DNA from: Deltaproteobacteria bacterium
GTDB taxonomy: Bacteria > Myxococcota_A > UBA9160 > SZUA-336
Assembly: GCA_031396695.1 (NCBI GenBank)
Contig: JANNLG010000056.1
Location: 3,853-67,852, forward strand
Reading direction: 5' to 3'
DNA length: 64,000 bases
In this document: positions 1-64,000 of the stretch, piece after piece
Layout of the letters: each line of letters starts with the position of its first letter
How positions within the stretch are numbered: the stretch's first letter is position 1
Notes under the pieces: generated by a model
Database searches by the model: none
Seen by the model: the letters and a program-made list of their open reading frames with translations, nothing else
What the model was told of the DNA's origin: nothing
Position numbers and translations under genes: made by a program

Positions 1-114
1 GCGCGAGCGCTCGGCCGGCGACCCGCCGAGCTCTCCGGCCTGTTGCTCGAGCTCGAGCTCACGGGACTGGTTCGCCGCGACGGCGCGCGCGTCGCTCGCA
101 CGCGGCCCGGCTGA
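1..114 (+). CDS. 3' end of upstream gene running into the window; C-terminal tail resembles a DprA-like winged-helix end (..[27 protein letters not shown])
   Basis: Open frame from nt 1 to TGA at 112-114 in the same orientation as trmFO. Only about 37 codons are visible, so the assignment is weak. dprA-(topA)-trmFO-xerC neighbourhoods are known in Firmicutes. Confidence 0.3.
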
Positions 115-137
115 CGCGTGCGGGCTATGTTCCGCGC

Positions 138-1478
138 GTGGTTCCGGAGCGTGTGCAGGTGGTCGGAGGCGGGCTCGCGGGCTGCGAGGCGGCCTGGCAG
201 CTCGCCCGTAGAGGCGTGCCGGTGCGGCTCTACGAGATGCGCCCCCTGCGCAGCTCGCCGGCCCATTCGACCGATGCGCTCGCCGAGCTGGTCTGCTCGA
301 ACAGCCTGCGTTCCGACGCGCCCGAGAACGCGGTGGGCCTTCTGCACGAGGAGCTGCGCCGCGCGGGCTCGCTGGTGCTCGCGGCGGCCGACGCGAACCG
401 GGTGCCCGCGGGCTCCGCACTCGCGGTCGACCGGATCGCGTTCGCGCGCGCGATCAGCGAGCGGATAGAGGCCGAGCCGGCGATCGAGCTGGTGCGCGCC
501 GAAGTGACCGAGCTGCCCGAGGGGCTCGCGATCCTCGCCACCGGTCCACTCACCAGCGACGCCCTGGCGACGCAAGTGCAAGCGCTGTGCGGCGACGCGC
601 TCTACTTCTACGACTCGATCGCGCCGGTCGTGCACGCCGACAGCCTCGACCTGGACGTGATCTTCCGCGCCTCGCGTTGGCTCGATCCCGCGGAAGGCGA
701 GGGCGACTACCTGAACGTCCCGCTCTCGCGCGACGCGTATCTCGCCTTCGTCGCCGAGCTCGTCGCGGCCGAGAAGACGCCACTGCACCCGTTCGAGAAG
801 CCGCAGTACTTCGAGGGCTGCCTGCCGATCGAGGTGATGGCCGAGCGCGGGCCGCTCACGCTCGCGTTCGGGCCGATGAAGCCGGTCGGACTCGAGGACC
901 GGCGCGGCGGACCTACACCGTTCGCTGTAATGCAGCTCCGGCAGGAGGACAAGACCGGCACGCTCTACAACCTGGTCGGCTTCCAGACCAAGCTGAAGGT
1001 GGGCGAGCAGAAGCGGATCTTCCGCTCGCTGCCCGGCATGCAGAACGCGGTGTTCGCGCGCTTCGGCTCGGTGCACCGCAACACCTTCATCCGCGCGCCC
1101 GAGCTGCTCGACGAGCGGCTGCAGCACCGCGCGCGCCCGGGGCTTCACTTCGCGGGCCAGATGGCCGGCGTCGAGGGCTACGTCGAGTCGGCCGCGCTAG
1201 GCCTGCTGGCCGGCGTGTTCGTCGCGGCCAAGGCGCGCGGTGCCGAGGCGCCGCTGCCGCCGCCGACCACCGCGCTCGGCGCGCTCCTGCGTCACCTGCG
1301 CGAAGCCGACCCGCGCCACTTCCAGCCGATGAACGTGAACTTCGGCTTGTTCCCGCCGCTCGAGGGCTCCGCGGCGCGCGCCAAGCGCCGCGATCGCAAC
1401 ATCCGCACCGCTGCGCGCGCACTCGAAGCGCTCGAGCCGTGGACGCGCGCGGTCGGCGCCGCGCCCGTGGTGCCGTGA
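138..1478 (+). CDS. trmFO: Methylenetetrahydrofolate--tRNA-(uracil54-C5)-methyltransferase TrmFO (Gid)
   Basis: 446-aa ORF with N-terminal FAD-binding motif [21 protein letters not shown] and ...[11 protein letters not shown]..., closely matching the TrmFO/Gid family. GTG start at 138; GTG at 153 is an alternative. Confidence 0.9.
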
Positions 1479-2377
1479 TTCCCGAGGACGCGAAGGCGTT
1501 GGCCGCGTTCGCGCGCCATCTGGACTCCGAGCGCGGGCTCTCGAAGCACACGCTGCGCGCGTACACGTCGGAGCTGGAGCGCCTGGCGGAGCTGCCCGAG
1601 TGCGTGCGCAGCGGCGGCCTCGATCGGATCGATGCGCTGACGGTGCGCTCGTACCTGGCGAGCTTCCACCGCACGCACAAGCCGTCGACGCGCAATCGAC
1701 GGCTGGCGGCGCTGCGCTCGTTCTTCCGCTTCCGCGTGCGCGGCGGGGAGCGCGTGGCCGATCCGACCGACGGCCTGCCCGGTCCGAAGGCCGGTCTGCG
1801 CCTGCCGTCCCCGCTCTCGGCCGAAGACTGCGAGCGGCTCGTCGAAGTCGAAGAGGCCGATCGCACGCCGCGGCTCGCGATCCGCGACCGCGCGCTGTTC
1901 GAGCTGCTCTACGGCACGGGGCTGCGCGTGGGCGAGCTCGCCAGCTTGCGCGTGCGCGACTGGGACGCGCACCGGCGCGAGCTGCGCGTGTTCGGCAAGG
2001 GCCGCAAGGAGCGCGTCGTGCCCGTGCCGGCCAAGGCGCGCCAAGCTCTCGTGGACTGGCTGGCGCTGCGTGAGCCGAAGGGCCTGCTCGCGCAGGCACT
2101 GTTCACCAATGCGCGCGGCGGCGCGCTCTCCGACCGCGGCGTGCGCGTGATCCTGCGCCGGCGCATGCGGGTCGCGGGCATCGCGCGGCCGGCCAGCCCG
2201 CACACGCTGCGCCACTCCTACGCCACGCACCTGCTCGACGCGGATGTCGATCTGCGCGCGATCCAGGAGCTGCTCGGCCACGAGCGGCTCTCCACCACGC
2301 AGCGCTACACGCACGTCTCCGCCGAGCGTCTGGCGCGGATCTACCGGCAGGCGCACCCGCGGGCGAAGGGCCCGTAG
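1475..2377 (+). CDS. xerC: Tyrosine site-specific recombinase XerC/XerD
   Basis: C-terminal catalytic region with [12 protein letters not shown] and [16 protein letters not shown] (the conserved R..H..R..Y catalytic residues). GTG start at 1475 overlaps the trmFO stop (GTGA), the classic trmFO-xerC arrangement. The ORF-track start at 587 is an upstream run-on. Confidence 0.85.
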
Positions 2378-2454
2378 CGCGGCCGGATTTGTGCGGATCC
2401 CCGCAGAGCCGCACAATGCGCGCGCGACCCAACGAGCGATTCGGTAAGGACCCG

Positions 2455-3324
2455 ATGGAAGAGCTGATCCGCAAGGCCCAGATCCTGGTCGAGGCGCTGC
2501 CGTACATCCGCAGCTTCAGCGACAAGACCGTCGTGATCAAATACGGCGGCGCGGCCATGGAGAACGACGCGCTCAAGGCCTCGTTCGCGAAGGACGTGAC
2601 ACTGCTGCGGTTCATCGGTCTGCGGGTGGTGATCGTGCACGGTGGCGGGCCGCAGATCGGCAAGCTCCTGGAACGCCTCGGCAAGCAGACCGAGTTCGTC
2701 GACGGCGTGCGCGTGACCGACGACGAGACCATGGAGGTCGTCGAGATGGTGCTCGGCGGCCAGATCAACGGCGAGATCGTGTCGCTGATCGGCGAGGCGG
2801 GGGGCCAGGCGATCGGCCTCACTGGCAAGGACGCCGGCGGCTTTCTGCGCGTGAAGAAGCTGCTCGGCCCGGGCGGTCGCGATCTCGGCCGCGTCGGCGC
2901 GCCCGAACGCGTCGACGTCTCGCTGATCCGCACTCTGACCAAGGACGGCTTCATCCCGGTGATCGCTCCGGTCGGCGTCGACGCCGCGGGCGACACCTAC
3001 AACGTGAACGCCGACACCGCGGCAGGCGCGATCGCCGAGGCGCTCGCGGCCGAGAAGTTGATGCTGCTCACCGACGTGGTCGGCGTGCTCGACGAGGACA
3101 AGAACCTGATCGCGCAAATGAGCGAGGCCGACGTGCGCAGCGCGATCGGCGACGGCACCGTGAAGGGCGGCATGATTCCGAAGCTCGAGTGCGCCGTGCA
3201 CGCGCTCGAGTACGGCGTGACGGCCGCGCACATCATCGACGGTCGCGTGCCGCACGCGCTCCTGCTCGAGATCTTCACCGATGGCGGCGTGGGGACGAAG
3301 CTTGTCCGCAACCCGATCCGCTGA
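2455..3324 (+). CDS. argB: Acetylglutamate kinase ArgB
   Basis: MEELIRKAQILVEALPYIRSFSDKTVVIKYGGAAM... matches the amino-acid kinase family (ArgB). ATG at 2455 is preceded by AAGGA. Confidence 0.9.
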   Translation: MEELIRKAQILVEALPYIRSFSDKTVVIKYGGAAMENDALKASFAKDVTLLRFIGLRVVIVHGGGPQIGKLLERLGKQTEFVDGVRVTDDETMEVVEMVLGGQINGEIVSLIGEAGGQAIGLTGKDAGGFLRVKKLLGPGGRDLGRVGAPERVDVSLIRTLTKDGFIPVIAPVGVDAAGDTYNVNADTAAGAIAEALAAEKLMLLTDVVGVLDEDKNLIAQMSEADVRSAIGDGTVKGGMIPKLECAVHALEYGVTAAHIIDGRVPHALLLEIFTDGGVGTKLVRNPIR

Positions 3325-4249
3325 AAGGGCGCCCAAGGACTTCCTCTCGATCGCGGACTGGCCGCGCGACGAGGTCGAGCGCATGCTCGCGCGCGCGGTC
3401 GAGCTGAAGGCGCTGCGCAAGCTCCGCACGCCGGTGCGCTCGCTCGAGGGCTGCTCGGTGCTGCTCTACTTCGCCAAGCCCAGCCTGCGCACGTTCGTGA
3501 CCTTCGAGGTCGGCGTCGTCGAGCTCGGCGGCTTTCCGGTCTACCTGCCGCCCGGCCAGGTGCAGATCGGCGAGCGCGAGCCGACGGAGGACGTGGCGCG
3601 CAACCTGTCGCGCTGGTGTCATGCAATCGTGGCGCGCACCTACGGCCACGACGTGATCGAGTCGCTTGCCACGCACGCGAGCGTGCCCGTGATCAACGCG
3701 CTCACCGACCGGCTGCACCCGTGCCAGGCGATGGCCGACGCGCTCACCATCCTCGAGCACGGAGACCTGCGCCGCGACGAGCTCTGCTACGTCGGCGACG
3801 GCAACAACATGTGTCACTCGCTCCTGAACCTGGCGGGCTGTCTCGGCATGCGCCTGGTCGTGAGCACCCCGCCCGGCTACGCGCCCGACGCCGGGATCGC
3901 CAAGCGCGCCAGCGACCTGGCCACGCGCAACGGCGGCCAGATCCGCTTCGTCGCCGATCCGCACGAGGCGGTGAAGTCCGCGAGCTTCATCTACACCGAC
4001 GTGTGGGCCAGCATGGGACAGGAGGCGGAAGCCGAGCAGCGGCGCGTGCTCTTCCGCCCGTACCAGGTCAACGCCGCGCTGTTCGCCTCGGCGCCCGCGC
4101 ACGCCAAGCTCCTGCACTGCCTGCCCGCGCACCGCGACGAGGAAATCACCGCGGACGTGTTCGAGTCCGGGCGCTCGATCGTGTTCGACCAGGCCGAGAA
4201 CCGCCTGCACGCGCAGAAGGCCATCCTGGAGCGCCTGATCTCAGCCTGA
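3281..4249 (+). CDS. argF: Ornithine carbamoyltransferase ArgF
   Basis: Carbamoyl-phosphate motif (STRTR) present as SLRTF, plus ..HCLPAHRDEEIT.. characteristic of ornithine carbamoyltransferase. The ATG at 3281 overlaps argB by 44 nt; the true start may be slightly downstream and non-canonical. Confidence 0.85.
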   Translation: MAAWGRSLSATRSAERAPKDFLSIADWPRDEVERMLARAVELKALRKLRTPVRSLEGCSVLLYFAKPSLRTFVTFEVGVVELGGFPVYLPPGQVQIGEREPTEDVARNLSRWCHAIVARTYGHDVIESLATHASVPVINALTDRLHPCQAMADALTILEHGDLRRDELCYVGDGNNMCHSLLNLAGCLGMRLVVSTPPGYAPDAGIAKRASDLATRNGGQIRFVADPHEAVKSASFIYTDVWASMGQEAEAEQRRVLFRPYQVNAALFASAPAHAKLLHCLPAHRDEEITADVFESGRSIVFDQAENRLHAQKAILERLISA

Positions 4250-4330
4250 GCCCGGCAGCGCGCGACACGCCCGCCAACGACGCCGTCTTGCGCCTGGCTT
4301 GCTCAACTTCAGGCTGAGCGACCCCGATAG

Positions 4331-4369
4331 CTTCGATGCAAGTTTGCATGTTGCTTGTGCGCATCGAAG
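4331..4369. promoter_or_regulatory. Nested palindromic operator candidate upstream of the J-domain/Hsp70 operon
   Basis: CTTCGATGC ... GCATCGAAG (9-bp inverted repeat) encloses the AT-rich perfect palindrome ATGCAA-GT-TTGCAT (4336-4349). It ends 10 nt before the ATG at 4380. Confidence 0.35.
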
Positions 4370-4379
4370 TGGAGGCGGG

Positions 4380-5393
4380 ATGAGTTCGAGCCACGATCCC
4401 GAGGCGGCCTCGGCCGAGACCTCGCGAGCGACCGTGCGCGTCGATCTGCCGGAGACATTCCAGGCGGAGATCCGCGGGCTCGCGCGCGCGCTGCCCGGGC
4501 TCGACTACTTCGCGATCCTCGGTGTGTCGCGCGCCGCGACCGCCGACGAGATCCGCGACGCGTTCTTCGAGCGCTCGAAGACTTTTCATCCCGACCGCTA
4601 TTTCAAGAAAGAGCTCGGTCCGTACGCGGGGCTCTTGACCGAGATCTACAAGCGCATCGTCGCCGCACACGACGTGCTGCGCGACACGAAGCTGCGCGCC
4701 AGCTACACGCGCACGCTCAGCGACACGACCAGCTCCGCGAAGCCGTCGCCGTTCGCGACGCGGCCGAAGCCCGCCGCGAAGCCCGCCGCCGCCACGCCCG
4801 GCGCGCGCGGCTCGTCGCTGCGCAACCGCTTGGGCCTGCAATCGCCCGGACTCGTGCTCGACTCGCTGCAGAAGCAGCTCGAGCAGAGCCGCGCGCGCGC
4901 CTGCAAGCACTTCGAAGCCGCGCTCGGCTACAAAGCCAGCGGCGACTGGGCGCGCGCCGCGCAGCTCGTGGAGCTCGCGCTCGCCTTCGACCCGCGCGAG
5001 AAGCAGTACCACGAGGAGCTCGCCGAGATCCTGCCGCGCGCGAACACCGATCGCGCCGCCGACGTGCGCCGCAAGGCCGAGCTGCTCCTGCACGGCGATC
5101 GCGCCGGCGCGGCGGAGCTGCTCGAAGAAGCCGCCCAGCTCATGCCGACCGACGCGGAGCTCGCGCACAAGCTCTCGAACCTGCTGCTGGCGATCGGCGG
5201 CGATCTCGCCAAGGCCGCGCTGTACGGCGAACGAGCGGTCGCGCTCGACGAGGACGATCTGCGCTTCCGCAAGGCGCTGGCTGCGGTCTACCGCCAGTCC
5301 GGCGAGCCGCAGAAGGCTCGCAAGCACCTGCAGCGCGCCTGGGAGCTCGATCCGCTGGACAAGGAGATCCGACTGGCCTTGCAGACACTGTGA
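4380..5393 (+). CDS. J-domain (DnaJ-like) protein with C-terminal TPR-like helical repeats
   Basis: J-domain DYFAILGVSRAATADEIRDAFFERSKTFHPDRY (HPD motif conserved). ATG at 4380 is preceded by GGAGG. A Pro/Ala-rich linker is followed by TPR-like repeats. Confidence 0.8.
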   Translation: MSSSHDPEAASAETSRATVRVDLPETFQAEIRGLARALPGLDYFAILGVSRAATADEIRDAFFERSKTFHPDRYFKKELGPYAGLLTEIYKRIVAAHDVLRDTKLRASYTRTLSDTTSSAKPSPFATRPKPAAKPAAATPGARGSSLRNRLGLQSPGLVLDSLQKQLEQSRARACKHFEAALGYKASGDWARAAQLVELALAFDPREKQYHEELAEILPRANTDRAADVRRKAELLLHGDRAGAAELLEEAAQLMPTDAELAHKLSNLLLAIGGDLAKAALYGERAVALDEDDLRFRKALAAVYRQSGEPQKARKHLQRAWELDPLDKEIRLALQTL

Positions 5394-5420
5394 GGTGTCG
5401 GCAGTCATGAGGGAAGGACG

Positions 5421-6998
5421 ATGAGTCGAGTAATCGGAATCGATCTGGGAACGACGAACTCGTGCGTGGCGATCCTCGAGGAGGGCCAGCCGGTCGTGAT
5501 CCCCAACACCGGTGGCTACAAGACGACTCCCTCGATCTTCGCGGTCACGGAAGAGGGCAAGCGGCTGGTCGGACATCTGGCCAAGCGCCAGGCCGTCACC
5601 AACGCGAAGAACACGGTCTATGCGGCGAAGCGCCTGATCGGCCGCTCGTTCGACTCGCCCGAGGTCGCGAGCTTCAAGTCGCTACTGCCCTACGAGCTGG
5701 CCGAGGGTCCGAACAACGACGTGCGCGTGCGCGTCGCCGGCCGCGTGTACACGATCCCGGAGATCTCCGGCATCGTGCTGCGCGAGATGAAGCGTGTCGC
5801 CGAGGAGTACCTGGGCGACACCGTGCAGCAGGCGGTCATCACCGTGCCCGCGTACTTCAACGACGCGCAGCGCCAGACCACGCGCGACGCGGGCCGCATC
5901 GCGGGCCTCGAGCTTCTGCGCATCATCAACGAGCCGACCGCGGCGGCGCTGGCCTACGGCTTCGGCCGCGACAAGACCGAGGTCGTGGCGGTCTACGATC
6001 TGGGAGGCGGCACCTTCGACGTCTCGATCCTGCAGATGGGCAAGGGCGTGATCGAGGTGCTCGCGACCAACGGCGACACGCAGCTCGGCGGCGAGGACTT
6101 CGACCGCCGCATCGTGCAGTTCCTGCTCTCGTCGTTCAAAGAGAAGGAAGGCCTCGACCTCGCCGGCGACACCATGGCGCTGCAGCGGCTGAAGGACGCT
6201 TCGGAGAAGGCGAAGTGCGACCTGTCGCAGGTCGCCTCCTCCGAGATCAACCTGCCGTTCATTGCCGCGGACGCGGAAGAGAACGCGCTGCACATGAGCG
6301 TGGTGCTCTCGCGCGAGCAGCTCGAGGAGCTCACGTCGGAGCTGGTCGAGCGCACGCGGGGCATCGTGCAGCGCGCGTTCGACGACGCGAACGTCAGCGC
6401 GGCGCAGATCGACCAGGTGCTCCTGGTCGGCGGCCAGACGCGCATGCCGCTGGTGCAGCGCTTCGTCGCACAGCTGTTCGGAAAGACGCCGCACAAGGGC
6501 GTGAATCCCGACGAGGTCGTGGCGGTCGGCGCGGCAATCCAGGCCGCGATGCTCTCCGAGGAGAAGGAAGGCCCGCTGCTCGTCGACGTCACGCCGCTGT
6601 CGCTCGGCATCGCGACCTTCGGCGGTCACTTCGCGCGCTTGATCGACCGCAACACCACCGTGCCGACCTCGCGCCAGGAGATCTTCACCACCACGCGCGA
6701 CAACCAGACGGCCGTGAAGATCCGCGTGTTGCAGGGCGAGAGCGAGCGCGCCGACGACAACGATCTGCTCGGCGAGTTCGTGCTGGCGGGAATCCCGCAG
6801 GGCCCGAAGGGCGGACCCGAGATCGAGGTCACGTTCGACATCGACGCGAACGGCATCGTCTCGGTCTCGGCGCGCGATCTGGCGACCGGGCGCGCGCAGT
6901 CGATCCAAGTCAATCCGCGCGGCACGCTCTCGCCCGAGGAGATCGAGCGGCTGGCGAGACAGTACGACCAAGGCAACGAGGTGGCGGTCAAAGGCTAG
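5421..6998 (+). CDS. Hsp70-family chaperone (DnaK paralogue) lacking the C-terminal alpha-helical lid
   Basis: [25 protein letters not shown] and [13 protein letters not shown] Hsp70 nucleotide-binding-domain signatures, with a substrate-binding beta domain. The protein ends about 110 aa short of canonical DnaK (525 aa). ATG is preceded by GGGAAGGA. Confidence 0.85.
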
Positions 6999-7001
6999 GG
7001 T

Positions 7002-7700
7002 TTGGGCGATTCACGACACGATGAAGTGACGCGCTTGCTGAAGCGAGGGCTCAACCACTACGGGTTGGGCGATCTCGAAGGGGCGATTGCGTGCTGGGAA
7101 CAGGCGCGCGCGCTCGACCCCGAGAACCAGGCCGTGCACGACTACCTCGAGACCGCCTACGAGGAGAACGGTGGCGCGCGCAAGAAGGCCGCGCCGCCTC
7201 GCGTCGCCGCCAAGCCCGCCAGCGGATTCCCGCCGCCGCGCGAGAAGAAGCCCGCGCCGGGCAAGATCGTCACCGACGACGACGACACGCCCAAGAGCGG
7301 CCCGATCATCGAGTTCGAGGCCGAAGACGATCCCGACACGCAGCTCCAGCTCGCCCTGCAGTCCTACAAAGAAGGGCGTTACGACGACGCCTGGCGCGAG
7401 CTGAACGAGGTCGCGAAGACGCAGCCGGGCCGGCTCGACGTGCAGGGCTACCTGCAGCTGGTGCGCACCGAACGCGCGCAGACCTGGGCCAAGGAGATCG
7501 GCGATCAGGGCCGCGTGTTGAAGCGCAAGATCACGACCGCGCAGATCATGCAGCTCAAGCTCAAGCCCGACGAGGGCTTCATGCTCGCGCAGATCGACGG
7601 CCGGCTGTCGATCGCCGACCTGATCAGCCTGTCCACCTCCGATCGCGTGCGCACGCTCGAAGTCATCGCCAAGCTGCTCAGGGACGAGATCGTCGAGTAG
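7002..7700 (+). CDS. TPR-like protein with Pro/Lys/Asp-rich linker and a conserved C-terminal module (..FMLAQIDGRLSIADLISLSTSDRVRTLEVIAKLL..)
   Basis: Starts 3 nt after the Hsp70 stop (TTG 7002 or a nearby GTG). N-terminal TPR-like helices. The C-terminal roughly 60 aa look like a conserved domain of unknown function. Confidence 0.6.
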   Translation: MGDSRHDEVTRLLKRGLNHYGLGDLEGAIACWEQARALDPENQAVHDYLETAYEENGGARKKAAPPRVAAKPASGFPPPREKKPAPGKIVTDDDDTPKSGPIIEFEAEDDPDTQLQLALQSYKEGRYDDAWRELNEVAKTQPGRLDVQGYLQLVRTERAQTWAKEIGDQGRVLKRKITTAQIMQLKLKPDEGFMLAQIDGRLSIADLISLSTSDRVRTLEVIAKLLRDEIVE

Positions 7701-7716
7701 ATGCCTTAGCGGGGCC

Positions 7717-7738
7717 CGGCGCGCGGACGTCCGCGCGC
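7717..7738. terminator. Perfect 22-nt palindrome GGCGCGCGGACGTCCGCGCGCC between convergent genes
   Basis: Self-complementary over its entire length. It lies between the TPR gene stop (7700) and the ABC1 kinase stop (7841). There is no U-tract, so it may be a bidirectional terminator or an RNA/processing hairpin. Confidence 0.4.
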
Positions 7739-7840
7739 CACCCGAACTACGTTCGCCTTCGGCTCGCTGCGCGGCGCGCGCTTCGCGCGCACCTTGCTCG
7801 GAGTGCTGCGGATGCCGTCGTCGGACGTGTGTTGCTACGC

Positions 7841-9145
7841 TCAGCCGGGTCCCGCGGTGACGAACCTCAAGAGGTGCGGCAGGAAGCGCGGCATCGGATC
7901 GGCGCCGGGGGCGATGCGTTCGGACAGGTTGTAGACGTGCGCGAGCGTGCGCGCCCAGAGCAGCAGCTCGTGCGGAACGCGGAATGCTCCGCTCTCGCGC
8001 ACCAGTCGCTTGCCGAGCGACTTGAGCGATTGGATTCCGGAGGCGCTCGCGCCGAGCGCGCTGGCGGCGCCCGCGTCGAGCGCTTCGACGAGCGCGGCGC
8101 GCGCTTCGCGCTCGCGACCGGGCACCACCGCGCGCAAACGCACGAGCCCCGCGAGCAACGCATCGACGTCGCGTTTCAAGAGCGCCTGGAAGCCCAGCCG
8201 CAGCTCCTCGCGCAGCGTAGGCGAGAGCCGCTCCGCCAGCCCGAAGTCGATGAACAACACGCGCGGCGCGGAGCCGGGCTCGTCCACGACGTACAGGTTG
8301 CCCGCGTGCGGATCGGCGTGGAACAGACCGTGCCCGAAGACCTGGCGTCCGTACGCGTCGGCGACGATGCCGAGCACGGCTTCGGGCGCGATGCCGCGCG
8401 CTGCGAGCGCCTCGCGATCGTCGAGGCGCGTGCGCGGCACGTAGTCGAGCGTGAGCACGCTCTTGGCGCTCGCGTTCCAGTGTACGCGCGGCACCACCAC
8501 GCGGGCGTCGTCCACCAGATCGCGCGCGATCGACTCCGCGACGCGCCCCTCGAGCTCGAAGTCGATTTCGCGCAGCAGCGCGCCGTGTAGCTGGTCGAAC
8601 AGCTCGCCGCTGTCGTGTCCGCCGAGCCAGGGTCTCAACAGCCACGCCGCGCGGCGCAGGTTGCGCACGTCCTGCGTGATTCTTGCCGGCGTCAGCTCCG
8701 CGTGCCGCACCTTCACGGCGACCTGGCTTCCGTCGCGCAGCCGCGCGCGGTGCACCTGCGCGATCGAGGCGGTGCCGAGCGGGACGGGATCGATCCAGGC
8801 AAAGCGCTCGCTCGAGCCGAGCGCGCGCGCGAGCTGCGCGCGGATGGTCGCGAAAGGCACGGCCGGCGCGGCGTCGCCCAGCGCGTCGAGCGGCGCACGA
8901 AACTCATCCGAAAGTGCGTCGACGCGCGTCGCGAGGTGGTGCCCCAGCTTGGTGTAGATCCCGCGCAGCGAGCCGAGCGCTGCGGCGATGCGCCGACCGG
9001 CGTCCGCGTCGCGCTCGGCGCGCGTTCGACGCCCCCTGAACGGCCCGTAGTCGCTCGCAGCGGCGCGAACGGCTGCACCCGCGAGTGTTCGCATCGCCGA
9101 GCGCGCGCGAGGCGGCGCTTTCGCCCGTGCCGTCATGCGGCGCAT
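7841..9145 (-). CDS. ABC1/UbiB-family atypical protein kinase
   Basis: AarF/ABC1 signatures ASIAQVHRA and HADPHAGNLYV (catalytic loop). The exact start among the N-terminal Met codons is uncertain. Confidence 0.8.
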   Translation of the reverse strand: MRRMTARAKAPPRARSAMRTLAGAAVRAAASDYGPFRGRRTRAERDADAGRRIAAALGSLRGIYTKLGHHLATRVDALSDEFRAPLDALGDAAPAVPFATIRAQLARALGSSERFAWIDPVPLGTASIAQVHRARLRDGSQVAVKVRHAELTPARITQDVRNLRRAAWLLRPWLGGHDSGELFDQLHGALLREIDFELEGRVAESIARDLVDDARVVVPRVHWNASAKSVLTLDYVPRTRLDDREALAARGIAPEAVLGIVADAYGRQVFGHGLFHADPHAGNLYVVDEPGSAPRVLFIDFGLAERLSPTLREELRLGFQALLKRDVDALLAGLVRLRAVVPGREREARAALVEALDAGAASALGASASGIQSLKSLGKRLVRESGAFRVPHELLLWARTLAHVYNLSERIAPGADPMPRFLPHLLRFVTAGPG

Positions 9146-9154
9146 TCTAGACGC

Positions 9155-9170
9155 GACGCATCATTGCGTC
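9155..9170. promoter_or_regulatory. Inverted repeat GACGCA-TCAT-TGCGTC in the divergent ABC1-kinase / Ycf48-RND promoter region
   Basis: 6-bp arms with a 4-nt spacer, 10 nt upstream of the ABC1 kinase ORF start. Confidence 0.25.
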
Positions 9171-9232
9171 TGCACGACACGCGCGAAGTTGCGCAGAGGT
9201 TGCGCATTCCTGTGTTCGATCGCCCCCTAAGC

Positions 9233-9259
9233 TTGACACCGGGATCGCCCCCGTAATAG
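9233..9259 (+). promoter_or_regulatory. Candidate sigma70-type promoter (TTGACA-15 nt-TAATAG) for the Ycf48-like/RND/outer-membrane operon
   Basis: A consensus -35 hexamer and an AT-rich -10-like hexamer stand out in 70% GC DNA, about 135 nt upstream of the start. Confidence 0.25.
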
Positions 9260-9392
9260 AAACGGCCACCGGTCTTCGCCATCGCGCGCCTTCTTCCCGA
9301 AGGAGCCGCTGCGAGTTGTATACCGCGACGACCGGTCGTTTTCGTTTCCAGAGTGCGGCGCGAAGCGCTGCAGGTTTTGACCGGGAGGGGCA

Positions 9393-10865
9393 TTGAGCAG
9401 GTTCCGCACGGCGCGTGTATTGCGCGTTCTGGGTTGCCTCTGTTTGATCGCGTTCAGCACGAGCGCCTGCATGGAAGAGTCGTACGAGGAGCAGTACGCG
9501 GAGGGCGAGATCGACCTTCCCGACGACTTGTACGCGGTGAGCGCGATCGGTGCCGACCACCTGTGGGCGGCGGGCTACTTCGGCGCGATCTACCGCACGA
9601 GCGACGCCGGGAAGAACTGGCGAAAGCTCAACGGTCTCACCGATCAGTCGATCTACGACATCTCGTTCGCGGACGAGAAGAACGGTTGGGCGGTCGGTCG
9701 CCGCGGCTTCGTGATCCACACGACCGACGGCGGCGACACCTGGGAGCTGCAGAGCATCCCGCGCAAGCCGGCGCAGCACTTGTTCGCGGTCAAAGCGATC
9801 AACCCGACCACGGCCTGGGCCGTCGGTGACTGGGGCGGGCGCTACTACACGAGCGACGCGGGCAAGACCTGGCAGGATCGTTCGTTCCTGCTCACCCAGG
9901 ACCACCCGAGCTTCAAGTACCTCTCCGACGACGAGCTCGAGGCCTTCGAGCGCGGCGACAAGCTGTACGACGACATCTTCCTGAACGACGTCTACTTCGC
10001 CGACGACAAGCACGGCTGGATGGCCGGCGAGTACGGGCACACGTACTGGACCGACGACGGCGGCGAGACCTGGAATCACGGCCACATCGCGGGCACGGTG
10101 CGGTTCGAGGAGATCGTCTTTCCGATCGGCGAGAAGAAGGTGCCCAAGGACAAGTGGGAGCAGATCTTCGCCGCGACCGAGATCCTGCTCGACAAGCCCT
10201 ACCTGAAGATCGAGATGGAAGGCCTGATGACGCCGGCGGAGCTCGCCAAGCGTGGCGACACGTTCCTCGCGGACGAGCGCGCGGACGAGATCCAGAAGTT
10301 CCTCGAGAACGAGGGCATCAATCAGGACCGGATCAAGATCCGAAACGCGACGCCGCTCGACCAGGAAGGCGTCGACATGAAGGCGTTCGCGCAGAAGAAG
10401 CTCTCGCCCGTGCCCGCATTGAAGATCGAGGTCATCGAGACTCCGTTCCTGTTCGACGTGAAGTTCAAGGACCCGATGAACGGACTGATCACCGGTCTGG
10501 GCGGGGTGGTGCTCACGTCGAGCGACGGCGGCCGCACGTGGACCTACCTGCCCAGCGATTCGAAGCAAGCGTTGTTCGCGGGCGCCTTCGCGGAGGCGCG
10601 CATGATCACCGTCGGTGAGAAGGGCCAGCGCCGGATCAGCAAGGACGGCGGGCAGACCTGGCTCAAGCTCGGCGAAGAGGACGGCTTCGGCCGCTTCCCC
10701 GCGGACAAGCACGGCTACTTCCGCGATGTCACCTGCGGCACGCCGAGCGTGTGCTGGATGGTCGGCGCCGGTGGCAACGTGATCCGCTCGACCGATGCCG
10801 GCGAGAACTGGTTCGAGATGTTGCCCAAGCCGGAGCCCATCCCGGCCACCGGCGCGGGGGAGTGA
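9393..10865 (+). CDS. Secreted/lipoprotein with Ycf48-like (photosystem II assembly factor-like) BNR/Asp-box beta-propeller repeats
   Basis: Signal peptide VLRVLGCLCLIAFSTSAC followed by repeated S/TDxGxTW Asp-box blades (TSDAGKNW, TTDGGDTW, TSDAGKTW, TDDGGETW, SSDGGRTW, SKDGGQTW). Confidence 0.75.
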   Translation: MSRFRTARVLRVLGCLCLIAFSTSACMEESYEEQYAEGEIDLPDDLYAVSAIGADHLWAAGYFGAIYRTSDAGKNWRKLNGLTDQSIYDISFADEKNGWAVGRRGFVIHTTDGGDTWELQSIPRKPAQHLFAVKAINPTTAWAVGDWGGRYYTSDAGKTWQDRSFLLTQDHPSFKYLSDDELEAFERGDKLYDDIFLNDVYFADDKHGWMAGEYGHTYWTDDGGETWNHGHIAGTVRFEEIVFPIGEKKVPKDKWEQIFAATEILLDKPYLKIEMEGLMTPAELAKRGDTFLADERADEIQKFLENEGINQDRIKIRNATPLDQEGVDMKAFAQKKLSPVPALKIEVIETPFLFDVKFKDPMNGLITGLGGVVLTSSDGGRTWTYLPSDSKQALFAGAFAEARMITVGEKGQRRISKDGGQTWLKLGEEDGFGRFPADKHGYFRDVTCGTPSVCWMVGAGGNVIRSTDAGENWFEMLPKPEPIPATGAGE

Positions 10866-10867
10866 GC

Positions 10868-13800
10868 GTGGCCGACCAAGATCCAGAGAGACCGAAGGTC
10901 CTGATCGAAGAGAACCTGCCGGAGAGCGCGTTCTCGATGCGCTTCGGCCGCCTGGTCATCCGCTACCGGTTCGCCGCGTTGATGACGCTGCTCAGCATCT
11001 CGCTGTTCTTCTCGTTCCCGCTGGTCAACGCCGCCTACTACAACATCACCGCGGCCCAAAGCGAGGACGGCGTCGGCAAGGTCCTGTTGGGCGTAAAGGC
11101 GCGCTTCCGCGTCGACGCCAACATCCGCAAGACCTATCCCGAGCACCCGTACATCCACGCGCAGGACAAGTTCTCCGGGAAGTTCGGATCGGCCTCTTTC
11201 GTCGCGATCGCCGTGATCAAGAAAGAGGGCCAGATCTACGACTACGACTTCCTGCAGAAAGTCTCGCGCGTCACGGACAAGCTCGATCAGGCTCCGAACG
11301 TCAACCACTACCAGGTTCGCAGCCTCTCGCACATCAACACGCGCGTCATCATCATCGAGCCCGACGGCGCGATCGAAGCGGCACCGTTGCTCGAGGAGAT
11401 TCCCGAGGACGAAGCGGAGCTGCAGCAGCTCAAGGAGACCGTGCTCGAGAACCCCGGCCTGATCTACGGCCAGCTCGTGTCACGCGATCACCGCGCGGCG
11501 CTGGTGTCGGCGGGCTTCATCACGCACCGGCTCGACAACAGCAAGGCCTACACGGAGCTGTTCAACTATCTCCAGAACCTGAAGGCTGAAGAAGAGGCCG
11601 ACGGCACCGCCGAGATCTACATCTCGGGCGCGCCTATGGCGACCGGCTACGTGATCGAGAGCCAGTTCGATCTCGTGTACTTCCTGCTGCTCACGATCGT
11701 GCTGCTGTTCTTCCTGTTGCTCGCGTACTTCCGGCGCTTGCACGGCGTGGCGATCCCGATGGTCGCGGGTCTGTCGACGGCGGTCTGGGGCATGGGCATG
11801 ACCGGTTGGATCGGGATCGCGCTCGATCCGCTGATCCTGGTGATTCCGCTCCTGATCACGGCGCGCGCCATCTCGCACACGATTCAGATGGCCGAGCGCT
11901 TCTTCGAGGAGTACGAGGTCGAGTGCACCGTGCGATCCGAGAAGCTCGGTCGCAAGCTCACACCGGCGGAGATCGAGGAGTCGAAGCTCGAGTGCGCGAC
12001 CACGTCGCTCGCCAAGCTCATGCTGCCCGGCATGATCGGCATCCTGACCGACGCCGCGGGTCTCGCGGTGGTCGCGATCACGACGATCCGCACCATGCAG
12101 GAGCTATCGATCTTCGGGTCGTTCTGGGTGGTGGCGATCATCTTCAACGTGATCATCCTGCACCCGATCATGATCGCGTACCTGCCGCCGCCTCACGAGT
12201 TCGCGCACTTCTCGCCGATCTGGATGCAGAAGTTCCTGAAGTGGGCGGGCGAGACGGCGACCGGGACGGTGAGCCGTTGGGTGCTGGTCGGCGGCAACGC
12301 GATCGTGCTGATCCTCGCCACCTGGTACGTGCTGTTCAACTCGACCATCGGCGAGAGCCGGCCGGGCGTGCCGATCTTCTGGCCCGATCATCCGTTCAAC
12401 GTCGCGACCGCGCAGCTCGGCGAGACGTTCGGCGGCGTGGACCAGATGACGGTGTTCGTCGACGGCGACGGCAAGAGCGCGAGCTCCGACGGTCTGGTGA
12501 TCCAGCGCATGGAGGCGCTGCAGCGCTGGATGCGCAAGTACGTCGACCCGGGCGCGACCGTGTCGCTCGTCGACGTGATCAAGCAGTACTGGCTGGTGAA
12601 CCATTACGCGGATCCGAAGTGGGGCTTCGTGCCCGACGCCGCGCAGACGATCGGCGGCATCATCTTCCAGCTCCAGCGCAGCAACATCCCGGGCTTCCTG
12701 CGCCCGTTCCTCACCGACGACGCCGAGGACGCGAACATCACGTTCTTCTTCCGCGACCACAAAGGGAAGACGATCAAGCGCGCGGTCCACTACGCGAACG
12801 AGTTCATCAACGCCAACCCGATGGGCCGCATCAACGTGCGGCTGGTCGAGGACAAGGGCGGCGTGATGGGCGCGATCTACTACCTGTTCGGACCCGTCAT
12901 GTTCCCGCGCCACTCGGGCATGGTGGTCGAGGTCGCGGACATCAACGAGGACCAGAAGATCACGGGCTACCAGCCCGGCACCGCGGTGCAGGTCGGGCGC
13001 TGGACCGAGCGCGCCGACCCCGCGGAGGTCGAGAAGAACGTGATCGCCGGCATCCGCGCGCTGTCGCGCACGAAGCTGCCCGAGATCAAGCTCTCCGATC
13101 GCTTCAAGGAAGACCTCCAGCAAGACAAGAACCGGATGGAGAAGCTCGCCATCAATCTGTCGGCGGAGTTCGACTACCGGATCGAGAACATCTCGATTCC
13201 GGCGGACGAGATCGTCCACGAGTTCGAGACCGTCGCGGATCTGGTCAACCACATCGTCGACCGCTCGGCGTACTTCGTCACCGAAGAGTGGAAGAACGAC
13301 GAGGGCAACATCACCGCGCAGACGATCCGCTACTGCCGGCACTACTGCGGCTACGAGCTGTGGACGCAGAACACCAAGTTCAAGGACGTCTCGTTCAATC
13401 CGCAGCGCACCAACACCTACACGCGCGGCGCGGAGTTCGTGCTCGCGGGCGGGATCATGGGCGTCTACGCGGCGGTGAACGACGAAGTCGAGCGCGGCCA
13501 CGTCGCGAACATCGTGCTGATCTTCATCATCTCGTACCTGTTCGTGGCGATCAGCTACCGCTCCAACCTGGCCGGCCTGTTCGTGCTGTTCAGCATTGCG
13601 GTCGCGACCATGCTCTCGCTCGCCTACATGGCGGTGCGCGAGACGGGGCTCACGATCCAGACGCTGCCGGTGCAGTCGGTCGGCGTGGGCGTCGGAATGG
13701 ACTACGCGGTCTACGTCGCGGACCGGATCCGTCAGGAGTACGCCTGGTGCGGCGACTTCGACGAAGCGATCCGGCGCGCCATCCGCACCACCGGCATGGC

Positions 13801-14056
13801 CGTCTGCTTCACGGCCACGACGCTGATCGCGGGCATCATCGCCTGGTCCTTCAGCGAGCTGCGCTTCCAGGCCGAGATGGCGCAGCTGCTTTCGATCCTG
13901 ATGGGAGTGAATCTGCTGGGCGGGATCCTACTTGTGCCCGCTTGTTTCTCCATCGTGAAGCCCAAGAGCTTCGTCTCCGCGTCACTTGTCGAGGCCACGG
14001 AGCAACAAGAGATGAGCGGGTCGCAGCCGAAGGCCGTCGCCGCGAGCGCCGGATGA
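10868..14056 (+). CDS. RND-superfamily (MMPL/HAE-like) membrane transporter, about 1060 aa
   Basis: Two-fold repeat of hydrophobic 6-TM bundles separated by large periplasmic loops. GTG start 3 nt after the lipoprotein stop. This architecture is typical of RND exporters found beside Ycf48-like proteins. Confidence 0.8.
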   Translation: MADQDPERPKVLIEENLPESAFSMRFGRLVIRYRFAALMTLLSISLFFSFPLVNAAYYNITAAQSEDGVGKVLLGVKARFRVDANIRKTYPEHPYIHAQDKFSGKFGSASFVAIAVIKKEGQIYDYDFLQKVSRVTDKLDQAPNVNHYQVRSLSHINTRVIIIEPDGAIEAAPLLEEIPEDEAELQQLKETVLENPGLIYGQLVSRDHRAALVSAGFITHRLDNSKAYTELFNYLQNLKAEEEADGTAEIYISGAPMATGYVIESQFDLVYFLLLTIVLLFFLLLAYFRRLHGVAIPMVAGLSTAVWGMGMTGWIGIALDPLILVIPLLITARAISHTIQMAERFFEEYEVECTVRSEKLGRKLTPAEIEESKLECATTSLAKLMLPGMIGILTDAAGLAVVAITTIRTMQELSIFGSFWVVAIIFNVIILHPIMIAYLPPPHEFAHFSPIWMQKFLKWAGETATGTVSRWVLVGGNAIVLILATWYVLFNSTIGESRPGVPIFWPDHPFNVATAQLGETFGGVDQMTVFVDGDGKSASSDGLVIQRMEALQRWMRKYVDPGATVSLVDVIKQYWLVNHYADPKWGFVPDAAQTIGGIIFQLQRSNIPGFLRPFLTDDAEDANITFFFRDHKGKTIKRAVHYANEFINANPMGRINVRLVEDKGGVMGAIYYLFGPVMFPRHSGMVVEVADINEDQKITGYQPGTAVQVGRWTERADPAEVEKNVIAGIRALSRTKLPEIKLSDRFKEDLQQDKNRMEKLAINLSAEFDYRIENISIPADEIVHEFETVADLVNHIVDRSAYFVTEEWKNDEGNITAQTIRYCRHYCGYELWTQNTKFKDVSFNPQRTNTYTRGAEFVLAGGIMGVYAAVNDEVERGHVANIVLIFIISYLFVAISYRSNLAGLFVLFSIAVATMLSLAYMAVRETGLTIQTLPVQSVGVGVGMDYAVYVADRIRQEYAWCGDFDEAIRRAIRTTGMAVCFTATTLIAGIIAWSFSELRFQAEMAQLLSILMGVNLLGGILLVPACFSIVKPKSFVSASLVEATEQQEMSGSQPKAVAASAG

Positions 14057-14120
14057 GCGGGGCCGCGGTGGTGGAGGGAGCCGCTGCGGTTTCGCACGTA
14101 TCGTTTGAGAGGGGAATGCT

Positions 14121-17100
14121 ATGAGGGGAAGGCTGACTCAGGGACTTCTTGCCGCGCTGGTCCTCGGCGTTCTGCTGCTCGGCGGCGGGCTCGCACGAAC
14201 GGCTTCGGCCTTCGAGTGGGATCTACCGGGCGAGCGCAAGTTCTCGATCCACGGTTTCTACGAAACGCGGCTGATGTTCGTCGGCTCGGAGTTGCCGATC
14301 AACGGCGCGACCTGGTCGAGCTTCCGGCACGTTCTGTCGACGGAGCTCGAGCTCACGCTCTTCCCCGACGGCTTCGGCCCGTTCGACTCGATGTTCATGT
14401 TCTCGCGCTTCCTGGTCAGCTATGACTGCATCTACACCTACTCCTGCGGCACCTTCAACAGCGCGGATTCGTACGGTGACGACAAGCGCCGAGCGGTACG
14501 TCAGCCGCTCTCGCTGCGCGAGGACGCCAAGAACAACGCGCCGTATTTCGCGGGCCTGCTGAAGTCGACTTACCGCCCCGGCTCGATCGTGTCGCCGCAA
14601 GAGGTCCTGAACCCGAGTCGGCGCTATCGCGACTGCGACAACCCGCCGGGCGTGTTCGCGAACCCGTTTCCGCTGGCGGTGTTCTGCAACCTGAACAGCC
14701 GCTCGCCGCTCGACAACCCGAACAATCAGACCGGCAACAAGACCTGGGAGGTGCGCGCGGGCACGTTCCACCCCTTCACGCGTCCGAGCTTGACCGCCGC
14801 GGCGCGCTCGGCGATCGGCAACGAGGAATACGACCGACTGCAGGGCCTGCTGATCAGCGGCCAGGTTCTGTCGCGTTCTGAGACCGCGTTCCGCCTCACG
14901 CTGCTCGCGGAGGCCGGTGAGGCGCAGGCGCGCGGCGACGAGGACCTCGCCGAAGCGCTGAATGCGCAGGCCGACGCGGTCCTCGGCACGCCCGAGACCA
15001 CCTTCGACGCGAACATCCCGGCGCTCCTGGCCACGCGCCCGGATCCGAACCGCTTCGCGGAGTACGCGAACTCCATGACGCCGGCGCTGCTCAAAGCCAA
15101 GTGGGGCTCCGGCCAGCTGCGCAACCTGGTGTTTCCGTTCCTGGCCACGATCAACACGCCGATCGCGCCGGGTGGCTACTTCAACAACGGCGCGCCGCTC
15201 GACAGTATCGGTCAGTACGACCAGGCGCTGGGCGAAACGCTGAGCGCGAACCTCGGCGGCCTGCCGATCGTGAGCGACGCGGACGGTCAGCCGGTGTTCA
15301 GCGCATCGAACGCGCAGAATCGCGTGAACCCGTTCTTCGTCGGTCCAGACGGCCTACGCGACTCGGCGGACGACTTGCCGTTCGTCACCAACAACCCGGC
15401 TGCTCAGGAGGCCGGCTACCAGCTCGCCACACCGCTCCAGGGAGCGGCCGGCACGCCCGAGAACCTGCTCGCGAGCTTCGACGGCACGTTCGGCCGCAAC
15501 GCGCCGGGAAACGCGGCGCGACCGATCTACGCGCAGGCCGCGCGGATCGTCGTTCCCTCGGCGAGCGATCCAAGCGCGACCAAGATCGTCGAACTCTACG
15601 GCGTGTACAGCAACGAGTATCTCGTGAATCGCGGCTGTGGCGCCGTCTCGGGTAGCTACAACACCGCGACCGGGCAGTGCGTCCGCGCAGGCGGGGACGT
15701 CTCGGCGGAGGCCCAGGCGCGCGGCTGCAGCGTGATCGTGCGCGGCACGCGCGGACAGCAGGTCAACGTCGGCGTCAACGCGGACGGCCAGTGCATCGAG
15801 ATGAACACGACTTCACCGGCGCCCAACTCGCAGCTCCAGTTCGAGGTGCTCGGGCTGCTCGGCGATCTGAACGCGCGGCCGTTCGAAGCCAGCATCGAGC
15901 CGCTCAACACCACCGACTTCCGCGCCGTCGCCGAAGGCGGCGTGAACAACACCATGCCCGCTCGTCCGCGCATGGCGCAGCAGGGTATCGTCTATCAGTC
16001 GCCGGGCGCCCGCCGCGAGTACGAGCAGTACCACGACCTGGTCTCGAACCTGGATCTCAAGTACAGCGTCGACTCGCTGCAGTGGAACCACGGCGCCAGC
16101 CAGCGCGAGCACGAGTTCGCCGAAGGCTACGTCGAGTTCGAAATGGCCGACAGCCAGCTCTACGCGCGCGTCGGCAAGCTGATCGTGGTCTGGGGCAAGA
16201 CGGAGCTGTTCCGCAACCAGGACCGCAACAACCCGCTCGACATCGGCAACGGCATCTTCGCGCCGCTCGAGGAGCAGCGCGTCGGCCAGTGGGCGGTCGA
16301 CCTGACGATTTCGCCCGAGGCGTTCATGCGCGTGGGGCCCGTCGAGGATCTGCGCCTCGAGCTGCTCACGATCGTGAATCCGTTCGAGCCCACGGATCTG
16401 GGCAAGTGCGGCGAGGGAACCGCGATCGAGCTGATCTGTCTGAAGAGCTTCGGCGCGATGGCCAACGGCCTGGCCGGCATCGGCGTGATCGGCGAGCACC
16501 GACCCTACGACGACTATGCGGGTATCGAGCGCTGGGATTTCGGCGCACGCATCGAGGGTCGCTTCGACCGCTTCACCTTCGCGATCTCCGACTTCTGGGG
16601 CTGGGACGACGGCTTCTACCTCGATCTCGTGCAGCAGTACGAGCGCACCTCCGACATCACGACCGGCGCACCGCTCTCCGTCGGCAGCCGCGGCAACTCG
16701 ACCGGTTGCACGATTCGCACGAACTCCGAGGGCGAAGCCGTCGGGCCGAACAACATCGCGGGCGACGGCGACGACGACTTCCCGAGCGCGGGCAACTGTC
16801 TGCTCTGGGATCCGCCGGAGACCCCGGACGCGGCGCAGCTGCTGCGGCCGACCGACTCCGTGGCGGCGCTGCAGAACGTCAACCAGACGCTGTTCCACTC
16901 GCTGTGCGCCTACACCTTCGATCCGGATGAAGGTTTTTGCGCGTTCGATCGCCTGAACTACCCGCTCGAGTTCGGTCTGATCTCGAACATCATCTCCGGC
17001 CTCGGCGTGCTCGGGGCCGCCGTGACCGATGGCGTGGAGTCGATTCAGCAGAAGCGCCTGGATGGCCGCACGAGCGTCGTCCAGCGTGGCTCGCCCACCA

Positions 17101-19625
17101 TCCTGACACGCGGATTCCTGGCGATCGAACCGCTTGCGCGGCAGGACCAAGCCTACCAGGACCTCGGCTTGAGCCTTCAAAACGCCTCGGCTGCATTGCT
17201 GGGTTGCGGTGTGGCCTACGCCTCGCCCTGCAGCGGCGCGCAGCAGACGCAATGGGCCCGCGACCCGGCGATCGCCGCAGATCTGACGCGCGACCCGACG
17301 CTCGGTCCAGCCACGGTCGGCGGCATCGACTTGATGAATGCGGACGCGAGCGTCGTCACCCAGGAGTTCGTCGGCCTGAAGGCGCTCTCACCAGGCGCGC
17401 TGGTTGGAACGCGGCTCAACAACGCTGGCGCACTCTACTACCAGCCGGGGGTCAACTTCAGCCGCGACGGCCAGCAGGACATGAACATCGACGAGGACTT
17501 CAGTCGACAGGGTCGCGAGCTCAACCCGCCGATTGCAGTTTCGGCGCTCGAGAGCTCGGGCGAGTACCTGAACTTGACCCCCGACGACGTCATCGACCTG
17601 GGTGTGCAGGGCCGCGCGGAGTACCAGATCCAAGCCGGCAACATCCTCGAAGCGGATAGCTGGGTCGAGCCGATGCCGTGGACGGTCAACGAGGAGCTGC
17701 TCGAAAAGTACGGCGCGATCGTGTTCAACGCCGATCCGAGCAACGTGCTCGATCTCGATAGCCCGCTGAACAAATGGAACTTGATCGATCCGAACCAGGA
17801 CCCGAACGACCTCGCGAACATCCAGTACTCGGACATCGACGGCGAGTACTGCGCGCGCTGGATGAACTCGACGGACACGGACATCTCCACGCCGTTCAAC
17901 CTCGGGTGCACCGCGCTCGAGACGGTCTCGGCGAACTTCGAGCGGCTGCTGATCAGCATCGAGGAAATCGGCTTCGACCGTGTGTTCGACGCGCCTGAGA
18001 GCCTTCAGGAACTCGGCTACTGGTCGGAGTCGAACACCGCGCGCCAGGCCGCCGGCGATCCGGTCTCGGGTTCCGACGGAATCTACGCGCGCAATCAGTT
18101 CGTGATCTCGAGCGAGCAGATGGATTTCGACGTGGTCGCCGCCGCGCCCACGGGCGATTCGACTTTCATTTTCGTGGACATCGCCGCGAGCGAGACTCCG
18201 CAGCAAGCCGCCGCGCGAACGCTGCTCGAGTTTGATCCCCAGGAAGGGTGTCTGAGCGCGTTCTGCTACCTGCAGGTCAACAACGTCCTGGTCGATCCCG
18301 ACGACGCCGCTCCGGAGGGCCGCGACTTGATCCTCGCGATGCCGGTCGGCTTCACGGTCGACATCATGTCGCCGATCGTGGATCCGAACGACCCGAATGG
18401 CCCAGTCAACCCCAACGATCCGAATCAGCAGTTCGAGAACACCGGCTTCGACCGCAAGGTGAACCCGGCCGCGCTCCAGTACCTGCAGCAGACGGCGGGC
18501 GACACTTCGCTGCGGCGCCTGCTCGCGTCGCAGGTGATCGCGGTCGAGACGCCGACCGGCATCGAGTACGTGCAGATGAGCAACGAGCAGCGCGATCAGC
18601 TGCTCGGAGAGCTCGGCGACGCGCTCAACCGCGGTCGCGACATGGACGGCGACGGCAGCTCGGATCTCGACCGCAACCGCGACTCGGTCTGGGACGGGAT
18701 CGACGACTACAGCGGCGGTGGACCGATCACCGACGACAACATCCTGTGCGGCACCGGCATCCCCGGCGATCCACTCCAGGACGGCGTTCAGTACAGCCCG
18801 TTCCGCAGGGACCAGGACATGAACTCCGAGGCCTTCCGGGCGATGTTCCCGAACGGTCTGCCCCCGCGTTCGCCGGTGTTCTGCCGCGGCGTGTCGGGCA
18901 TCCTCAGCGCCACCAACCAGACGCTGCCGATTCGCAAGGCGGGCGGCGACGGCCGCTACGGCCGCCGCGACTTCCTGTGGCAGAACGGACGCCAGGTCGC
19001 GTTCAACTACCAGAAGCGGAACGTCATGGGCTTCGGTCTCGACTTCGCGGAAGACGTCACGAAGACGAGCTGGGGTCTGGAGTTCTCGTGGATGGCGAAC
19101 AAGCTGCTGCCGAACAACTTCGAGTACGACGGCTATTCGCAGACCGACGAGATGGTGCTGTCGATCTCCGTCGACCGGCCAACCTTCTTCAACTTCCTGA
19201 ACCCGAACCGCAGCTTCTTCATGAACCTGCAGATGTTCCTGCGCTACCTGCCCGACTACGAGGGCGGCCGTGGCGGCAACGACGGCATGTACGGCGCTGC
19301 GGGCGCATCGCTCACCGGCAACATCGCGTTCACTTTCTTCACCGGCTACTTCCAGGATCGCCTCGCGCCGCGCGTCACGATCCTGTACGCGCCGTGGGAG
19401 TCGCAGGGCGCGTTGCTCACGGGCCTGTCGTACCGCTGGAACGACGCGTTCTCGACCAGCATCGGCTGGACGCAGTTCTTCGGTCACATCTACAAGCAGC
19501 AGGGCGGATACTTCCCGATCGCCCAGTACGGCTCGGTCGCCGACTACAACGGACCGGTCCTGCGCGGCGTCGCGCCGGTCCTGTACCGAGACCAGGCCGA
19601 AGTCCGGATTCGCTACACCTGGTAA
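14121..19625 (+). CDS. Giant (1834 aa) secreted outer-membrane protein; DUF1302-like beta-barrel N- and C-terminal segments flanking an insert of over 1000 aa rich in Asp, Asn and Gly
   Basis: Signal peptide LLAALVLGVLLLGGGLARTASA. N-terminal FSIHGFYETRLMFVG resembles DUF1302 starts. The C-terminal roughly 300 aa show alternating-hydrophobic beta strands and end in ..VRIRYTW (aromatic terminal residue typical of outer-membrane barrels). The internal sequence carries DPNDPNGPVNPNDPN and DMDGDGSSDLDRNRDSVWDGIDD (thrombospondin-3-like calcium-binding motif). GAGAGGGG precedes the ATG. Confidence 0.75.
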   Translation: MRGRLTQGLLAALVLGVLLLGGGLARTASAFEWDLPGERKFSIHGFYETRLMFVGSELPINGATWSSFRHVLSTELELTLFPDGFGPFDSMFMFSRFLVSYDCIYTYSCGTFNSADSYGDDKRRAVRQPLSLREDAKNNAPYFAGLLKSTYRPGSIVSPQEVLNPSRRYRDCDNPPGVFANPFPLAVFCNLNSRSPLDNPNNQTGNKTWEVRAGTFHPFTRPSLTAAARSAIGNEEYDRLQGLLISGQVLSRSETAFRLTLLAEAGEAQARGDEDLAEALNAQADAVLGTPETTFDANIPALLATRPDPNRFAEYANSMTPALLKAKWGSGQLRNLVFPFLATINTPIAPGGYFNNGAPLDSIGQYDQALGETLSANLGGLPIVSDADGQPVFSASNAQNRVNPFFVGPDGLRDSADDLPFVTNNPAAQEAGYQLATPLQGAAGTPENLLASFDGTFGRNAPGNAARPIYAQAARIVVPSASDPSATKIVELYGVYSNEYLVNRGCGAVSGSYNTATGQCVRAGGDVSAEAQARGCSVIVRGTRGQQVNVGVNADGQCIEMNTTSPAPNSQLQFEVLGLLGDLNARPFEASIEPLNTTDFRAVAEGGVNNTMPARPRMAQQGIVYQSPGARREYEQYHDLVSNLDLKYSVDSLQWNHGASQREHEFAEGYVEFEMADSQLYARVGKLIVVWGKTELFRNQDRNNPLDIGNGIFAPLEEQRVGQWAVDLTISPEAFMRVGPVEDLRLELLTIVNPFEPTDLGKCGEGTAIELICLKSFGAMANGLAGIGVIGEHRPYDDYAGIERWDFGARIEGRFDRFTFAISDFWGWDDGFYLDLVQQYERTSDITTGAPLSVGSRGNSTGCTIRTNSEGEAVGPNNIAGDGDDDFPSAGNCLLWDPPETPDAAQLLRPTDSVAALQNVNQTLFHSLCAYTFDPDEGFCAFDRLNYPLEFGLISNIISGLGVLGAAVTDGVESIQQKRLDGRTSVVQRGSPTILTRGFLAIEPLARQDQAYQDLGLSLQNASAALLGCGVAYASPCSGAQQTQWARDPAIAADLTRDPTLGPATVGGIDLMNADASVVTQEFVGLKALSPGALVGTRLNNAGALYYQPGVNFSRDGQQDMNIDEDFSRQGRELNPPIAVSALESSGEYLNLTPDDVIDLGVQGRAEYQIQAGNILEADSWVEPMPWTVNEELLEKYGAIVFNADPSNVLDLDSPLNKWNLIDPNQDPNDLANIQYSDIDGEYCARWMNSTDTDISTPFNLGCTALETVSANFERLLISIEEIGFDRVFDAPESLQELGYWSESNTARQAAGDPVSGSDGIYARNQFVISSEQMDFDVVAAAPTGDSTFIFVDIAASETPQQAAARTLLEFDPQEGCLSAFCYLQVNNVLVDPDDAAPEGRDLILAMPVGFTVDIMSPIVDPNDPNGPVNPNDPNQQFENTGFDRKVNPAALQYLQQTAGDTSLRRLLASQVIAVETPTGIEYVQMSNEQRDQLLGELGDALNRGRDMDGDGSSDLDRNRDSVWDGIDDYSGGGPITDDNILCGTGIPGDPLQDGVQYSPFRRDQDMNSEAFRAMFPNGLPPRSPVFCRGVSGILSATNQTLPIRKAGGDGRYGRRDFLWQNGRQVAFNYQKRNVMGFGLDFAEDVTKTSWGLEFSWMANKLLPNNFEYDGYSQTDEMVLSISVDRPTFFNFLNPNRSFFMNLQMFLRYLPDYEGGRGGNDGMYGAAGASLTGNIAFTFFTGYFQDRLAPRVTILYAPWESQGALLTGLSYRWNDAFSTSIGWTQFFGHIYKQQGGYFPIAQYGSVADYNGPVLRGVAPVLYRDQAEVRIRYTW

Positions 19626-19649
19626 CGACGACTCGGTAGACTTCGAGAG

Positions 19650-19693
19650 GGCGCCACTCGGCCGCGAGCCGAGAGGCGCCTTCGCATTTTCGG
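19650..19693 (+). terminator. Putative intrinsic terminator after the giant outer-membrane protein gene
   Basis: GGCGCCACTCGGC-CGCGA-GCCGAGAGGCGCC forms a 13-bp stem with one mismatch, followed by TTCGCATTTTCGGGGG. It lies 25 nt after the TAA stop. Confidence 0.45.
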
Positions 19694-19700
19694 GGGACGC

Positions 19701-20327
19701 ATGGCGCTACGCATCGCGGTGTTGCTGTCGGGCGGCGGGACCACGCTCGAGAACTTGTTCGCCGAGCGGGCGCAGGGCCGGCTCGACGTCGACGTGAGCG
19801 CGGTGATCTCCTCCAAGCCCGAGGCCTTCGGGCTCGAGCGCGCGCGCAAGCACGGCGTGGCGGCGCATGCCGTCGATCGCCGCGCCTTCGACGACGAGCG
19901 CGCCTTCAACGACGCGCTGCACCGACGGCTCGCCCAGGATCCGCCGGATCTGCTCGTGCTCGCCGGCTTCCTGTCGCGCATCGAGCTGCGCGGGTACAAC
20001 GGGCGCGCGATGAACACACACCCGTCGCTGATTCCGGCCTTCTGCGGCAAGGGCTTCTACGGCGAACGCGTCCACCGGGCGGTGCTCGAGTATGGCGCCA
20101 AAGTGACGGGCGCGACCATCCACTACTGCGACGAGCAGTACGACACCGGCCCGATCATCGTGCAGCAGGCAATCCCGGTGCTCGAGGACGACACGCCCGC
20201 CTCGCTCGCCGCGCGCGTCGCAGAGGTCGAGCGCGCGCTCTATCCGCGCGCGATCCAGCTCCACGCCCAGGGCCGCCTGCGCATCGAGGGCCGACGGGTA
20301 CGCGTGTTGCCCCCGACCTCCGGCTGA
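19701..20327 (+). CDS. purN: Phosphoribosylglycinamide formyltransferase PurN
   Basis: IAVLLSGGGTTLENL.., ..LVLAGFLSRI.., NTHPSLIPAFCGKGFYG and the HYCDEQYDTGPII motif (formyl-transferase family). Confidence 0.9.
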   Translation: MALRIAVLLSGGGTTLENLFAERAQGRLDVDVSAVISSKPEAFGLERARKHGVAAHAVDRRAFDDERAFNDALHRRLAQDPPDLLVLAGFLSRIELRGYNGRAMNTHPSLIPAFCGKGFYGERVHRAVLEYGAKVTGATIHYCDEQYDTGPIIVQQAIPVLEDDTPASLAARVAEVERALYPRAIQLHAQGRLRIEGRRVRVLPPTSG

Positions 20328-20401
20328 GGTCCCCGTACCCGCCTTCTAGAGGACGCAACTCCCCCATCAAGCCGCCGCCCGCGCGGGCCGATCCTCCGTT
20401 G

Positions 20402-21796
20402 ATGGACAAGCGGGTTCTGGTGGTCGACGACGACCGCTTGATACGCGAGATGACGCGCGATGCGCTCGTCCAGGAGGGCTTTCGCGTAGCCACCGCGGCG
20501 ACCGGCCGCGAGGCGCTGTCCCGGCTCGGCGACGAGGGTCCGTTCGACCTGGTGATCACGGACCTCTCCATGCGCGAGATGGACGGCTTGGAGCTGCTCG
20601 AGCGCGTGAAGCGCGCCTCGCCACGCACCGAGGTGATCGTGCTGACGGGCTACGCGTCGCTCGAGAGCGCGCTGCAGGCCATGCGCCTGGGCGCCGCCGA
20701 CTATCTGCGCAAGCCGGTGTCCGCGCCCGAGATTACGTACTGCGTGAAACGCACGCTCTTGCGCCGGCGGCTGATGGACGAGAACGAGGCGCTGCGCGGC
20801 TGCGTGCAGGCGTTCGAGGCCGCGCGCGCGCTGGCGTCGTGCCTGGAGAGTGGCGACGTGCTGCCGATGGCGCTCGACATCGTCCTGCGGCTGACCGGCC
20901 GCGGCCGCGCGGTGGGGCGACTGATCGAGCTGCCGTCGCGCACGGGCGAGGGCATCGAGCTGGTCGGCTTCCCCGCGGACACGCTGGCGGAGCTGCGCTC
21001 GCAGATCGAGCTCGGCAAGCTGTTCGATCCGGCCGAGCTCGAACGGCCGGGCATCTCGAGCGGCGACGCGCTAGCGGGCGCGCTCTCGACGCTCGGGCTC
21101 GAAGACCCGCAGCTCTTGCCGCTGCCGATCCGGCTCGAGGGACGCGTGGTTGGCGGGATCTGGATCTTCTCCGACGGGCGACCCTTCGACGCCGACGAGC
21201 GGCAGCGCGCCGAGCTCGTGGTCGAGCAGGCGGAGCTCGCGCTGATCAACGCCGAGCGTTTCCTGCAGGCGCGCGAGAAGGCGTTCATCGACGACGTCAC
21301 GTCGCTGTACAACGCGCGCTATCTGCTATCGGCGCTCGACCGCGAGGTGAACCGCGCCTCGCGTTCGCAGGCCAAGCTGTCGGTGCTGTTTCTCGATCTC
21401 GATCGCTTCAAGACCGTGAACGACCGCTTCGGTCACCTGGTCGGCTCGCGCGTGCTGCGTGAGCTGGGGGTGCTGCTGCAGGAGTCGGTGCGCGCGATCG
21501 ACACCGTGGGCCGCTACGGCGGCGACGAGTTCACCATCCTGCTCGTCGACACGGGCAAGGACGGCGCGCTCTCGGTGGCCGATCGCATCCGGCAATCGGT
21601 CGCCAACCACGTGTTCGGCGGCGAGCGCGGGCTCGACCTGCGGCTCACGATCTCCGTCGGCGTGTCCACCTTCCCGGCGCACGGAGACACGCGCGAGCGA
21701 CTGCTCGATCTGGCCGACAAGGCCATGTATCTGGCGAAGGCGCTCGGCCGCAATCACGTCTGCTCCGCCGACGATCTCTCCAACTCGCGCGGCTAG
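20402..21796 (+). CDS. Response-regulator receiver plus linker plus GGDEF diguanylate cyclase
   Basis: REC domain (VLVVDDDRLIREM...DLVITDLSMREMDG) and an intact GGDEF active site RYGGDEFTILL with upstream FLDLDRFKTVND. Confidence 0.85.
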   Translation: MDKRVLVVDDDRLIREMTRDALVQEGFRVATAATGREALSRLGDEGPFDLVITDLSMREMDGLELLERVKRASPRTEVIVLTGYASLESALQAMRLGAADYLRKPVSAPEITYCVKRTLLRRRLMDENEALRGCVQAFEAARALASCLESGDVLPMALDIVLRLTGRGRAVGRLIELPSRTGEGIELVGFPADTLAELRSQIELGKLFDPAELERPGISSGDALAGALSTLGLEDPQLLPLPIRLEGRVVGGIWIFSDGRPFDADERQRAELVVEQAELALINAERFLQAREKAFIDDVTSLYNARYLLSALDREVNRASRSQAKLSVLFLDLDRFKTVNDRFGHLVGSRVLRELGVLLQESVRAIDTVGRYGGDEFTILLVDTGKDGALSVADRIRQSVANHVFGGERGLDLRLTISVGVSTFPAHGDTRERLLDLADKAMYLAKALGRNHVCSADDLSNSRG

Positions 21797-21971
21797 AATC
21801 CGACCCGCTGCCGACTGCGAGACGGGCGCCGTCCGCGGCCGCCCGCGGCGGCGCCCCGCAAGCGCCGCACAGCGGCGCGCGCAGCGAGGCGAAGCCGAGC
21901 GAAGTAAACCTGTGGTAGGCTCCGCGCGCCGTACCCCGACCGCCGTACCCCTGACCGCCGCGGAGGCAGCC

Positions 21972-23756
21972 TTGTCGCGACTCGATCCACTCGGCGATCT
22001 GCGCCGAACACACTTCTGTGGAAGCCTGCGTCCGAGCGACGTCGGCCGCGAAGTCGTGCTGTGCGGCTGGGTGCGCAAGCGCCGCGACCACGGCGGCGTG
22101 ATCTTCGTCGACCTGCGCGACCGCACCGGCCTCGCGCAGGTCGTGTTCAAACCCGACGCGCAGCTCGAAGCGCACGGCAAGGCGCAGGCGGTCCGCGCCG
22201 AGTGGGTGCTGCTGGTGCGCGGCGTGCTCGCGCGCCGCGACGGCGACGTCGTGAACCCGAACCTGCCCACCGGCGAGGTCGAGCTGGTCGCGCACGAGGT
22301 GCGGATCCTCAACACCGCCACCACGCCGCCGTTCGAGATCGAGGACGACGTCGTGCACGACGAGAGCAGTCGGATGAAATACCGCATCCACGAGCTGCGC
22401 CGGCCGGTGATGCAGAAGCGCCTGCAGGTCCGGCACTCGCTCGCGCAAGCGCTGCGCACCGCCTGCACCGAGCGGGGACTGCTCGAGATCGAGACGCCGA
22501 TCCTGGCGCGCGCCACGCCGGAGGGCGCGCGCGACTTCCTGGTGCCGAGCCGTGTGCAGCACGGCAGCTTCTACGCGCTGCCGCAATCGCCGCAGATCCT
22601 GAAGCAGATGCTGATGGTCGCGGGTTTCGACGGCTATTTTCAGATCGCGCGCTGCTTTCGGGACGAGGACCAGCGCGCCGATCGCCAGCTCGAGTTCACG
22701 CAGCTCGATCTGGAGATGTCGTTCGTCGGCGTCGAGGACGTGCTCGACCTGCTCGAGTTCCTGACCGTGCGCGCCTACCGCGACGTGCTCGGCGTCGAGC
22801 TCGCGCGCCCGTTCGATCGCGTTTCGTACGCCGACGCGATGGCGCGCTACGGCTCCGACAAGCCGGAGCGGCGCATCGCGCTCGAGATCGTGGAGCTCTC
22901 GGATCTGCTGCGGAAGAGCGAGTTCAAGGTCTTCGCGGGCGCGCTCTCGAGCGGCGGCGTCGTGCGCGGGTTGCCGATACACGACGCGGCCGCGCTCTCG
23001 CGCAGCGAGCTCGATCGCCTGAACGAACAGGCGCGAACCTACGGCGCGAAGGGCCTGGCCTGGGTGCGCGTTTCCGACGACGGATCGTGGCAGTCGCCGA
23101 TCGCGAAATTCCTCAGCGACGACGAGAAGGCGGCGATCGGCAAGCGCGCCGGACTGCGGCCCGGAACTGTGATCCTGTTCGGCGCCGATCGCGAGAAGGT
23201 CGTGTGCGACGTGCTCGGCCGACTGCGCCTCGAGCTCGGCCAGAAGCTCGGCCGCTACGACGGCCGCCCCTGGGATCCGCACTTCGTGGTCGGCTTCCCG
23301 CTCTTCGAAGAGGGCGACGACGGCAAGCTCACCTACATGCACATGCCGTTCGTCGCGCCGCTCGAGACCGAGATCGCGAAGCTCGACAGCGATCCGAAGA
23401 GCGTGATCGCCACGCACTACGACCTGGTCATGAACGGCGTCGAGCTCGGCTCGGGGAGTCTGCGCAACCACCGCTCCGATCTGCAGCTCAAGATCCTCGC
23501 GATCATGGGCTATTCGGAAGAAGAGGCGCGCGCGCGCTTCGGCTTCATGCTCGACGCGCTCGACACGGGCGCGCCGCCGCACGGCGGCTTCGCGTTCGGC
23601 TTCGATCGCTTCGCGCTGATGCTCGCCGGCGGCGACAGTCTGCGCGACGTGATCGCGTTCCCGAAGACCCAGCGTGCGCAGGACAGCTTCATGGAGTCGC
23701 CCAGCGTCGTCGACCCGGGCCAGCTCAAAGAGCTCGGCCTACGCCTGCGTGAGTAG
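21972..23756 (+). CDS. aspS: Aspartate--tRNA ligase AspS
   Basis: Class II aaRS motifs (FYALPQSPQ.., QIARCFRDEDQRADRQLEFTQLDLEMSF, GGFAFGFDRFALMLAG). Probable TTG start at 21972; the ORF-track start is an upstream run-on. Confidence 0.85.
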   Translation: MSRLDPLGDLRRTHFCGSLRPSDVGREVVLCGWVRKRRDHGGVIFVDLRDRTGLAQVVFKPDAQLEAHGKAQAVRAEWVLLVRGVLARRDGDVVNPNLPTGEVELVAHEVRILNTATTPPFEIEDDVVHDESSRMKYRIHELRRPVMQKRLQVRHSLAQALRTACTERGLLEIETPILARATPEGARDFLVPSRVQHGSFYALPQSPQILKQMLMVAGFDGYFQIARCFRDEDQRADRQLEFTQLDLEMSFVGVEDVLDLLEFLTVRAYRDVLGVELARPFDRVSYADAMARYGSDKPERRIALEIVELSDLLRKSEFKVFAGALSSGGVVRGLPIHDAAALSRSELDRLNEQARTYGAKGLAWVRVSDDGSWQSPIAKFLSDDEKAAIGKRAGLRPGTVILFGADREKVVCDVLGRLRLELGQKLGRYDGRPWDPHFVVGFPLFEEGDDGKLTYMHMPFVAPLETEIAKLDSDPKSVIATHYDLVMNGVELGSGSLRNHRSDLQLKILAIMGYSEEEARARFGFMLDALDTGAPPHGGFAFGFDRFALMLAGGDSLRDVIAFPKTQRAQDSFMESPSVVDPGQLKELGLRLRE

Positions 23757-24833
23757 CTCCGGCGCTTCCTTCGCGGCCTCGTAGCCCTTCCACGAGTGCG
23801 ACGCGAAGTCGTACAGTTTGCACGCGCGCGTGGTGCGCAGGTAGTCGGCGAAGCGGAAGCTCCGTTCGCGCACGACGTCGCCGAAGTCGCGCCGGATCGC
23901 GTCGCACGCTTCGGGCAGGCGATAGAAGGGGATGCGCATGTCCACATGGTGAGGCACGTGCAGCATGATGTTGTGCATGAAGAAGTTCACCCAGGCGGGC
24001 ACGTGCAGGATCGTGGTGCCCTCCATCTGACCCTTGAAGCGCGTCCACTCGCGGCGGCTCTGCCAGGCGATCTCGGGCGAGATGTGGTGCACGTACACGG
24101 CGATGCCGATCACGTAGTTCCACAGTGCGAACGGCACCGCGAAGACCTTGAACCAGAGCCAGAGCGCGCCACCGACGCTTCCGTACAAACCGATGCCCGC
24201 GGCGAGCAGGGCGACGTGGATGACGGCCGCGTAGGCCCACACGATCGCGCGGTCGCGCTTCACGTCCGCGGCGATCTTGGCCGGGGCGTCGAAGCGCATC
24301 ATGTTCTTCCACCAGATGTCCCAGCCGTAGTACACGCCGGCTCCGAGCCACGACCACTTCACGCGGTGGAGCGCGCGCTGCACGGGGGTCATGGCGCGAT
24401 ACGACTCGGGCGTGGCGGGATGCCAGACGTAGTCCATCACCTCGCGCACGGTGTGGCCGTGGTGGATGCGGTTGTGCCCGAACACCCAGGCCTCGTACAC
24501 GTGCAGCGACGGCAGCATGGCCGCCTGCCCGACGATGTAATTCATGCGCTTGCTCGCGAACAGCGCGCCGTGCGCGGCGTCGTGTCCGATGATGAAGAGC
24601 GCGCTGATCGAGAGCGCCGTCAGCACCCAGAGCGGCACCAGCAGGAAGATCGAATCGACCGCGAAGAGCAGTGCGACCATGCCCGCATAGATCGCGATGT
24701 CGCGCGCGAAGTAGAGCAACCCCAAGGCGGTCGGGTTCTCGTAGACGTGCTCGGGGAGCTTGTCGATCACGTCGCTGATCGTGGGACCGGACTCGACCTC
24801 TTCAGGCGCCGCGGATTCGATGGGACTTGCCAT
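23739..24833 (-). CDS. Membrane fatty-acid desaturase family protein
   Basis: Three His boxes ([20 protein letters not shown]) within multi-TM segments. Probable ATG at 24833 (MASPIES..). Confidence 0.8.
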
Positions 24834-24958
24834 TGGCCCAAAGGGTATACACGCGGCGGCGGGGGCGCGCCTTCCGCGCGTCAAAGTTCGGTAAAACCGC
24901 TCATTCCGGCTGGTATGATCGCGGCGCACTCCGGGCTGTACGTAGTGGAGGTAAGTCG

Positions 24959-26068
24959 TTGAAGACATTGGCGGCCGTCGCGTGGGAGCCGGGGAAACCC
25001 CTCGCGATCGAGCAGGTCGAGCTCGAGGGTCCGAAGGCGGGCGAATGCCTGGTCCGGCTGGCTGCGACCGGAGTCTGTCACACCGATGCGTACACCCTGT
25101 CCGGCAAGGATCCGGAAGGCCTGTTCCCGGCCGTGCTCGGGCACGAGGGCGCGGGCGAGGTGGTCGAGCTCGGCGCGGGCGTGCGCTCGCTCGCGGTCGG
25201 CGACCACGTGATCCCGCTCTACATTCCCGAGTGTCGCGAGTGCAAGTTCTGCCTTTCCGGCAAGACCAACCTGTGCGCGCGCATCCGCGAGACGCAAGGC
25301 AAGGGTGTGATGCCCGACGGCACGAGCCGCCTGTCCGCGCGCGGCAAGACCGTGCACCACTACATGGGCACGTCCACCTTCGCGGAATACACCGTGGTGC
25401 CGGAGATCGCGCTCGCCAAGGTGCGCAAGGACGCGCCGCTCGATCGCATCTGTCTGCTCGGTTGCGGCGTCACGACGGGAATCGGCGCGGTGCTGCACAC
25501 GGCCAAGGTCGAGCCGGGCTCGTCGGTGGCGGTGTTCGGGCTGGGGGGGATCGGGCTGTCGGTGATTCAGGGCGCGGTGATGGCGGGTGCGGAGCGCATC
25601 ATCGGCGTCGACCTGAACCCGCGGAAGTTCGAGCTCGCGAAGGCTTTCGGCGCAACCGATTTTCTGAACCCGAAGGACACGGCCGATGTCGCGGCTGCGA
25701 TCGTGTCGCTGACCGACGGCGGTGTGGACTACTCGTTCGAGTGCATCGGCAACGTCGACGTGATGGGCCAGGCGCTCGCCTGTACGAGCCGAGGCTGGGG
25801 CCAGGCGATCATCATCGGCGTGGCGGGCTCCGGCCAGGAGATCCACGCGCGGCCGTTCCTGCTGGTCACCGGCCGCACCTGGCGCGGCACCGCGTTCGGC
25901 GGCACGAAGGGCCGCACGCAGCTGCCGCGCTTCGTCGACCGCTACATGAACGGCAAGCTCAAGCTCGACGAGATGGTCACCGCCGAGCTTCCGCTCGAGC
26001 GCATCAACCACGCCTTCGAGCTGATGCACGAGGGGTCGGCAATCCGCTCGATCATCAAGTTCCGGTGA
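24959..26068 (+). CDS. frmA: S-(hydroxymethyl)glutathione dehydrogenase / class III alcohol dehydrogenase
   Basis: Nearly collinear with E. coli FrmA/AdhC ([65 protein letters not shown]..). TTG start at 24959. Confidence 0.9.
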
Positions 26069-26712
26069 AGCCGGCCAGCGATCCATCGGTCGACTACCGC
26101 GCGCTCGTGCGCGAGGGCTACGACGCCTGCGCCGCGGAGTTCAGCGCCGCGCGCATGCGCGAGGACGCGCCGGAGCTCGAGCTCTTGCTGCCGTGCCTGG
26201 CGACGGGCTCGCGCGTGCTCGACCTCGGCTGCGGCGCGGGCGTGCCGGTCGCGGCGGCGCTCGCCCGGGAGCACCGCGTCGTGGGCGTCGACTTCTCCGC
26301 GGAGCAGATCCGCCGGGCGCGCGCGAACGTGCCCGGCGTCGAGTTCATCGAGTCCGACTTGATGGCGGTCGAATTTTCCGACGCGTCTTTCGAAGCGATC
26401 GTCGCCTTCTACTCGCTATTCCACCTGCCGCGCGAGGAGCACGAAGAGCTCCTCCGCCGCGTACACCGCTGGCTCGCGCCGGGTGGTCACTTGCTCGCGA
26501 CGGTGACACGCGTCCGCGAGGACGCGTACACCGAAGACGGCTTCTTCGGCGTTCGCATGTACTGGAGCAACTGGGGCTGCGAAGACTACGTGCAGATGCT
26601 CGAGGCGCTCGGTTTCGAGCTGCTCGCCAGCCGCACGCTCGGCCACGGCTACAGCGACGGCGAGGCGCGGCGGCCCGAGACCCACCCGCTGCTATTCGCT
26701 CGCAAGCGCTAG
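26065..26712 (+). CDS. Class I SAM-dependent methyltransferase
   Basis: SAM-binding motif [14 protein letters not shown] start overlaps the frmA stop (GTGA). Confidence 0.7.
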
Positions 26713-28010
26713 CTAGTAGCCGAGGATCCGCTCCGAGAGGTACGACGGAAGCTCGGTGAGAGCGATGCGCTCCTGCTTGGTCGTGTCGCGCTCGCGCACG
26801 GTCGCCTTCTGATCCTGTTCCGACTCGAAGTCGTAGGTGACACAGAACGGCGTTCCCACCTCGTCCTGGCGCCGGTAGCGGCGGCCGATCGCGCCGGAGG
26901 TGTCGGAGTCGACCGAGAAGCGGCGGCGAAGATCGGCGGCGATCCGCTCGGCCGGCTCCGCAAGCTTCTTCGAGAGCGGCAGCACCGCCACCTTGATCGG
27001 CGCGATCTGCGGCGTGAGGCGCAGCACGACGCGCTTCTCGCCGCCCACCTCGTCTTCCTGATAGGCGCTGCACAAGAGCGCGAGCAGGCAACGGTCCACG
27101 CCGACGGACGTCTCGATCACGTACGGCACATAGCGGTCCTTCGACTCGGGATCCGTGTACGACTGGTCCTTGCCGGAGTGCTCGTTGTGCTGCTTCAGGT
27201 CGAAGTCACCGCGGTGGTGCACGCCCTCGAGCTCCTGCCAGCCGAACGGGAACTCGAACACCACGTCGTAGGCGGCCTTCGCGTAGTGCGCGAGCTCGTC
27301 GGGTCCGTGCGCGTGCCAGCGCAGCTTCTCGGGCGCGATCCCGATGTCGTGGTGCCAGCGCATGCGGATCTCGCGGAAGCGCTCGAACCACTCCATCGCC
27401 TCGCCGGGCGGCGTGAAGTACTCGAGCTCCATCTGCTCGAACTCGCGCGAGCGAAAGATGAAGTTGCGCGGCGTGATTTCGTTGCGGAAGGCCTTGCCGA
27501 TCTGCGCGATCCCGAACGGCGGCTTCATGCGCGCCGACTGCATCACGCGCTTGAAGTCCAGGAAGATCGACTGACAGGTCTCGGCGCGCAGATACGCGTC
27601 GCCCGCCGAGTCGTCGGCCGCGCCGATGCGCGTCTTCAGCATCAGGTTGAACTGGCGCGGCTCGGTCAGGTCGTGCTTGCCGTCGCGCGAGATGGCGCAG
27701 CGGTCTTCGGGGTCCATCTGATCCGCGCGAAAGCGACGCTTGCAGGTGCGGCAGTCGACCATCGGGTCGTTGAAGTTCGCGACGTGTCCCGACGCCACCC
27801 AGGTCTGCGGATTCGCGATGATCGACGAGTCGAGGCCGACCACGTCGTCGCGCTCGCGCACCATGCGCTGCCACCAGGCGGCTTTGACGTTGTTGCGCAT
27901 CTCCGTGCCCAGCGGTCCGTAGTCCCAGAAACCCGCGATGCCGCCGTAGATCTCGCTCGACGGAAAGATGAAGCCGCGATTCGCGCACAGCGCAACGAGT
28001 TTTTCCATGA
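26713..28010 (-). CDS. glyQS: Glycine--tRNA ligase (alpha2-type GlyQS)
   Basis: MEKLVALCANRGFIFPSSEIYGG..WWQRMV..FRNEITPRNFIFRSREFEQMELEYF.. matches dimeric GlyRS. Start taken at the internal Met aligned to the homologue N-terminus. Confidence 0.85.
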
Positions 28011-28049
28011 CGTCCACGTCGGCGAGTATCCGAATGACGCTTCGGGGTG

Positions 28050-28760
28050 TCAACCAGCGAGGCGCGCGAGCAGTGCGACCGCGGCCGTTTCGACGCGCAG
28101 CACGCGTGGACCGAGACCGACACGCAGCGCACCGACGGCGTCGAGCCGCTCGAGCTCGTGATCCTGGAGTCCGCCTTCGGGGCCGATCACGAGCACGGTC
28201 AGCGAAGCCTCGCGCGCTTCGAGCGTGGGATCGGCGCTCGGATGTGCGACGAGGATTCGGCCCGCGCCTGCAAGCTCCGGCAGCGTGTCCTCGACGAACG
28301 GACGGAAGCGGCGCGCGAACGCGATCTCGGGCAGCAGCGTGTCGCCCGCTTGCTCGAGCCCGAGCAGCAGCTGCTCGTGAAGCCGAGCGGGCTCGAGCCC
28401 CGTGCTCTGCCAGTAGCTCTTCTCGACGCGCGCGCTCGCGAAGAGAAGGAAGCGCTTCACACCCAGCGCCGTGGCCTGCTGCAGCACCTTGCGCAGGCTC
28501 GGAGGGCGCGGAAGCGCTAGCGCGAGCGTGATCGGGAGCGGAGCAGGCGGCTCGCGGTCGAGCGCGACCTCGAGCTCGAGCCCGGTCGCGTCCAGCCCGA
28601 CGATCGTGCCGTGGCCGAGCTGGCCGCCGATCCGGCCGATCGTCAGCACGTCGCCGAGCTTCGCGCGCAGGATCTCGCGCACGTGGCGGTGGCGCCGATC
28701 GACGACGCGTACGCGCCCCGGCGCGAGCTCGTCGCTCTCGTCGAAGAGCAGGACGTTCAC
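28050..28760 (-). CDS. rsmE: 16S rRNA (uracil1498-N3)-methyltransferase RsmE
   Basis: RsmE/DUF558 pattern, N-terminal PUA-like region and C-terminal SPOUT-type knot (VLVIGPEGGLQDHE..). Confidence 0.8.
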   Translation of the reverse strand: MNVLLFDESDELAPGRVRVVDRRHRHVREILRAKLGDVLTIGRIGGQLGHGTIVGLDATGLELEVALDREPPAPLPITLALALPRPPSLRKVLQQATALGVKRFLLFASARVEKSYWQSTGLEPARLHEQLLLGLEQAGDTLLPEIAFARRFRPFVEDTLPELAGAGRILVAHPSADPTLEAREASLTVLVIGPEGGLQDHELERLDAVGALRVGLGPRVLRVETAAVALLARLAG

Positions 28761-30001
28761 CGCGCGAGCCGGTCCCGTACCCGCTCGACCTCGAGCATCA
28801 CCCGCAGCAGGTTCTCGCCGAGCACCTTGCGAACCACGTCTTCGGACCAGCCGCGTTCGAGCAGACCGCGCGTCAAGTTCGGGAGCTCACTCACGTCTTC
28901 GAGCGACTCGGGCATGCTCGGCACGCCGTCGAAATCGGAGCCGAGTCCGACGTGGTCCTCGCCCGCGACGCGCAGCGCGTGGTCGAAGTGATCGAGCAGC
29001 CGCGCGAGCGAGCCCTTCGGCACCGGATCGGTCGCCGCGATCGCGCGCGTGGCCTGGGACATCGCGCGCAGGTTCCCCTTGTGCGTCTCGCGCAGGCTCG
29101 CGAACTCCGCCGCGTGGCGCGCGAACCAGGCGCGGATCAGCGGGGCGGCCTCCGGGTCGTTGTAGCCGGGATAGAAGTTGATCATCACCACGCCGCCCTG
29201 CGAAGCGAGCGAGTGCAGCATCTCGTCGGTCATGTTGCGCGGGTGGTCGTGGACCGCGCGGCACGACGAGTGCGACGCGATCACCGGCGCCTCCGTCACC
29301 GCCAGCGTGTCGCGGAACGTCTCCGCCGAGACGTGCGACACGTCGACCATCATGCCGAGCCGGTTCATCTCGCGCACCACCTCTTCGCCGAACGCGTTCA
29401 GCCCGCCCATGCCGGGCGGCAGCGGCTCGCCGGTGCCGGCGGAATCCGCCCAGTCGAGATGGAAGCTGTGCGTGAGCGTCATGTAGCGCACGCCCAGGCG
29501 GTAGAAGTCGCGCAGCACGGAGAGCTTGCCCTCGATCATGTGGCCGCCCTCGACGCCCAGTAGAGAGACGAGTTTCCCCTGCGCGACGCCGCGCCGGATC
29601 GAGGCCACGTCGGTCGCCACGACCACGTCGTTCGGATGCGCGCGCGCGAGCTCCCAGACCGAGTCGATCCGCTCCAGCGCCTCGCGAATCGCGCGTCCGT
29701 CGCCCTCGACCTTGCCCACGTAGATCGACCAGAACTGCACGTCGAGCCCGCCCTCGCGCGCGCGCGGCAGGTCGATGCTGCCCTCGTTGCGCGGGTGCCG
29801 CGCGGCGAAGTCGTAGTCCGGGTCCTGGAAGCGCGGCGTGGTGTCGGCGTGGGTGTCGAGCACGATCGCGTCGCGGTGCACGCGCGCGGCTCGCTGCTCG
29901 GGCGTCTCGTCCGGACCGCCGCAGCCGGGCAAAAGGACGACGACCGACAAACCCAATGCGAGCGAAGCTCGCCGCGAGGCTTCTGCTCTTTCGGGTATCA
30001 T
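28757..30001 (-). CDS. Membrane dipeptidase (peptidase family M19), lipoprotein
   Basis: M19 signatures (DTHADT.., ..THSFHLDWADS.., MMVDVSHVS, LGSDFDG). Lipobox-like LLPGCGG. ATG at 30001. Confidence 0.8.
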   Translation of the reverse strand: MIPERAEASRRASLALGLSVVVLLPGCGGPDETPEQRAARVHRDAIVLDTHADTTPRFQDPDYDFAARHPRNEGSIDLPRAREGGLDVQFWSIYVGKVEGDGRAIREALERIDSVWELARAHPNDVVVATDVASIRRGVAQGKLVSLLGVEGGHMIEGKLSVLRDFYRLGVRYMTLTHSFHLDWADSAGTGEPLPPGMGGLNAFGEEVVREMNRLGMMVDVSHVSAETFRDTLAVTEAPVIASHSSCRAVHDHPRNMTDEMLHSLASQGGVVMINFYPGYNDPEAAPLIRAWFARHAAEFASLRETHKGNLRAMSQATRAIAATDPVPKGSLARLLDHFDHALRVAGEDHVGLGSDFDGVPSMPESLEDVSELPNLTRGLLERGWSEDVVRKVLGENLLRVMLEVERVRDRLAR

Positions 30002-30026
30002 GCGCGCTCCCCGGGAGGATTCTGAC

Positions 30027-31646
30027 ATGCCCACCGCTCCGAACTGGAACTTCGGCGACATCCTCGACGCGCTCGACGCGTCGTACCCCGCGACCGCACC
30101 GGCGCTGATCCACGACGGCGCGACCACGAGCTGGAGCGATTTCGCGCGCCGCTCGAACAACCTGGCCGCGGCTCTGCGAGCGCGCGGCGCGCAACCGGAC
30201 GACAAGGTCGCCTTCTACCTGCGCAACCGGCCCGAGTACAGCGAGGCGCTCGCCGCCTGCTTCAAGGCTCGGCTCGTGCACGTGAACGTGAACTACCGCT
30301 ACCTCGACGACGAGCTCTGGTACATCTTCGACAACTCCGACGCGAAGGTGGTCGTGTTCGACGGCGAGTTCGCCGACCGCGTCGCGAAGCTGCACCCCCG
30401 CCTGCCGAACGTCGTGGCGTGGGTGCAGGTCGGCGGTGAGCGGCTCGACTTCGCGATTCCGTACGAGTCACTCGCGAACCAAGGCAGCGGCCAGCCGCTC
30501 GGCATCGCGCGCGACGGCAAGGACCTGCTCTTCCTGTACACGGGCGGGACCACCGGCATGCCGAAGGGCGTGATGTGGGCCGCGAACGATCTGTGGCACG
30601 CGCTCGGCGCCGGCGCGAACGCGCCCGCGAACGGCGGCAAGCCACCCGCGACGCTCGAGGAGCACGTCGCGAACGTGGTCAAGGCGGGACCGCTCGCCAA
30701 GCAGATCCCGTGCTGTCCGCTGATGCACGGCACGGGCCTGTTCACGGCGATCGGCACGTTCACCGCGGGCGGCTGCGTGGTGACGACGCCGGGCCACAAG
30801 TTCGAGCCGGCCGAGCTCTACGACACCGTGCAGCGTCACCAGGTCAACTCACTCGTGATCGTCGGCGACGCGTTCGCGAAGCCGATGCTGAACGCGCTCG
30901 ACGAGAACCCGGGCCGCTGGGACATCTCGTCGGTCAAGGTGATCGTCTCGTCGGGCGTGATGTGGAGCACCGAGGTGAAGAAGGGCCTCTTGCGTCACAA
31001 CCCCGGCATGATCCTGACCGACTCGTTCGGCTCGTCGGAGGCGGTCGGCTTCGGCTCCTCGATCATGACCGCGGCCGGCGAAGTGAAGACCGCCAAGTTC
31101 ATGATCGGCGATCGCTGCAAGGTGTTCACCGAGGACCACCAGGAAGTCGTCCCCGGCAGCGGTGAGAAGGGCTTCATCGCGCGCAGCGGCCCGATCCCGG
31201 TCGGCTACTTCAAGGACGCGGAGAAGAGCGCGAAGACGTTTCCCACCATCGCCGGCGTGCGCTACTCGATCCCGGGCGACTGGTGCATCGTCGAGGCGGA
31301 CGGAACGCTCACGCTGCTCGGCCGCGGGAGTGCGTGCATCAACTCCGCGGGTGAGAAAATCTACCCGGAAGAAGTCGAGGAAGCGTTGAAGACGCATCCA
31401 GACGTCGAGGATGCGCTGGTCGTTGGCGTGCCGGACGATCGCTGGGGGAATGCGGTGGCGGCGGTGGTGCAGCTGCGGACGGGGGCGACGCTCGACGAGG
31501 AGAAACTCCGCGCGCACACGCGCGAGAAGCTTGCGGCGTACAAGCTGCCCAAGCGCGTGTTCGCGGTGCCCGCGATGTTCCGCGCGCCGAACGGGAAGGC
31601 GGACTACAAGAGCGCGCAGGACTTCGCGGCGAAGCGCTACTCGTGA
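30027..31646 (+). CDS. AMP-dependent acyl-CoA synthetase/ligase (FadD-like)
   Basis: AMP-binding motif LLFLYTGGTTGMPKGV and a C-terminal ANL domain. ATG at 30027; an alternative ATG at 30000 sits face to face with the dipeptidase start. Confidence 0.8.
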   Translation: MPTAPNWNFGDILDALDASYPATAPALIHDGATTSWSDFARRSNNLAAALRARGAQPDDKVAFYLRNRPEYSEALAACFKARLVHVNVNYRYLDDELWYIFDNSDAKVVVFDGEFADRVAKLHPRLPNVVAWVQVGGERLDFAIPYESLANQGSGQPLGIARDGKDLLFLYTGGTTGMPKGVMWAANDLWHALGAGANAPANGGKPPATLEEHVANVVKAGPLAKQIPCCPLMHGTGLFTAIGTFTAGGCVVTTPGHKFEPAELYDTVQRHQVNSLVIVGDAFAKPMLNALDENPGRWDISSVKVIVSSGVMWSTEVKKGLLRHNPGMILTDSFGSSEAVGFGSSIMTAAGEVKTAKFMIGDRCKVFTEDHQEVVPGSGEKGFIARSGPIPVGYFKDAEKSAKTFPTIAGVRYSIPGDWCIVEADGTLTLLGRGSACINSAGEKIYPEEVEEALKTHPDVEDALVVGVPDDRWGNAVAAVVQLRTGATLDEEKLRAHTREKLAAYKLPKRVFAVPAMFRAPNGKADYKSAQDFAAKRYS

Positions 31647-32137
31647 ACCGACTCGCGCTCACCTCACTGCTCGCGAGCACGCTGCTCGCGTCGTACGCCC
31701 GAGCCGGCGACGTGCCTTCCGCGATCGCGCGCGAAATCTCGCAGAAGTTCATCAACGCCTGCGAAGCGGGGAAGGTGAGCGAGGCGCTGTCGATGTACGT
31801 CGACGACGCGGTGATCGTCTTCCCGTCCGAGGGCGCGCGCGCCGAGGGAAAACCGGCGATCGCGAAAGCGCTGGCGGAGCTCTGTCAGGAAGGGATGGGC
31901 AAATCGAAGTGGCTCGGCGGCAACGGCGCCTGGTTCGGCACCGGCGAGAATGCGATCGTGGCCACGGGAGCCTGGGAGACGAGCGGCGAGGGCCCCGACG
32001 GCAAGACCGTCCGCGTCACCGTGCGCACCACTGAGCTGCTCGTGAAGACGCCCGACGGTTGGAAATACCGGATCGACCACGCCTCCGTCGGCGTGCCGTT
32101 GCCCGCTGCGGTGCTCGAAACGCCGTCCGCGCCCTGA
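31643..32137 (+). CDS. Secreted NTF2-like (SnoaL/DUF4440-like) small protein
   Basis: Signal peptide LALTSLLASTLLASYARA. The fold assignment is from length and pattern only. GTG start overlaps the ligase stop (GTGA). Confidence 0.55.
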   Translation: MNRLALTSLLASTLLASYARAGDVPSAIAREISQKFINACEAGKVSEALSMYVDDAVIVFPSEGARAEGKPAIAKALAELCQEGMGKSKWLGGNGAWFGTGENAIVATGAWETSGEGPDGKTVRVTVRTTELLVKTPDGWKYRIDHASVGVPLPAAVLETPSAP

Positions 32138-32191
32138 GCCCGACAGGAGCGCGTTGAACCGACGGCACGCTCCGGGTATAAAGCTGCGATC

Positions 32192-32833
32192 GTGAGATCG
32201 CTCGCGTCCTCGGTCTCGTGCGTCGCCTTGCTGCTCGCTCCGAGCATCGGTCGCGGGCAGCCGATGGAGATCGTGGCCTCCGGATCGGTCTGGCTCGCGC
32301 CCGGCGGGCTGGACCTGCCGTTCGGAGACATCTCCTTCGGTGACTCGTTCTCGCTTCGGATCGTCTTCGATTCCGACTCACCTGATCTGTGCGCGCTGGA
32401 CCCGAGCAGCTGCGGGCCCAGCGGGGCGTCCAGGTATCGAGGCACCTCGATGACCGCCCGGGTCGGCAACGAGGAGTTCGCGTGGGGCCTGGTCACGATT
32501 CGAATTTGCGACGTCTGCGAGCCAGGCTTCGCCTCCGACTCTTTCACCATATCGGCGGTCCCGGAGTCCGAGGTCGGGAGCGGGGAGATCGGGGGCGGCG
32601 TCGAGCTGTTCGACTCCGCGAGTTCGAACCCGCTCGACACGCAGTTTCTGCCGAAGTCGCTCGAACTGGCCGACTGGAGCCACCGAGAGCTCGCGCTCGC
32701 GCGAGGGAGCTTCGGCGAGCGAGTGCAAGCCTCGATCACGTCGCTCGTGCTCCGGCCGGTGCCGGAGCCGAGCGTCGCCGGGCTGATCGTGTTCGCGCTC
32801 GCGGGACTCGCCGCCGCTAGAGCCGCTCGATGA
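32192..32833 (+). CDS. PEP-CTERM sorting-domain secreted protein
   Basis: N-terminal signal peptide. C-terminus VPEPSVAGLIVFALAGLAAARAAR has a PEP motif, a TM helix and an Arg-rich tail (exosortase substrate signature). Confidence 0.65.
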   Translation: MRSLASSVSCVALLLAPSIGRGQPMEIVASGSVWLAPGGLDLPFGDISFGDSFSLRIVFDSDSPDLCALDPSSCGPSGASRYRGTSMTARVGNEEFAWGLVTIRICDVCEPGFASDSFTISAVPESEVGSGEIGGGVELFDSASSNPLDTQFLPKSLELADWSHRELALARGSFGERVQASITSLVLRPVPEPSVAGLIVFALAGLAAARAAR

Positions 32834-33980
32834 TCGTCCCCGTGCCGAGCCCGCCGCCGCAGCACATGCTGATCAGGCCGTAGCGTCCGCCGGTTCGCTC
32901 GAGCTCGTGCAGCGCCGTCGTGATCAGGCGCGCGCCCGTGCAGCCGGTCGGGTGTCCGAGCGCGATCGCGCCGCCGTTCGGATTGACGCGGTCTTCGATC
33001 GGCTTCAATTCCTTCATCCACGCCAGCACGACCGACGCGAACGCTTCGTTCACTTCGTAGGTCGACATGTCTTCGATCTTGAGCCCGGCGCGCGAGAGAA
33101 CTTTCTTGGTCGCGGGGATCGGGCCCTTGAGCATGGTCACGGGGTCGCAGCCGACCAGCACCGAGTCGACGATGCGCGCACGCGGCTTGATGCCGAGCCG
33201 CTTCACACCATCGGCCGAGGCGAGGATCACGGCGGCCGCGCCGTCGCTCACCTGTGAAGACGTGCCCGCGGTGTGCAGGTTCTGGCCGGGCACGGGCGCG
33301 AGCGAGGCGAGCTTCTCGAGCGTCGACTTGCGCAGACCTTCGTCGCGCACGACGGGGATCACGTCGCCGGTCGGCTTGCCCTCGGGATCGATGCCGGGCG
33401 CCGCGATCGGAATCACTTCGCGGTCGTAGCGCTTCTCTTCCCACGCGCGCGCGGCCAGCTCCTGGCTGCGCAGGCCGAAGCGGTCCGTGTCCTGACGCGT
33501 GATGCCGTACTCGTTGCCGATCATCTCCGCGCCGCCGAACTGCGACGAGAGCGCGTAGTGCTCGAGGTAGCTCTTCGGAATCGGCGAGCCGCCCTTCATG
33601 GCGGCGCCGAGCGGCACGCGGCTCATCATCTCGAGGCCGCAGGCGAGCACGATGTCCTCGAGACCGGAGCCGACGAGTCCGGTTGCAAGAGTGGTCGCCT
33701 GTTGGCTCGAGCCACACTGCGCGTCGAGCGTGGTCGCCGCGACGTCCATCGGCAGGCCCTTCGAGAGCCAGGCGAGGCGCGCGATGTTGAAGGTCTGCTC
33801 GCCGACCTGCGAAACGCAGCCGCCGAGCACCTGGCCGATCGCCTCGGGCGCGACGCCGCTGCGGTCGAGCGCCGCCTTCTGCACGGTCCCGAGCAGGTCG
33901 GCGGGGTGCATGCCCGCGAGCCCTCCGCCGCGCTTGCCGATCGGACTTCGCACCGCCTCGATGATGTAGACTTCGCGCAC
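32817..33980 (-). CDS. Acetyl-CoA C-acetyltransferase (thiolase II)
   Basis: Thiolase motifs: catalytic Cys (..LDAQCGSSQQA..), NPNGGAIALGHPTGCTGARL, CGGGLGTGTIIE. GTG start is preceded by AAGGGGA. Confidence 0.9.
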   Translation of the reverse strand: MREVYIIEAVRSPIGKRGGGLAGMHPADLLGTVQKAALDRSGVAPEAIGQVLGGCVSQVGEQTFNIARLAWLSKGLPMDVAATTLDAQCGSSQQATTLATGLVGSGLEDIVLACGLEMMSRVPLGAAMKGGSPIPKSYLEHYALSSQFGGAEMIGNEYGITRQDTDRFGLRSQELAARAWEEKRYDREVIPIAAPGIDPEGKPTGDVIPVVRDEGLRKSTLEKLASLAPVPGQNLHTAGTSSQVSDGAAAVILASADGVKRLGIKPRARIVDSVLVGCDPVTMLKGPIPATKKVLSRAGLKIEDMSTYEVNEAFASVVLAWMKELKPIEDRVNPNGGAIALGHPTGCTGARLITTALHELERTGGRYGLISMCCGGGLGTGTIIERL

Positions 33981-34128
33981 CTTTGGATCCCCTTTCTAAA
34001 GCTCGGGCGGGACTCTACACGCCGCCCCCCGGCATCCTCAAGCCAACCCGAAGCGGGCCGTTGTGGGTGGACCACTCGCGGGTATCATTGCGTCCCCACC
34101 GAAGACGCGGAGTAGCAGTCAAGCGCTG

Positions 34129-36036
34129 ATGGCAGACCAGGACCAGACCTCGGAAGGGCATTCGGACGAATCAAAAGCCGGCCACCGGCGCCCCGTGAAA
34201 CGCCTCGCATCCGTCGTGATCCGCTTCGCCGGCGACTCGGGCGACGGCATGCAGCTCACGGGCACGGAGTTCACGCGCACGGCCGCGCTGTACGGAAACG
34301 ACATCGCGACGTTCCCGGATTTCCCCGCGGAGATCCGCGCGCCCGCGGGCTCGCTCGCCGGCGTGTCGGGCTTCCAACTGCAGTTCTCATCGAACGAGAT
34401 CTTCACCGCGGGCGACGCGCCCGAGGTGCTGGTGGCGATGAACCCGGCCGCGTTGCAGACGAACCTGCCCGACCTCGAACGCGGTGGCATGCTGATCGTC
34501 AACATCGGCGCGTTCAAGGCCAAGAACCTGGAGCTCGCCGGCTACACGTCGAATCCGCTCGAGGACGGCAGCCTGGCGTCGTACCGCGTCGTGCCGATCG
34601 ACTTCGGCAAGCACGTGACCGCGGCGCTGCAGGGCCTGGGCCTGTCGACGAAGGACATCTCGCGCACGCAGAACTTCTTCGCGCTCGGTCTCTTGTTCTG
34701 GCTCTACGACCGCGAGCCGGGTCGCGAGATCGATTCGATCCGCAAGAAGTTCGCCAAGAACCCAGAGCTGGGCGACGCGAACGTGAAAGTGTTCGAGGCC
34801 GGTTACAACCTGGGCGAGACGCTCGAGCTGTTCGAGTCCACGTACAGCGTTCCGCCCGCGCAGCTCGGCAAGGGCCGCTACCGGAACATCACCGGTAACG
34901 AGGCCACGGCGCTGGGGTTGGTCGCCGCGGGCAAGCTCGCGAACTTGCCGCTCTTGTACGCGAGCTACCCGATCACGCCCGCGTCCGACGTACTGCACAA
35001 CCTGGCCGGCTACGCGCGCTACGGCGTGTCAACGTTCCAGGCGGAAGACGAGATCGCCGCGGTCGCGGCCGCGATCGGTGCGTCGTTCGGCGGCTCGATC
35101 GGCGTGACGGGAACTTCGGGTCCCGGCTTCGCGCTGAAGCAGGAAGCGATCGGGCTGGCGGTGGCGGTCGAGCTGCCGCTCGTGATCGTGAACGTGCAGC
35201 GCGCCGGCCCCTCGACGGGCATGCCGACCAAGACCGAGCAGGCGGATCTGCTGCAGGCGATCGTCGGGCGAAACGGCGAGAGCCCGATCGCCGTGATCGC
35301 ACCCGCAACACCCGCGGAGTGCTTCGATTTCGCGATCGAGGCCGTGCGGCTCGCCGTCGAGCACATGTGCCCGGTCGCCTACCTCTCGGACGGCTCGCTC
35401 GCCAACGGAGCCGAGCCCTGGCGCCTGCCCGAGATCGAGGATCTCGTACCGATCCAGCCGGGCCTGCGCACCGAGGCCGAGGGCTTCGCGCCGTTCCTGC
35501 GCGACGAGCGCCTGGTCCGGCCCTGGGCGGTGCCCGGCACGCCCGGTCTCGAGCACCGGATCGGCGGCATCGAGAAGGAAGACGTCACCGGCAACATCTC
35601 CTACGACCCCGACAACCACGAGCACATGACACGCACGCGCCAGGCCAAGATCGACAAGATCGCCGACCGCCTGCCGCCAGCGCGGATCGACGGTCCGGAG
35701 ACCGGCGACGTGCTGATCGTCGGTTGGGGCGGAACTTACGGCTCGCTGCGCCAGGCGGCGCTGCAGCTCCAGGGCGAAGGCCACGCCGTCGGCCATCTGC
35801 ACCTGCGCTACCTGAGCCCGCTGCAGACCAACGTCGGACCGCTGCTCGCGCGCTACCGGCGCGTGGTGGTCGCGGAGCTGAACCGCGGCCAGCTCCGCTC
35901 GATCCTGCGCGACAGGTTCCTGATCGACGCGCGCGGGTTGAACAAGATCCAGGGCAAGCCCTTCAAGGTTCGCGAGGTCGTCGAGGCGGTGCGCCAGCTC
36001 CTCCCCGCCGGCAGCGCGCGGGAGTTGCACGCATGA
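34129..36036 (+). CDS. korA: 2-oxoacid:ferredoxin oxidoreductase alpha subunit (KorA-type)
   Basis: ..GDSGDGMQLTGTEF.. pyruvate-flavodoxin/ferredoxin oxidoreductase domains (alpha/gamma fusion, 635 aa). Confidence 0.85.
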   Translation: MADQDQTSEGHSDESKAGHRRPVKRLASVVIRFAGDSGDGMQLTGTEFTRTAALYGNDIATFPDFPAEIRAPAGSLAGVSGFQLQFSSNEIFTAGDAPEVLVAMNPAALQTNLPDLERGGMLIVNIGAFKAKNLELAGYTSNPLEDGSLASYRVVPIDFGKHVTAALQGLGLSTKDISRTQNFFALGLLFWLYDREPGREIDSIRKKFAKNPELGDANVKVFEAGYNLGETLELFESTYSVPPAQLGKGRYRNITGNEATALGLVAAGKLANLPLLYASYPITPASDVLHNLAGYARYGVSTFQAEDEIAAVAAAIGASFGGSIGVTGTSGPGFALKQEAIGLAVAVELPLVIVNVQRAGPSTGMPTKTEQADLLQAIVGRNGESPIAVIAPATPAECFDFAIEAVRLAVEHMCPVAYLSDGSLANGAEPWRLPEIEDLVPIQPGLRTEAEGFAPFLRDERLVRPWAVPGTPGLEHRIGGIEKEDVTGNISYDPDNHEHMTRTRQAKIDKIADRLPPARIDGPETGDVLIVGWGGTYGSLRQAALQLQGEGHAVGHLHLRYLSPLQTNVGPLLARYRRVVVAELNRGQLRSILRDRFLIDARGLNKIQGKPFKVREVVEAVRQLLPAGSARELHA

Positions 36037-37076
36037 GCGCCGCACAGAATGGCCACGGCCACGAGCACGAACCGCGCAAGCTCTCCAAGCGCGACTTCGA
36101 GACCGACCAGGCCGTGCGCTGGTGCCCGGGCTGCGGCGACTACGCGATCCTGGCGCAGATGCAGAAGGTGATGCCCGAGCTCGGCATCCCCAAAGAGAAG
36201 ATCGTCTTCATCTCCGGGATCGGCTGCAGCTCGCGCTTCCCGTACTACATGGATACGTACGGCTTCCACACCATCCACGGCCGCGCACCCGCGATCGCGA
36301 CCGGCTTGAAGCTGACGCGGCCGGAGCTCTCGATCTGGGTCGTCACCGGCGATGGCGACGCGCTCTCGATCGGCGGCAACCACTTGATCCACACGCTGCG
36401 CCGCAACATCGACCTGAAGATCCTGCTGTTCAACAACAAGGTGTACGGCCTCACCAAAGGCCAGTACTCGCCGACCTCCGACATTGGCATGCGCACCAAG
36501 TCCTCGCCGGCCGGCGCGGTCGCGCGGCCGTTCCGCACGCTCTCGCTGGCGCTCGGCGCCGAGGCCACCTTCGTGGCGCGCGCGGTCGACACGGAGGTGC
36601 AGCACCTGCAGGAAATGATCTCGCGCATGGCCGCGCACAAGGGCAGCGCCTTGCTCGAGATCTACCAGAACTGCCCCGTCTTCAACGACGGCGTGTTCGA
36701 CGAGCTGAAGGACCGCAAGACCAAGTCCGAGCACCTGCTCGAGCTCGAGCACGGCAAGCCGCTCGTGTTCGGCAAGAACTCCGAGTCGTGCGTGAAGCTC
36801 GACACCAAGCGCATGCGGCTGTACGTCGGCAAGGTTGGCGACGCGGACGGAGGCGTCGAAGTCGTGCACGACGAGGCGAATCCGGATCCGGGTCTGGCGA
36901 TGCTGCTCGCGCGCTGCACGCCGCCCGAGTTCCCGACACCGATCGGTGTGCTGCGCTCGGTCTCGGAGCCGACCTTCGAAGACCAGTCGCGGGCTCAGCA
37001 GACCGCGGAGCTCGCCGCGCGCGGCGAGGGCTCGCTCAAGGAACTGCTCTACTCCGGCGACCGCTGGGACGTCTAG
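36033..37076 (+). CDS. korB: 2-oxoacid:ferredoxin oxidoreductase beta subunit (KorB-type, TPP-binding)
   Basis: WCPGCGDYAIL.., GIGCSSRFP.., TGDGDALSIGGNHLIH (TPP motif). ATG overlaps the korA stop (ATGA). Confidence 0.85.
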   Translation: MSAAQNGHGHEHEPRKLSKRDFETDQAVRWCPGCGDYAILAQMQKVMPELGIPKEKIVFISGIGCSSRFPYYMDTYGFHTIHGRAPAIATGLKLTRPELSIWVVTGDGDALSIGGNHLIHTLRRNIDLKILLFNNKVYGLTKGQYSPTSDIGMRTKSSPAGAVARPFRTLSLALGAEATFVARAVDTEVQHLQEMISRMAAHKGSALLEIYQNCPVFNDGVFDELKDRKTKSEHLLELEHGKPLVFGKNSESCVKLDTKRMRLYVGKVGDADGGVEVVHDEANPDPGLAMLLARCTPPEFPTPIGVLRSVSEPTFEDQSRAQQTAELAARGEGSLKELLYSGDRWDV

Positions 37077-37096
37077 GAAACAGGAGACGGAATCCG

Positions 37097-37204
37097 ATGC
37101 AACCGAACGCCTTCCACCTGATGTACATGTTCGCCGCCACCTGCGGCGTGCTCTTCATCCCCGTGATCGTCGGCCTGGCCGCGGTCCTGCTCGAACGCGA
37201 ATAG
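37097..37204 (+). CDS. Micro-ORF encoding a 35-aa hydrophobic single-TM peptide (MQPNAFHLMYMFAATCGVLFIPVIVGLAAVLLERE)
   Basis: AGGAG sits 9 nt upstream of the ATG. 28 of 33 sense codons end in G or C, matching the genomic third-position bias. It lies 20 nt after the korB stop, in the same frame as the 36122..37204 track ORF. Confidence 0.4.
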   Translation: MQPNAFHLMYMFAATCGVLFIPVIVGLAAVLLERE

Positions 37205-37212
37205 GTCCGCCG

Positions 37213-37431
37213 CTAGCGGAGCTTCGCGAGCACCTCCTCGTGGGTCGGGAAGCGTCCGCTCGCCTTCTTCGAGAAGATTTGCAGGCCGTCGGCCAGCACC
37301 TCGAAGACGCCGCTATCGCCTTTGATCAGGACTGGGCGGATGCCGATCCGCGCTTCGATCTCGGCCGCCAGACTGGTGGCCCTGGGCAGGTAGTTTCAAC
37401 GGACGCAGTACTCGATCGAGATCTTCTCCAT
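37213..37431 (-). CDS. SelW/Rdx-family selenoprotein (72 aa) with an in-frame TGA (Sec) at codon 12 in a CxxU motif
   Basis: Hand translation: MEKISIEYCVR-U-NYLPRATSLAAEIEARIGIRPVLIKGDSGVFEVLADGLQIFSKKASGRFPTHEEVLAKLR*. The TGA at 37396-37398 (complement) sits exactly at the Rdx CxxU redox position. The downstream sequence keeps the family pattern (GGVFEV..DG..I.SK..GRFP). The track ORF 37396..37587 stops at this TGA. Confidence 0.8.
37363..37382 (-). promoter_or_regulatory. SECIS-like hairpin 13 nt downstream of the UGA of the SelW-like gene
   Basis: GGGCCACCAGUCUGGCGGCC: GGCC/GGCC and CC/GG stems with a G/U-containing apical loop. Spacing is as expected for a bacterial SECIS. Confidence 0.45.
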
Positions 37432-37748
37432 GCAGCGGAGGCTCGCTTGCCCGAGGCCCGGAGACAAGACCCGAGGCGGTCGGGGCCGGCAACTCGGGGC
37501 GACCGGCAGCGGGCACGCAAATGCCCGAGGAACGTCACGCGTCTGGTGCGGATTCCTCGCCGAGTCCGCGCCACACTGCGTCACCAAAGCCGCAATCCGG
37601 TCACATTCGATGAGAGCGCGGCGCCGGTGCGGGGGATTGTGGGTATCGGCCTACGCGAAGTAGACTCCCGGTTCTGGCGTGTGAAACCGCGCAAGCGCCA
37701 CCGGGCCACGCCGCGCGGCCAAAGACCTCCCTCCCCGAAGAGCACAGA

Positions 37749-40367
37749 ATGAGCGTCTCCTCCAAGTCGAACGTCCGAGCTCTCCTGTCGCTGCTTCTGG
37801 CGGCGGCGGTTTCGAGCGCGTCCGTTCACGCGGCAGAGACCTCGATCGACGTCACCAAGACCGCCGCTTCGCTGCCCGCGGCTCACCTGCTCGAGGCTGC
37901 GCGCGCAAAGAACGTGCTCGGTGTCGGCAAGGCGCTCGCGGACGGCGCGCCGCTCGAGTCGCGAGGTTCCGACGGCGCGACGGCGCTGCTGCTCGCCTCG
38001 CGCGCGGGCTCGGCCGAGATCGTCGAGCTGCTGATCGAAGCCGGCGCGAACGTCAAGGTGAGCGACGTCTCCGGCTTCACGGCGCTGATGCGCGCGGGCG
38101 AGCGCGGCCACCTCGACATCGCGCAGCGCCTGCTCGAAGCCGGCGTCTCGGCTAACGCGCAGAACGTCTCCGGCGCCTCCGCGCTTCAGCTCGCCGCATC
38201 CGAAGGCAAGCTGCCGATCGTGCGGCTCCTGCTCGAGCACCAGGCCGATCCGAATCTGCGCGACCAGAGCGGCGAGACGCCGCTGATGGTCGCGGCGCGC
38301 AACGGCAAGACCCGCATCGTGGATGCGCTGGTCAAGGCGGGTGCGCGCGTGAACGAGCGCTCCAGCGACGGACGATCCGCGCTGATGTTCGCCGCCGGCA
38401 CTGGCCGCACCTACACCGTCGGCGCGCTGCTGGCCGCGGGCGCGGATCCGGCCGCGATCGATGACGCCGGCGCCAGCGCGCGCGAGCACGCGCAGCGAGC
38501 CAAACGCGGCGACATCGCGAACCTGCTGCAGGCGCTCGAGGCGCTGCCGGAGGACTCGGCGATCGGCACGTCGTTCGTGATTGCGGAGGGCGCGGACATC
38601 GAGATCGGCCGACCCACCACCTCGACGCTGATCTCGGCGCTGCTGGCCAAGGGCGCCGACGTGAATGCGCGCTCGTCCGAGGGCAAGACTGCGCTCCTGC
38701 TCGCCGCCGAACGCGGTCGCACGGAGACCGTCTCGAAGCTGATCAAGAGCGGCGCCGACGTGGACGCGGCCGACGCCAGCGGTCAAACGGCCGTCGAGCG
38801 CGCCGCGCGCGAAGGCCATCGCGAGATCGTGTCGACGCTGCGCCGCGCGGGCGCGGACGTCTCGCAGACCGATCCGACCGTGCTGATCCCCGAGCTCAAG
38901 GCCGCGGGTGATCTGTTCGTGGACGCGGCGCGCACCGGCGATGTGAAGCTGCTGCGGCAGATGATCGAGAAAGGCATCGATCTCGACGGCATGACGCACG
39001 GCGGCCAGACCGCGCTCGGCGAGGCCGCGCGCCAGGGCGAGGTCGAATCCGCCACGATCCTGATCGAGGCCGGCGCGACCGTCGACGACACCACGAATGC
39101 GGGCCAGACGCCGCTGATCCGCGCGGTGAGCGAAGGCCGCACCGACATCGTGAAGCTGCTCGTGCTGTCGGGCGCGGATGTGAATCGCGCCACCCACTCC
39201 GGCACCACGCCGCTGATGGAAGCCTCGACGTCGGGTGTGGAAGCGGTCGTGCGCATCCTGCTCGAAGCCGGCGCCGACACGCGTGTGGGCGTCGAGACCG
39301 GCCAAAGCGCGCTCTCGCGCGCCGCGCGCGAGGGTCACAACTCGATCGTCGAGCTGCTGCTCGCGCGCGATCCCGGTCTCTCCGTGCGAGGCGCGCAAGG
39401 TGACATCGCGCTGACCCGCGCCGCGCAGACGGGCCAGGTGCAGACGGTCGTCACGCTGCTGCGCTCGGGCGCCGATCCGAACGCGCGCGATCGCAAGGGT
39501 CTGCCGGCGCTGGTGCTCGCCGCACGCGAGGCTCACACCGAGGTGATGGCCGAGCTGCTGCGCGCGGGCGCGGACCCGAACGGCCGCACGCGCAACGGCC
39601 AGACGCCGCTGATGTTCGCGGCCATGAACGGCCGCGCTCCGGCCGTGACCGCGTTGCTCAAGGGCGGCGCGCACGCCAACGATCGCAGTTTCACCGGCCA
39701 GACGCCGCTGATGTACGCCGCCTGGAAGGGCCGCACGCGCGCGATCTTCGCGCTGCTCGGCGCTGGCGCCGAAGTGAACGCGCGCGCCGAGGACGGTCAG
39801 ACCGCGCTGATCCGTGCGGTCCGCGAGGGGCAGCTCGAGGCCGCGCGTGCGCTGTTGAAGCACGGTGCGGATCCGAACCAGGTCGATCGCCAGGGCTGGT
39901 CACCGCTGCTCTACGCCGCGGCGGCCGGTCACGGTCAGCTCGCGCTGTTCCTGCTCGAGAAAGGCGCCGATCCCAATGCCAAGGGCTCCGACGGCCGCAC
40001 TGCGCTCATGCTCGCGGCCCTCCTGCCCAGCGACGTCGAAGCCTCCGGTCGCCGCGACGACTCGAACAAGGCGCTCGTGAAGGCGGCGCGCGACGGCCAC
40101 ACCTCGTACCTGCGCTCGCTGCTCGCGAAGGGCGCGGGCCCAGACACGCGCGACGAGAACGGCTGGACGCCGCTGATCCACGCCTCGGCCGCGGGTCACG
40201 AAGAGATCGTGCAGTTCCTGCTGCAGAGCGGCGCCGCGCCGAACGCGCGCACCGCCACCGGCCTGACCGCGGCCACGCTGGCCTCGGCGCACGGCCACGC
40301 GCTGATCGTCCGCATGCTGTTCGACGCGGAGCACGGCGTTGGTCAGCAAGCGCGCACGCCGAACTGA
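37749..40367 (+). CDS. Secreted ankyrin-repeat protein (872 aa, about 24 ANK repeats)
   Basis: Signal peptide LLSLLLAAAVSSASVHA, then tandem 33-aa ANK units (..GxTALMxAAxxGHxxIVxxLLxAGADVNA..) across the entire length. Confidence 0.85.
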   Translation: MSVSSKSNVRALLSLLLAAAVSSASVHAAETSIDVTKTAASLPAAHLLEAARAKNVLGVGKALADGAPLESRGSDGATALLLASRAGSAEIVELLIEAGANVKVSDVSGFTALMRAGERGHLDIAQRLLEAGVSANAQNVSGASALQLAASEGKLPIVRLLLEHQADPNLRDQSGETPLMVAARNGKTRIVDALVKAGARVNERSSDGRSALMFAAGTGRTYTVGALLAAGADPAAIDDAGASAREHAQRAKRGDIANLLQALEALPEDSAIGTSFVIAEGADIEIGRPTTSTLISALLAKGADVNARSSEGKTALLLAAERGRTETVSKLIKSGADVDAADASGQTAVERAAREGHREIVSTLRRAGADVSQTDPTVLIPELKAAGDLFVDAARTGDVKLLRQMIEKGIDLDGMTHGGQTALGEAARQGEVESATILIEAGATVDDTTNAGQTPLIRAVSEGRTDIVKLLVLSGADVNRATHSGTTPLMEASTSGVEAVVRILLEAGADTRVGVETGQSALSRAAREGHNSIVELLLARDPGLSVRGAQGDIALTRAAQTGQVQTVVTLLRSGADPNARDRKGLPALVLAAREAHTEVMAELLRAGADPNGRTRNGQTPLMFAAMNGRAPAVTALLKGGAHANDRSFTGQTPLMYAAWKGRTRAIFALLGAGAEVNARAEDGQTALIRAVREGQLEAARALLKHGADPNQVDRQGWSPLLYAAAAGHGQLALFLLEKGADPNAKGSDGRTALMLAALLPSDVEASGRRDDSNKALVKAARDGHTSYLRSLLAKGAGPDTRDENGWTPLIHASAAGHEEIVQFLLQSGAAPNARTATGLTAATLASAHGHALIVRMLFDAEHGVGQQARTPN

Positions 40368-40396
40368 GCGACGCGCGGGCCACGGGCTCCGAGCCG

Positions 40397-41209
40397 TTGC
40401 GAATCCGTGACGCGCTCGGGCGCGAGCACGCGTTCGCGGCCCCGCCGCGCCGAATCGTCTCGCTCGTACCGTCGCTGACCGAGACGCTGTTCGCGCTGGG
40501 CGTGAACGAATCGCTCGCGGGCGTGACCGACTTCTGTGTCCACCCGGCCGACGGCGTCGCGTCGAAGGCGCGCGTCGGCGGCACCAAGAACCCGAACCTG
40601 GCGGCGATCCGCGCGCTCGCGCCCGACCTCGTGCTCGCGAACAAGGAAGAGAACCGACGCCGCGACGTCGAGGCGCTCGAGGCCGACGGCGTGCCGGTTT
40701 TCGTCACCTACGCGCGCACGGTGCTCGAGGCGGTCGACGAGATCCGGCTGCTGGGGCGCCTCTGCGCCAGCCCGGAGCGCGCTGCGAGCCTCGCCGCGGA
40801 GGTCGAGACCGAGCTCGCGCGCGCGGCCGCGCACAGAGCCGCCCGCGCGCCCACGGCCACGGTCGCGCTCGTCTGGCGCGAGCCGTTCATGGTGGTGGGC
40901 GGCGACACCTTCGCGCACGACTTGTTGCGCTGCTGCGGCGCGCGCAACCCGTTCGCCGATGCCGGCACGAGCCGCTATCCGCGCGTGGACCTGCGCGCGC
41001 TCGAAGCCGCGCAGCCCGAAGTCATCCTGCTGCCCACGGAGCCGTACGCGTTCGGCGAGCGCGATCGCGACGAGCTGCTGGCGCTCGACTGCCCCGCGTC
41101 GCGAGACGGACGCGTGCACGTGATCGAGGGCGAGCTCTTGTCCTGGTACGGCCCGCGCATGCCGCGCGCGCTGCGCACGATCGCGCGCTTGCTACTTCCA
41201 GGTGCCTGA
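40397..41209 (+). CDS. TroA/BtuF-like (class 8 periplasmic-binding-protein fold) substrate-binding protein without an obvious signal peptide
   Basis: ..RIVSLVPSLTETLFALGV..LAGVTDFCV..PDLVLAN.. matches the cobalamin/siderophore-binding helical-backbone receptor pattern. TTG start 30 nt after the ankyrin stop. Confidence 0.65.
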   Translation: MRIRDALGREHAFAAPPRRIVSLVPSLTETLFALGVNESLAGVTDFCVHPADGVASKARVGGTKNPNLAAIRALAPDLVLANKEENRRRDVEALEADGVPVFVTYARTVLEAVDEIRLLGRLCASPERAASLAAEVETELARAAAHRAARAPTATVALVWREPFMVVGGDTFAHDLLRCCGARNPFADAGTSRYPRVDLRALEAAQPEVILLPTEPYAFGERDRDELLALDCPASRDGRVHVIEGELLSWYGPRMPRALRTIARLLLPGA

Positions 41210-42253
41210 GCCGCCGAGCGCCGTGCCGCAGCTCGCGCAGAAACGTGCATCGGCCTCGTTCAGCGCTTTGCAGCTCGAGCAGGCCACGCTGGCGGCGCCC
41301 TGGCGCACGCCGCAGCGCGAGCAGAAGTTCGCACCGGCTGCGACCGCCGAGCCGCAGGCCACGCACTTCGGTGTCGCGGCCGCGGCCGAGCCGCCGCCGA
41401 GTGCGTTCGTCACGACACCCGCCATGCCCGCGCCGAGCCCGAGACCCGCGCCTGCGCCGACGCCCGCCGCCGCGAGGCCGGAGCCCCCGCCGCCGCCCGA
41501 GCCGGCCGCCTTCTCGAGGGCATTGGCCGCCTGGTAGCGCACGAACGAATCGAGCGAGCCGACCGCGGCCATGCCGCCGCGCTTGTCGATCATCTCCTGC
41601 ACGTGGTCCGGCGGGGAGATCGACATGATCTTGAAGTCCGCGAGCGTCACGCCGTACTTCTCGAAGTCCGAGATCAGCCGAGCCTGGATGCCGGCCGACA
41701 GCTCGACGTAGTACTGCGCGAGATCGAGGATCGTCGACAGGTGCGAGCCGAGGAAATCGGCCACCTGGTTGACGATGAAGCCACGGAAGAAGCCCTCGAC
41801 GGCCTCGCTCTTCAATTCCGGCAGAGTCCCGACGACGGTATTCAGGAACACCTGCGGGTTCGAGATCCGGAACGAGTACATGCCGAACGCGCGCAGCCGC
41901 ACCATCTGCAGCTCGCTGTCGCGGAACAGGATCGGCTCCATCGTGCCCCACTTCTGGTTCACGAACGTCTTCAGGTTCGTGAAGCAGACCTCGGCGCGGA
42001 AGGGGCTCTTGCCGCCCATCGGCAGCGAGAGGGCCTTCGTCAGCAGCGGGATGTTCAGCGTCGAGAGCGTGTGCCGGCCCGCGCGAAAGGTGTCGAGCGC
42101 GCGGCCGTCGCGGAAGAAGATCGCGGCCTGGCTCTCGCGCACCACGAGCTGCGCGCCCAGCTTGAGCTCGGCCGAGCCCGCTTCGGGAAAGCGCGACACG
42201 ATCGTGTCGGAGCTGCTGTCGAGACACTCGATGACTTCAATGAACTGCGACAT
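41192..42253 (-). CDS. SPFH/band-7 domain protein with a Gly/Ala-rich linker and a C-terminal double zinc ribbon (COG4260-like)
   Basis: SPFH core (..AIFFRDGRALDTFRAGRHTL..FRAEVCFTNLKTF..), a GGGGGSGLAAAGVGAGAG linker, then CVACGSAV..CSRCG and CSSCKAL..CASCG. GAGGTGAG precedes the ATG. Confidence 0.8.
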   Translation of the reverse strand: MSQFIEVIECLDSSSDTIVSRFPEAGSAELKLGAQLVVRESQAAIFFRDGRALDTFRAGRHTLSTLNIPLLTKALSLPMGGKSPFRAEVCFTNLKTFVNQKWGTMEPILFRDSELQMVRLRAFGMYSFRISNPQVFLNTVVGTLPELKSEAVEGFFRGFIVNQVADFLGSHLSTILDLAQYYVELSAGIQARLISDFEKYGVTLADFKIMSISPPDHVQEMIDKRGGMAAVGSLDSFVRYQAANALEKAAGSGGGGGSGLAAAGVGAGAGLGLGAGMAGVVTNALGGGSAAAATPKCVACGSAVAAGANFCSRCGVRQGAASVACSSCKALNEADARFCASCGTALGGSGTWK

Positions 42254-42256
42254 GAC

Positions 42257-42745
42257 TCACCTCGATCCCAGGCCCAGTATGGCGGTTCGCCGATCGGCGA
42301 GCGCCAGCCCGAGCCGCTTCACGACCGCGCGCACGGACGCGGCTTGGAATTCCACGTCCGCGACCTGCGCGGCGATCTGTTCGATCTGATCCACGATCCG
42401 CTCGTCCTTCTCGTAGACCGCGTCGAGCCGCGAAGAGGCGTCGAGCTTGACCTCGTCGAAGAAGCCCGAGTAGCCGCGATCCGCGTGGCGCAGCTCGGCG
42501 CGCAGCTTCTCCACGTCGTTCATCAGCTCGTGCAGGTCGTTCAGCTGATCGAGCGCGGAGTTGGCCGCGACCTCGTGCAGCTCGCGCACCACGCGCTCGA
42601 GCCGGGTCGCGCCGTGATCGCGCAGCAGCTTGTCGGCCTCGCGCCGCGCCTCGCGCTCCGCGTAGCCGCGAAAGCCGGGGATGCGCCCCACCAGGCGCTC
42701 GAGCGCGTTGCGCTGCTCGCGAATCGTCTCTTTGACTCTCGCCAT
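42257..42745 (-). CDS. Small (162 aa) predicted coiled-coil protein of unknown function
   Basis: It is the C-terminal portion of an overlong track ORF. Its own ATG is preceded by GGGAGG, and its stop is 3 nt from the SPFH start (likely translational coupling). Confidence 0.55.
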   Translation of the reverse strand: MARVKETIREQRNALERLVGRIPGFRGYAEREARREADKLLRDHGATRLERVVRELHEVAANSALDQLNDLHELMNDVEKLRAELRHADRGYSGFFDEVKLDASSRLDAVYEKDERIVDQIEQIAAQVADVEFQAASVRAVVKRLGLALADRRTAILGLGSR

Positions 42746-42852
42746 GGCTGGCCTCCCGTGCCCGTACGCGCCACGCGGGATCAGACGCGCGCGGCTGCAA
42801 GGCTGCTTCGGCGCGGCTCCGGAGCGGCTTGAGGCGAGCGCCGGCGCGCCCT

Positions 42853-44502
42853 TCAGGCCAGCGAGAAGGCCCGGGACAAGCGCGGCAGGCGGCCGTCGTC
42901 CGCCAATACCTCGAGCGGCACCGGGCGCATGCCGGGCGAGGCGGCCGCGGGATCCCCGCCCGCGTCGGCGGGGCACGGGAACCAGTGGCCGCCGAACAGC
43001 GCGAGCGGCAGCACCGTGAGCTGCGGGTCGCCGGCCTCGAGCTGCGCATCCATGACCAGCTTCTTGAAGCTCATCCCGTTCAAGCTGCGGGTACTTTGGG
43101 CGTCGTGCAGCGCCACCAGCGTGTAGCGCGCGAGCGCGACTGCCTCGCTGGGCTCGAGCTCGACGTCGAGCAGCCGGATCGCGTCGACGGACGATGCGCG
43201 CTCGACGCGCACGGGCGGCTGACGCCAGGTGGCGGTCGCGGCGAGCGCGCCGAACGCGTCGTCGAGCGGACGCGAGCCGAGCAGCGCGCGCGCGGGAATG
43301 AACAGGCGGCTCTGCGCGGGATCCTGCTCGCGGTAGCGCGTTGCGGCCGGCTGCGGTGCGACCGCCTCGAGCCAGTCCCAGACGCGCGTGAAGTCGCGAC
43401 CACCGGCGCGCACGCAAAAGGGCAGGGACCAGAACGGGAAGCCGATCAGCGCGTCGGGCCGCGGACCCTCGGGCATTGCGCCGAACGCGTAGGCGTAGCT
43501 CTCGAGCCCGTCCGGCGTGATCCGGATGCCGAGCGCGCAGCTCGCGCAGAACGCGATCTTCGCGCGTTTGGGGAGCGTGAGCGCCGCACCGCAGTTCGGG
43601 CACTCCGAGGCGAGCGCGCGCAGGCGCGGCTTCACCATCACGTCCGCGACCGCGCGCTCGGGCAGCGCGCGAAAAACCGCGGCCTCGTCGCCCGAGAGCT
43701 TGCCGGCGATCGTGTCGAACTGGCGGTCGACCAGATAGTCCTCGGCCGTGCCCGCGCGCCGCACGCGCGCCGCGCTCATGTGCTTCCAGATCGAGAGCCG
43801 GCGCTCCCGCACCACGCCGTCGATCTGCGTGATCACCTGCGCGCCGGTGTCGAGCTTGAAGCGCGCGCGGTCCGCGCGCAGGCCGACGCGGTTCGGTGTC
43901 GCGTCGGCGGATTCGAGGTAGCGGTTTCCGCCCCCCTGACGGTGTGCCTCGGCCAGCAGCTCGAGGCGCGAGCCGCGGATCTTCAAGCCACGGTCGCGCA
44001 GGTTCAGCCGCGCCGGGTCGTAGCGCCGGCGCAGGTCCTCCGTGCGGAAGCACTGCACGAAGCTCTCCTTCGCGGCGCCGCGCCGGCCGAGCACGCCCTG
44101 CACGACCGTGCGCTCGTGCAGCTCGTACGGCACCAGGAAGTCGATCGTGTCGACCGGCTCGAGCTCGGCCTCGAGCTTCGCGCGCAGGAGCGCCACGCGC
44201 GCCTCGATCAGCGCCGGGATCTCGAGCGAGAGTCCTTCCTGGTTCTTGGCGTTGCCGGTGAGCTCGTTGCGGTAGCTCTCGGTCTCGAAGCGGATCAGGA
44301 GCTCGACCACGTCGAGCACCGCACCCTGCTTCACGGTCGAGACGACGAACACCTCCTCGCCCAGCAGCCGGCCGCAGGCGAGCAGCGAGCCGCAGTAGGC
44401 GCAGGCGGCGGATTCGTCCCAGATCCCGACGACGATCGCGGCGCCACACTCCGGGCAGTGCAGCTCCACCTCGAGCGGTTCGGCGCCGTCGTCTTCCGCC
44501 AT
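42853..44502 (-). CDS. Hypothetical protein (549 aa) with two CxxC...CxxC zinc-ribbon motifs
   Basis: CPECG..CAYCG at the N-terminus and CPNCG..CASC mid-protein. Composition is protein-like, unlike the overlapping Arg/Ala-rich antisense ORFs. No clear SD sequence. Confidence 0.6.
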   Translation of the reverse strand: MAEDDGAEPLEVELHCPECGAAIVVGIWDESAACAYCGSLLACGRLLGEEVFVVSTVKQGAVLDVVELLIRFETESYRNELTGNAKNQEGLSLEIPALIEARVALLRAKLEAELEPVDTIDFLVPYELHERTVVQGVLGRRGAAKESFVQCFRTEDLRRRYDPARLNLRDRGLKIRGSRLELLAEAHRQGGGNRYLESADATPNRVGLRADRARFKLDTGAQVITQIDGVVRERRLSIWKHMSAARVRRAGTAEDYLVDRQFDTIAGKLSGDEAAVFRALPERAVADVMVKPRLRALASECPNCGAALTLPKRAKIAFCASCALGIRITPDGLESYAYAFGAMPEGPRPDALIGFPFWSLPFCVRAGGRDFTRVWDWLEAVAPQPAATRYREQDPAQSRLFIPARALLGSRPLDDAFGALAATATWRQPPVRVERASSVDAIRLLDVELEPSEAVALARYTLVALHDAQSTRSLNGMSFKKLVMDAQLEAGDPQLTVLPLALFGGHWFPCPADAGGDPAAASPGMRPVPLEVLADDGRLPRLSRAFSLA

Positions 44503-44553
44503 GGGGGAGGGATCGGAGAGGCGCTTCGAGTTCTTGCGGCCCGCCGCTCCAGC

Positions 44554-45609
44554 TCAGCGGTTGCGCTGCGCGGCGAGCGATTCGTAGCTGGGCTTGCCGT
44601 TCGCGTCCCACTCGCGGAACAGCTCGAAGAACTCCGGACCCATCGGGTTCTTGCCGCGAATCGGCATCGAGCCGCGCCGGATCGTCCAGTCGTTGGGCGA
44701 CAGCTCGCCCGCGCGCACGAAGTGGCGCTCGGCGGCTTCGACCTGACCCTGCTGGTGCAGGCGCCAGGCGAGCGAGAACTCCGCGCGTGCGAGCTCCTCG
44801 TCGGGCGTCGGCGGAACCGTGCGCTTCGCGATCTGTTCCGCAGGAACGTCGCTCTTCCCGCTCCGCACCCAGGCGCGCACGGCGGCGAGGAACGGCGCCG
44901 ACTCGCGGCCGTGGAACTGCTTGAACATGTCCGTGCCGTACTCCATCGCGCTTGGCCGCGCGATCCGGCCTGCCTCGTCGATGAACACCACCGTCGGCAC
45001 GTTGATCATCCCGTACAGGTGGGCGACGCGGTGTTCGGTGTCGATCAGGCTCGGATGCGTCGGCCGCGCCTTGTCGATGAACGGGCGCGCGTCGTCGGCC
45101 GACCTGTCCAGCGCGACCGTGACGGGCACGAAGCCGGAGTCGCCGAGCTCCTCGTACAGCGCCTGCCACACGGGCAGGTCCTCACGACAGCCTCACCAGG
45201 AGGCGTAGGCGACGAGCAGCACCTTCTTTCCGCGCAAGCCGCCGAGCGACCACTCCCGCCCCGTCAGATCGGGCAGGCGGAAGTCCGGCGCGATGCCCCC
45301 TTTCAGCACCTCGCCGCGCTCGCGGGCCGAGGCGCCCAGCGAGGCAATGCGCTCGTCGAGATCGAGCGCGAGCGGGCGCTGCAGGAGCTCGGCCAGCGCC
45401 TGGAGGTCGACCTTGCCGTCGGCGACCACACCCGCGCGGCCGGCGATCGGCACGCAAACGTCGCCGAGGCACAGGCCCTCGGGCTTCAGCACCCAGCCCA
45501 GCGACCGTTCGAGCGCGTTTGGGGAGAGCCGCACGCGACCGCCAGCGAGATCGGCCGCGACGGACGTCGCGCGGCCCTCGTCGAGAATCGTGAAGGGATG
45601 TTCGGCCAT
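44554..45609 (-). CDS. Thioredoxin-fold (TlpA/ResA/redoxin-like) selenoprotein, 351 codons, with an in-frame TGA (Sec) replacing the first active-site Cys (..LVAYASW-U-GCREDLP..)
   Basis: Track ORFs 45193..45750 and 44554..45171 are in the same frame, separated only by a TGA at 45193-45195 (complement). Their fused translation gives APDFRLPDLTGREWSLGGLRGKKVLLVAYASW-U-GCREDLPVWQALYEELGDSGFVPVTVALD..VPTVVFIDEAGRIA, collinear with TlpA (APDFTLPDLDGK..GKVVLVNFWASWCxPCRxE..). GAGGAGG lies 5 nt upstream of ATG 45609. Confidence 0.75.
45162..45178 (-). promoter_or_regulatory. SECIS-like hairpin 14 nt downstream of the UGA of the Trx-like selenoprotein
   Basis: CCUGCC-CGUGU-GGCAGG: a perfect 6-bp stem with a 5-nt loop containing G and U. 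Position matches a bacterial SECIS. Confidence 0.45.
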
Positions 45610-45792
45610 CGGGCCTCCTCGCCACGCGATTCTGCGCGCGCGCACAGCGTTGGCGCAAGCGCGTCGAGAAAGCCGTGTTGCGGCGTGGGTTACGCGATAG
45701 ATTTGCCGATCGCGCAGAGCGCGCGCCCCTTTTCGGGTGCGCCGGGACACTATCTAGGACGAGGACCGCGGCACCCGTGCGCGCGGCGAGAG

Positions 45793-46716
45793 GTGAGTTT
45801 GACCGAGCGCCACTCCGCGGAGGTCGATCGGACGCTGCGCACCCGCGAAGGGCGCCAGATCGGCTTCGCCACCTTTGGCGACCCGGAAGGGGTGCCTGTC
45901 TTCTACTTCCACGGCTTGGCCAGCTCGCGGCTCGAGGGCGCGCTCGCACACCCGGTCGGCCTGCAGCGCAACGTGTGCCTGATTTCGCTCGACCGGCCGG
46001 GCTACGGCCTGTCCGACGCCCGGCCCGGGCACCGCATCCCCGACGTGGTCGACGACGTGGTCGCGGTCGCCGAAGCGCTCGGGATCGAGCAGTTCTCGCT
46101 GGTCAGCGTCTCGACCGGCGGCCCGTTCGCCCTGGCCACGGCGGCGAAGCTGCCCGAGCGCGTGCGCGCGGTCGCGCTGATCTCGAGCCCCGCGCCGTAC
46201 TCGGAGCGCTCCGGCCACGTCGGCATGGACATCCGCTCGCGCGCGATCCTGCTCTGGCTGCCGCGCTTCGCGCCCTGGCTGCTCGGCCCGATCTGGAACC
46301 GGCTCGCCGAGCTCTCGGACAGCGACCCCGCCGGACTCCTGCGTCTGATCGCCGACACCATGCCGAGCTCGGAGCGGCGCGCGATCAGCTCGCCGGAGAT
46401 CGCGGAGGTGTTCATGAACGCGTCGTACGAGGCCTTCCGCAGCGGCACGGGCGGCGTGGTCGCCGAGCAGCGCCTGCTGGCGCGCGACTGGGGCTTCGAC
46501 ATGAACGGCGTGCACGCGCCCGTCTGGCTCTGGCACGGCGAAGAGGACGGCTCGAGCCCGATCGCGATGGCGCACTGGCTGGTGGCGGCGCTGCCGAAGT
46601 GCCAGGCGCAGTTCCTGCCCGGACGCGGCGCGATCGTCGCCGGCGACGTGCTGCCGTTCGCGATCGCGACGCTGGCGGACTACTGGAAGGCGAGCGCTTC
46701 GGAGCGCGAGCGCTGA
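45793..46716 (+). CDS. Alpha/beta-fold hydrolase
   Basis: ..VFYFHGLASSRLEG.. and the nucleophile elbow LVSVSTGG (GxSxG). GTG at 45793 or TTG at 45799. Confidence 0.75.
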   Translation: MSLTERHSAEVDRTLRTREGRQIGFATFGDPEGVPVFYFHGLASSRLEGALAHPVGLQRNVCLISLDRPGYGLSDARPGHRIPDVVDDVVAVAEALGIEQFSLVSVSTGGPFALATAAKLPERVRAVALISSPAPYSERSGHVGMDIRSRAILLWLPRFAPWLLGPIWNRLAELSDSDPAGLLRLIADTMPSSERRAISSPEIAEVFMNASYEAFRSGTGGVVAEQRLLARDWGFDMNGVHAPVWLWHGEEDGSSPIAMAHWLVAALPKCQAQFLPGRGAIVAGDVLPFAIATLADYWKASASERER

Positions 46717-46717
46717 T

Positions 46718-47860
46718 TCACTCCGCGGGGTCGAGGATCGACTTGAAGCCCGACGGCGCGTGCGCACCGATCACGAGCTGCTCGAACGTTCCGTAGCCGA
46801 TGCGCGTGCCCGCGCGCACGCGGCAGAGCTGCTGCACGTGCAGGTTCCACGGCTCCATCGGATTCAGCTCGGACGGGCGGAACACCGCGCCGCTGGTCGC
46901 GTCGTCGCCCTTCCACATGCCGTGGCCGAACGCAGGATCGCCGTAGCCGATGCCGCGCATCTGGAACGTGAGCAGCGGCTCGAGCTCGAGCTTGTGCGGT
47001 TCGCCATCCCTGGGGATCAGCGTGAGCGTTGCGGCGCGCGCGCGCCGCGTGCCTTTCTCCCACTGCACCGATCGGTGTAGGGACGCCATGTCCTCGATGG
47101 GCGCGCCGGACGCGAGCAGCGGCACGACCGCCGCGTGCGCCGCGAGAGCAACGCCGGTCTCGTCCTCGTTGACCTGGAAGTGCGTGCAGTGGTCGTCGAA
47201 GTGGATCGGCGCCCACAGCCAGTAGAACTGCGGCAGCGGGCCGGGCGCGCCGGTCGCTTCGCGCTCGCCGACCGGACGCACGCCCCAGGAGCGGTCACGC
47301 GTGCCGAGCACGTGACTCGCGTCGAGCTTGATGCGCTCGGCGCCGACGGCGAGCCAGCCCTCCCAGGTGCCGAATTGCGTGAAGCGGGTGGAGTCCAGCC
47401 ACGCGCGCCCGTTCTGGCGCAGCGTGAGGCGCGGCTCTTCGAGCGCCTCCGTGCGCGCGCGAAACAAAAGCTCGCCTTCCAGCCCGTGCTCGTTCGGCGC
47501 GATCGTGAGACGCACGGCGCGCATGGGCTCCAGCACCTCGATCGAGATCGGCCCCGCCTTCGTGTCGGTGCGCTCGCTCGGCGCGAGCCGCGAGCCGCGC
47601 ACCACGTACTGCATTCCGTCGCGCACGACGGAGACGGCCGCGTCCATCACGCGCCGGTTCGGGTACACGCCGAGCGCCGCGCCGAAGAACAGATCCGCCT
47701 CGCGCGTGAAGCCGTTGAACCAGTAGCGGTCGTAGGCGTTGCGATCGCCGGTCAGCGTGTGCGCGACGGGCTCGGGCGTCTGGTGGATCGGGTAGTCGTC
47801 GAGCCGGTTCAGCACGTCGGCACCGTCCACGCATGCGCGACGGGCAGCACTTCCGCGCAC
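46718..47860 (-). CDS. Hypothetical protein (about 380 aa), function unknown
   Basis: Protein-like composition with no recognisable motif. The exact start is unclear; it overlaps the LLM gene end by about 50 nt in the track. Confidence 0.5.
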   Translation of the reverse strand: MRGSAARRACVDGADVLNRLDDYPIHQTPEPVAHTLTGDRNAYDRYWFNGFTREADLFFGAALGVYPNRRVMDAAVSVVRDGMQYVVRGSRLAPSERTDTKAGPISIEVLEPMRAVRLTIAPNEHGLEGELLFRARTEALEEPRLTLRQNGRAWLDSTRFTQFGTWEGWLAVGAERIKLDASHVLGTRDRSWGVRPVGEREATGAPGPLPQFYWLWAPIHFDDHCTHFQVNEDETGVALAAHAAVVPLLASGAPIEDMASLHRSVQWEKGTRRARAATLTLIPRDGEPHKLELEPLLTFQMRGIGYGDPAFGHGMWKGDDATSGAVFRPSELNPMEPWNLHVQQLCRVRAGTRIGYGTFEQLVIGAHAPSGFKSILDPAE

Positions 47861-48750
47861 AGCCTGCGCGTCTGCTCGAGCAGGTCCTGGTCGCCCTGCG
47901 CGAGCGGGATCAGCACGAATTTGGAGATGCCGACGTCGCGGTATTCGGCGATGCGCGCGAGCACGTCCTTCGCTTCACCGACGGCGAAGTAGGCCTTCGG
48001 GTCGAAGCTTGCGCCGGCGGCGCGAGCGCGCGCCGCGAACGCGCGCTCCGTGATCGCGTCGTCGACGGGGCCGAGCCGGAACACGAAGCTCGCGCCGTAG
48101 TGGTCTTCGGGAATCGGCCGGCCGAGCTCGGCACCGTGGGCCTTGATCGCCTCGACCACGGGCTTCACCTGCGCGGGCGTCTGGATGCCGGCGAGCCAGC
48201 CGGTGCCGAGCCGCACCGTGCGGCGGATCGCGGCCGGGCTCGAGCCGCCGATCCAGAGCGGCAGCGGCTGTTGGATCGGGCGCGGCGAGATGCTCGCGTT
48301 CTCGTACTGGTAGAACTCGCCGCGAAACGTCACGCGCTCCTCGCTCCACAGGCGTCGGCACAGCTCGAGCGCTTCGTCCGCGCGCTTGCCGCGTTCCTTC
48401 GGATCGCGGCCGGTGGCGCGGAATTCGGGCGCGCTGTCCGAGCCGACGCCGAACACGGGCAGGAGCCGCCCGTTCGAGAGCCAGTCGATCGTCGCGCACT
48501 GTTTCGCGAGCACGAGCGGATCGCGCAGGCTCGCGACCACCGCGTTCATGCCGAACTTCAGACGCTCGGTCGCGCCCGCGAGCGCGGCCATGGTCGAGAG
48601 CGCCTCCAGGAACGGCTGCGGCGACACGAGCCGGTCGGTCTGCCAGATCGAATCGAGCGCGGAGTCCTCGCACAGGTCGACCCAGTCGAGGAACGCGCGG
48701 CCGCTCGCGAAGGGCAGGGTCGAGATTCCGATCCCGACGCGCACCTTCAC
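47809..48750 (-). CDS. Luciferase-like monooxygenase (LLM-class flavin/F420-dependent oxidoreductase)
   Basis: TIM-barrel LLM pattern (MKVRVGIGIS..FDSIWQTD..LSNGRLLPVFGVGS..FRGEFYQYENAS..). The ATG abuts the enoyl-CoA hydratase stop. Confidence 0.75.
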   Translation of the reverse strand: MKVRVGIGISTLPFASGRAFLDWVDLCEDSALDSIWQTDRLVSPQPFLEALSTMAALAGATERLKFGMNAVVASLRDPLVLAKQCATIDWLSNGRLLPVFGVGSDSAPEFRATGRDPKERGKRADEALELCRRLWSEERVTFRGEFYQYENASISPRPIQQPLPLWIGGSSPAAIRRTVRLGTGWLAGIQTPAQVKPVVEAIKAHGAELGRPIPEDHYGASFVFRLGPVDDAITERAFAARARAAGASFDPKAYFAVGEAKDVLARIAEYRDVGISKFVLIPLAQGDQDLLEQTRRLCAEVLPVAHAWTVPTC

Positions 48751-49541
48751 GAACGGTCCCCGCCGCGCGTCTGCGCCTGCCCGCGTGCGCGCACCAGCTT
48801 GCGCGCGACCTCGACCGAATCGGGTGCCACGTGGCGATTCGCGGCGCCGGACAGCTCGCGCTCCAGCCGCAGTGCCTCACCGAACGCGAGCGCGTAGCCC
48901 TGGTCGATGATTTTCTTGTAGCTACGCAGGGCGGTGTCGGGCACCGAGAGCATGTCCTGTGCGAGCTTGCGGCAGGTCGGCAAGAGCTCAGCAGATGGCA
49001 CCACCGAGTTCACCAGACCCCAGGCGCTGGCCGTCGCCGCGTCCAGATAGTTTCCGGAGAGCGACAGCTCCTTCGCGCGGCTGATGCCGATCGTGCGCGA
49101 GAGCTTCTGCGAGAGTCCCCAGCCGGGCATGATTCCGACACGCGCGTGTGTATCGGCGAAGCGCGCCTCGGTGGAGGCGATCAGCACGTCGCAGGCCAGC
49201 GCGAGCTCGAAGCCGCCCGTCACCGCCACGCCGTTGATCGCGCCGATCACCGGCCCCGCGAAGCTCTCGATCGCGCGCAGCACGTTCGGCTCCTCGCCCG
49301 CGCCCGCGCCGAGCGGTCCCGCGCCGCGGCCGAGCTCCTTCAGGTCGAGCCCCGCGCAGAACGCGCGCCCGGCGCCGGTCAGGATCACCACGCGCGCCTT
49401 GGGATCGAAGGCGAGCGACGTGAAGGTCTCGACGATCGCGGCGCGCAGCTCGCGCGAGAGCGCGTTCATCGCCTGCGGGCGGTGGAGCGTCACGGTGACG
49501 ATGCCGGCGTCGCGCTCGACCAGCAGTACGGGCTCGGACAT
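48747..49541 (-). CDS. Enoyl-CoA hydratase/isomerase (crotonase family)
   Basis: VILTGAGRAFCAGLDLKE.. and GAINGVAVTGGFELALACD crotonase signatures. ATG at 49541 (MSEPVLLV..). Confidence 0.85.
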   Translation of the reverse strand: MSEPVLLVERDAGIVTVTLHRPQAMNALSRELRAAIVETFTSLAFDPKARVVILTGAGRAFCAGLDLKELGRGAGPLGAGAGEEPNVLRAIESFAGPVIGAINGVAVTGGFELALACDVLIASTEARFADTHARVGIMPGWGLSQKLSRTIGISRAKELSLSGNYLDAATASAWGLVNSVVPSAELLPTCRKLAQDMLSVPDTALRSYKKIIDQGYALAFGEALRLERELSGAANRHVAPDSVEVARKLVRARGQAQTRGGDRS

Positions 49542-49678
49542 GCGGCTCTCCCTCGGGTGACTTCGCGCGATGATAGGCGCGCGCGCGGTCGAACTGCGAG
49601 TCCGGCAAGCGGAGCGCGCAGTGAGCGGAAGGCGAACGGAGTGCGGGTGGCGCGCGGCCGTCCGCGCGCCGGGTCCCG

Positions 49679-51238
49679 CTAAGGTCGGATGCTGTAGGCG
49701 CGCGGGCCGCGCAGCATCGAGAGCGACGGCTGGATCCACTCGATCCAGGCGCACAACGCCTGCCGCGTGCGGCGCGGATCGACCAGATCCGCCACGCCAA
49801 AACCCTCCGCGCGCGCGTATGGATCGCGGCGCGCGGCGAGCTGCTCTTCGAGCTCGCGACGCCGAGCCTCAGGGTCGGGCGCGGCTTCGATCTCGCGCCG
49901 GAACGCGACTGCGACGCCGCCCTCGAGCGGCAGCGCGCCCGACTCCGCCGACGGCCAGGCGATCACGTGGCCGCCGGGACCGAAGTGCGCGGCCGCGGCC
50001 ACGCCGAATGCCTTGCGCACGTGCACCGAGGCCCACGGGACGCTCGACTGCATGACCGCGAAGATCGCCGCGGTTCCGTGGCGGATGGTCGCGGCCTGCT
50101 CGGCCTCGGGGCCGATCAGGAAGCCCGGCTCGTCGACGAAGCTCACGATCGGCAGGTGGAAGGTGTCGCACAGGTCGACGTGGCGGCGCAGCTTCTGCGC
50201 GGCCGCGGCGGTCATCGCGCCGGCGTAGAAGTTCGGATCGTTGGCGAGCACGCCCACCGGTTGCCCGCGCAGGCGCGCGAGTCCGCAGATCAGCGAGCGG
50301 CCGAACTCGGGCGAGGTCTCGAGGAAGCTCGAGGTGTCGAGCACGAGCTCGAGCGCGCGGCGCATCTTGTACGATTTGCGTCGCTCGCGCGGCACCAGCG
50401 AGAGCAGCTCCTCACTGACGCGGTCGGCCGGATCGTCGCAGGCCGTGACCGGCGCGCGCTGCCACACGTTGGTCGGCAGATAGGAGAGGAAGCGGCGCGC
50501 TAGCTCGAACACGCCGCGCTCGTCGTCGGCGGCGTTGTCGACCACGCCGCTGCGCAGGTGCACGCGCGCACCGCCGAGCTCTTCTTTGGTGGCGCGCACG
50601 CCCCGCGCGCGCTCGACCAACGCGGGACCTGCGATCAACACCTGCGCGGTCTCGCGCGCCATCAGCGAGAAGTGCGAAGCGACCAGCCGCGCGGCGGGCA
50701 GACCCGCGACCGCGCCGAGCGCCGCAGACACGACCGGAGCCTGCGCCAGCGCCTGCGCGAACGATAGGAAGCGCGGCGGCGCGTTCGCCGAATCGACCAC
50801 GATCGGCGCGTCGCCGCCCGATTTGCGCGGCGCGACGCTTCCGCCTCCACCCTCCAGCAGGCGCACGAGCGGAAGTCGCAGCCGTACGGCCAGCTCCTCG
50901 GCCATCACCGATTTGCGTAGGCCCGCCGGCGAGGGCGAGCCGCCGGCCTGCGTGAAGTCTTCGCCACCGACGACGCACGGGCGGCCGTCGAGCTTCGCCA
51001 CGCCGAGCAGGTAGTTCGCGGGCGAGAAGCCGACCAGCCGGCCCTGCGCGTCCTTCTCAGCGTGGCCCGCGATCGGTCCCTGCTCCTGGAACGAGCCCGC
51101 GTCGACGAGCAGCGCGATTCGCTCGCGCACCGTGAGCCGGCCCTTCGCGTGCTGGGCGGCGATCGCGGCTTCGCCACCGAGCGCGAGCGCGGCGCGCCGC
51201 CGCGCTTCGATCCCGTCGACCTCGTCCTGCCAGCTCAC
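49679..51238 (-). CDS. Acyl-CoA carboxylase carboxyltransferase subunit (propionyl-/methylcrotonyl-CoA carboxylase beta-like)
   Basis: Two carboxyltransferase halves (..RLTVRERIALLVDAGSF.., ..ANDPNFYAGAM..). The GTG start at 51238 was chosen to avoid overlap with the upstream gene. Confidence 0.8.
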   Translation of the reverse strand: MSWQDEVDGIEARRRAALALGGEAAIAAQHAKGRLTVRERIALLVDAGSFQEQGPIAGHAEKDAQGRLVGFSPANYLLGVAKLDGRPCVVGGEDFTQAGGSPSPAGLRKSVMAEELAVRLRLPLVRLLEGGGGSVAPRKSGGDAPIVVDSANAPPRFLSFAQALAQAPVVSAALGAVAGLPAARLVASHFSLMARETAQVLIAGPALVERARGVRATKEELGGARVHLRSGVVDNAADDERGVFELARRFLSYLPTNVWQRAPVTACDDPADRVSEELLSLVPRERRKSYKMRRALELVLDTSSFLETSPEFGRSLICGLARLRGQPVGVLANDPNFYAGAMTAAAAQKLRRHVDLCDTFHLPIVSFVDEPGFLIGPEAEQAATIRHGTAAIFAVMQSSVPWASVHVRKAFGVAAAAHFGPGGHVIAWPSAESGALPLEGGVAVAFRREIEAAPDPEARRRELEEQLAARRDPYARAEGFGVADLVDPRRTRQALCAWIEWIQPSLSMLRGPRAYSIRP

Positions 51239-51246
51239 GCGCGCGG

Positions 51247-52116
51247 CTACGCCGGCCGGTACTCGGAGTACTGCGGCAGCGCGTCGTGGATCGCGTACCA
51301 CGGCGACTTCGATTTCACGAAGATGTGCGCGCCCTCGCGCACGCCCGGGTCGTCCTCGAACGAGCCCGCGGGAATCACCGCCATCTGGCTGACCGGATTC
51401 GCGCGTGGCACGGGCGAGCCGCAGTCGCGGCAGAACGCCTGCGTGAAGCGCTCCGCCTCCGGCACCTTGTACGAGTCGACGCGATCGGCGCCGCGCAGCC
51501 AGCGGAAGCGCGCCATCGGCGCGAAGAAATTCGTGGCGTGCGCGGCCGCCCGCGCCTTGCGACAGCGCGAGCAGTGACAGCAGACGATCACGCCCTCGAG
51601 CGGCGCGTCGACTTCATAGGCGACCGCGCCGCACAGGCAGCCGCCGCGCACCACGCCGAGTTTCGCTTCGAGCACGCGCTTGGTCGGAAGCGCTTCGCCC
51701 ATACCGGGTGGAAAGCCCTCGAACTGCGGCACCGAGTCCGCGATCTCGTGCCACGGCGCCTTCGAGCCGACGAAGATGTGCGCCATCGGAGCGATCTTCG
51801 GGTCGTCGTCGAGCAGGCCGGCGGGCACGTAGCGGATGCCCGAGTGCGCGTCGCTCGCGACCACCGAGCCGCAGCGCGGGCAGAACGGACGCGGATTGCC
51901 GGGCGACGACTCGCGCTTGCGAATCTTGTCCGCTCCGCGCAGCCAGCGGAACGAGCTATCCGAAACCGAGATGAAGCTCGCGAACGCGCTGCCGTGCGTC
52001 TTCCGGCACATGCCACAGTGACAGTGCGAGAGCGTCGCCGCCAAGCCATCGATCTCGAACGCCACATCGCCGCACAGACAGCTTCCACGGAGCATGCGGC
52101 CAGTATACTCGTCCAC
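51247..52116 (-). CDS. Tandem GFA/CENP-V-family (glutathione-dependent formaldehyde-activating-like) zinc protein
   Basis: Two repeats of the C..C..CHC..C zinc motif (GSCLCGDV..CHCGMC; GGCLCGAV..CHCSRC). Confidence 0.7.
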   Translation of the reverse strand: MDEYTGRMLRGSCLCGDVAFEIDGLAATLSHCHCGMCRKTHGSAFASFISVSDSSFRWLRGADKIRKRESSPGNPRPFCPRCGSVVASDAHSGIRYVPAGLLDDDPKIAPMAHIFVGSKAPWHEIADSVPQFEGFPPGMGEALPTKRVLEAKLGVVRGGCLCGAVAYEVDAPLEGVIVCCHCSRCRKARAAAHATNFFAPMARFRWLRGADRVDSYKVPEAERFTQAFCRDCGSPVPRANPVSQMAVIPAGSFEDDPGVREGAHIFVKSKSPWYAIHDALPQYSEYRPA

Positions 52117-52185
52117 AGAAGCAGGAAGCCCCGGTCCCCGCCAACGCGGATGACCGGGGCTTCGTGTTTTCGAAGTGCTAGGCGC

Positions 52186-53331
52186 TCAGTTGAGCGGGCA
52201 CCGGCTCTCGTTCTCGCTCGCGAGCTCGTTCTTCGCGCGCTCGAAGTTGCGCGTGGAGTACGCGTTCTGGACGATCGCGATCACCTCGCTCACCGAGAAC
52301 TCGTACGCAACCCCACCGCTGGCCGCGTTGAGGAGCGCCGCGACCGCGTGGCGACCGAGCGCCTTCTCGCCGCCGCCGCCCTGTCCCAGGGCGCCGAGCA
52401 GCGTCTTGTTGAACGACGCATCGACGCCGAACACGGTCTCGTACGAATCCGTCGGCAGGTACGTCGACCACGAGTCGAAGTGGTGCGACTGCTTCCAGTA
52501 ACCCGGCGTGCAGCCTTCGCCGCCCTGCGGCCGCTCGGTGCAGATGAGAAGCGCCGGGTCGGTGTCGGTCACCGTCAGGTCCCCTTCGCCCTCGTCGACG
52601 CCGTACACGCCCGAAACGTCCGAGACGTTCACGATCGTGCCGGCCTCTTTGCAGCGATCCGGTACGTTCAGCGCCTCGAACCCGGCCGTGGTCGAGCTCA
52701 GCACGCGCGTCTCGCCCACGGCGAGATTGCCCACCGGCACGTTCACCAGGCCGAGCGACGCGTCGTTCACCAGCACGTCGACCAGGGCGATGTTGCCGGT
52801 GTTCTCGACGGTCAGGCGATAGATCGCTCCGTGCGGTGCCTCGGCGCTCGGCGCGCTGGCCTCGTCGTCGGCGTCGAACCAGGTCGCGCCGCCGTTGATG
52901 CTGATCTCCTTTTCGATGTCGATCGCCGGGCGCTCGGGCGTGCACTCGAGCGTGACCGGAATTCCGCCGTTGAACGCGACCGGCAGAATCGAGGAGTTGC
53001 GGAGATGGCCAGAGCCACTGATCGAGACCGGACCTTCGGGAGGCGTGGGCCAGGCCACCGTCTCCGTGCGCGTCACCAGCGTGTTCGCCGTCTCACCTTG
53101 GATGGGGATGGTGCGCACGATCGGCGTTCCGGGGATGGCCGGATCGACGGCGATCGAGTAATCGAGGAAGCCTTGATAGTCGTATGCGATCGCAGCCGTG
53201 AGCGTGACCGAGAAGCCATCGCAGTCCGCCTCGAGCTCGGCGGATACCAGGCCGTTTGCCCACGAGGCACCAGGAGTCGCAGCAAAAAGGGCACCCGCGG
53301 CCGCCGCGCTGCACCAGGATCGAAGTCCCAT
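52186..53331 (-). CDS. Secreted hypothetical protein with a DUF11-like repeat-domain segment
   Basis: Signal peptide (MGLRSWCSAAAAGALFAATPGASWA) from ATG 53331. The C-terminal roughly 130 aa are Cys-containing and of unknown function. Confidence 0.6.
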   Translation of the reverse strand: MGLRSWCSAAAAGALFAATPGASWANGLVSAELEADCDGFSVTLTAAIAYDYQGFLDYSIAVDPAIPGTPIVRTIPIQGETANTLVTRTETVAWPTPPEGPVSISGSGHLRNSSILPVAFNGGIPVTLECTPERPAIDIEKEISINGGATWFDADDEASAPSAEAPHGAIYRLTVENTGNIALVDVLVNDASLGLVNVPVGNLAVGETRVLSSTTAGFEALNVPDRCKEAGTIVNVSDVSGVYGVDEGEGDLTVTDTDPALLICTERPQGGEGCTPGYWKQSHHFDSWSTYLPTDSYETVFGVDASFNKTLLGALGQGGGGEKALGRHAVAALLNAASGGVAYEFSVSEVIAIVQNAYSTRNFERAKNELASENESRCPLN

Positions 53332-53468
53332 CTCTACATTCCTTTCGGGGAGGGCGACGTACCGAACCCGAACTCCGGGCGCGGAAACGGTCGCATCGAA
53401 TTGCGAAGGCGTGCGAAGCAAAGTTCGAGCCAGGTCGCGCAGGTCGATTCCGCGTGCGGAGAAGCGAG

Positions 53469-54884
53469 ATGACGTCGATCGAGTCCGCGCTGCGCGCGCT
53501 GGAGGGGAACTTCACTGCCACTCTACACCAGTTGGTTTCCCTGGCGCGAGTTCAGGGGATCTCCGCCGCCGGCTTTCCGATCGCGGAGCTCGAGCGATCG
53601 GCGGAGTCGGTCGCGCAACTGCTGCGCAGCTCGGGACTCGAGCAGGTCGAAATCCTGCGCATTCCCGCGGCACATCCGTACGTCGTTGCAGACTGGCTGC
53701 ACGCGGGTGAGCTCGCACCGACGCTGCTGATCTACGCGCACCACGACGTGCAACCGCCCGGCCGGCCGGAGAAATGGCTGACACCCGCGTTCGAGCCGAC
53801 GCTGCGCGCGGATGGCCGTCTCTACGGTCGCGGCGTGGTGGACGACAAGGCCGGGTTGATGGTGCACCTGGCCGCGCTGCGCGCCTGCTTCGACTCGGGC
53901 CAGGCGCCGCCCGTGAACGTGAAGCTGCTCGTCGAGGGAGAAGAAGAGATCGGCTCGCCGCACCTCGAGGAGTTTCTGCGCACGTATCGCGAGCGCCTCG
54001 CCGCCGACGTGATCGTGCTCTCCGACACCGCGAACCTCGACGCCGGCATTCCCTCGCTCACCACCAGCCTGCGCGGGCTCGTGGTCGTCGACGTGCGCGT
54101 GCGCGCGCTCGATCACCCGCTGCACAGCGGGATGTGGGGCGGGCCGGTGGTCGACAGCGCGAGCGCGCTCGTGCGCCTGCTCGCGCGGCTCGTCGACGAT
54201 CGCGGCGTGATCCAGATCCCCGGCCTCTACGACGACGTGCGCGAGCTCGGGGTCGACGAACGCGCTCGGCTCGCGCGCCTGCCGTTCGACGAGCCCGCAT
54301 TCCGCCAGCAGGCGGGCTTGTTGACGTCGGGCTCGCTCGCCGGCGAAGCGGGCTTCACGCCGTACGAGCGACTCTGGCTGCGGCCGAGCCTGGCGTTCAC
54401 CGCGCTCGAGGGCGTGCCGATCGCGGGCTCCGCGAACCGATTGATGGAAGAGGCGTCCGCGCGTATCGGCCTGCGGCTCGCGCCGAGCCAGGACGCGCAG
54501 CGCGCGGCAAAGCTACTGACCGAGTTCCTCCGCCGGGATCCACCGAACGGTGTAGAGGTGGAAGTCACGGTCGGGAGCGCCGCGAGCGGCTGGGAGACGA
54601 ACCCGGTCGGGCCCGCGTTCGACGCCGCGCGGCGCGCGCTCGAAGCCGGCTTCCACCACGAGCTCGCCTTGATCGGCTGCGGCGGCTCGATCCCGTTCGT
54701 CGGCCCGTTCGCCGACGTGCTCGGCGGCGTGCCCGCGCTCCTGCTCGGCCTCGAAGATCCGCTCTGCAACGCGCACGGCGAGAACGAGAGCCTGAACGTG
54801 GACGACTTCAAGCGAGCCGCGCGCTCCGCGCTGCGCCTCTACTTCGAGCTCGCGGGCAGCCTGCAACGCAGCGCGCGCGGCTAG
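53469..54884 (+). CDS. M20-family metallopeptidase (dipeptidase/ArgE/DapE/CPG2-like)
   Basis: M20 metal-binding pattern (..LIYAHHDVQPP.., ..GRGVVDDKAG.., ..LLVEGEEEIGS..). ATG at 53469. Confidence 0.8.
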   Translation: MTSIESALRALEGNFTATLHQLVSLARVQGISAAGFPIAELERSAESVAQLLRSSGLEQVEILRIPAAHPYVVADWLHAGELAPTLLIYAHHDVQPPGRPEKWLTPAFEPTLRADGRLYGRGVVDDKAGLMVHLAALRACFDSGQAPPVNVKLLVEGEEEIGSPHLEEFLRTYRERLAADVIVLSDTANLDAGIPSLTTSLRGLVVVDVRVRALDHPLHSGMWGGPVVDSASALVRLLARLVDDRGVIQIPGLYDDVRELGVDERARLARLPFDEPAFRQQAGLLTSGSLAGEAGFTPYERLWLRPSLAFTALEGVPIAGSANRLMEEASARIGLRLAPSQDAQRAAKLLTEFLRRDPPNGVEVEVTVGSAASGWETNPVGPAFDAARRALEAGFHHELALIGCGGSIPFVGPFADVLGGVPALLLGLEDPLCNAHGENESLNVDDFKRAARSALRLYFELAGSLQRSARG

Positions 54885-55104
54885 CTGCCCAGCCAGTTCC
54901 CCTGCGAGTAGCGCAGTCCCCGGTCGAGATAGATGCGCTCGAACGCGGCCGAGAGCCGGAAGCGGTCCGTGAAGTAGAGCGTGTGCACGTGCGGGCGCGT
55001 CATTCCGACAGAAACCGTGGCAAGCGGCGTGCCGATGCGCCGCGAGGTCGCAGGGTCTCTGCGCCCGCTCGCATGCTCCGCTTCTGGCCGAGCGCGCGCC
55101 GACT

Positions 55105-55764
55105 CTAGGCGCGCGAACCCCAGCTGTTCCAGCTCGTCAGCTCGCGCGCGGGCAAGCGCGTGGCCTGCTTGAACTCCTTGCCCTTGAAGTACGCGACCGG
55201 CAGCAGGGCGGTCTGCGTGAACGTCGGCGGAATCTCGAGCAGCTTCGAGATCGCGGCCTCGTGCGCCAGGTGCAGCGTCGTCCAGGCCATCCCGAGTCCG
55301 CGTGCGCGCGCGGCCAGCATGAAGGACCAAGCGGCGGGGAGGATCGAGCCGTAGATGCTGGCCTGCGCCATCACGCCCGCGTTCTCGACCCGGCCCTCCA
55401 CGCACGGAATCACGTGCACGGGCACTTCGTGCAGGTGCTCGGCGAGATACAGGGCCGACTCGCGCACGCGCGCCTCTTGCGCCTTGCGCGGGTCGCCCGG
55501 CGCGGTCCAGCGCGGGCCGCCGGCCTCCTGCATCTTCAGGTAGCCGGTCAGCGTCTCCTTGTAGCAGCGCGCGATCTCGGCGCGCTTGGCCGCGTCGGTG
55601 ACCACCACGAAGTGCCAGCCCTGGGAATTCGAGCCGGTCGGCGCCTGCAGCGCGATCTCGATGCACTCCTCGATCAGCGCCCGCGGTACGGGCCGCGACA
55701 GATCGAGGCGTTTGCGCACGGAGCGCGTCTGGGTGAGCAGCTCGTCGGTGGCCTTCAGGTCCAT
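55105..55764 (-). CDS. Nitroreductase-family protein
   Basis: ..RSVRKRLDLSRPVP..APTGSNSQGWHFVVV.. matches the NADH oxidase/nitroreductase fold. AGGAAGGGG precedes the ATG. Confidence 0.8.
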   Translation of the reverse strand: MDLKATDELLTQTRSVRKRLDLSRPVPRALIEECIEIALQAPTGSNSQGWHFVVVTDAAKRAEIARCYKETLTGYLKMQEAGGPRWTAPGDPRKAQEARVRESALYLAEHLHEVPVHVIPCVEGRVENAGVMAQASIYGSILPAAWSFMLAARARGLGMAWTTLHLAHEAAISKLLEIPPTFTQTALLPVAYFKGKEFKQATRLPARELTSWNSWGSRA

Positions 55765-55871
55765 GGTTTCCCCTTCCTGGTTCGCAGCGAGGGGGATTAG
55801 ACCACGGGCCTCGCTTGCTCCGCGACCGGGCAGGCGCGTATAACCAGCGCGCCAACCGAAGGAGATCCGCG

Positions 55872-56963
55872 ATGAAGGCGCTCGTCACTCGTGAGCTGAA
55901 CCAGTACGCCGTCGAAGACGTGACGCTCGATCCGCCGAAGGCCGGCGAGCTGCGCATCAAGATGGGCGCGACCGGCGTCTGCCACTCCGATCTCTCGGTG
56001 ATCAACGGCACGCTGCCGCTCGGCAAGCCCATGGTGCTCGGCCACGAGGGCGCGGGCGTGGTGGCCGAGATCGGCGCGGGCGTCACAGGCTTCACGATCG
56101 GTGACCACGTGGTGCTCTCCTTCGCGCCCGCCTGCGGCGTGTGCTCGTACTGCAAGAACAAGCAGCCGCAGTTCTGCACGATCGGCGGACCGCACGGCCG
56201 CATGCTCGACGGCACCGCGCGCATGCACGACAAGAGCGGCGCGGATCTGGGCGTGATGCAGTTCCTGGGTTGCATGGCGGAACAGGTGATCGTGCCGGCG
56301 ATCAGCGCGTGCGTGATCGACAAGTCGATCCCGCTCGACAAGGCGGCGCTGGTCGGCTGCGGCGTGATGACAGGCGTGGGCGCGGCGATCAACACCGCCA
56401 AGGTGACGCCGGGCTCGTCGGTCGCGGTGTTCGGCTGCGGCGGAGTCGGGCTCTCGATCATCCAGGGCGCGCGGCTGGCGGGCGCGGCCAAGATCATCGG
56501 AGTCGACGTGGCCGACAAGAAGCTCGAGATGGCGCGTCACTTCGGTGCGACGCACACCGTGAACGGCGCCAAGGAGAGCTCGGTCATGAAGTGCAAGGAG
56601 CTCACCGGCGGCCAGGGCCCGGACTTCACCTTCGAGGCGGTCGGCATTCCTCAACTCATGCTCGAAGCGCACGCGGCCGGTCGGCGCGGCGCGACCACCA
56701 CGATCGTCGGCGTCGGCAAGCTCACCGAGCAGGTGCCCTTCAACGGTCTGATGCTCTCGATGGAGGGCAAGACCATCAAGGGCAGCTTCTACGGCGACAC
56801 CAACTTCCGATCCGACTTCCCGATGCTGCTCGACCTCTACACGGGCGGAAAGCTGAACCTCGACGACATGGTCAGCGCCACGTACTCGATCGAGGACGCG
56901 CCGCGGGCGATCCAGGATCTCGAGAAGGGTGTGAACGCGCGAGGGGTGATCGTCTATCGGTAG
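55872..56963 (+). CDS. Zinc-dependent alcohol dehydrogenase (MDR family)
   Basis: ..GVCHSDLSVINGT..GHEGAGVV.. and the Rossmann motif VAVFGCGGVGLS. A paralogue of frmA in this window. GGAGA precedes the ATG. Confidence 0.85.
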   Translation: MKALVTRELNQYAVEDVTLDPPKAGELRIKMGATGVCHSDLSVINGTLPLGKPMVLGHEGAGVVAEIGAGVTGFTIGDHVVLSFAPACGVCSYCKNKQPQFCTIGGPHGRMLDGTARMHDKSGADLGVMQFLGCMAEQVIVPAISACVIDKSIPLDKAALVGCGVMTGVGAAINTAKVTPGSSVAVFGCGGVGLSIIQGARLAGAAKIIGVDVADKKLEMARHFGATHTVNGAKESSVMKCKELTGGQGPDFTFEAVGIPQLMLEAHAAGRRGATTTIVGVGKLTEQVPFNGLMLSMEGKTIKGSFYGDTNFRSDFPMLLDLYTGGKLNLDDMVSATYSIEDAPRAIQDLEKGVNARGVIVYR

Positions 56964-57267
56964 GTCTGTCCGTCGTGGACGCTACGGGCGCCAGGCCGAG
57001 CGCGTAGCGCAGCATCAGGCGGGCGGGATCGGCCATGCAGAGCTCGACGCGGGCATCGCTCGCCACGCGCTCGAAGGCCTTGGCCAGCGCTTCGCGATTG
57101 CTGAACTGTACGGTCGTCACGTCCATCGTCGTGCCTCCTATCGACTCTCTCGCAGAGCTTGACTCGCAATCCGCGTGCCGGCTTTACCGACGTGCGCTTC
57201 GTCATCACAACGTCGGGCGTGCACAGTTTCTGTGCGACGCGCGTCACGCTCGTGACACAATCGCGGC

Positions 57268-57778
57268 ATGACGTACTGGGAGCGCGCGCCCGATCCGCGG
57301 CTGGCTCGGTTCGTCGAGCGGATCGCGTTCTCGACCGACCCGGCCGGCGAGCCGTCGCCACCGATCCGTGTCATCCCGGACGGACGCATCGATCTGCTGC
57401 TCTCGGTCGACGATCGAGGTGAGGGGCGAGCGGACGTTTTCGGAGTGCGCGCTCGCGCGACTCGCGACCGAGCGCATCGAGCGCGCGCCGGGGCAAGTCC
57501 GGATCGCCGAGCTCGCGTCCGCGCTCGGGGTCGGCGAGCGGCGGCTCGAGCGCGCGTTCCGGGCGCACGTGGGCGTGTCGCCGAAGACGTTCGCGCGCAT
57601 CGCGCGCTTCGGCGCGGCCTGGCGCGCGCTCGAGCTCGGCGGCCGGCCGGTCGAGATCGCGCAGGGCTACTTCGACCAGCCGCACCTCGTGCGCGATTTC
57701 GTGGCGTTCGCGTGCGACTCCCCGCGTCGGATTTTTCCAAGCCTCGGGCGGGGCGGCGCGGCTAGCCTCGGCGCATGA
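57268..57778 (+). pseudogene. AraC-family transcriptional regulator disrupted by a frameshift and probable internal deletion
   Basis: An N-terminal AraC-associated segment (MTYWERAPDPRLARFVERIAF..RVIPDGRIDLLLS) in one frame and an AraC HTH (..IAELASALGVGERRLERAFRAHVGVSPKTFARIARF..) in the +1 frame, switching near 57420. The segment between them is about 90 aa shorter than typical homologues. Confidence 0.5.
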
Positions 57779-58677
57779 AGAAGCTGTCCGCTCCGAACTT
57801 CCAACGCGCCCGAGAGTTTCTCCACGGCCAGGCGCGCCCGCTCGAACGGGCGCTGTTCGCGCACGAATTCGAGGCGGGCCCGCGCGCCGCCGTGCTCGAG
57901 GCGCTGGCCGCGTTCCAGAACGCGGATGGCGGCTATGGCCACGCGCTCGAGCCGGATCTGCGCCTGCCCGCGACGTCGGGAATCGCGACGCTGACCGGGC
58001 TCGACGTGCTGCGCGCGATCCACGCCGATGCGGACGAGCCGCAGGTTCGCCGCGCGCTCGCCTGGGTGGTTTCGGCCTACGACGAAGCGGTGCCCGGCTG
58101 GCGCTCGGTTCCGCCATCGGTCGACGATTTCGCGCACGCGCGCCACTGGAGCTGGGATCGCCACGCCGCAGGCGCTCCCTGGCCACACATCCTCGTCCCC
58201 GGCGCGGGCCTGCTCTCGCACCTGCAGCGCTGGCGTGCGCTCGCGCCCGCGGCGCTAGTCGCGAGCTACACCGAAGCGTTTCGCGCGCACGTCGCGACGA
58301 TCACGGCGCCCGCCTTCGGCGACGGCCTCCACTACGCCTCGACCGTCGACGATCCGCAGGTGCGCGAAACGCTGCGCCAGCTCGCGCGCGAGAGCGTGAA
58401 CGCGAACCCCACCGAATGGGCTGGGTACGTGAACAAACCGCTCAAGCTCGCGCCGCTGCCGGGAAGCCTGTTCGCGGACATTCTCGCCGGGCCGGTGGCG
58501 GCGAACCTCGACTACGAGATCGAGCAGCAGCAAAGTGACGGCGGCTGGCTGCCGAACTGGTCCTGGTTCGGTGCCTACGAGGCGGACTGGCAGGTCGCGA
58601 AGCGCGAGTGGCGCGGCGAGCTGACGCTGAAGACGCTGCGCAGCCTGCGCGCGTTCGGGCGCATCGAGGGCCTGTAG
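57775..58677 (+). CDS. Hypothetical protein with prenyltransferase/terpene-cyclase-like (alpha-alpha toroid) repeat signature (..QNADGGYG..)
   Basis: ATG overlaps the stop of the HTH-encoding frame (ATGA). Repeat motifs resemble PFTB/SQHop-cyclase repeats. The assignment is tentative. Confidence 0.5.
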   Translation: MKKLSAPNFQRAREFLHGQARPLERALFAHEFEAGPRAAVLEALAAFQNADGGYGHALEPDLRLPATSGIATLTGLDVLRAIHADADEPQVRRALAWVVSAYDEAVPGWRSVPPSVDDFAHARHWSWDRHAAGAPWPHILVPGAGLLSHLQRWRALAPAALVASYTEAFRAHVATITAPAFGDGLHYASTVDDPQVRETLRQLARESVNANPTEWAGYVNKPLKLAPLPGSLFADILAGPVAANLDYEIEQQQSDGGWLPNWSWFGAYEADWQVAKREWRGELTLKTLRSLRAFGRIEGL

Positions 58678-58722
58678 CGCGCGTCACTCCTCAACGCGCG
58701 CGGCCGAAAAGCCGATTCGGAA

Positions 58723-60006
58723 ATGGGTCCGTTCGAGGTCGGCAACCGCATGAGCGAGAGCACGAGCCAGAGGAGTCCATTGGCGTCCATCGGTGACCTG
58801 TACGCCGAAATCTGCGCGGAGTTCTCCCGCCAGGGAGCGCTCGGGGTGCTCTACGTCGACTGTTCGACGCTCGACGAGGTCGAGCGCGGCTACGGCGAGA
58901 ACGCGCACGCGGGTGCGCTCGCGGCGGTGGCGGAGATCGTCGCCGGCGCGTGTCTGGAAGTGCTCGGCCGGCGCGAGCCGGTGGCGCGCGGCGAGGCCGG
59001 TCGCGGCGAGGTGTTCTGTTTCATCGCGCGCGAGCCGCGCGACGTCGACTTCCTGGCCAAGGGCCTGCCTGCGCTCGAGCGCGCGGTGCGCGAGCGGTTG
59101 GCGCGAAACGCGCAACGTGTCGCGTACCCGTACCTGCGCAAGATTCCGAGCCTGCCGATCGGCAGCGCGTTCGTGCAGCGCAACCCGATCGTCTCGCCGC
59201 TCTCGCAGCTGCGGCTGGGCATGGACCAGTCGCGCGACGACGCGCGCCTGAACGCGCAGCTCACGCGTCGGTCGCGGCGGCGCGAGTTCCTGGACGTGCT
59301 GATCCGCGGCCGGCTGCACTCGGTCTACGAGCCGGTGGTCGACGCGAAGTCGCTGACCGTGTTCGGCTACGAGGCGCTGGTGCGAGGCGACGAGGGCGGA
59401 CCGTTCGGCTCGCCCGCGGAGCTGTTCGGGATCGCGGCCGAGGAAGGACTTTTGTTCGAGCTCGACTGTCAGTGTAGGCGCGCGGCGGTCGAGGGCGCGA
59501 TCGACTTTCCGGAAGGCGCGAAGCTGTTCATGAACATCCGCCCGACCGCGATCCACGACCCGAGCTTCCAGCCCGACGCGCTCACCCGCACCCTCGAGCA
59601 CTGCGGCCTGTCGCCCGCGGAGGTGGTGTTCGAGATCTCCGAGCAGGAGTCGATCGAGAACTACGACATCTTCCGCGAGGCGCGCGACAACTACGGCAAG
59701 CTCGGCTTCCAGTTCGCGCTCGACGACACCGGCGCGGGCTACGCGAGCCTCGAAGCGGTGATGGAGCTCGCGCCCGAGTTCATCAAGGTCGACCGCGCGT
59801 TCGTGCGCGGCATCGACCAGGACGCCGCGCGTCAGAACATGGTGCGCGCGTTCCAGACCATCGCCAGCGACATGAACTCGCGCATCATCGGCGAGGGGCT
59901 CGACACGCTCGAAGAGCTGCGGATGCTCGGGCAGATGGGGATTCAGTTCGGGCAGGGCTGGCTGTTCGGAAAGCCCTCTCCGCTGCGCGCCGACGGCGGC
60001 TCGTAG
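58723..60006 (+). CDS. EAL-domain c-di-GMP phosphodiesterase with an N-terminal degenerate GGDEF-like domain
   Basis: EAL signature (..FGYEALVRGDEGG..) plus downstream DDTGAGYAS and QGWLFGKP motifs. The N-terminal region has a degenerate GGDEF-like pattern (RGEAGRGEVFCFIA). Confidence 0.8.
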   Translation: MGPFEVGNRMSESTSQRSPLASIGDLYAEICAEFSRQGALGVLYVDCSTLDEVERGYGENAHAGALAAVAEIVAGACLEVLGRREPVARGEAGRGEVFCFIAREPRDVDFLAKGLPALERAVRERLARNAQRVAYPYLRKIPSLPIGSAFVQRNPIVSPLSQLRLGMDQSRDDARLNAQLTRRSRRREFLDVLIRGRLHSVYEPVVDAKSLTVFGYEALVRGDEGGPFGSPAELFGIAAEEGLLFELDCQCRRAAVEGAIDFPEGAKLFMNIRPTAIHDPSFQPDALTRTLEHCGLSPAEVVFEISEQESIENYDIFREARDNYGKLGFQFALDDTGAGYASLEAVMELAPEFIKVDRAFVRGIDQDAARQNMVRAFQTIASDMNSRIIGEGLDTLEELRMLGQMGIQFGQGWLFGKPSPLRADGGS

Positions 60007-60018
60007 CTCGAAGTCCGC

Positions 60019-61095
60019 TCACTTTGCCAGGCGGACGCGGACGATCCGGTCGCCTTTGAAGGAGCCGACAATGAGTTCGTCGTCGATGCGCAGGGCGGCG
60101 GTGCCGGCGCCCATCGGAGGGCCGGCGTTTTCGTAGAGCGCGTGGGGCTTCAGGGTTTCGGGGTCCAGCTCGACGATCGAGTAGTGGAAGGGGCAGGCGC
60201 CCGCTTCGATTTCGCCGCAGGCGAGCAGCTCGTTTAGCGGGGCGTTGTGCGAGGCGACCAGCAGGCTGCCGTCGGGGCTCCAGAGGACGTTGTCGGGGCT
60301 CGCGATCTCGACGCTCGCGAGTGTCGCTCCGGTCTTGCGCGAGATCTTCCGGACCTCGTCGCCGAGGTACAGGTCTACGTAGATCGACTCGCCATCGGGC
60401 GAGACCTCGATGCCGTTCGGCATCGCGCCGTCGCTCTCGGGCAGCTTCGTGAAGCCCGTGCCGGGCTGCCACTCGAACACCCAGCCGGTGGACATTCCGA
60501 CCAGACCCGTGAGCATCGCGACCACGCCGCCGTTGCGCGGGAACATGTGCGTGGTGACGAAGCCGCCGTCGGGCAGCGACGCGACGTCGTTCAGGAACGA
60601 CTCCGCGGGCGGCAGCGCGCAGCCGCGCCAGGCGAGTGACGGAGCCGCGTCGGTGTCGCTGGCCTCGAAGAACTCGATCGACTCGCGGCCACCGTGGTTC
60701 ACGACCAGGAGCTGGAGCGCGCCGTCGGGCCGTCGGGCGAGGGCGAGACCGTGCGGGCTGAACTTCGCGTCGGGCGCGCCCGGGCAGGCCGGGTCACCCC
60801 AGCCGGCCGTCGGCGCGAGCGCGGACGCGGCGCCGGCGAAGGCCGGCGTGGTCTCGTCGGTCGCGAGCTCGAAGAAGACCAGGCTGCCGGGCTCACTGCC
60901 GTCCATCTCGCCCATCTGGCTGATCACGAGATTCCTTCCGCTCGGGAGCAGCGCGAGGTCTTCGGGGTTCTGGAAGCCGCACACCGGTCGCGCGTCGTCG
61001 CTGGCCTTGCAGTCGACGATCGCGGGCCGCGGTTTGGAGCACGCTGCGAGCGCGAACGCGGCGGTGAGCACGAGCGCTGCGTAGCGCGCGCTCAT
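60019..61095 (-). CDS. Lipoprotein with a predicted beta-propeller (SMP-30/strictosidine-synthase-like) fold
   Basis: Signal/lipobox (LVLTAAFALAACS). The start overlaps the xth stop (ATGA). Confidence 0.65.
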   Translation of the reverse strand: MSARYAALVLTAAFALAACSKPRPAIVDCKASDDARPVCGFQNPEDLALLPSGRNLVISQMGEMDGSEPGSLVFFELATDETTPAFAGAASALAPTAGWGDPACPGAPDAKFSPHGLALARRPDGALQLLVVNHGGRESIEFFEASDTDAAPSLAWRGCALPPAESFLNDVASLPDGGFVTTHMFPRNGGVVAMLTGLVGMSTGWVFEWQPGTGFTKLPESDGAMPNGIEVSPDGESIYVDLYLGDEVRKISRKTGATLASVEIASPDNVLWSPDGSLLVASHNAPLNELLACGEIEAGACPFHYSIVELDPETLKPHALYENAGPPMGAGTAALRIDDELIVGSFKGDRIVRVRLAK

Positions 61096-61871
61096 TTCAA
61101 CACCGCCAGCACCGGAGCGTGGTCGCTCGCGCCCTTGCCCTTGCGCTCTTCTCGGTCGATCACGACGTCCTCCAGTTTCTCGACGAGCGGCCGCGTCAGC
61201 AGCACGTGGTCGATGCGAAGCCCGCGGTTCTTCGGAAAGCCGAGCTCGCGGTAGTCCCACCAGGTGAACGCGACGCGCTCGGGGTAGTGCTTCCGGAACG
61301 AGTCGATCAGGCCCCAGTCGAGCAAACGCGCCAGCGCCGCGCGCTCGGCGTCGCTGCACAGCACCTGACCGCGCCAGGCTTCGGGATCGTGCACGTCGGC
61401 GTCGGCCGGAGCGACGTTGAAGTCGCCGACCAGTGCGAGCGGGCGCGCGGGATCGGCCTCGCGTTCGAGCAGCTTCCGCAGCCGTTCCAGCCATTCGAGC
61501 TTGTAGGCGTACTTGTCGCTGCCGACCGACTGGCCGTTCGGCACGTAGGCGCAGATCACGCGCACGCCCGCGATCGTGGCGGCCAGCAGGCGCGCCTGTT
61601 CGTCGTCGCCTCCATCGCGGAAGCCGCACGCGATATCCGCGGCCTCGAGCTTCGAGAGGATCGCGACGCCGTTGTAGGACTTCTGGCCCGCGAACGCGCT
61701 CGCGTAGCCGGCGGCGCGCAGCACCTCGGCGGGAAAGTCCGCGTCGATCACCTTCGTCTCCTGCAGGCAGACCACGTCGGGCGCGTGGCGCGCGAGCAGG
61801 GCGAGCAGGCGTTCGAGGCGCTGCCGGATCGAGTTGACGTTCCAGGTAACCAGCTTCACGGCGACCGGCAT
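61092..61871 (-). CDS. xth: Exodeoxyribonuclease III
   Basis: ..LVTWNVNSIRQR..VVCLQETK..DFNVAP..RIDHVLL.. (EEP-family AP endonuclease). ATG at 61871. Confidence 0.9.
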   Translation of the reverse strand: MPVAVKLVTWNVNSIRQRLERLLALLARHAPDVVCLQETKVIDADFPAEVLRAAGYASAFAGQKSYNGVAILSKLEAADIACGFRDGGDDEQARLLAATIAGVRVICAYVPNGQSVGSDKYAYKLEWLERLRKLLEREADPARPLALVGDFNVAPADADVHDPEAWRGQVLCSDAERAALARLLDWGLIDSFRKHYPERVAFTWWDYRELGFPKNRGLRIDHVLLTRPLVEKLEDVVIDREERKGKGASDHAPVLAVLK

Positions 61872-61924
61872 CGTAGCCAAAGACGTTGCTTGACGGGTCC
61901 GGAGCCCGGGCCGAAGGTAGACCG

Positions 61925-64000
61925 ATGCTGTGCGCGCGGTGCGGGACGGAGCTCCTGCCGGGAAAGAAGTTCTGCCACGCGTGTGGCGTCGCCGCGGCGG
62001 CGGCCTGCGCGTCGTGCGGCGCGCGCATCGACCCGAGCTGGCGCTTCTGTCCCGAGTGCGGGCGCCCGATCGGCGAGGCCGCGAAGCGGATCGTGGAGCC
62101 AGCGACCGCGGCCACGGGGTCTGCTTCCGCACCGGCTCCCATTCCCGCGAATGCGCCGATCGCGCGCATAGCGGAATCCATTCCCGAGCCGCTCGCGGCG
62201 CGCATCCGCTCCTCGGGCGCGGTCGCCGGCGAGCGCAAGCGGGCGACGGTCTTCTTCTGCGATCTGGTCGGCTCGACCGCGCTCGCGGAGCGGCTCGATC
62301 CCGAGGTCTACCGCGAGCTGCTCGATCGCTACCTGGAGCTGGTGTTCGCAGAGATCTACCGCTTCGAGGGGATCGTGAACCAGCTCGCGGGCGACGGGCT
62401 GATGGCGCTGTTCGGCGCGCCGATCGCGCATGAGGATGCGCCCGAACGCGCGGTGCGCGCGGCGCTCGCGATCCAGACCTCGCTCGGCGAGCTCTCCAAG
62501 CGCCTGCTCGCGGAGCGCGGCGTCGCCTTGCGCGCGCGCGTCGGCATCCACACCGGGATCGTGGTGGCGGGCACGGTCGGCAACGACCTGAAGATGGACT
62601 ACACCGCGATCGGCGACACCACGAATCTGGCCGCGCGGCTGCAGTCGCTCGCGGCGCCGGGCACGATCATGGTGTCCGAAGCGACGCACGCGCTGCTGCG
62701 CGGCGGTTTCCGCACCGCGCCGCTCGGTCCGTTCGACGTGAAGGGCAAGCGCGAGCCGGTCTCGGCGCACCAGGTGCTCGGCCTGGCCGAGCGCGCGCCG
62801 GCGTTCAGCGGCGAACGAGGCGAGCTGACGCCGCTGTTCGGTCGCGAAGCGGAGCTCGCGCAGCTCGAGGGTTGCTTCGATCGACTCGAGACGGGGCTGG
62901 CGCAGGTGGTGTCGATCGTCGGCGATGCGGGCATCGGCAAGTCGCGACTCGTGCACGAGCTGAAGAAGCGTCTCTCCGGGCGCGAGTTCGAACTGCTCGA
63001 GACGCGCTGTTCGTCGCTGACGCGCTCGGTGCCGTACGCGCCCTGGACGGCGATGCTGCGCGGTTGGTTCGGCGTCACCTCTGCCGACGACGAGCGCTGC
63101 GCGTGCGAGAAGATCGGCAAGCGGCTGGAGAATGCGGAAGGGACGAGCGACTCGGACTACTCGGATCTGTGTTGGATGCTCGCGCTGCCCGTCGAGGCCA
63201 AGGCCGATGCCGAGCACCAGCCGGCGACTCCGCACGGCTTCGCGGCTGTCTCGCGTCTGATCGAGCGCACCTCGCGGCGAGTGCCGGTGGTGATGATCAT
63301 CGAGGATTTGCACTGGCTCGACGACGCGTCGCGCGAGGTGCTCGAGAAAGCGGTCGCACACGCGGGTGGGGCGAGGCTGATGATCGTCACGACGCACCGC
63401 CCCGAGCACAAGCCGCACTGGCAGCCGAACGGCGCGTTCACGCAGCTGCGCCTGCGGCCGCTCGGCGAGCTCGACGCAGGCAAGATCGTGCGCGCGCGCG
63501 CGGGTGGCGTGGTGCCGCGCGAGGTCGAAGAGCGCATCCTGCGCAAGGCCGACGGCAATCCGTTCTACCTCGAGGAGCTGACCCGAACGCTGGTCGAGGA
63601 CGGCACGCTGGTCGCGCGCGACGGACAGGTCGTGGTGACGCGCCGCTCCGAGGAGATCCGGATTCCGGACACGATCGGCGAGGTGCTCGGCGCGCGCATC
63701 GACCGGCTGCGACCGGCCGCGAAGCGCGTGGCGCAGGTCGCGTCCGTGCTCGGGCGACAGTTCCATCGCAGGCACCTCCAGGTCCTGCTCGAGCCCGAGT
63801 CGATCGACGTCCTGGCCGAGCTCGCTGAGCTCGAGCGCCGCGGCGTGCTGCACCGAAACGGCGGAATGGCGACCGACGAGTTCCGCTTCGGCGAGAGCCT
63901 GACGCAGGAGGTCGCGTACGAGGGCCTGCTCCTGCGCGAGCGCAGGTCGCTGCACGACCGCGTGGCGGCGATGCTCGAGGCGGAGAGCCGCGACCCGACA
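61925..64000 (+). CDS. Class III adenylate/guanylate cyclase fused to a STAND/AAA ATPase, with an N-terminal double zinc ribbon (5' part; continues beyond the window)
   Basis: Hand translation: MLCARCGTELLPGKKFCHACG..CASCGARIDPSWRFCPECG; cyclase motifs ATVFFCDLVGSTA and GDGLMALFGAP; P-loop SIVGDAGIGKS. Not in the ORF track because there is no stop before the window end. Confidence 0.8.
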   Translation, partial: MLCARCGTELLPGKKFCHACGVAAAAACASCGARIDPSWRFCPECGRPIGEAAKRIVEPATAATGSASAPAPIPANAPIARIAESIPEPLAARIRSSGAVAGERKRATVFFCDLVGSTALAERLDPEVYRELLDRYLELVFAEIYRFEGIVNQLAGDGLMALFGAPIAHEDAPERAVRAALAIQTSLGELSKRLLAERGVALRARVGIHTGIVVAGTVGNDLKMDYTAIGDTTNLAARLQSLAAPGTIMVSEATHALLRGGFRTAPLGPFDVKGKREPVSAHQVLGLAERAPAFSGERGELTPLFGREAELAQLEGCFDRLETGLAQVVSIVGDAGIGKSRLVHELKKRLSGREFELLETRCSSLTRSVPYAPWTAMLRGWFGVTSADDERCACEKIGKRLENAEGTSDSDYSDLCWMLALPVEAKADAEHQPATPHGFAAVSRLIERTSRRVPVVMIIEDLHWLDDASREVLEKAVAHAGGARLMIVTTHRPEHKPHWQPNGAFTQLRLRPLGELDAGKIVRARAGGVVPREVEERILRKADGNPFYLEELTRTLVEDGTLVARDGQVVVTRRSEEIRIPDTIGEVLGARIDRLRPAAKRVAQVASVLGRQFHRRHLQVLLEPESIDVLAELAELERRGVLHRNGGMATDEFRFGESLTQEVAYEGLLLRERRSLHDRVAAMLEAESRDPT

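Follow-up and report, generated by a model that had tools for sequence, protein, structure and literature searches.

Four minus-strand genes, here called g1 to g4, lie in series within the window (the whole 64-kb stretch of DNA that was analysed). The genes and associated features are as follows.

g1, 45609..44554, minus strand: selenoprotein gene with an in-frame UGA at 45195..45193
Selenocysteine (Sec) codon UGA, 45193..45195, minus strand: residue 139 of g1
SECIS-like hairpin, 45162..45178, minus strand: CCUGCC-CGUGU-GGCAGG, 17 nt after the U of the UGA, with G25-U26 in the loop
Promoter-like motif CGCAAG-N15-TCCGAT, 44512..44538, minus strand: within the g1–g2 gap, ending 9 nt before the g2 ATG
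g2, 44502..42853, minus strand: gene for a 549-aa double zinc-ribbon protein
Promoter-like motif CTCAAG-N15-GCCGAA, 42807..42833, minus strand: in the g2–g3 spacer, 61 nt before the g3 ATG
g3, 42745..42257, minus strand: gene for a 162-aa helical protein
g4, 42253..41192, minus strand: gene for a 353-aa SPFH protein with zinc ribbons

The coordinates and intergenic gaps (51, 107 and 3 nt) given in the initial annotation were all exact, and its identification of the products as a selenoprotein, a double zinc-ribbon protein, a small helical protein and an SPFH protein with zinc ribbons was correct. Its count of three products bearing CxxC zinc ribbons falls to two, g2 and g4; g3 is cysteine-free and g1 has no ribbon. 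Third-position GC was 0.89–0.93 across the four genes, including either side of the g1 UGA (0.89 and 0.92). An alpha/beta-hydrolase gene diverges upstream of g1 and a Peripla_BP_2 gene converges downstream of g4, so the cluster comprises at most four genes. Good Shine-Dalgarno sequences had been attributed to the downstream genes; these are present for g3 and g4 (GGGAGG and GAGGTGA) but not for g2, whose start region (ccctcccccATG) contains no recognisable one. Scans of the cluster detected neither an intrinsic terminator inside g1–g4 nor a sigma-70 promoter. The 51-nt g1–g2 gap is without a terminator, and read-through from g1 is possible. Rfam and tRNA scans of the 64-kb window gave no matches. 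Pfam scans of the window took ORFs that a third-position GC filter marked as strongly coding, a filter that short or atypical genes could escape; within this scope no Sec-machinery, sigma-factor, PspA, TPM or NfeD gene was detected.

Conservation of the cluster in related genomes was nested, with g3–g4 the most widespread, followed by g2 and then by g1. The order g2-g3-g4 was identical in all 25 loci that carry this triad (17 of 17 loci from genomes and metagenomes, seven further loci and the window), all from uncultured Myxococcota. Chromosomal synteny of the triad with housekeeping genes was likewise stable across the lineage. By gene order, g2-g3-g4 is a conserved unit, with the SPFH protein as its conserved hub. 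The combination matches no described system, as had been noted. All-against-all ORF clustering of the flanks was also performed; its two largest clusters were spurious high-GC ORF artefacts and were ignored.

The most conserved triad gene is g4, with 56–93% identity across triad loci. Its product comprises a Band_7_1 domain (residues 20–229), a Gly/Ala-rich linker and two zinc ribbons (residues 297–342) with cysteines C297/300/311/314 and C325/328/339/342. The Pfam Band_7_1 model PF13421 was matched over positions 2–210 of 211 at 190 bits (cutoff 24, E 5.2e-56), and the C-terminus matched Zn_ribbon_3, DZR and Zn_Ribbon_1. No match was found among PDB sequences. The protein had been described as a membrane-microdomain scaffold. 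Its SPFH character is borne out by the Band_7_1 match; the membrane part of that description derives from the family, and no transmembrane segment is present in the sequence, where hydropathy peaks at 1.47 in the Gly/Ala linker. None of the four products has a predicted transmembrane segment (highest Kyte-Doolittle 19-residue mean 1.55), and the triad proteins also have no clear amphipathic anchor. The absence of a transmembrane segment, together with the low-complexity stretch and C-terminal zinc ribbon, assigns g4 as a predicted cytoplasmic SPFH protein of the YdjI/SamI type.

The start codon of g4 follows 3 nt after the g3 stop, and this gap, which had suggested translational coupling, is kept in relatives. 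The 162-aa g3 product is a four-helix bundle with the invariant motifs IPGFRGY..R.RR.AD..LR and GYSGFF. Its family comprises ~1,900 clusters at 50% identity, the names and taxonomy of which were nearly uninformative. No Pfam or NCBIfam model covers the family, no description was found in the searchable literature, and comparisons with PspA, ESCRT-III and plasmids revealed no similarity or match. A 363-aa neighbour in one locus (L003) was compared with g3 and found to be unrelated. A Band_7_1 SPFH gene lay directly downstream of g3 in 67 of 71 evaluable metagenomic loci, at g3 identities of 31–94%, which points to g3 as a near-obligate partner of the SPFH gene. The g3 domain also occurs fused to a Ser/Thr kinase (P0198, Chloroflexota), a zinc ribbon (P0301) or DUF4178 (P0323), and in ~30 loci a CheY-like receiver gene adjoining lpxB sits directly upstream of g3–g4. 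These fusions and the receiver neighbour suggest a signalling link for the g3 domain.

The g2 product is a soluble 549-aa protein with two CxxC...CxxC zinc ribbons (residues 16–37 and 301–322, cysteines C16/19/34/37 and C301/304/319/322), each followed by an alpha/beta domain. It belongs to no sequence family and has no detectable similarity to known families, and its predicted structure has no structural neighbour in the PDB. Pfam gave only a weak match, to Zn_Ribbon_TF (TFIIB-type, E 0.0075). Comparison with DUF4178, the domain fused to one g3 homologue, found no relation, and an internal duplication was discounted, since the zinc ribbons alone align. The gene is patchily distributed and is probably a lineage-specific, Myxococcota accessory. 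A distant relative (29% identical) has as neighbours a Band_7_1-HTH_17 gene and a gene for an M48 peptidase, suggesting that the link between g2 and SPFH proteins extends beyond g3.

In every lineage a bipartite motif, CAAG-N15-CCGA(A/T), is present upstream of g2 and again upstream of g3. The copy before g2 lies 8–10 nt from the start codon (L001, L006, L007, L009, L014, L015, L017, L027 and L031). The copy before g3 holds a constant position across the 25 triad loci, within a spacer that is not itself conserved, and is the single occurrence in the 64-kb window, where none was expected. A relaxed version gave four matches in the window (1.35 expected). Triad loci totalling 705,722 nt contained 38 matches, and 35 of these fell at the two sites, before g2 or before g3. 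This distribution suggests separate, co-regulated transcription starts for g2 and g3 that exclude g1. With the motif only 9 nt before its ATG, the g2 mRNA is possibly leaderless. The element could instead be a regulator site.

From these features we infer a function for the triad in which the SPFH domain of g4 would drive its oligomerisation beneath the inner membrane. Synthesised in step with g4 by translational coupling, g3 would bind it as an adaptor or regulator, the two invariant aromatic and basic loop motifs providing the docking surface. The Myxococcota-specific accessory g2 would dock onto the g4 assembly, and g2 and g3–g4 would be co-activated, each from its own copy of a CAAG-N15-CCGA(A/T) promoter of the alternative-sigma (ECF-like) kind. 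Such an assembly may organise or signal a membrane/envelope stress response, as YdjI recruits PspA in Bacillus subtilis. The partners here would differ from those of YdjI, with no membrane anchor or PspA encoded in cis.

Control of a protease or of protein quality control is an unlikely function for the triad, though the better of the alternatives. Here, an SPFH ring would gate a protease encoded elsewhere, with g3 and g2 as substrate adaptors. HflK/C acts in this way for FtsH, and stomatin for NfeD; pairing with a protease is the best-established function of bacterial SPFH proteins. PMC10936438 cites the HflK/C cage, and the M48 peptidase gene beside the distant g2 relative is in keeping with such a role. 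However, none of the 25 triad loci contains a protease gene, none occurs among the recurrent g3–g4 neighbours, and the Band_7_1 proteins do not possess the transmembrane anchor and long coiled coil of HflK/C.

A cytosolic nucleic-acid or transcription module, with the g2 and g4 zinc ribbons as DNA- or RNA-binding elements and with an SPFH oligomer that would sequester or release a regulator, also appears improbable. The HTH_17 DNA-binding domain of the Band_7_1 protein in the related locus is C-terminal and replaces the zinc ribbons, the YdjG ribbon matches the TFIIB-type Pfam model that g2 matches weakly, and no membrane anchor is encoded. Loss of SamI leads to global transcriptional changes (bioRxiv 10.64898/2026.02.06.704340). 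Against this, the zinc-ribbon matches are generic, the triad contains no helix-turn-helix domain, and YdjI itself is membrane-associated in vivo (PMC8581546).

The remaining gene, g1, encodes a 351-aa redox selenoprotein, as the initial annotation had proposed, with a thioredoxin fold and the active-site motif YASW-U-GC, in which Sec is residue 139. Pfam matches were to AhpC-TSA (E 3e-16) and Redoxin. The N-terminal domain contains the invariant cysteines C47 and C52, the active site reads U139-G-C141, and the C-terminal domain is TPR-like. The NCBIfam model NF041054, 'ResA-like WAxxUGC motif-containing protein', was matched at E 3.8e-80 and 269.8 bits, below its curated cutoff of 300; although under the equivalog threshold, g1 is by this match a clear homologue. 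The family has the same three-part architecture and a U-G-C active site in a ResA/TlpA-like thioredoxin fold, but W at the first motif position where g1 has Y. A literature search on the 'WAxxUGC' family found no publication.

The in-frame UGA is kept in seven g1 orthologues, and other homologues carry Cys at the Sec position (WASW-C-GC or YASW-C-GC). The conserved UGA, the coding signal on both sides of it and the Cys homologues argue strongly that g1 is a real UGA-encoded selenoprotein. Many database entries 204–206 aa long are fragments called from the internal start after the UGA. In all seven Sec-form orthologues a SECIS-like hairpin with a 6-bp GC stem and a G-U-containing loop is located 17–34 nt after the UGA. 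Its stem is invariant, with no compensatory changes, and its loop is CGUGU or GGUCU. The LPVWQ codons also constrain this sequence, and the folding energy in this GC-rich context was no better than that of shuffles (z -0.64). No Rfam model matched the hairpin.

The initial annotation had placed g1 at the head of a candidate four-gene operon that could be a membrane-associated redox or stress-sensing module. On such a model, g1 would act on the SPFH scaffold as oxidant or reductant of the ribbon cysteines in g2 and g4. The four neighbours share one strand, the 51-nt gap is terminator-free, zinc-ribbon cysteines are plausible redox targets given the general precedent of zinc-thiolate redox switches, and the arrangement is kept among close relatives. 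Gene order in relatives, which upheld g2-g3-g4, did not uphold g1: it adjoins the triad in only four of ~18 related loci, the window and its close relatives L002, L006 and L007. At least 14 triad loci with enough upstream sequence lack it (among them L001, L008–L015, L017, L018, L027 and L028); these include L013, where g2 is 69% identical, and every locus more distant than that. Elsewhere, g1 homologues have unrelated neighbours, both as Cys forms and as Sec forms at ~70% identity, and it is the divergent hydrolase gene that stays beside g1 (window, L002 and L108). The gene upstream of g2 is divergent in L008–L011 and L029, making g2 the first gene of the unit there. With this poor synteny, the divergent genes before g2 and the promoter-like motif in the g1–g2 gap, a selenol–SPFH redox module is unsupported. 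The four-gene operon appears largely refuted by synteny and is very improbable; g1 is, on gene order, a recently acquired neighbour outside the conserved unit. An anti-phage or conflict system, to which small uncharacterised partners, zinc ribbons, the patchy occurrence of g2 and the inclusion of SPFH proteins in some conflict-system surveys (PMC7159879) might point, is scarcely credible given only noise-level matches to PADLOC defence models, stable synteny with housekeeping genes, and the lack of nuclease, NTPase or toxin-like domains and of plasmid matches.

We therefore lean, by a small degree, towards two independent things in the region: a stand-alone g1 oxidoreductase and a g2-g3-g4 module around the cytoplasmic SPFH protein g4. 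In this reading g1 would belong to the 'ResA-like WAxxUGC' family, would work through its U-G-C active site as a Sec thiol-disulfide oxidoreductase, and would have arrived beside the triad together with the divergent alpha/beta-hydrolase gene in one shallow sub-lineage. A bolder proposal, which we hold tentatively and with some doubt, is that g3–g4 represents a widespread, undescribed two-component SPFH system. Its obligate four-helix-bundle partner would tie the SPFH oligomer to receiver domains and Ser/Thr kinases, Myxococcota would have added the 549-aa g2 with a fold not in the PDB, and a dedicated alternative-sigma promoter would be shared with a REC-GGDEF gene. If true, that shared promoter would tie SPFH scaffolds to c-di-GMP signalling.

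To our knowledge, a single model operon has represented the YdjI-type soluble SPFH proteins. The small helical g3 family, with its ~1,900 clusters, would provide a second and far more widespread partner set. The locus also supplies testable elements in the conserved cis-element and in g2, which is well modelled and without a structural relative in the PDB. For annotation, a tempting selenoprotein–SPFH link is corrected, and a Sec/Cys pair is documented for the unpublished WAxxUGC family.

Among known systems, the SPFH-NfeD and HflK/C-FtsH operons resemble g3–g4 in combining an SPFH protein with a tightly coupled small partner gene. The partner here is neither NfeD, with no NfeD match for g2 or g3, nor a protease, and g4 differs from HflK/C-type SPFH proteins in having no membrane anchor or long coiled coil. 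Archaeal ESCRT loci also encode SPFH proteins with a coiled coil and zinc ribbon (Makarova et al. 2024, PMC10936438). These loci share with the triad an SPFH protein with a C-terminal zinc ribbon and zinc-ribbon partners in the operon, but contain ESCRT-III, Vps4 and adaptin-like genes that are absent from the triad locus.

The closest known system is probably, by analogy, the B. subtilis PspA-YdjGHI system. Its operon, pspA-ydjGHI (samGHI), encodes in YdjI/SamI a protein with the architecture of g4, a soluble Band-7 SPFH protein carrying a low-complexity stretch as well as a zinc ribbon or finger at its C-terminus, which is recruited by YdjG and YdjH and required for PspA foci (PMC8581546; bioRxiv 10.64898/2026.02.06.704340). 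The order of genes differs, pspA and an equivalent of the TPM-domain membrane protein YdjH (by Pfam) are absent from the g1–g4 cluster, and a g3-type four-helix-bundle partner was not found in the consulted descriptions of the B. subtilis operon. YdjG carries two zinc ribbons (PMC11237479) and, going by its description, resembles g2 in combining these with an alpha/beta domain beside an SPFH gene; it is a membrane protein with an NTF2-like domain and a transmembrane segment, the latter lacking in g2. In B. subtilis the ECF factor sigma-W controls the operon (PMC8581546; bioRxiv 10.64898/2026.02.06.704340), and here a candidate ECF-like bipartite motif precedes both g2 and g3–g4.

Four minus-strand genes were confirmed at exactly the positions proposed in the initial annotation, with intergenic gaps of 51 (g1–g2), 107 (g2–g3) and 3 nt (g3–g4):

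45609..44554, minus strand, g1, predicted selenoprotein, with an in-frame TGA (45195..45193) that is read through
44536..44512, minus strand, candidate g2 element, inside the g1–g2 gap
44502..42853, minus strand, g2, 549-aa double zinc-ribbon protein
42745..42257, minus strand, g3, 162-aa four-helix-bundle protein
42253..41192, minus strand, g4, 353-aa SPFH protein

The window (G+C ~70%) matches contigs of uncultured Myxococcota; one NCBI entry shares 100% identity with the g2 protein, and 'Myxococcota bacterium LejiaD_71_22' 85%. Third-position GC is 0.89–0.93 in all four genes, including both sides of the g1 TGA, and drops to 0.64 5' of the g1 ATG. The cluster is bounded by a divergent alpha/beta-hydrolase gene and by a Peripla_BP_2 gene, convergent with g4 and overlapping its end. 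No terminator-like hairpin was found in a terminator scan of the cluster, and no transmembrane segment in any of the four proteins by hydropathy. Zinc ribbons, previously assigned to three of the four products, are present in g2 and g4 only; g3 has no cysteine, and the cysteines and selenocysteine (Sec) of g1 are limited to C47, C52 and U139-G-C141. The good Shine-Dalgarno sequences reported for the downstream genes do not extend to g2, which has none. Elsewhere in the window, a 1,838-codon ORF (14109–19625 (+); GC3 0.89, strong coding signature) matched no Pfam model at E≤1e-5, and a gene at 61877–64000 (+), running off the window end just 3' of an EAL-domain gene (58678–60006), encodes a protein with a double zinc ribbon at its N-terminus that also has an adenylate/guanylate cyclase domain and an AAA_16 (STAND-like) ATPase.

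The four genes had been proposed to act as one system, yet only g2, g3 and g4 are conserved together. Loci with this triad were collected by a g2-profile scan of GTDB species representatives (15 loci, each from a MAG assigned to Myxococcota or 'Deltaproteobacteria'), by exact look-up (2 contigs) and from metagenomes (7 contigs). Gene order and tight spacing were unchanged in every triad locus, with lowest identities of 40% (g2), 43% (g3) and 56% (g4). Since the gene 5' of g2 is divergent in L008–L011 and L029, g2 is the first gene of the unit there. That g2-g3-g4 constitutes a conserved unit is very probable.

An exhaustive g3 profile search gave 1,943 clusters at 50% identity (E≤1e-3; 1,137 at E≤1e-10), with members nearly all 160–180 aa. 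Relatives of g3 at 30–39% identity (170–180 aa) lie directly 5' of a Band_7_1 gene, with no g2. Among 80 metagenome loci fetched by g3 profile and four others, 71 had sufficient downstream sequence, and a g4 homologue was immediately 3' of g3 on the same strand in 67. This nested conservation, widest for g3-g4, points to that pair as the ancestral core, with g2 a clade-specific addition and g1 a recent neighbour. A CheY-like single-domain response regulator is encoded directly 5' of g3, downstream of lpxB, in about 30 g3-g4 loci (example L040 3003–3383; about 30 others among L032–L084); further upstream of the regulator come lpxB (lipid-A disaccharide synthase) and a related ~158-aa ORF. In about 10 loci the pair is preceded by genes for an unknown 250-aa protein and an FAD-dependent one.

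Conserved co-occurrence of all four genes was not found: besides the window, L002, L006 and L007 are the only triad loci with g1 5' of g2. The gene is missing from L013 (g2 69% identical) and from every other triad locus with at least 1.1 kb of upstream sequence, and neither Band_7_1, g2 nor g3 is near the g1 homologue in three Cys-form and three Sec-form loci. g1 is a passenger, not a member of the unit. Its recurring neighbour, apparently its real conserved one, is a divergent alpha/beta hydrolase (window 45877–46716 (+); L002 3816–4718; L108 3295–4434). Between this gene and a luciferase-like gene, 46718–47860 (−) encodes a 380-aa protein that has a good coding signature and matches no Pfam family. 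As the luciferase-like gene abuts g2 directly in L001 and L014, both without g1, the block of 380-aa gene, hydrolase gene and g1 seems to differ between loci by insertion or deletion. An AhpC-TSA/Redoxin gene adjoining a Sec-form g1 homologue occurs as 44-aa and 199-aa fragments (L109 1334–1468, L110 649–1392) and may be a second UGA-interrupted selenoprotein.

g1 matched NCBIfam NF041054, 'ResA-like WAxxUGC motif-containing protein' (E 3.8e-80, 269.8 bits; equivalog cutoff 300), and also scored against AhpC-TSA and Redoxin (Pfam). Its UGA is retained in seven orthologues (70–100% identity), in 7/7 of which a hairpin, CCUGCC-N5-GGCAGG with G-U in the loop, lies 17 nt 3'. In Binatia, Gammaproteobacteria, Hyphomonadaceae and other Myxococcota, Cys-form homologues (43–61% identity) are uninterrupted, with WASW-C-GC at the Sec position. 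This conservation argues for UGA read as Sec, the two forms making a classic Sec/Cys pair, and by sequence g1 belongs with NF041054 as a true selenoprotein despite scoring below the family cutoff. Folding against shuffles gave the hairpin no statistical support (z-score −0.64), and covariation among orthologues was absent, a conserved LPxWQ peptide constraining the same bases. The LPxWQ codons (CTG CCN NNN TGG CAG) alone specify this SECIS-like stem (window 45162–45178 (−)). Because Cys-form homologues also keep LPxWQ, the hairpin may predate Sec use or be a coincidence. A literature search found no publications on the NF041054/WAxxUGC family.

In g4, Band_7_1 (PF13421, 190 bits) is joined by a Gly/Ala-rich linker to a pair of zinc ribbons. 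Neither Pfam nor NCBIfam has a model for g3, and scanning 26 family members at E≤1 gave no consistent family, no PspA and no Snf7. The invariant motifs of g3, IPGFRGY..R.RR.AD..LR before helix 1 and GYSGFF between helices 2 and 3, would from helix topology lie at one end of the bundle. In occasional fusions, the g3 domain is joined to an N-terminal Ser/Thr kinase (P0198, Chloroflexota NWF70684.1), an N-terminal zinc ribbon (P0301) or DUF4178 (P0323), a domain reported in PspA-polyamine operons (PMC11237479). g2 had no significant family match in Pfam, NCBIfam or PADLOC; it has many invariant residues and two conserved zinc ribbons, the sole common part of its halves.

Spacer alignment revealed CTCAAG-N15-(G/A)CCGAA between g2 and g3 in 25/25 triad loci, 8–61 nt 5' of the g3 start, with neither the 15-nt spacer nor the flanks conserved. 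It occurs once in the 64-kb window (0 expected). A related element, C(A/G)(A/G)G-N15-(G/T)CCGAT, ends 8–10 nt 5' of the g2 start codon in the window, L001, L006, L007, L009, L014, L015, L017, L027 and L031. With the relaxed pattern CARG-N15-KCCGAW, 35/38 matches in 705,722 nt of triad loci fell at g2 or g3 upstream sites. Bipartite motifs with fixed spacing and a free spacer have the look of alternative (ECF-type) sigma promoters, and for these features we consider the element a candidate promoter of this type. With the g2 copy 9 nt from the ATG and no Shine-Dalgarno sequence there, the g2 mRNA may be leaderless. Under this reading g2 and g3-g4 would be co-regulated from separate putative starts, with g1 outside and read-through from g1 possible. 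The only other well-placed match in the window (20368..20392 (+)) ends 9 nt 5' of the ATG (20402) of a REC-GGDEF response regulator/diguanylate cyclase gene (20368–21796 (+)); its CAAG-N15-GCCGAT is spaced as for g2, and the gene may be co-regulated with the SPFH trio.

We propose that g4 would assemble into an SPFH oligomer on the cytoplasmic side of the membrane, with g3 as its stoichiometric adaptor or regulator and g2 as a lineage-specific accessory. Induced together by an alternative sigma factor, the three would contribute to a stress or signalling response of the envelope or membrane, functionally analogous to YdjI/SamI with different partners. This assignment is tentative. Two results count against it: the triad proteins have no membrane anchor, and when the window's ORFs with a strong coding signature were scanned with Pfam, genes for PspA, TPM or NfeD were not among them. 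A 29%-identity g2 relative adjoins, in convergent orientation, genes for an M48 peptidase, an unknown 363-aa protein and a Band_7_1 protein whose C-terminus carries HTH_17 rather than zinc ribbons (L003 6001–10947; also L004, L005). The g2-SPFH link therefore reaches beyond g3-containing loci, and the HTH_17 fusion suggests a nucleic-acid or transcription role as an alternative. SPFH-gated proteolysis is a further rival. A defence system receives no support from PADLOC and is at odds with the stable housekeeping synteny.

For the proposed SPFH oligomer and its partners, the closest known system is pspA-ydjGHI. B. subtilis YdjI is a soluble protein that has a zinc finger as well as a low-complexity stretch; YdjG and YdjH recruit it to the membrane, and PspA foci depend on it (PMC8581546; bioRxiv 10.64898/2026.02.06.704340). 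g4 shares the architecture described for YdjI/SamI and falls within its definition, whereas the triad contains no PspA, no YdjG with TM and no TPM-YdjH component. The four genes together do not make up a system. The triad, and above all its g3-g4 pair, represents a new form of SPFH operon with two partner families lacking Pfam/NCBIfam models. While its function is a proposal, the result is useful for annotation and for those who work on SPFH proteins or PspA.

Follow-up and report, generated by a model that had tools for sequence, protein, structure and literature searches.

Two open reading frames read as one gene: a probable selenoprotein, three-domain and UGC-containing, of TlpA/Prx-like type

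Selenoproteins in which selenocysteine (Sec; U) and cysteine are separated by a single glycine, that is, which possess a U-G-C motif, have been catalogued for some time. A single U-x-C ‘Prx-like’ sequence is listed for the Sargasso Sea set (PMC1088965), and a ‘Prx-like (UGC-containing)’ family is listed for GOS, with 46 Sec and 855 Cys sequences (PMC2398784), where its prediction relied, as does that of the present gene, on the pairing of Sec with Cys forms. A UGC-containing family is found as well in a 2026 review (PMC13188914), and MDE0950781.1 is an example accession of the family as published. Going by the passages of these papers that concern it, the literature from 2005–2008 onward has included the family along with its U-G-C motif and its occurrence in both Sec and Cys forms, and the gene considered here is a further member. 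Those passages, i.e., those of PMC1088965, PMC2398784, and PMC13188914 as found by term, contain no mention of a three-domain architecture, of a SECIS element, or of experiments. What the published family and the protein described here have in common, as matched by a table row of the published account, is Sec as found within U-G-C, location of that motif within a pfam00578/TlpA-like domain, and the existence of Cys homologues. For the protein described here those properties consist of a PF00578 match of 59.9 bits (versus a cut-off of 26 bits), the U-G-C motif itself, and the Cys homologues described below.

The other described relatives are ResA, DsbE/CcmG, and TlpA. These are extracytoplasmic thiol-disulfide oxidoreductases which take part in cytochrome c or copper-centre maturation, and their TlpA-type thioredoxin fold is one that the present protein shares. 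They differ from it, however, in carrying CxxC, where it instead carries U-G-C, and in being secreted or membrane-anchored, whereas it has no signal peptide and possesses two extra domains. In terms of profile scores the protein reaches 66 bits versus ResA PRK03147 (cut-off 170) and 36 versus TlpA NF047696 (cut-off 230).

Here ‘the window’ describes the whole of the stretch of DNA which was analyzed, 64 kb in length. An earlier note on this DNA had pointed to two open reading frames, 45193..45750 and 44554..45171 (minus strand), as sharing one frame and as representing a single Sec-containing TlpA/ResA-like gene that gene callers had split at its active-site codon. Both are indeed present in the list of open reading frames, and their frame is common. 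Translation of 45609..44554 (minus strand) has as its sole internal TGA codon 139 (45195..45193), and reads ...KKVLLVAYASW-*-GCREDLPVWQ... around that codon or, with the codon itself spelled out, ...GKKVLLVAYASW-TGA-GCREDLPVWQ.... Databases hold the gene as a pair of open reading frames, P0122 (138 aa) and P0001 (205 aa), each 100% identical to the window. The gene and its parts are as follows.

44554..45609, minus strand: complete selenoprotein gene, consisting of 351 codons plus a terminal TGA stop (44554-44556), with its ATG at 45607-45609.
45614..45619, minus strand: Shine-Dalgarno-like AGGAGG, 4 nt 5' of the ATG, as read off the sequence.
45193..45195, minus strand: in-frame UGA, codon 139, read as selenocysteine, at the N-terminal (attacking) Cys position of the thioredoxin-fold active site.
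45187..45195, minus strand: U-G-C active-site motif (U139, G140, C141) with an invariant Arg directly after it, as found in all 81 family sequences and in the full-length alignments.
45162..45178, minus strand: bacterial SECIS-type hairpin, with 6-bp stem CCUGCC/GGCAGG and 5-nt loop CGUGU.
45298..45609, minus strand: N-terminal beta-rich domain (aa 1-104), without a Pfam family.
45454..45471, minus strand: C47-x4-C52, a Cys pair invariant in 81 of 81 sequences and located within a beta-hairpin of the N-terminal domain (strands as seen in predicted models).
44914..45297, minus strand: TlpA/ResA/DsbE-like thioredoxin-fold domain (approximately aa 105-232).
44557..44913, minus strand: C-terminal helical, TPR-like domain (approximately aa 233-351), with an invariant D-W-T-I-R-R (helices from models; weak TPR matches).

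The single-gene, Sec-decoding interpretation, as proposed in the earlier note, is sustained by five lines of evidence, i.e., the Sec/Cys pair, a covarying SECIS-type hairpin, purifying selection both before and after the UGA, collinear Cys homologues, and a ResA/DsbE/TlpA fold. Identification of the gene as that of a Sec-decoded selenoprotein belonging to the catalogued UGC-containing family we hold with great confidence.

The U-G-C spacing, one residue short of C-x-x-C as the earlier note had indicated, is real, and an indel across the site, toward which that note had expressed caution, is not seen. Two independent Logan assemblies, SRR20217199 and SRR20217201, which derive from different runs, possess an identical TGGTGAGGCTGT, and TGGTGAGGCTGTCGTGAGGACCTGCCCGTGTGGCAGG matches between them as well, with TGG TGA GGC in both. 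At the equivalent site S-W-C-G-C-R is invariant among aligned full-length homologues, in 20 of 20 and in 61 of 61. As this motif occurs there without exception, the three-residue spacing is a trait of the family and not an indel. A frameshift or indel at U-G-C is rejected, that is, given both the invariance of CGC in homologues and the agreement of the two assemblies.

A scan of one genome per species yielded 80 related loci, mostly from Myxococcota, ‘Deltaproteobacteria’, and Binatia MAGs. The codon in these loci that aligns with codon 139 is TGA in 65, TGC in 14, and TGT in 1. Orthologues with Cys at this position, which the earlier note had left as a matter to be checked, thus make up 15 of 80 loci, and the Cys is invariant in the 61 full-length homologues. 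The full-length Cys homologues are single proteins, 340–356 aa in length and 45–61% identical, which span both halves. In comparison with the two closest relatives (loci L001 and L002), dN/dS is 0.26–0.29 upstream of the internal TGA and 0.14–0.26 downstream, so that the part which follows the ‘stop’ is constrained at least as much as the part which precedes it. Both halves of the gene 44554..45609 are, as judged from these ratios, under purifying selection. Comparison of loci thus gives strong evidence of Sec decoding, and decoding of UGA139 is strongly supported over its use as a stop.

The hairpin too is as had been described, that is, 6 bp with a CGUGU loop, beginning 14 nt after the UGA. 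It is found as CCUGCC-CGUGU-GGCAGG at 45178..45162, at a distance from the UGA of 14 nt for the stem and 20 nt for the loop, and with an energy in isolation of -9.3 kcal/mol (both -9.3 and -10.4 kcal/mol are given). A 66-nt fold starting from the UGA has a z of only -0.33 versus shuffles, i.e., in sequence of approximately 70% G+C a hairpin as seen in one sequence is unremarkable, and the significance of this hairpin therefore comes solely from comparison of loci. The bSECIS model, as found in the pertinent passage of the 2026 review (PMC13188914), calls for a loop of 3–9 nt, a stem of 4–16 bp, a UGA-to-loop distance of 16–37 nt, a G within the first two loop positions which is then followed by G or U, and an energy of at most -7.5 kcal/mol. 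With its loop of 5 nt, its G at position 2 followed by U, its 6 bp, its 20 nt, and its -9.3 kcal/mol, the window hairpin lies within every one of these constraints. Rfam returned no SECIS or other RNA family, either for 500 nt around the site with E up to 10 or for the whole window at gathering score. The terminal TGA (44554-44556) has no such hairpin, and that this second TGA does terminate translation is strongly supported.

Comparison among loci employed an alignment of 66 Sec forms, i.e., the 65 loci plus the window, over 66 nt starting at the UGA. Helix columns 18–23 and 29–34 are paired in 396 of 396 cells, and RNAalifold when supplied with the Sec forms finds exactly this helix and nothing else. 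The closing pair, in which the third base of an Asp/Glu codon is matched with the first base of whichever codon follows Gln, is CG in 51 of these sequences, UG in 9, GC in 3, UA in 2, and AU in 1, with 6 sequences having changed on both sides versus the commonest pair, C-G. A Pro-to-Ser variant (CCG to TCG) retains pairing by way of G-U wobble. Within the stem, the Leu codon (CTG) and the Gln codon (CAG) have third positions that are invariant in the Sec forms, whereas adjacent third positions vary. The loop, 5 nt, is CGUGU in the window and GGUCU in most relatives. All six pairs are kept in only 4 of 15 Cys forms, with the rest using CTC, CTA, TTA, or CAA, though since the Sec forms are closer kin to one another than they are to the Cys forms, part both of the stem conservation and of this contrast is inherited. 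Maintenance of the hairpin by selection in TGA forms only is, as read from this alignment, strongly supported. The SECIS question raised by the earlier note consequently is answered in the affirmative, in terms both of bSECIS constraints and of a stem which is conserved and covaries over 66 Sec forms. Upon translation, SelB along with Sec-tRNA(Sec) would bind the hairpin.

As to what surrounds the gene, the window is ordinary chromosome, encoding TrmFO, ArgB, ArgF, DnaK, PurN, AspS, a thiolase, an acyl-CoA synthetase, and further housekeeping proteins of this sort. None of selA, selB, selC, or selD was found within its 64 kb, as based on scanning of approximately 40 window open reading frames, a tRNA search, and Rfam, and no tRNA genes were found within the 64 kb either. 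Clustering of open reading frames over the 80 loci plus the window gave no conserved neighbor or partner gene; the neighbor families that do recur are large and generic ones, i.e., SDR, luciferase-like/P450, and enoyl-CoA hydratase. Nor were cytochrome c maturation or Sco genes found near the selenoprotein gene. As the gene stands alone, that is, without a conserved neighbor, its context supplies no clue as to substrate. A zinc-ribbon-like protein of 549 aa, an SPFH protein, and an alpha/beta hydrolase, all encoded nearby, are common to the three closest relatives only.

Were the TGA a true stop, then what is present would be two genes, of 138 aa and 205 aa, or else a pseudogene resulting from nonsense mutation. 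Databases do record the locus as P0122 and P0001, and TGA is also the normal stop codon of this very gene. A stop, however, would have to recur at this one codon in the genomes of 65 species while aligning with Cys in 15 others, would have to interrupt what in Cys homologues is a single protein of 340–356 aa, and would have to be followed by sequence which both displays purifying selection (dN/dS of 0.14–0.26) and forms a covarying hairpin. The second open reading frame, moreover, has its GTG (45171-45169) located in the hairpin loop, inside of active-site helix alpha-1, and because translation would begin there its product would be without U-G-C and without the initial strands of the fold. 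On these comparative data (65 TGA and 15 Cys loci, dN/dS, hairpin) we reject both a pair of separate genes and a pseudogene, the probability that we would assign to them being negligible. Decoding of UGA139 could in principle also occur without Sec, by near-cognate insertion of Trp or Cys or in association with a reassigned code, and it is consistent with such read-through that Sec machinery is not seen within the 64-kb window. A reassigned code is rejected, though, as TGA serves as the normal stop both of 44554..45609 and of the gene at 42257-42790, which likewise ends in TGA. Read-through without Sec is at odds as well with the position being that of an invariant catalytic Cys in homologues, with a downstream hairpin that falls within SECIS limits, and with the lack of any other in-frame TGA candidate in the 64-kb window, where scanning produced only adjacent genes sharing a frame. 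We view it as highly improbable.

Pfam was run on the translation with U replaced by C, and aa 106–217 match AhpC-TSA (3e-16) and Redoxin (7e-13). Structure was modeled using a Cys homologue (P0004; 61% identical) along with the exact N-terminal segment from the window. Nearest to the model, both by structure and by profile, are ResA, DsbE, and TlpA but not peroxiredoxins, with 4txo, the TlpA-ScoI complex, found among structural matches; collinearity of the fused translation with TlpA/ResA, as had been claimed, is thereby borne out. Profile alignment to DsbE and ResA-type structures sets WASWCG.CR against WASWCGpCR, i.e., a one-residue deletion, and places codon 139 opposite the first Cys of WCxxC, which is precisely where the earlier note had put the Sec codon. 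The protein is thus, with strong support, one of ResA/DsbE/TlpA-type thioredoxin fold, with Sec as the attacking residue, located where helix alpha-1 has its N-terminus; equally well supported is a resolving Cys that follows Sec by two residues and not by three. The cis-proline that is typical of thioredoxin-fold oxidoreductases is absent in 10 of 81 family members.

The remaining two domains also are present as earlier claimed. At the N-terminus is a domain of approximately 100 aa that has no match in Pfam, and a profile search with this domain found no other architectures, just N-terminal fragments of Sec forms as cut at the UGA (mostly of approximately 138 aa). Matches of 97–100 aa to it stop within the linker and have the appearance of truncations. 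In its sequence the window protein shows no hydrophobic segment at the N-terminus, and neither a signal peptide nor a membrane anchor was found in it or in any aligned full-length homologue. In the predicted model the N-terminus is instead a folded, soluble domain from residue 2, and it packs together with the thioredoxin-fold domain in a confident model (pTM 0.92). At the C-terminus the model has helices, TPR_2/TPR_14 match weakly over aa 275–312, and the TPR matches from profile searching are at profile positions 261–306. Here D307, W308, T309, R311, and R312, from the D-W-T-I-R-R motif of the tail, are invariant in 81 of 81 sequences. Cys/Sec positions which are invariant over the 81 sequences number exactly four, i.e., 47, 52, 139, and 141.

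In terms of chemistry, the U139 selenolate would attack a disulfide of the substrate or some other oxidized sulfur or selenium species, and C141 would then resolve the resulting intermediate, producing, by analogy, a strained, 11-membered selenenylsulfide ring. CXC disulfides, according to what Woycechowsky and Raines are said to have described in 2003 for a CGC peptide and for thioredoxin with Pro34 deleted, are strained, more oxidizing, and isomerase-like. By that same analogy a strained ring may favor rapid exchange, that is, isomerase-like chemistry, over the action of a deep-potential reductase. The C47-x4-C52 pair may serve as a second redox pair, passing electrons to or from the U-G-C center, and the TPR-like tail, likewise as reasoned from analogous domains, may recruit a specific client protein. 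Action presumably would be cytoplasmic, this because neither the protein nor its aligned full-length homologues possess a signal peptide or membrane anchor. This specific chemistry, grounded as it is in analogy, is put forward tentatively. The more encompassing statement, i.e., that 44554..45609 is one gene, its product being a selenoprotein of three domains which is cytoplasmic and belongs to the ‘UGC-containing TlpA/Prx-like’ family, nonetheless is one that we regard overall as very probable.

The same selenoprotein might instead be mainly a peroxidase, Prx/GPx-like, with hydroperoxide converting U139 to a selenenic acid, C141 resolving, and regeneration of the enzyme then proceeding by way of either a cellular thiol or the Cys pair of the N-terminal domain. 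The active-site motif of peroxiredoxins is of the PxxxTxxC type. The VAYASW-U-GCR context has no Thr/Ser-x-x-Cys arrangement; W-U-G-C-R is of thiol-disulfide oxidoreductase type, less one residue, and nearest structures and profiles, as indicated, are those of ResA, DsbE, and TlpA. A primarily peroxidatic role appears unlikely. Alternatively, C47, C52, U139, and C141 could jointly coordinate a metal or metalloid, or else an Fe-S cluster, making the protein a metallochaperone or sensor and not a disulfide oxidoreductase. Conserved Cys/Sec residues do number exactly four, located in two domains which pack together (model pTM 0.92), and relatives of the TlpA type do serve in copper-protein assembly, as illustrated by the TlpA-ScoI complex (4txo). 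CXC motifs, furthermore, can contribute to a metal site that is shared, the zinc clasp of CD4-Lck (PMC4354306) being an example. Arguing to the contrary is that conserved neighbors, as sought over the window and the 80 loci, include no genes for metal handling, that no His ligands are conserved, and that profile searches point to no metal-binding family, all of which leaves metal binding a decidedly poor prospect. A combined proposal, in which an N-terminal fold that is without a characterized relative sets C47-x4-C52 against U139-G-C141, giving either a relay of selenosulfide/disulfide type or a metal site with four ligands (Se/S3), is speculative and, on balance, doubtful. If either of those were true, then the clade would represent a self-contained, cytoplasmic redox module unlike any characterized thioredoxin-fold enzyme.

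As the family has long been catalogued, the value of this gene as a discovery is modest, and it should come as no surprise to a selenoprotein specialist; its usefulness is as a correction to annotation and as a candidate for biochemistry. The correction consists of replacing two hypothetical open reading frames (138 plus 205 aa) with one selenoprotein of 351 aa, and the same split recurs in database entries by the hundreds, those for Myxococcota, Binatia, and related lineages.

A curated model does exist for near relatives, NF041054 ‘WAxxUGC_long’ (ResA-like WAxxUGC motif-containing protein), though the name ‘WAxxUGC’ had no matches in the literature as searched by term. Versus this model the window protein has an E-value of 3.8e-80 and a score of 269.8 bits, which is below the cut-off of 300 bits, and ten other members of the clade, including both Sec and Cys forms, score 222–272 bits, mainly over profile positions 7–205. 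True NF041054 members (P0269, P0280, and P0303) instead score 395–515 bits over the whole profile. BLASTP of the window protein versus P0280 gives 35% identity (E of 1e-60), collinear over aa 28–323 and including the C-terminal motif L.P.(D/N)WT..R. Shared with NF041054, and in the same order, are three domains: an N-domain, which contains GW.LKP.G.C....CVP; a fold like that of ResA, which contains SW(U/C)GCR; and a TPR-like tail, where L.P.(D/N)WT..R is found. Distinguishing true NF041054 members from the window protein, by contrast, are their being without the first approximately 20 residues (two beta-strands) and their possession of an insert of approximately 25 aa after the thioredoxin fold. 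The A-x-x-U-G-C of the NF041054 motif is present in the window protein. At position -4, however, where the NF041054 motif has Trp, the window and most of the Sec-form loci listed have Tyr (YASWUGC); Trp, His, and Phe also occur. From these alignments the window protein belongs to a sister clade of NF041054, one of the same architecture that is missed by the curated model, and it probably is because this clade falls below the 300-bit cut-off that its Sec forms are recorded as two fragments. The family as a whole comes to 326 cluster representatives at 50% identity (E <= 1e-30), fragments included. In light of that model, what the earlier note had singled out as unusual, namely the U-G-C spacing, an N-terminal domain found in place of a signal peptide, and a TPR-like tail, while all present, are instead defining traits of a catalogued family, with NF041054 having the same architecture.

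Beyond the family, comparison can be made with DsbD, where, as seen with its N-terminal domain in association with CcmG (PDB 1z5y), the Cys pair of a beta-rich domain hands electrons to a TlpA-like fold. Comparison can also be made with CXC redox motifs, such as those of a CGC peptide and of thioredoxin with Pro34 deleted (Woycechowsky and Raines 2003, ref. 79 of PMC12561257), the latter being the exact Cys counterpart of U-G-C. Such systems share with the window protein two redox-active chalcogens split by one Gly, in a thioredoxin-fold active site. The CXC examples, however, i.e., the CGC peptide, Pro34-deleted thioredoxin, and the CGC triad of NOX2, come either from engineering or from proteins that are unrelated, whereas what is found here is a natural U-x-C thioredoxin-fold active site, accompanied by a second invariant Cys pair within an N-terminal domain that matches no Pfam family. 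It should make for a good system in which to study how a selenosulfide ring that is shorter by one residue tunes redox potential and reactivity.

Scored against the NCBIfam model NF041054 ('WAxxUGC_long'), which has a curated cut-off of 300 bits, those members of the selenoprotein's clade which were tested fell at 222-272 bits, that is, all of them below the cut-off, with Sec and Cys forms alike in this regard (homologous proteins P0004, P0045, P0066, P0089, P0102; related loci L001, L015, L035, L055, L077). The Sec forms of this clade would therefore go unrecognised by the curated model; in the protein collections they are present as fragments, i.e., of 138 aa and 205 aa.

The cis-proline of the thioredoxin fold (INVPT; the site is aa 205 of the window protein) is replaced by serine (INIST) in 10 of the 81 family members, including loci L013, L015, L027, and L032 along with 6 others. 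Serine in place of the cis-proline is unusual among active thiol-disulfide oxidoreductases.

For several TGA-form loci, the record title labels the source bin as either Spirochaetales/Spirochaetaceae or Nitrosopumilus (L010, L028, L030, L033, L036, L039, L049, L063). Otherwise the selenoprotein gene is found solely in Myxococcota, Binatia, and 'delta' lineages, and this distribution points to contigs which have been mis-binned. The same labels might instead reflect horizontal transfer of the gene.

Directly downstream of the selenoprotein gene, following a gap of 51 nt, are three genes on the same strand, together occupying window 41192-44502 (minus):

Gene 1, minus: 549-aa protein with a zinc-ribbon-like start (CPxC...CxxC)
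Gene 2, minus: 177-aa ORF
Gene 3, minus: SPFH/Band_7_1 protein with a double zinc ribbon at its C-terminus

No Pfam family was found for either the 549-aa protein or the 177-aa ORF. The three-gene arrangement is common only to the window and its 3 closest loci.

Elsewhere in the window are found the following:

10619-14056, plus: ORF of 1145 aa encoding a transporter domain of the MMPL family
14109-19625, plus: 1838-aa ORF of coding-like composition, with no Pfam match
24779-26068, plus: class III alcohol dehydrogenase/S-(hydroxymethyl)glutathione dehydrogenase
37614-40367, plus: 917-aa ankyrin-repeat protein (Pfam Ank_2, 1e-165, 12 stretches)
51247-52185, minus: protein with two glutathione-dependent formaldehyde-activating (GFA) domains
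61877-64000, plus, continuing past the window end: TIGR03903-like protein with a zinc-ribbon-like N-terminal start

The 1838-aa ORF adjoins that encoding the MMPL domain, and the ankyrin repeats span nearly the whole of their protein, an array which is large by bacterial-genome standards. The double-GFA protein and the class III alcohol dehydrogenase together hint at thiol-dependent formaldehyde handling in the source organism. The protein at the window end matches TIGR03903 at 2.6e-86, below cut-off, and resembles that family, i.e., the kinase/cyclase fusions of TOMM systems.
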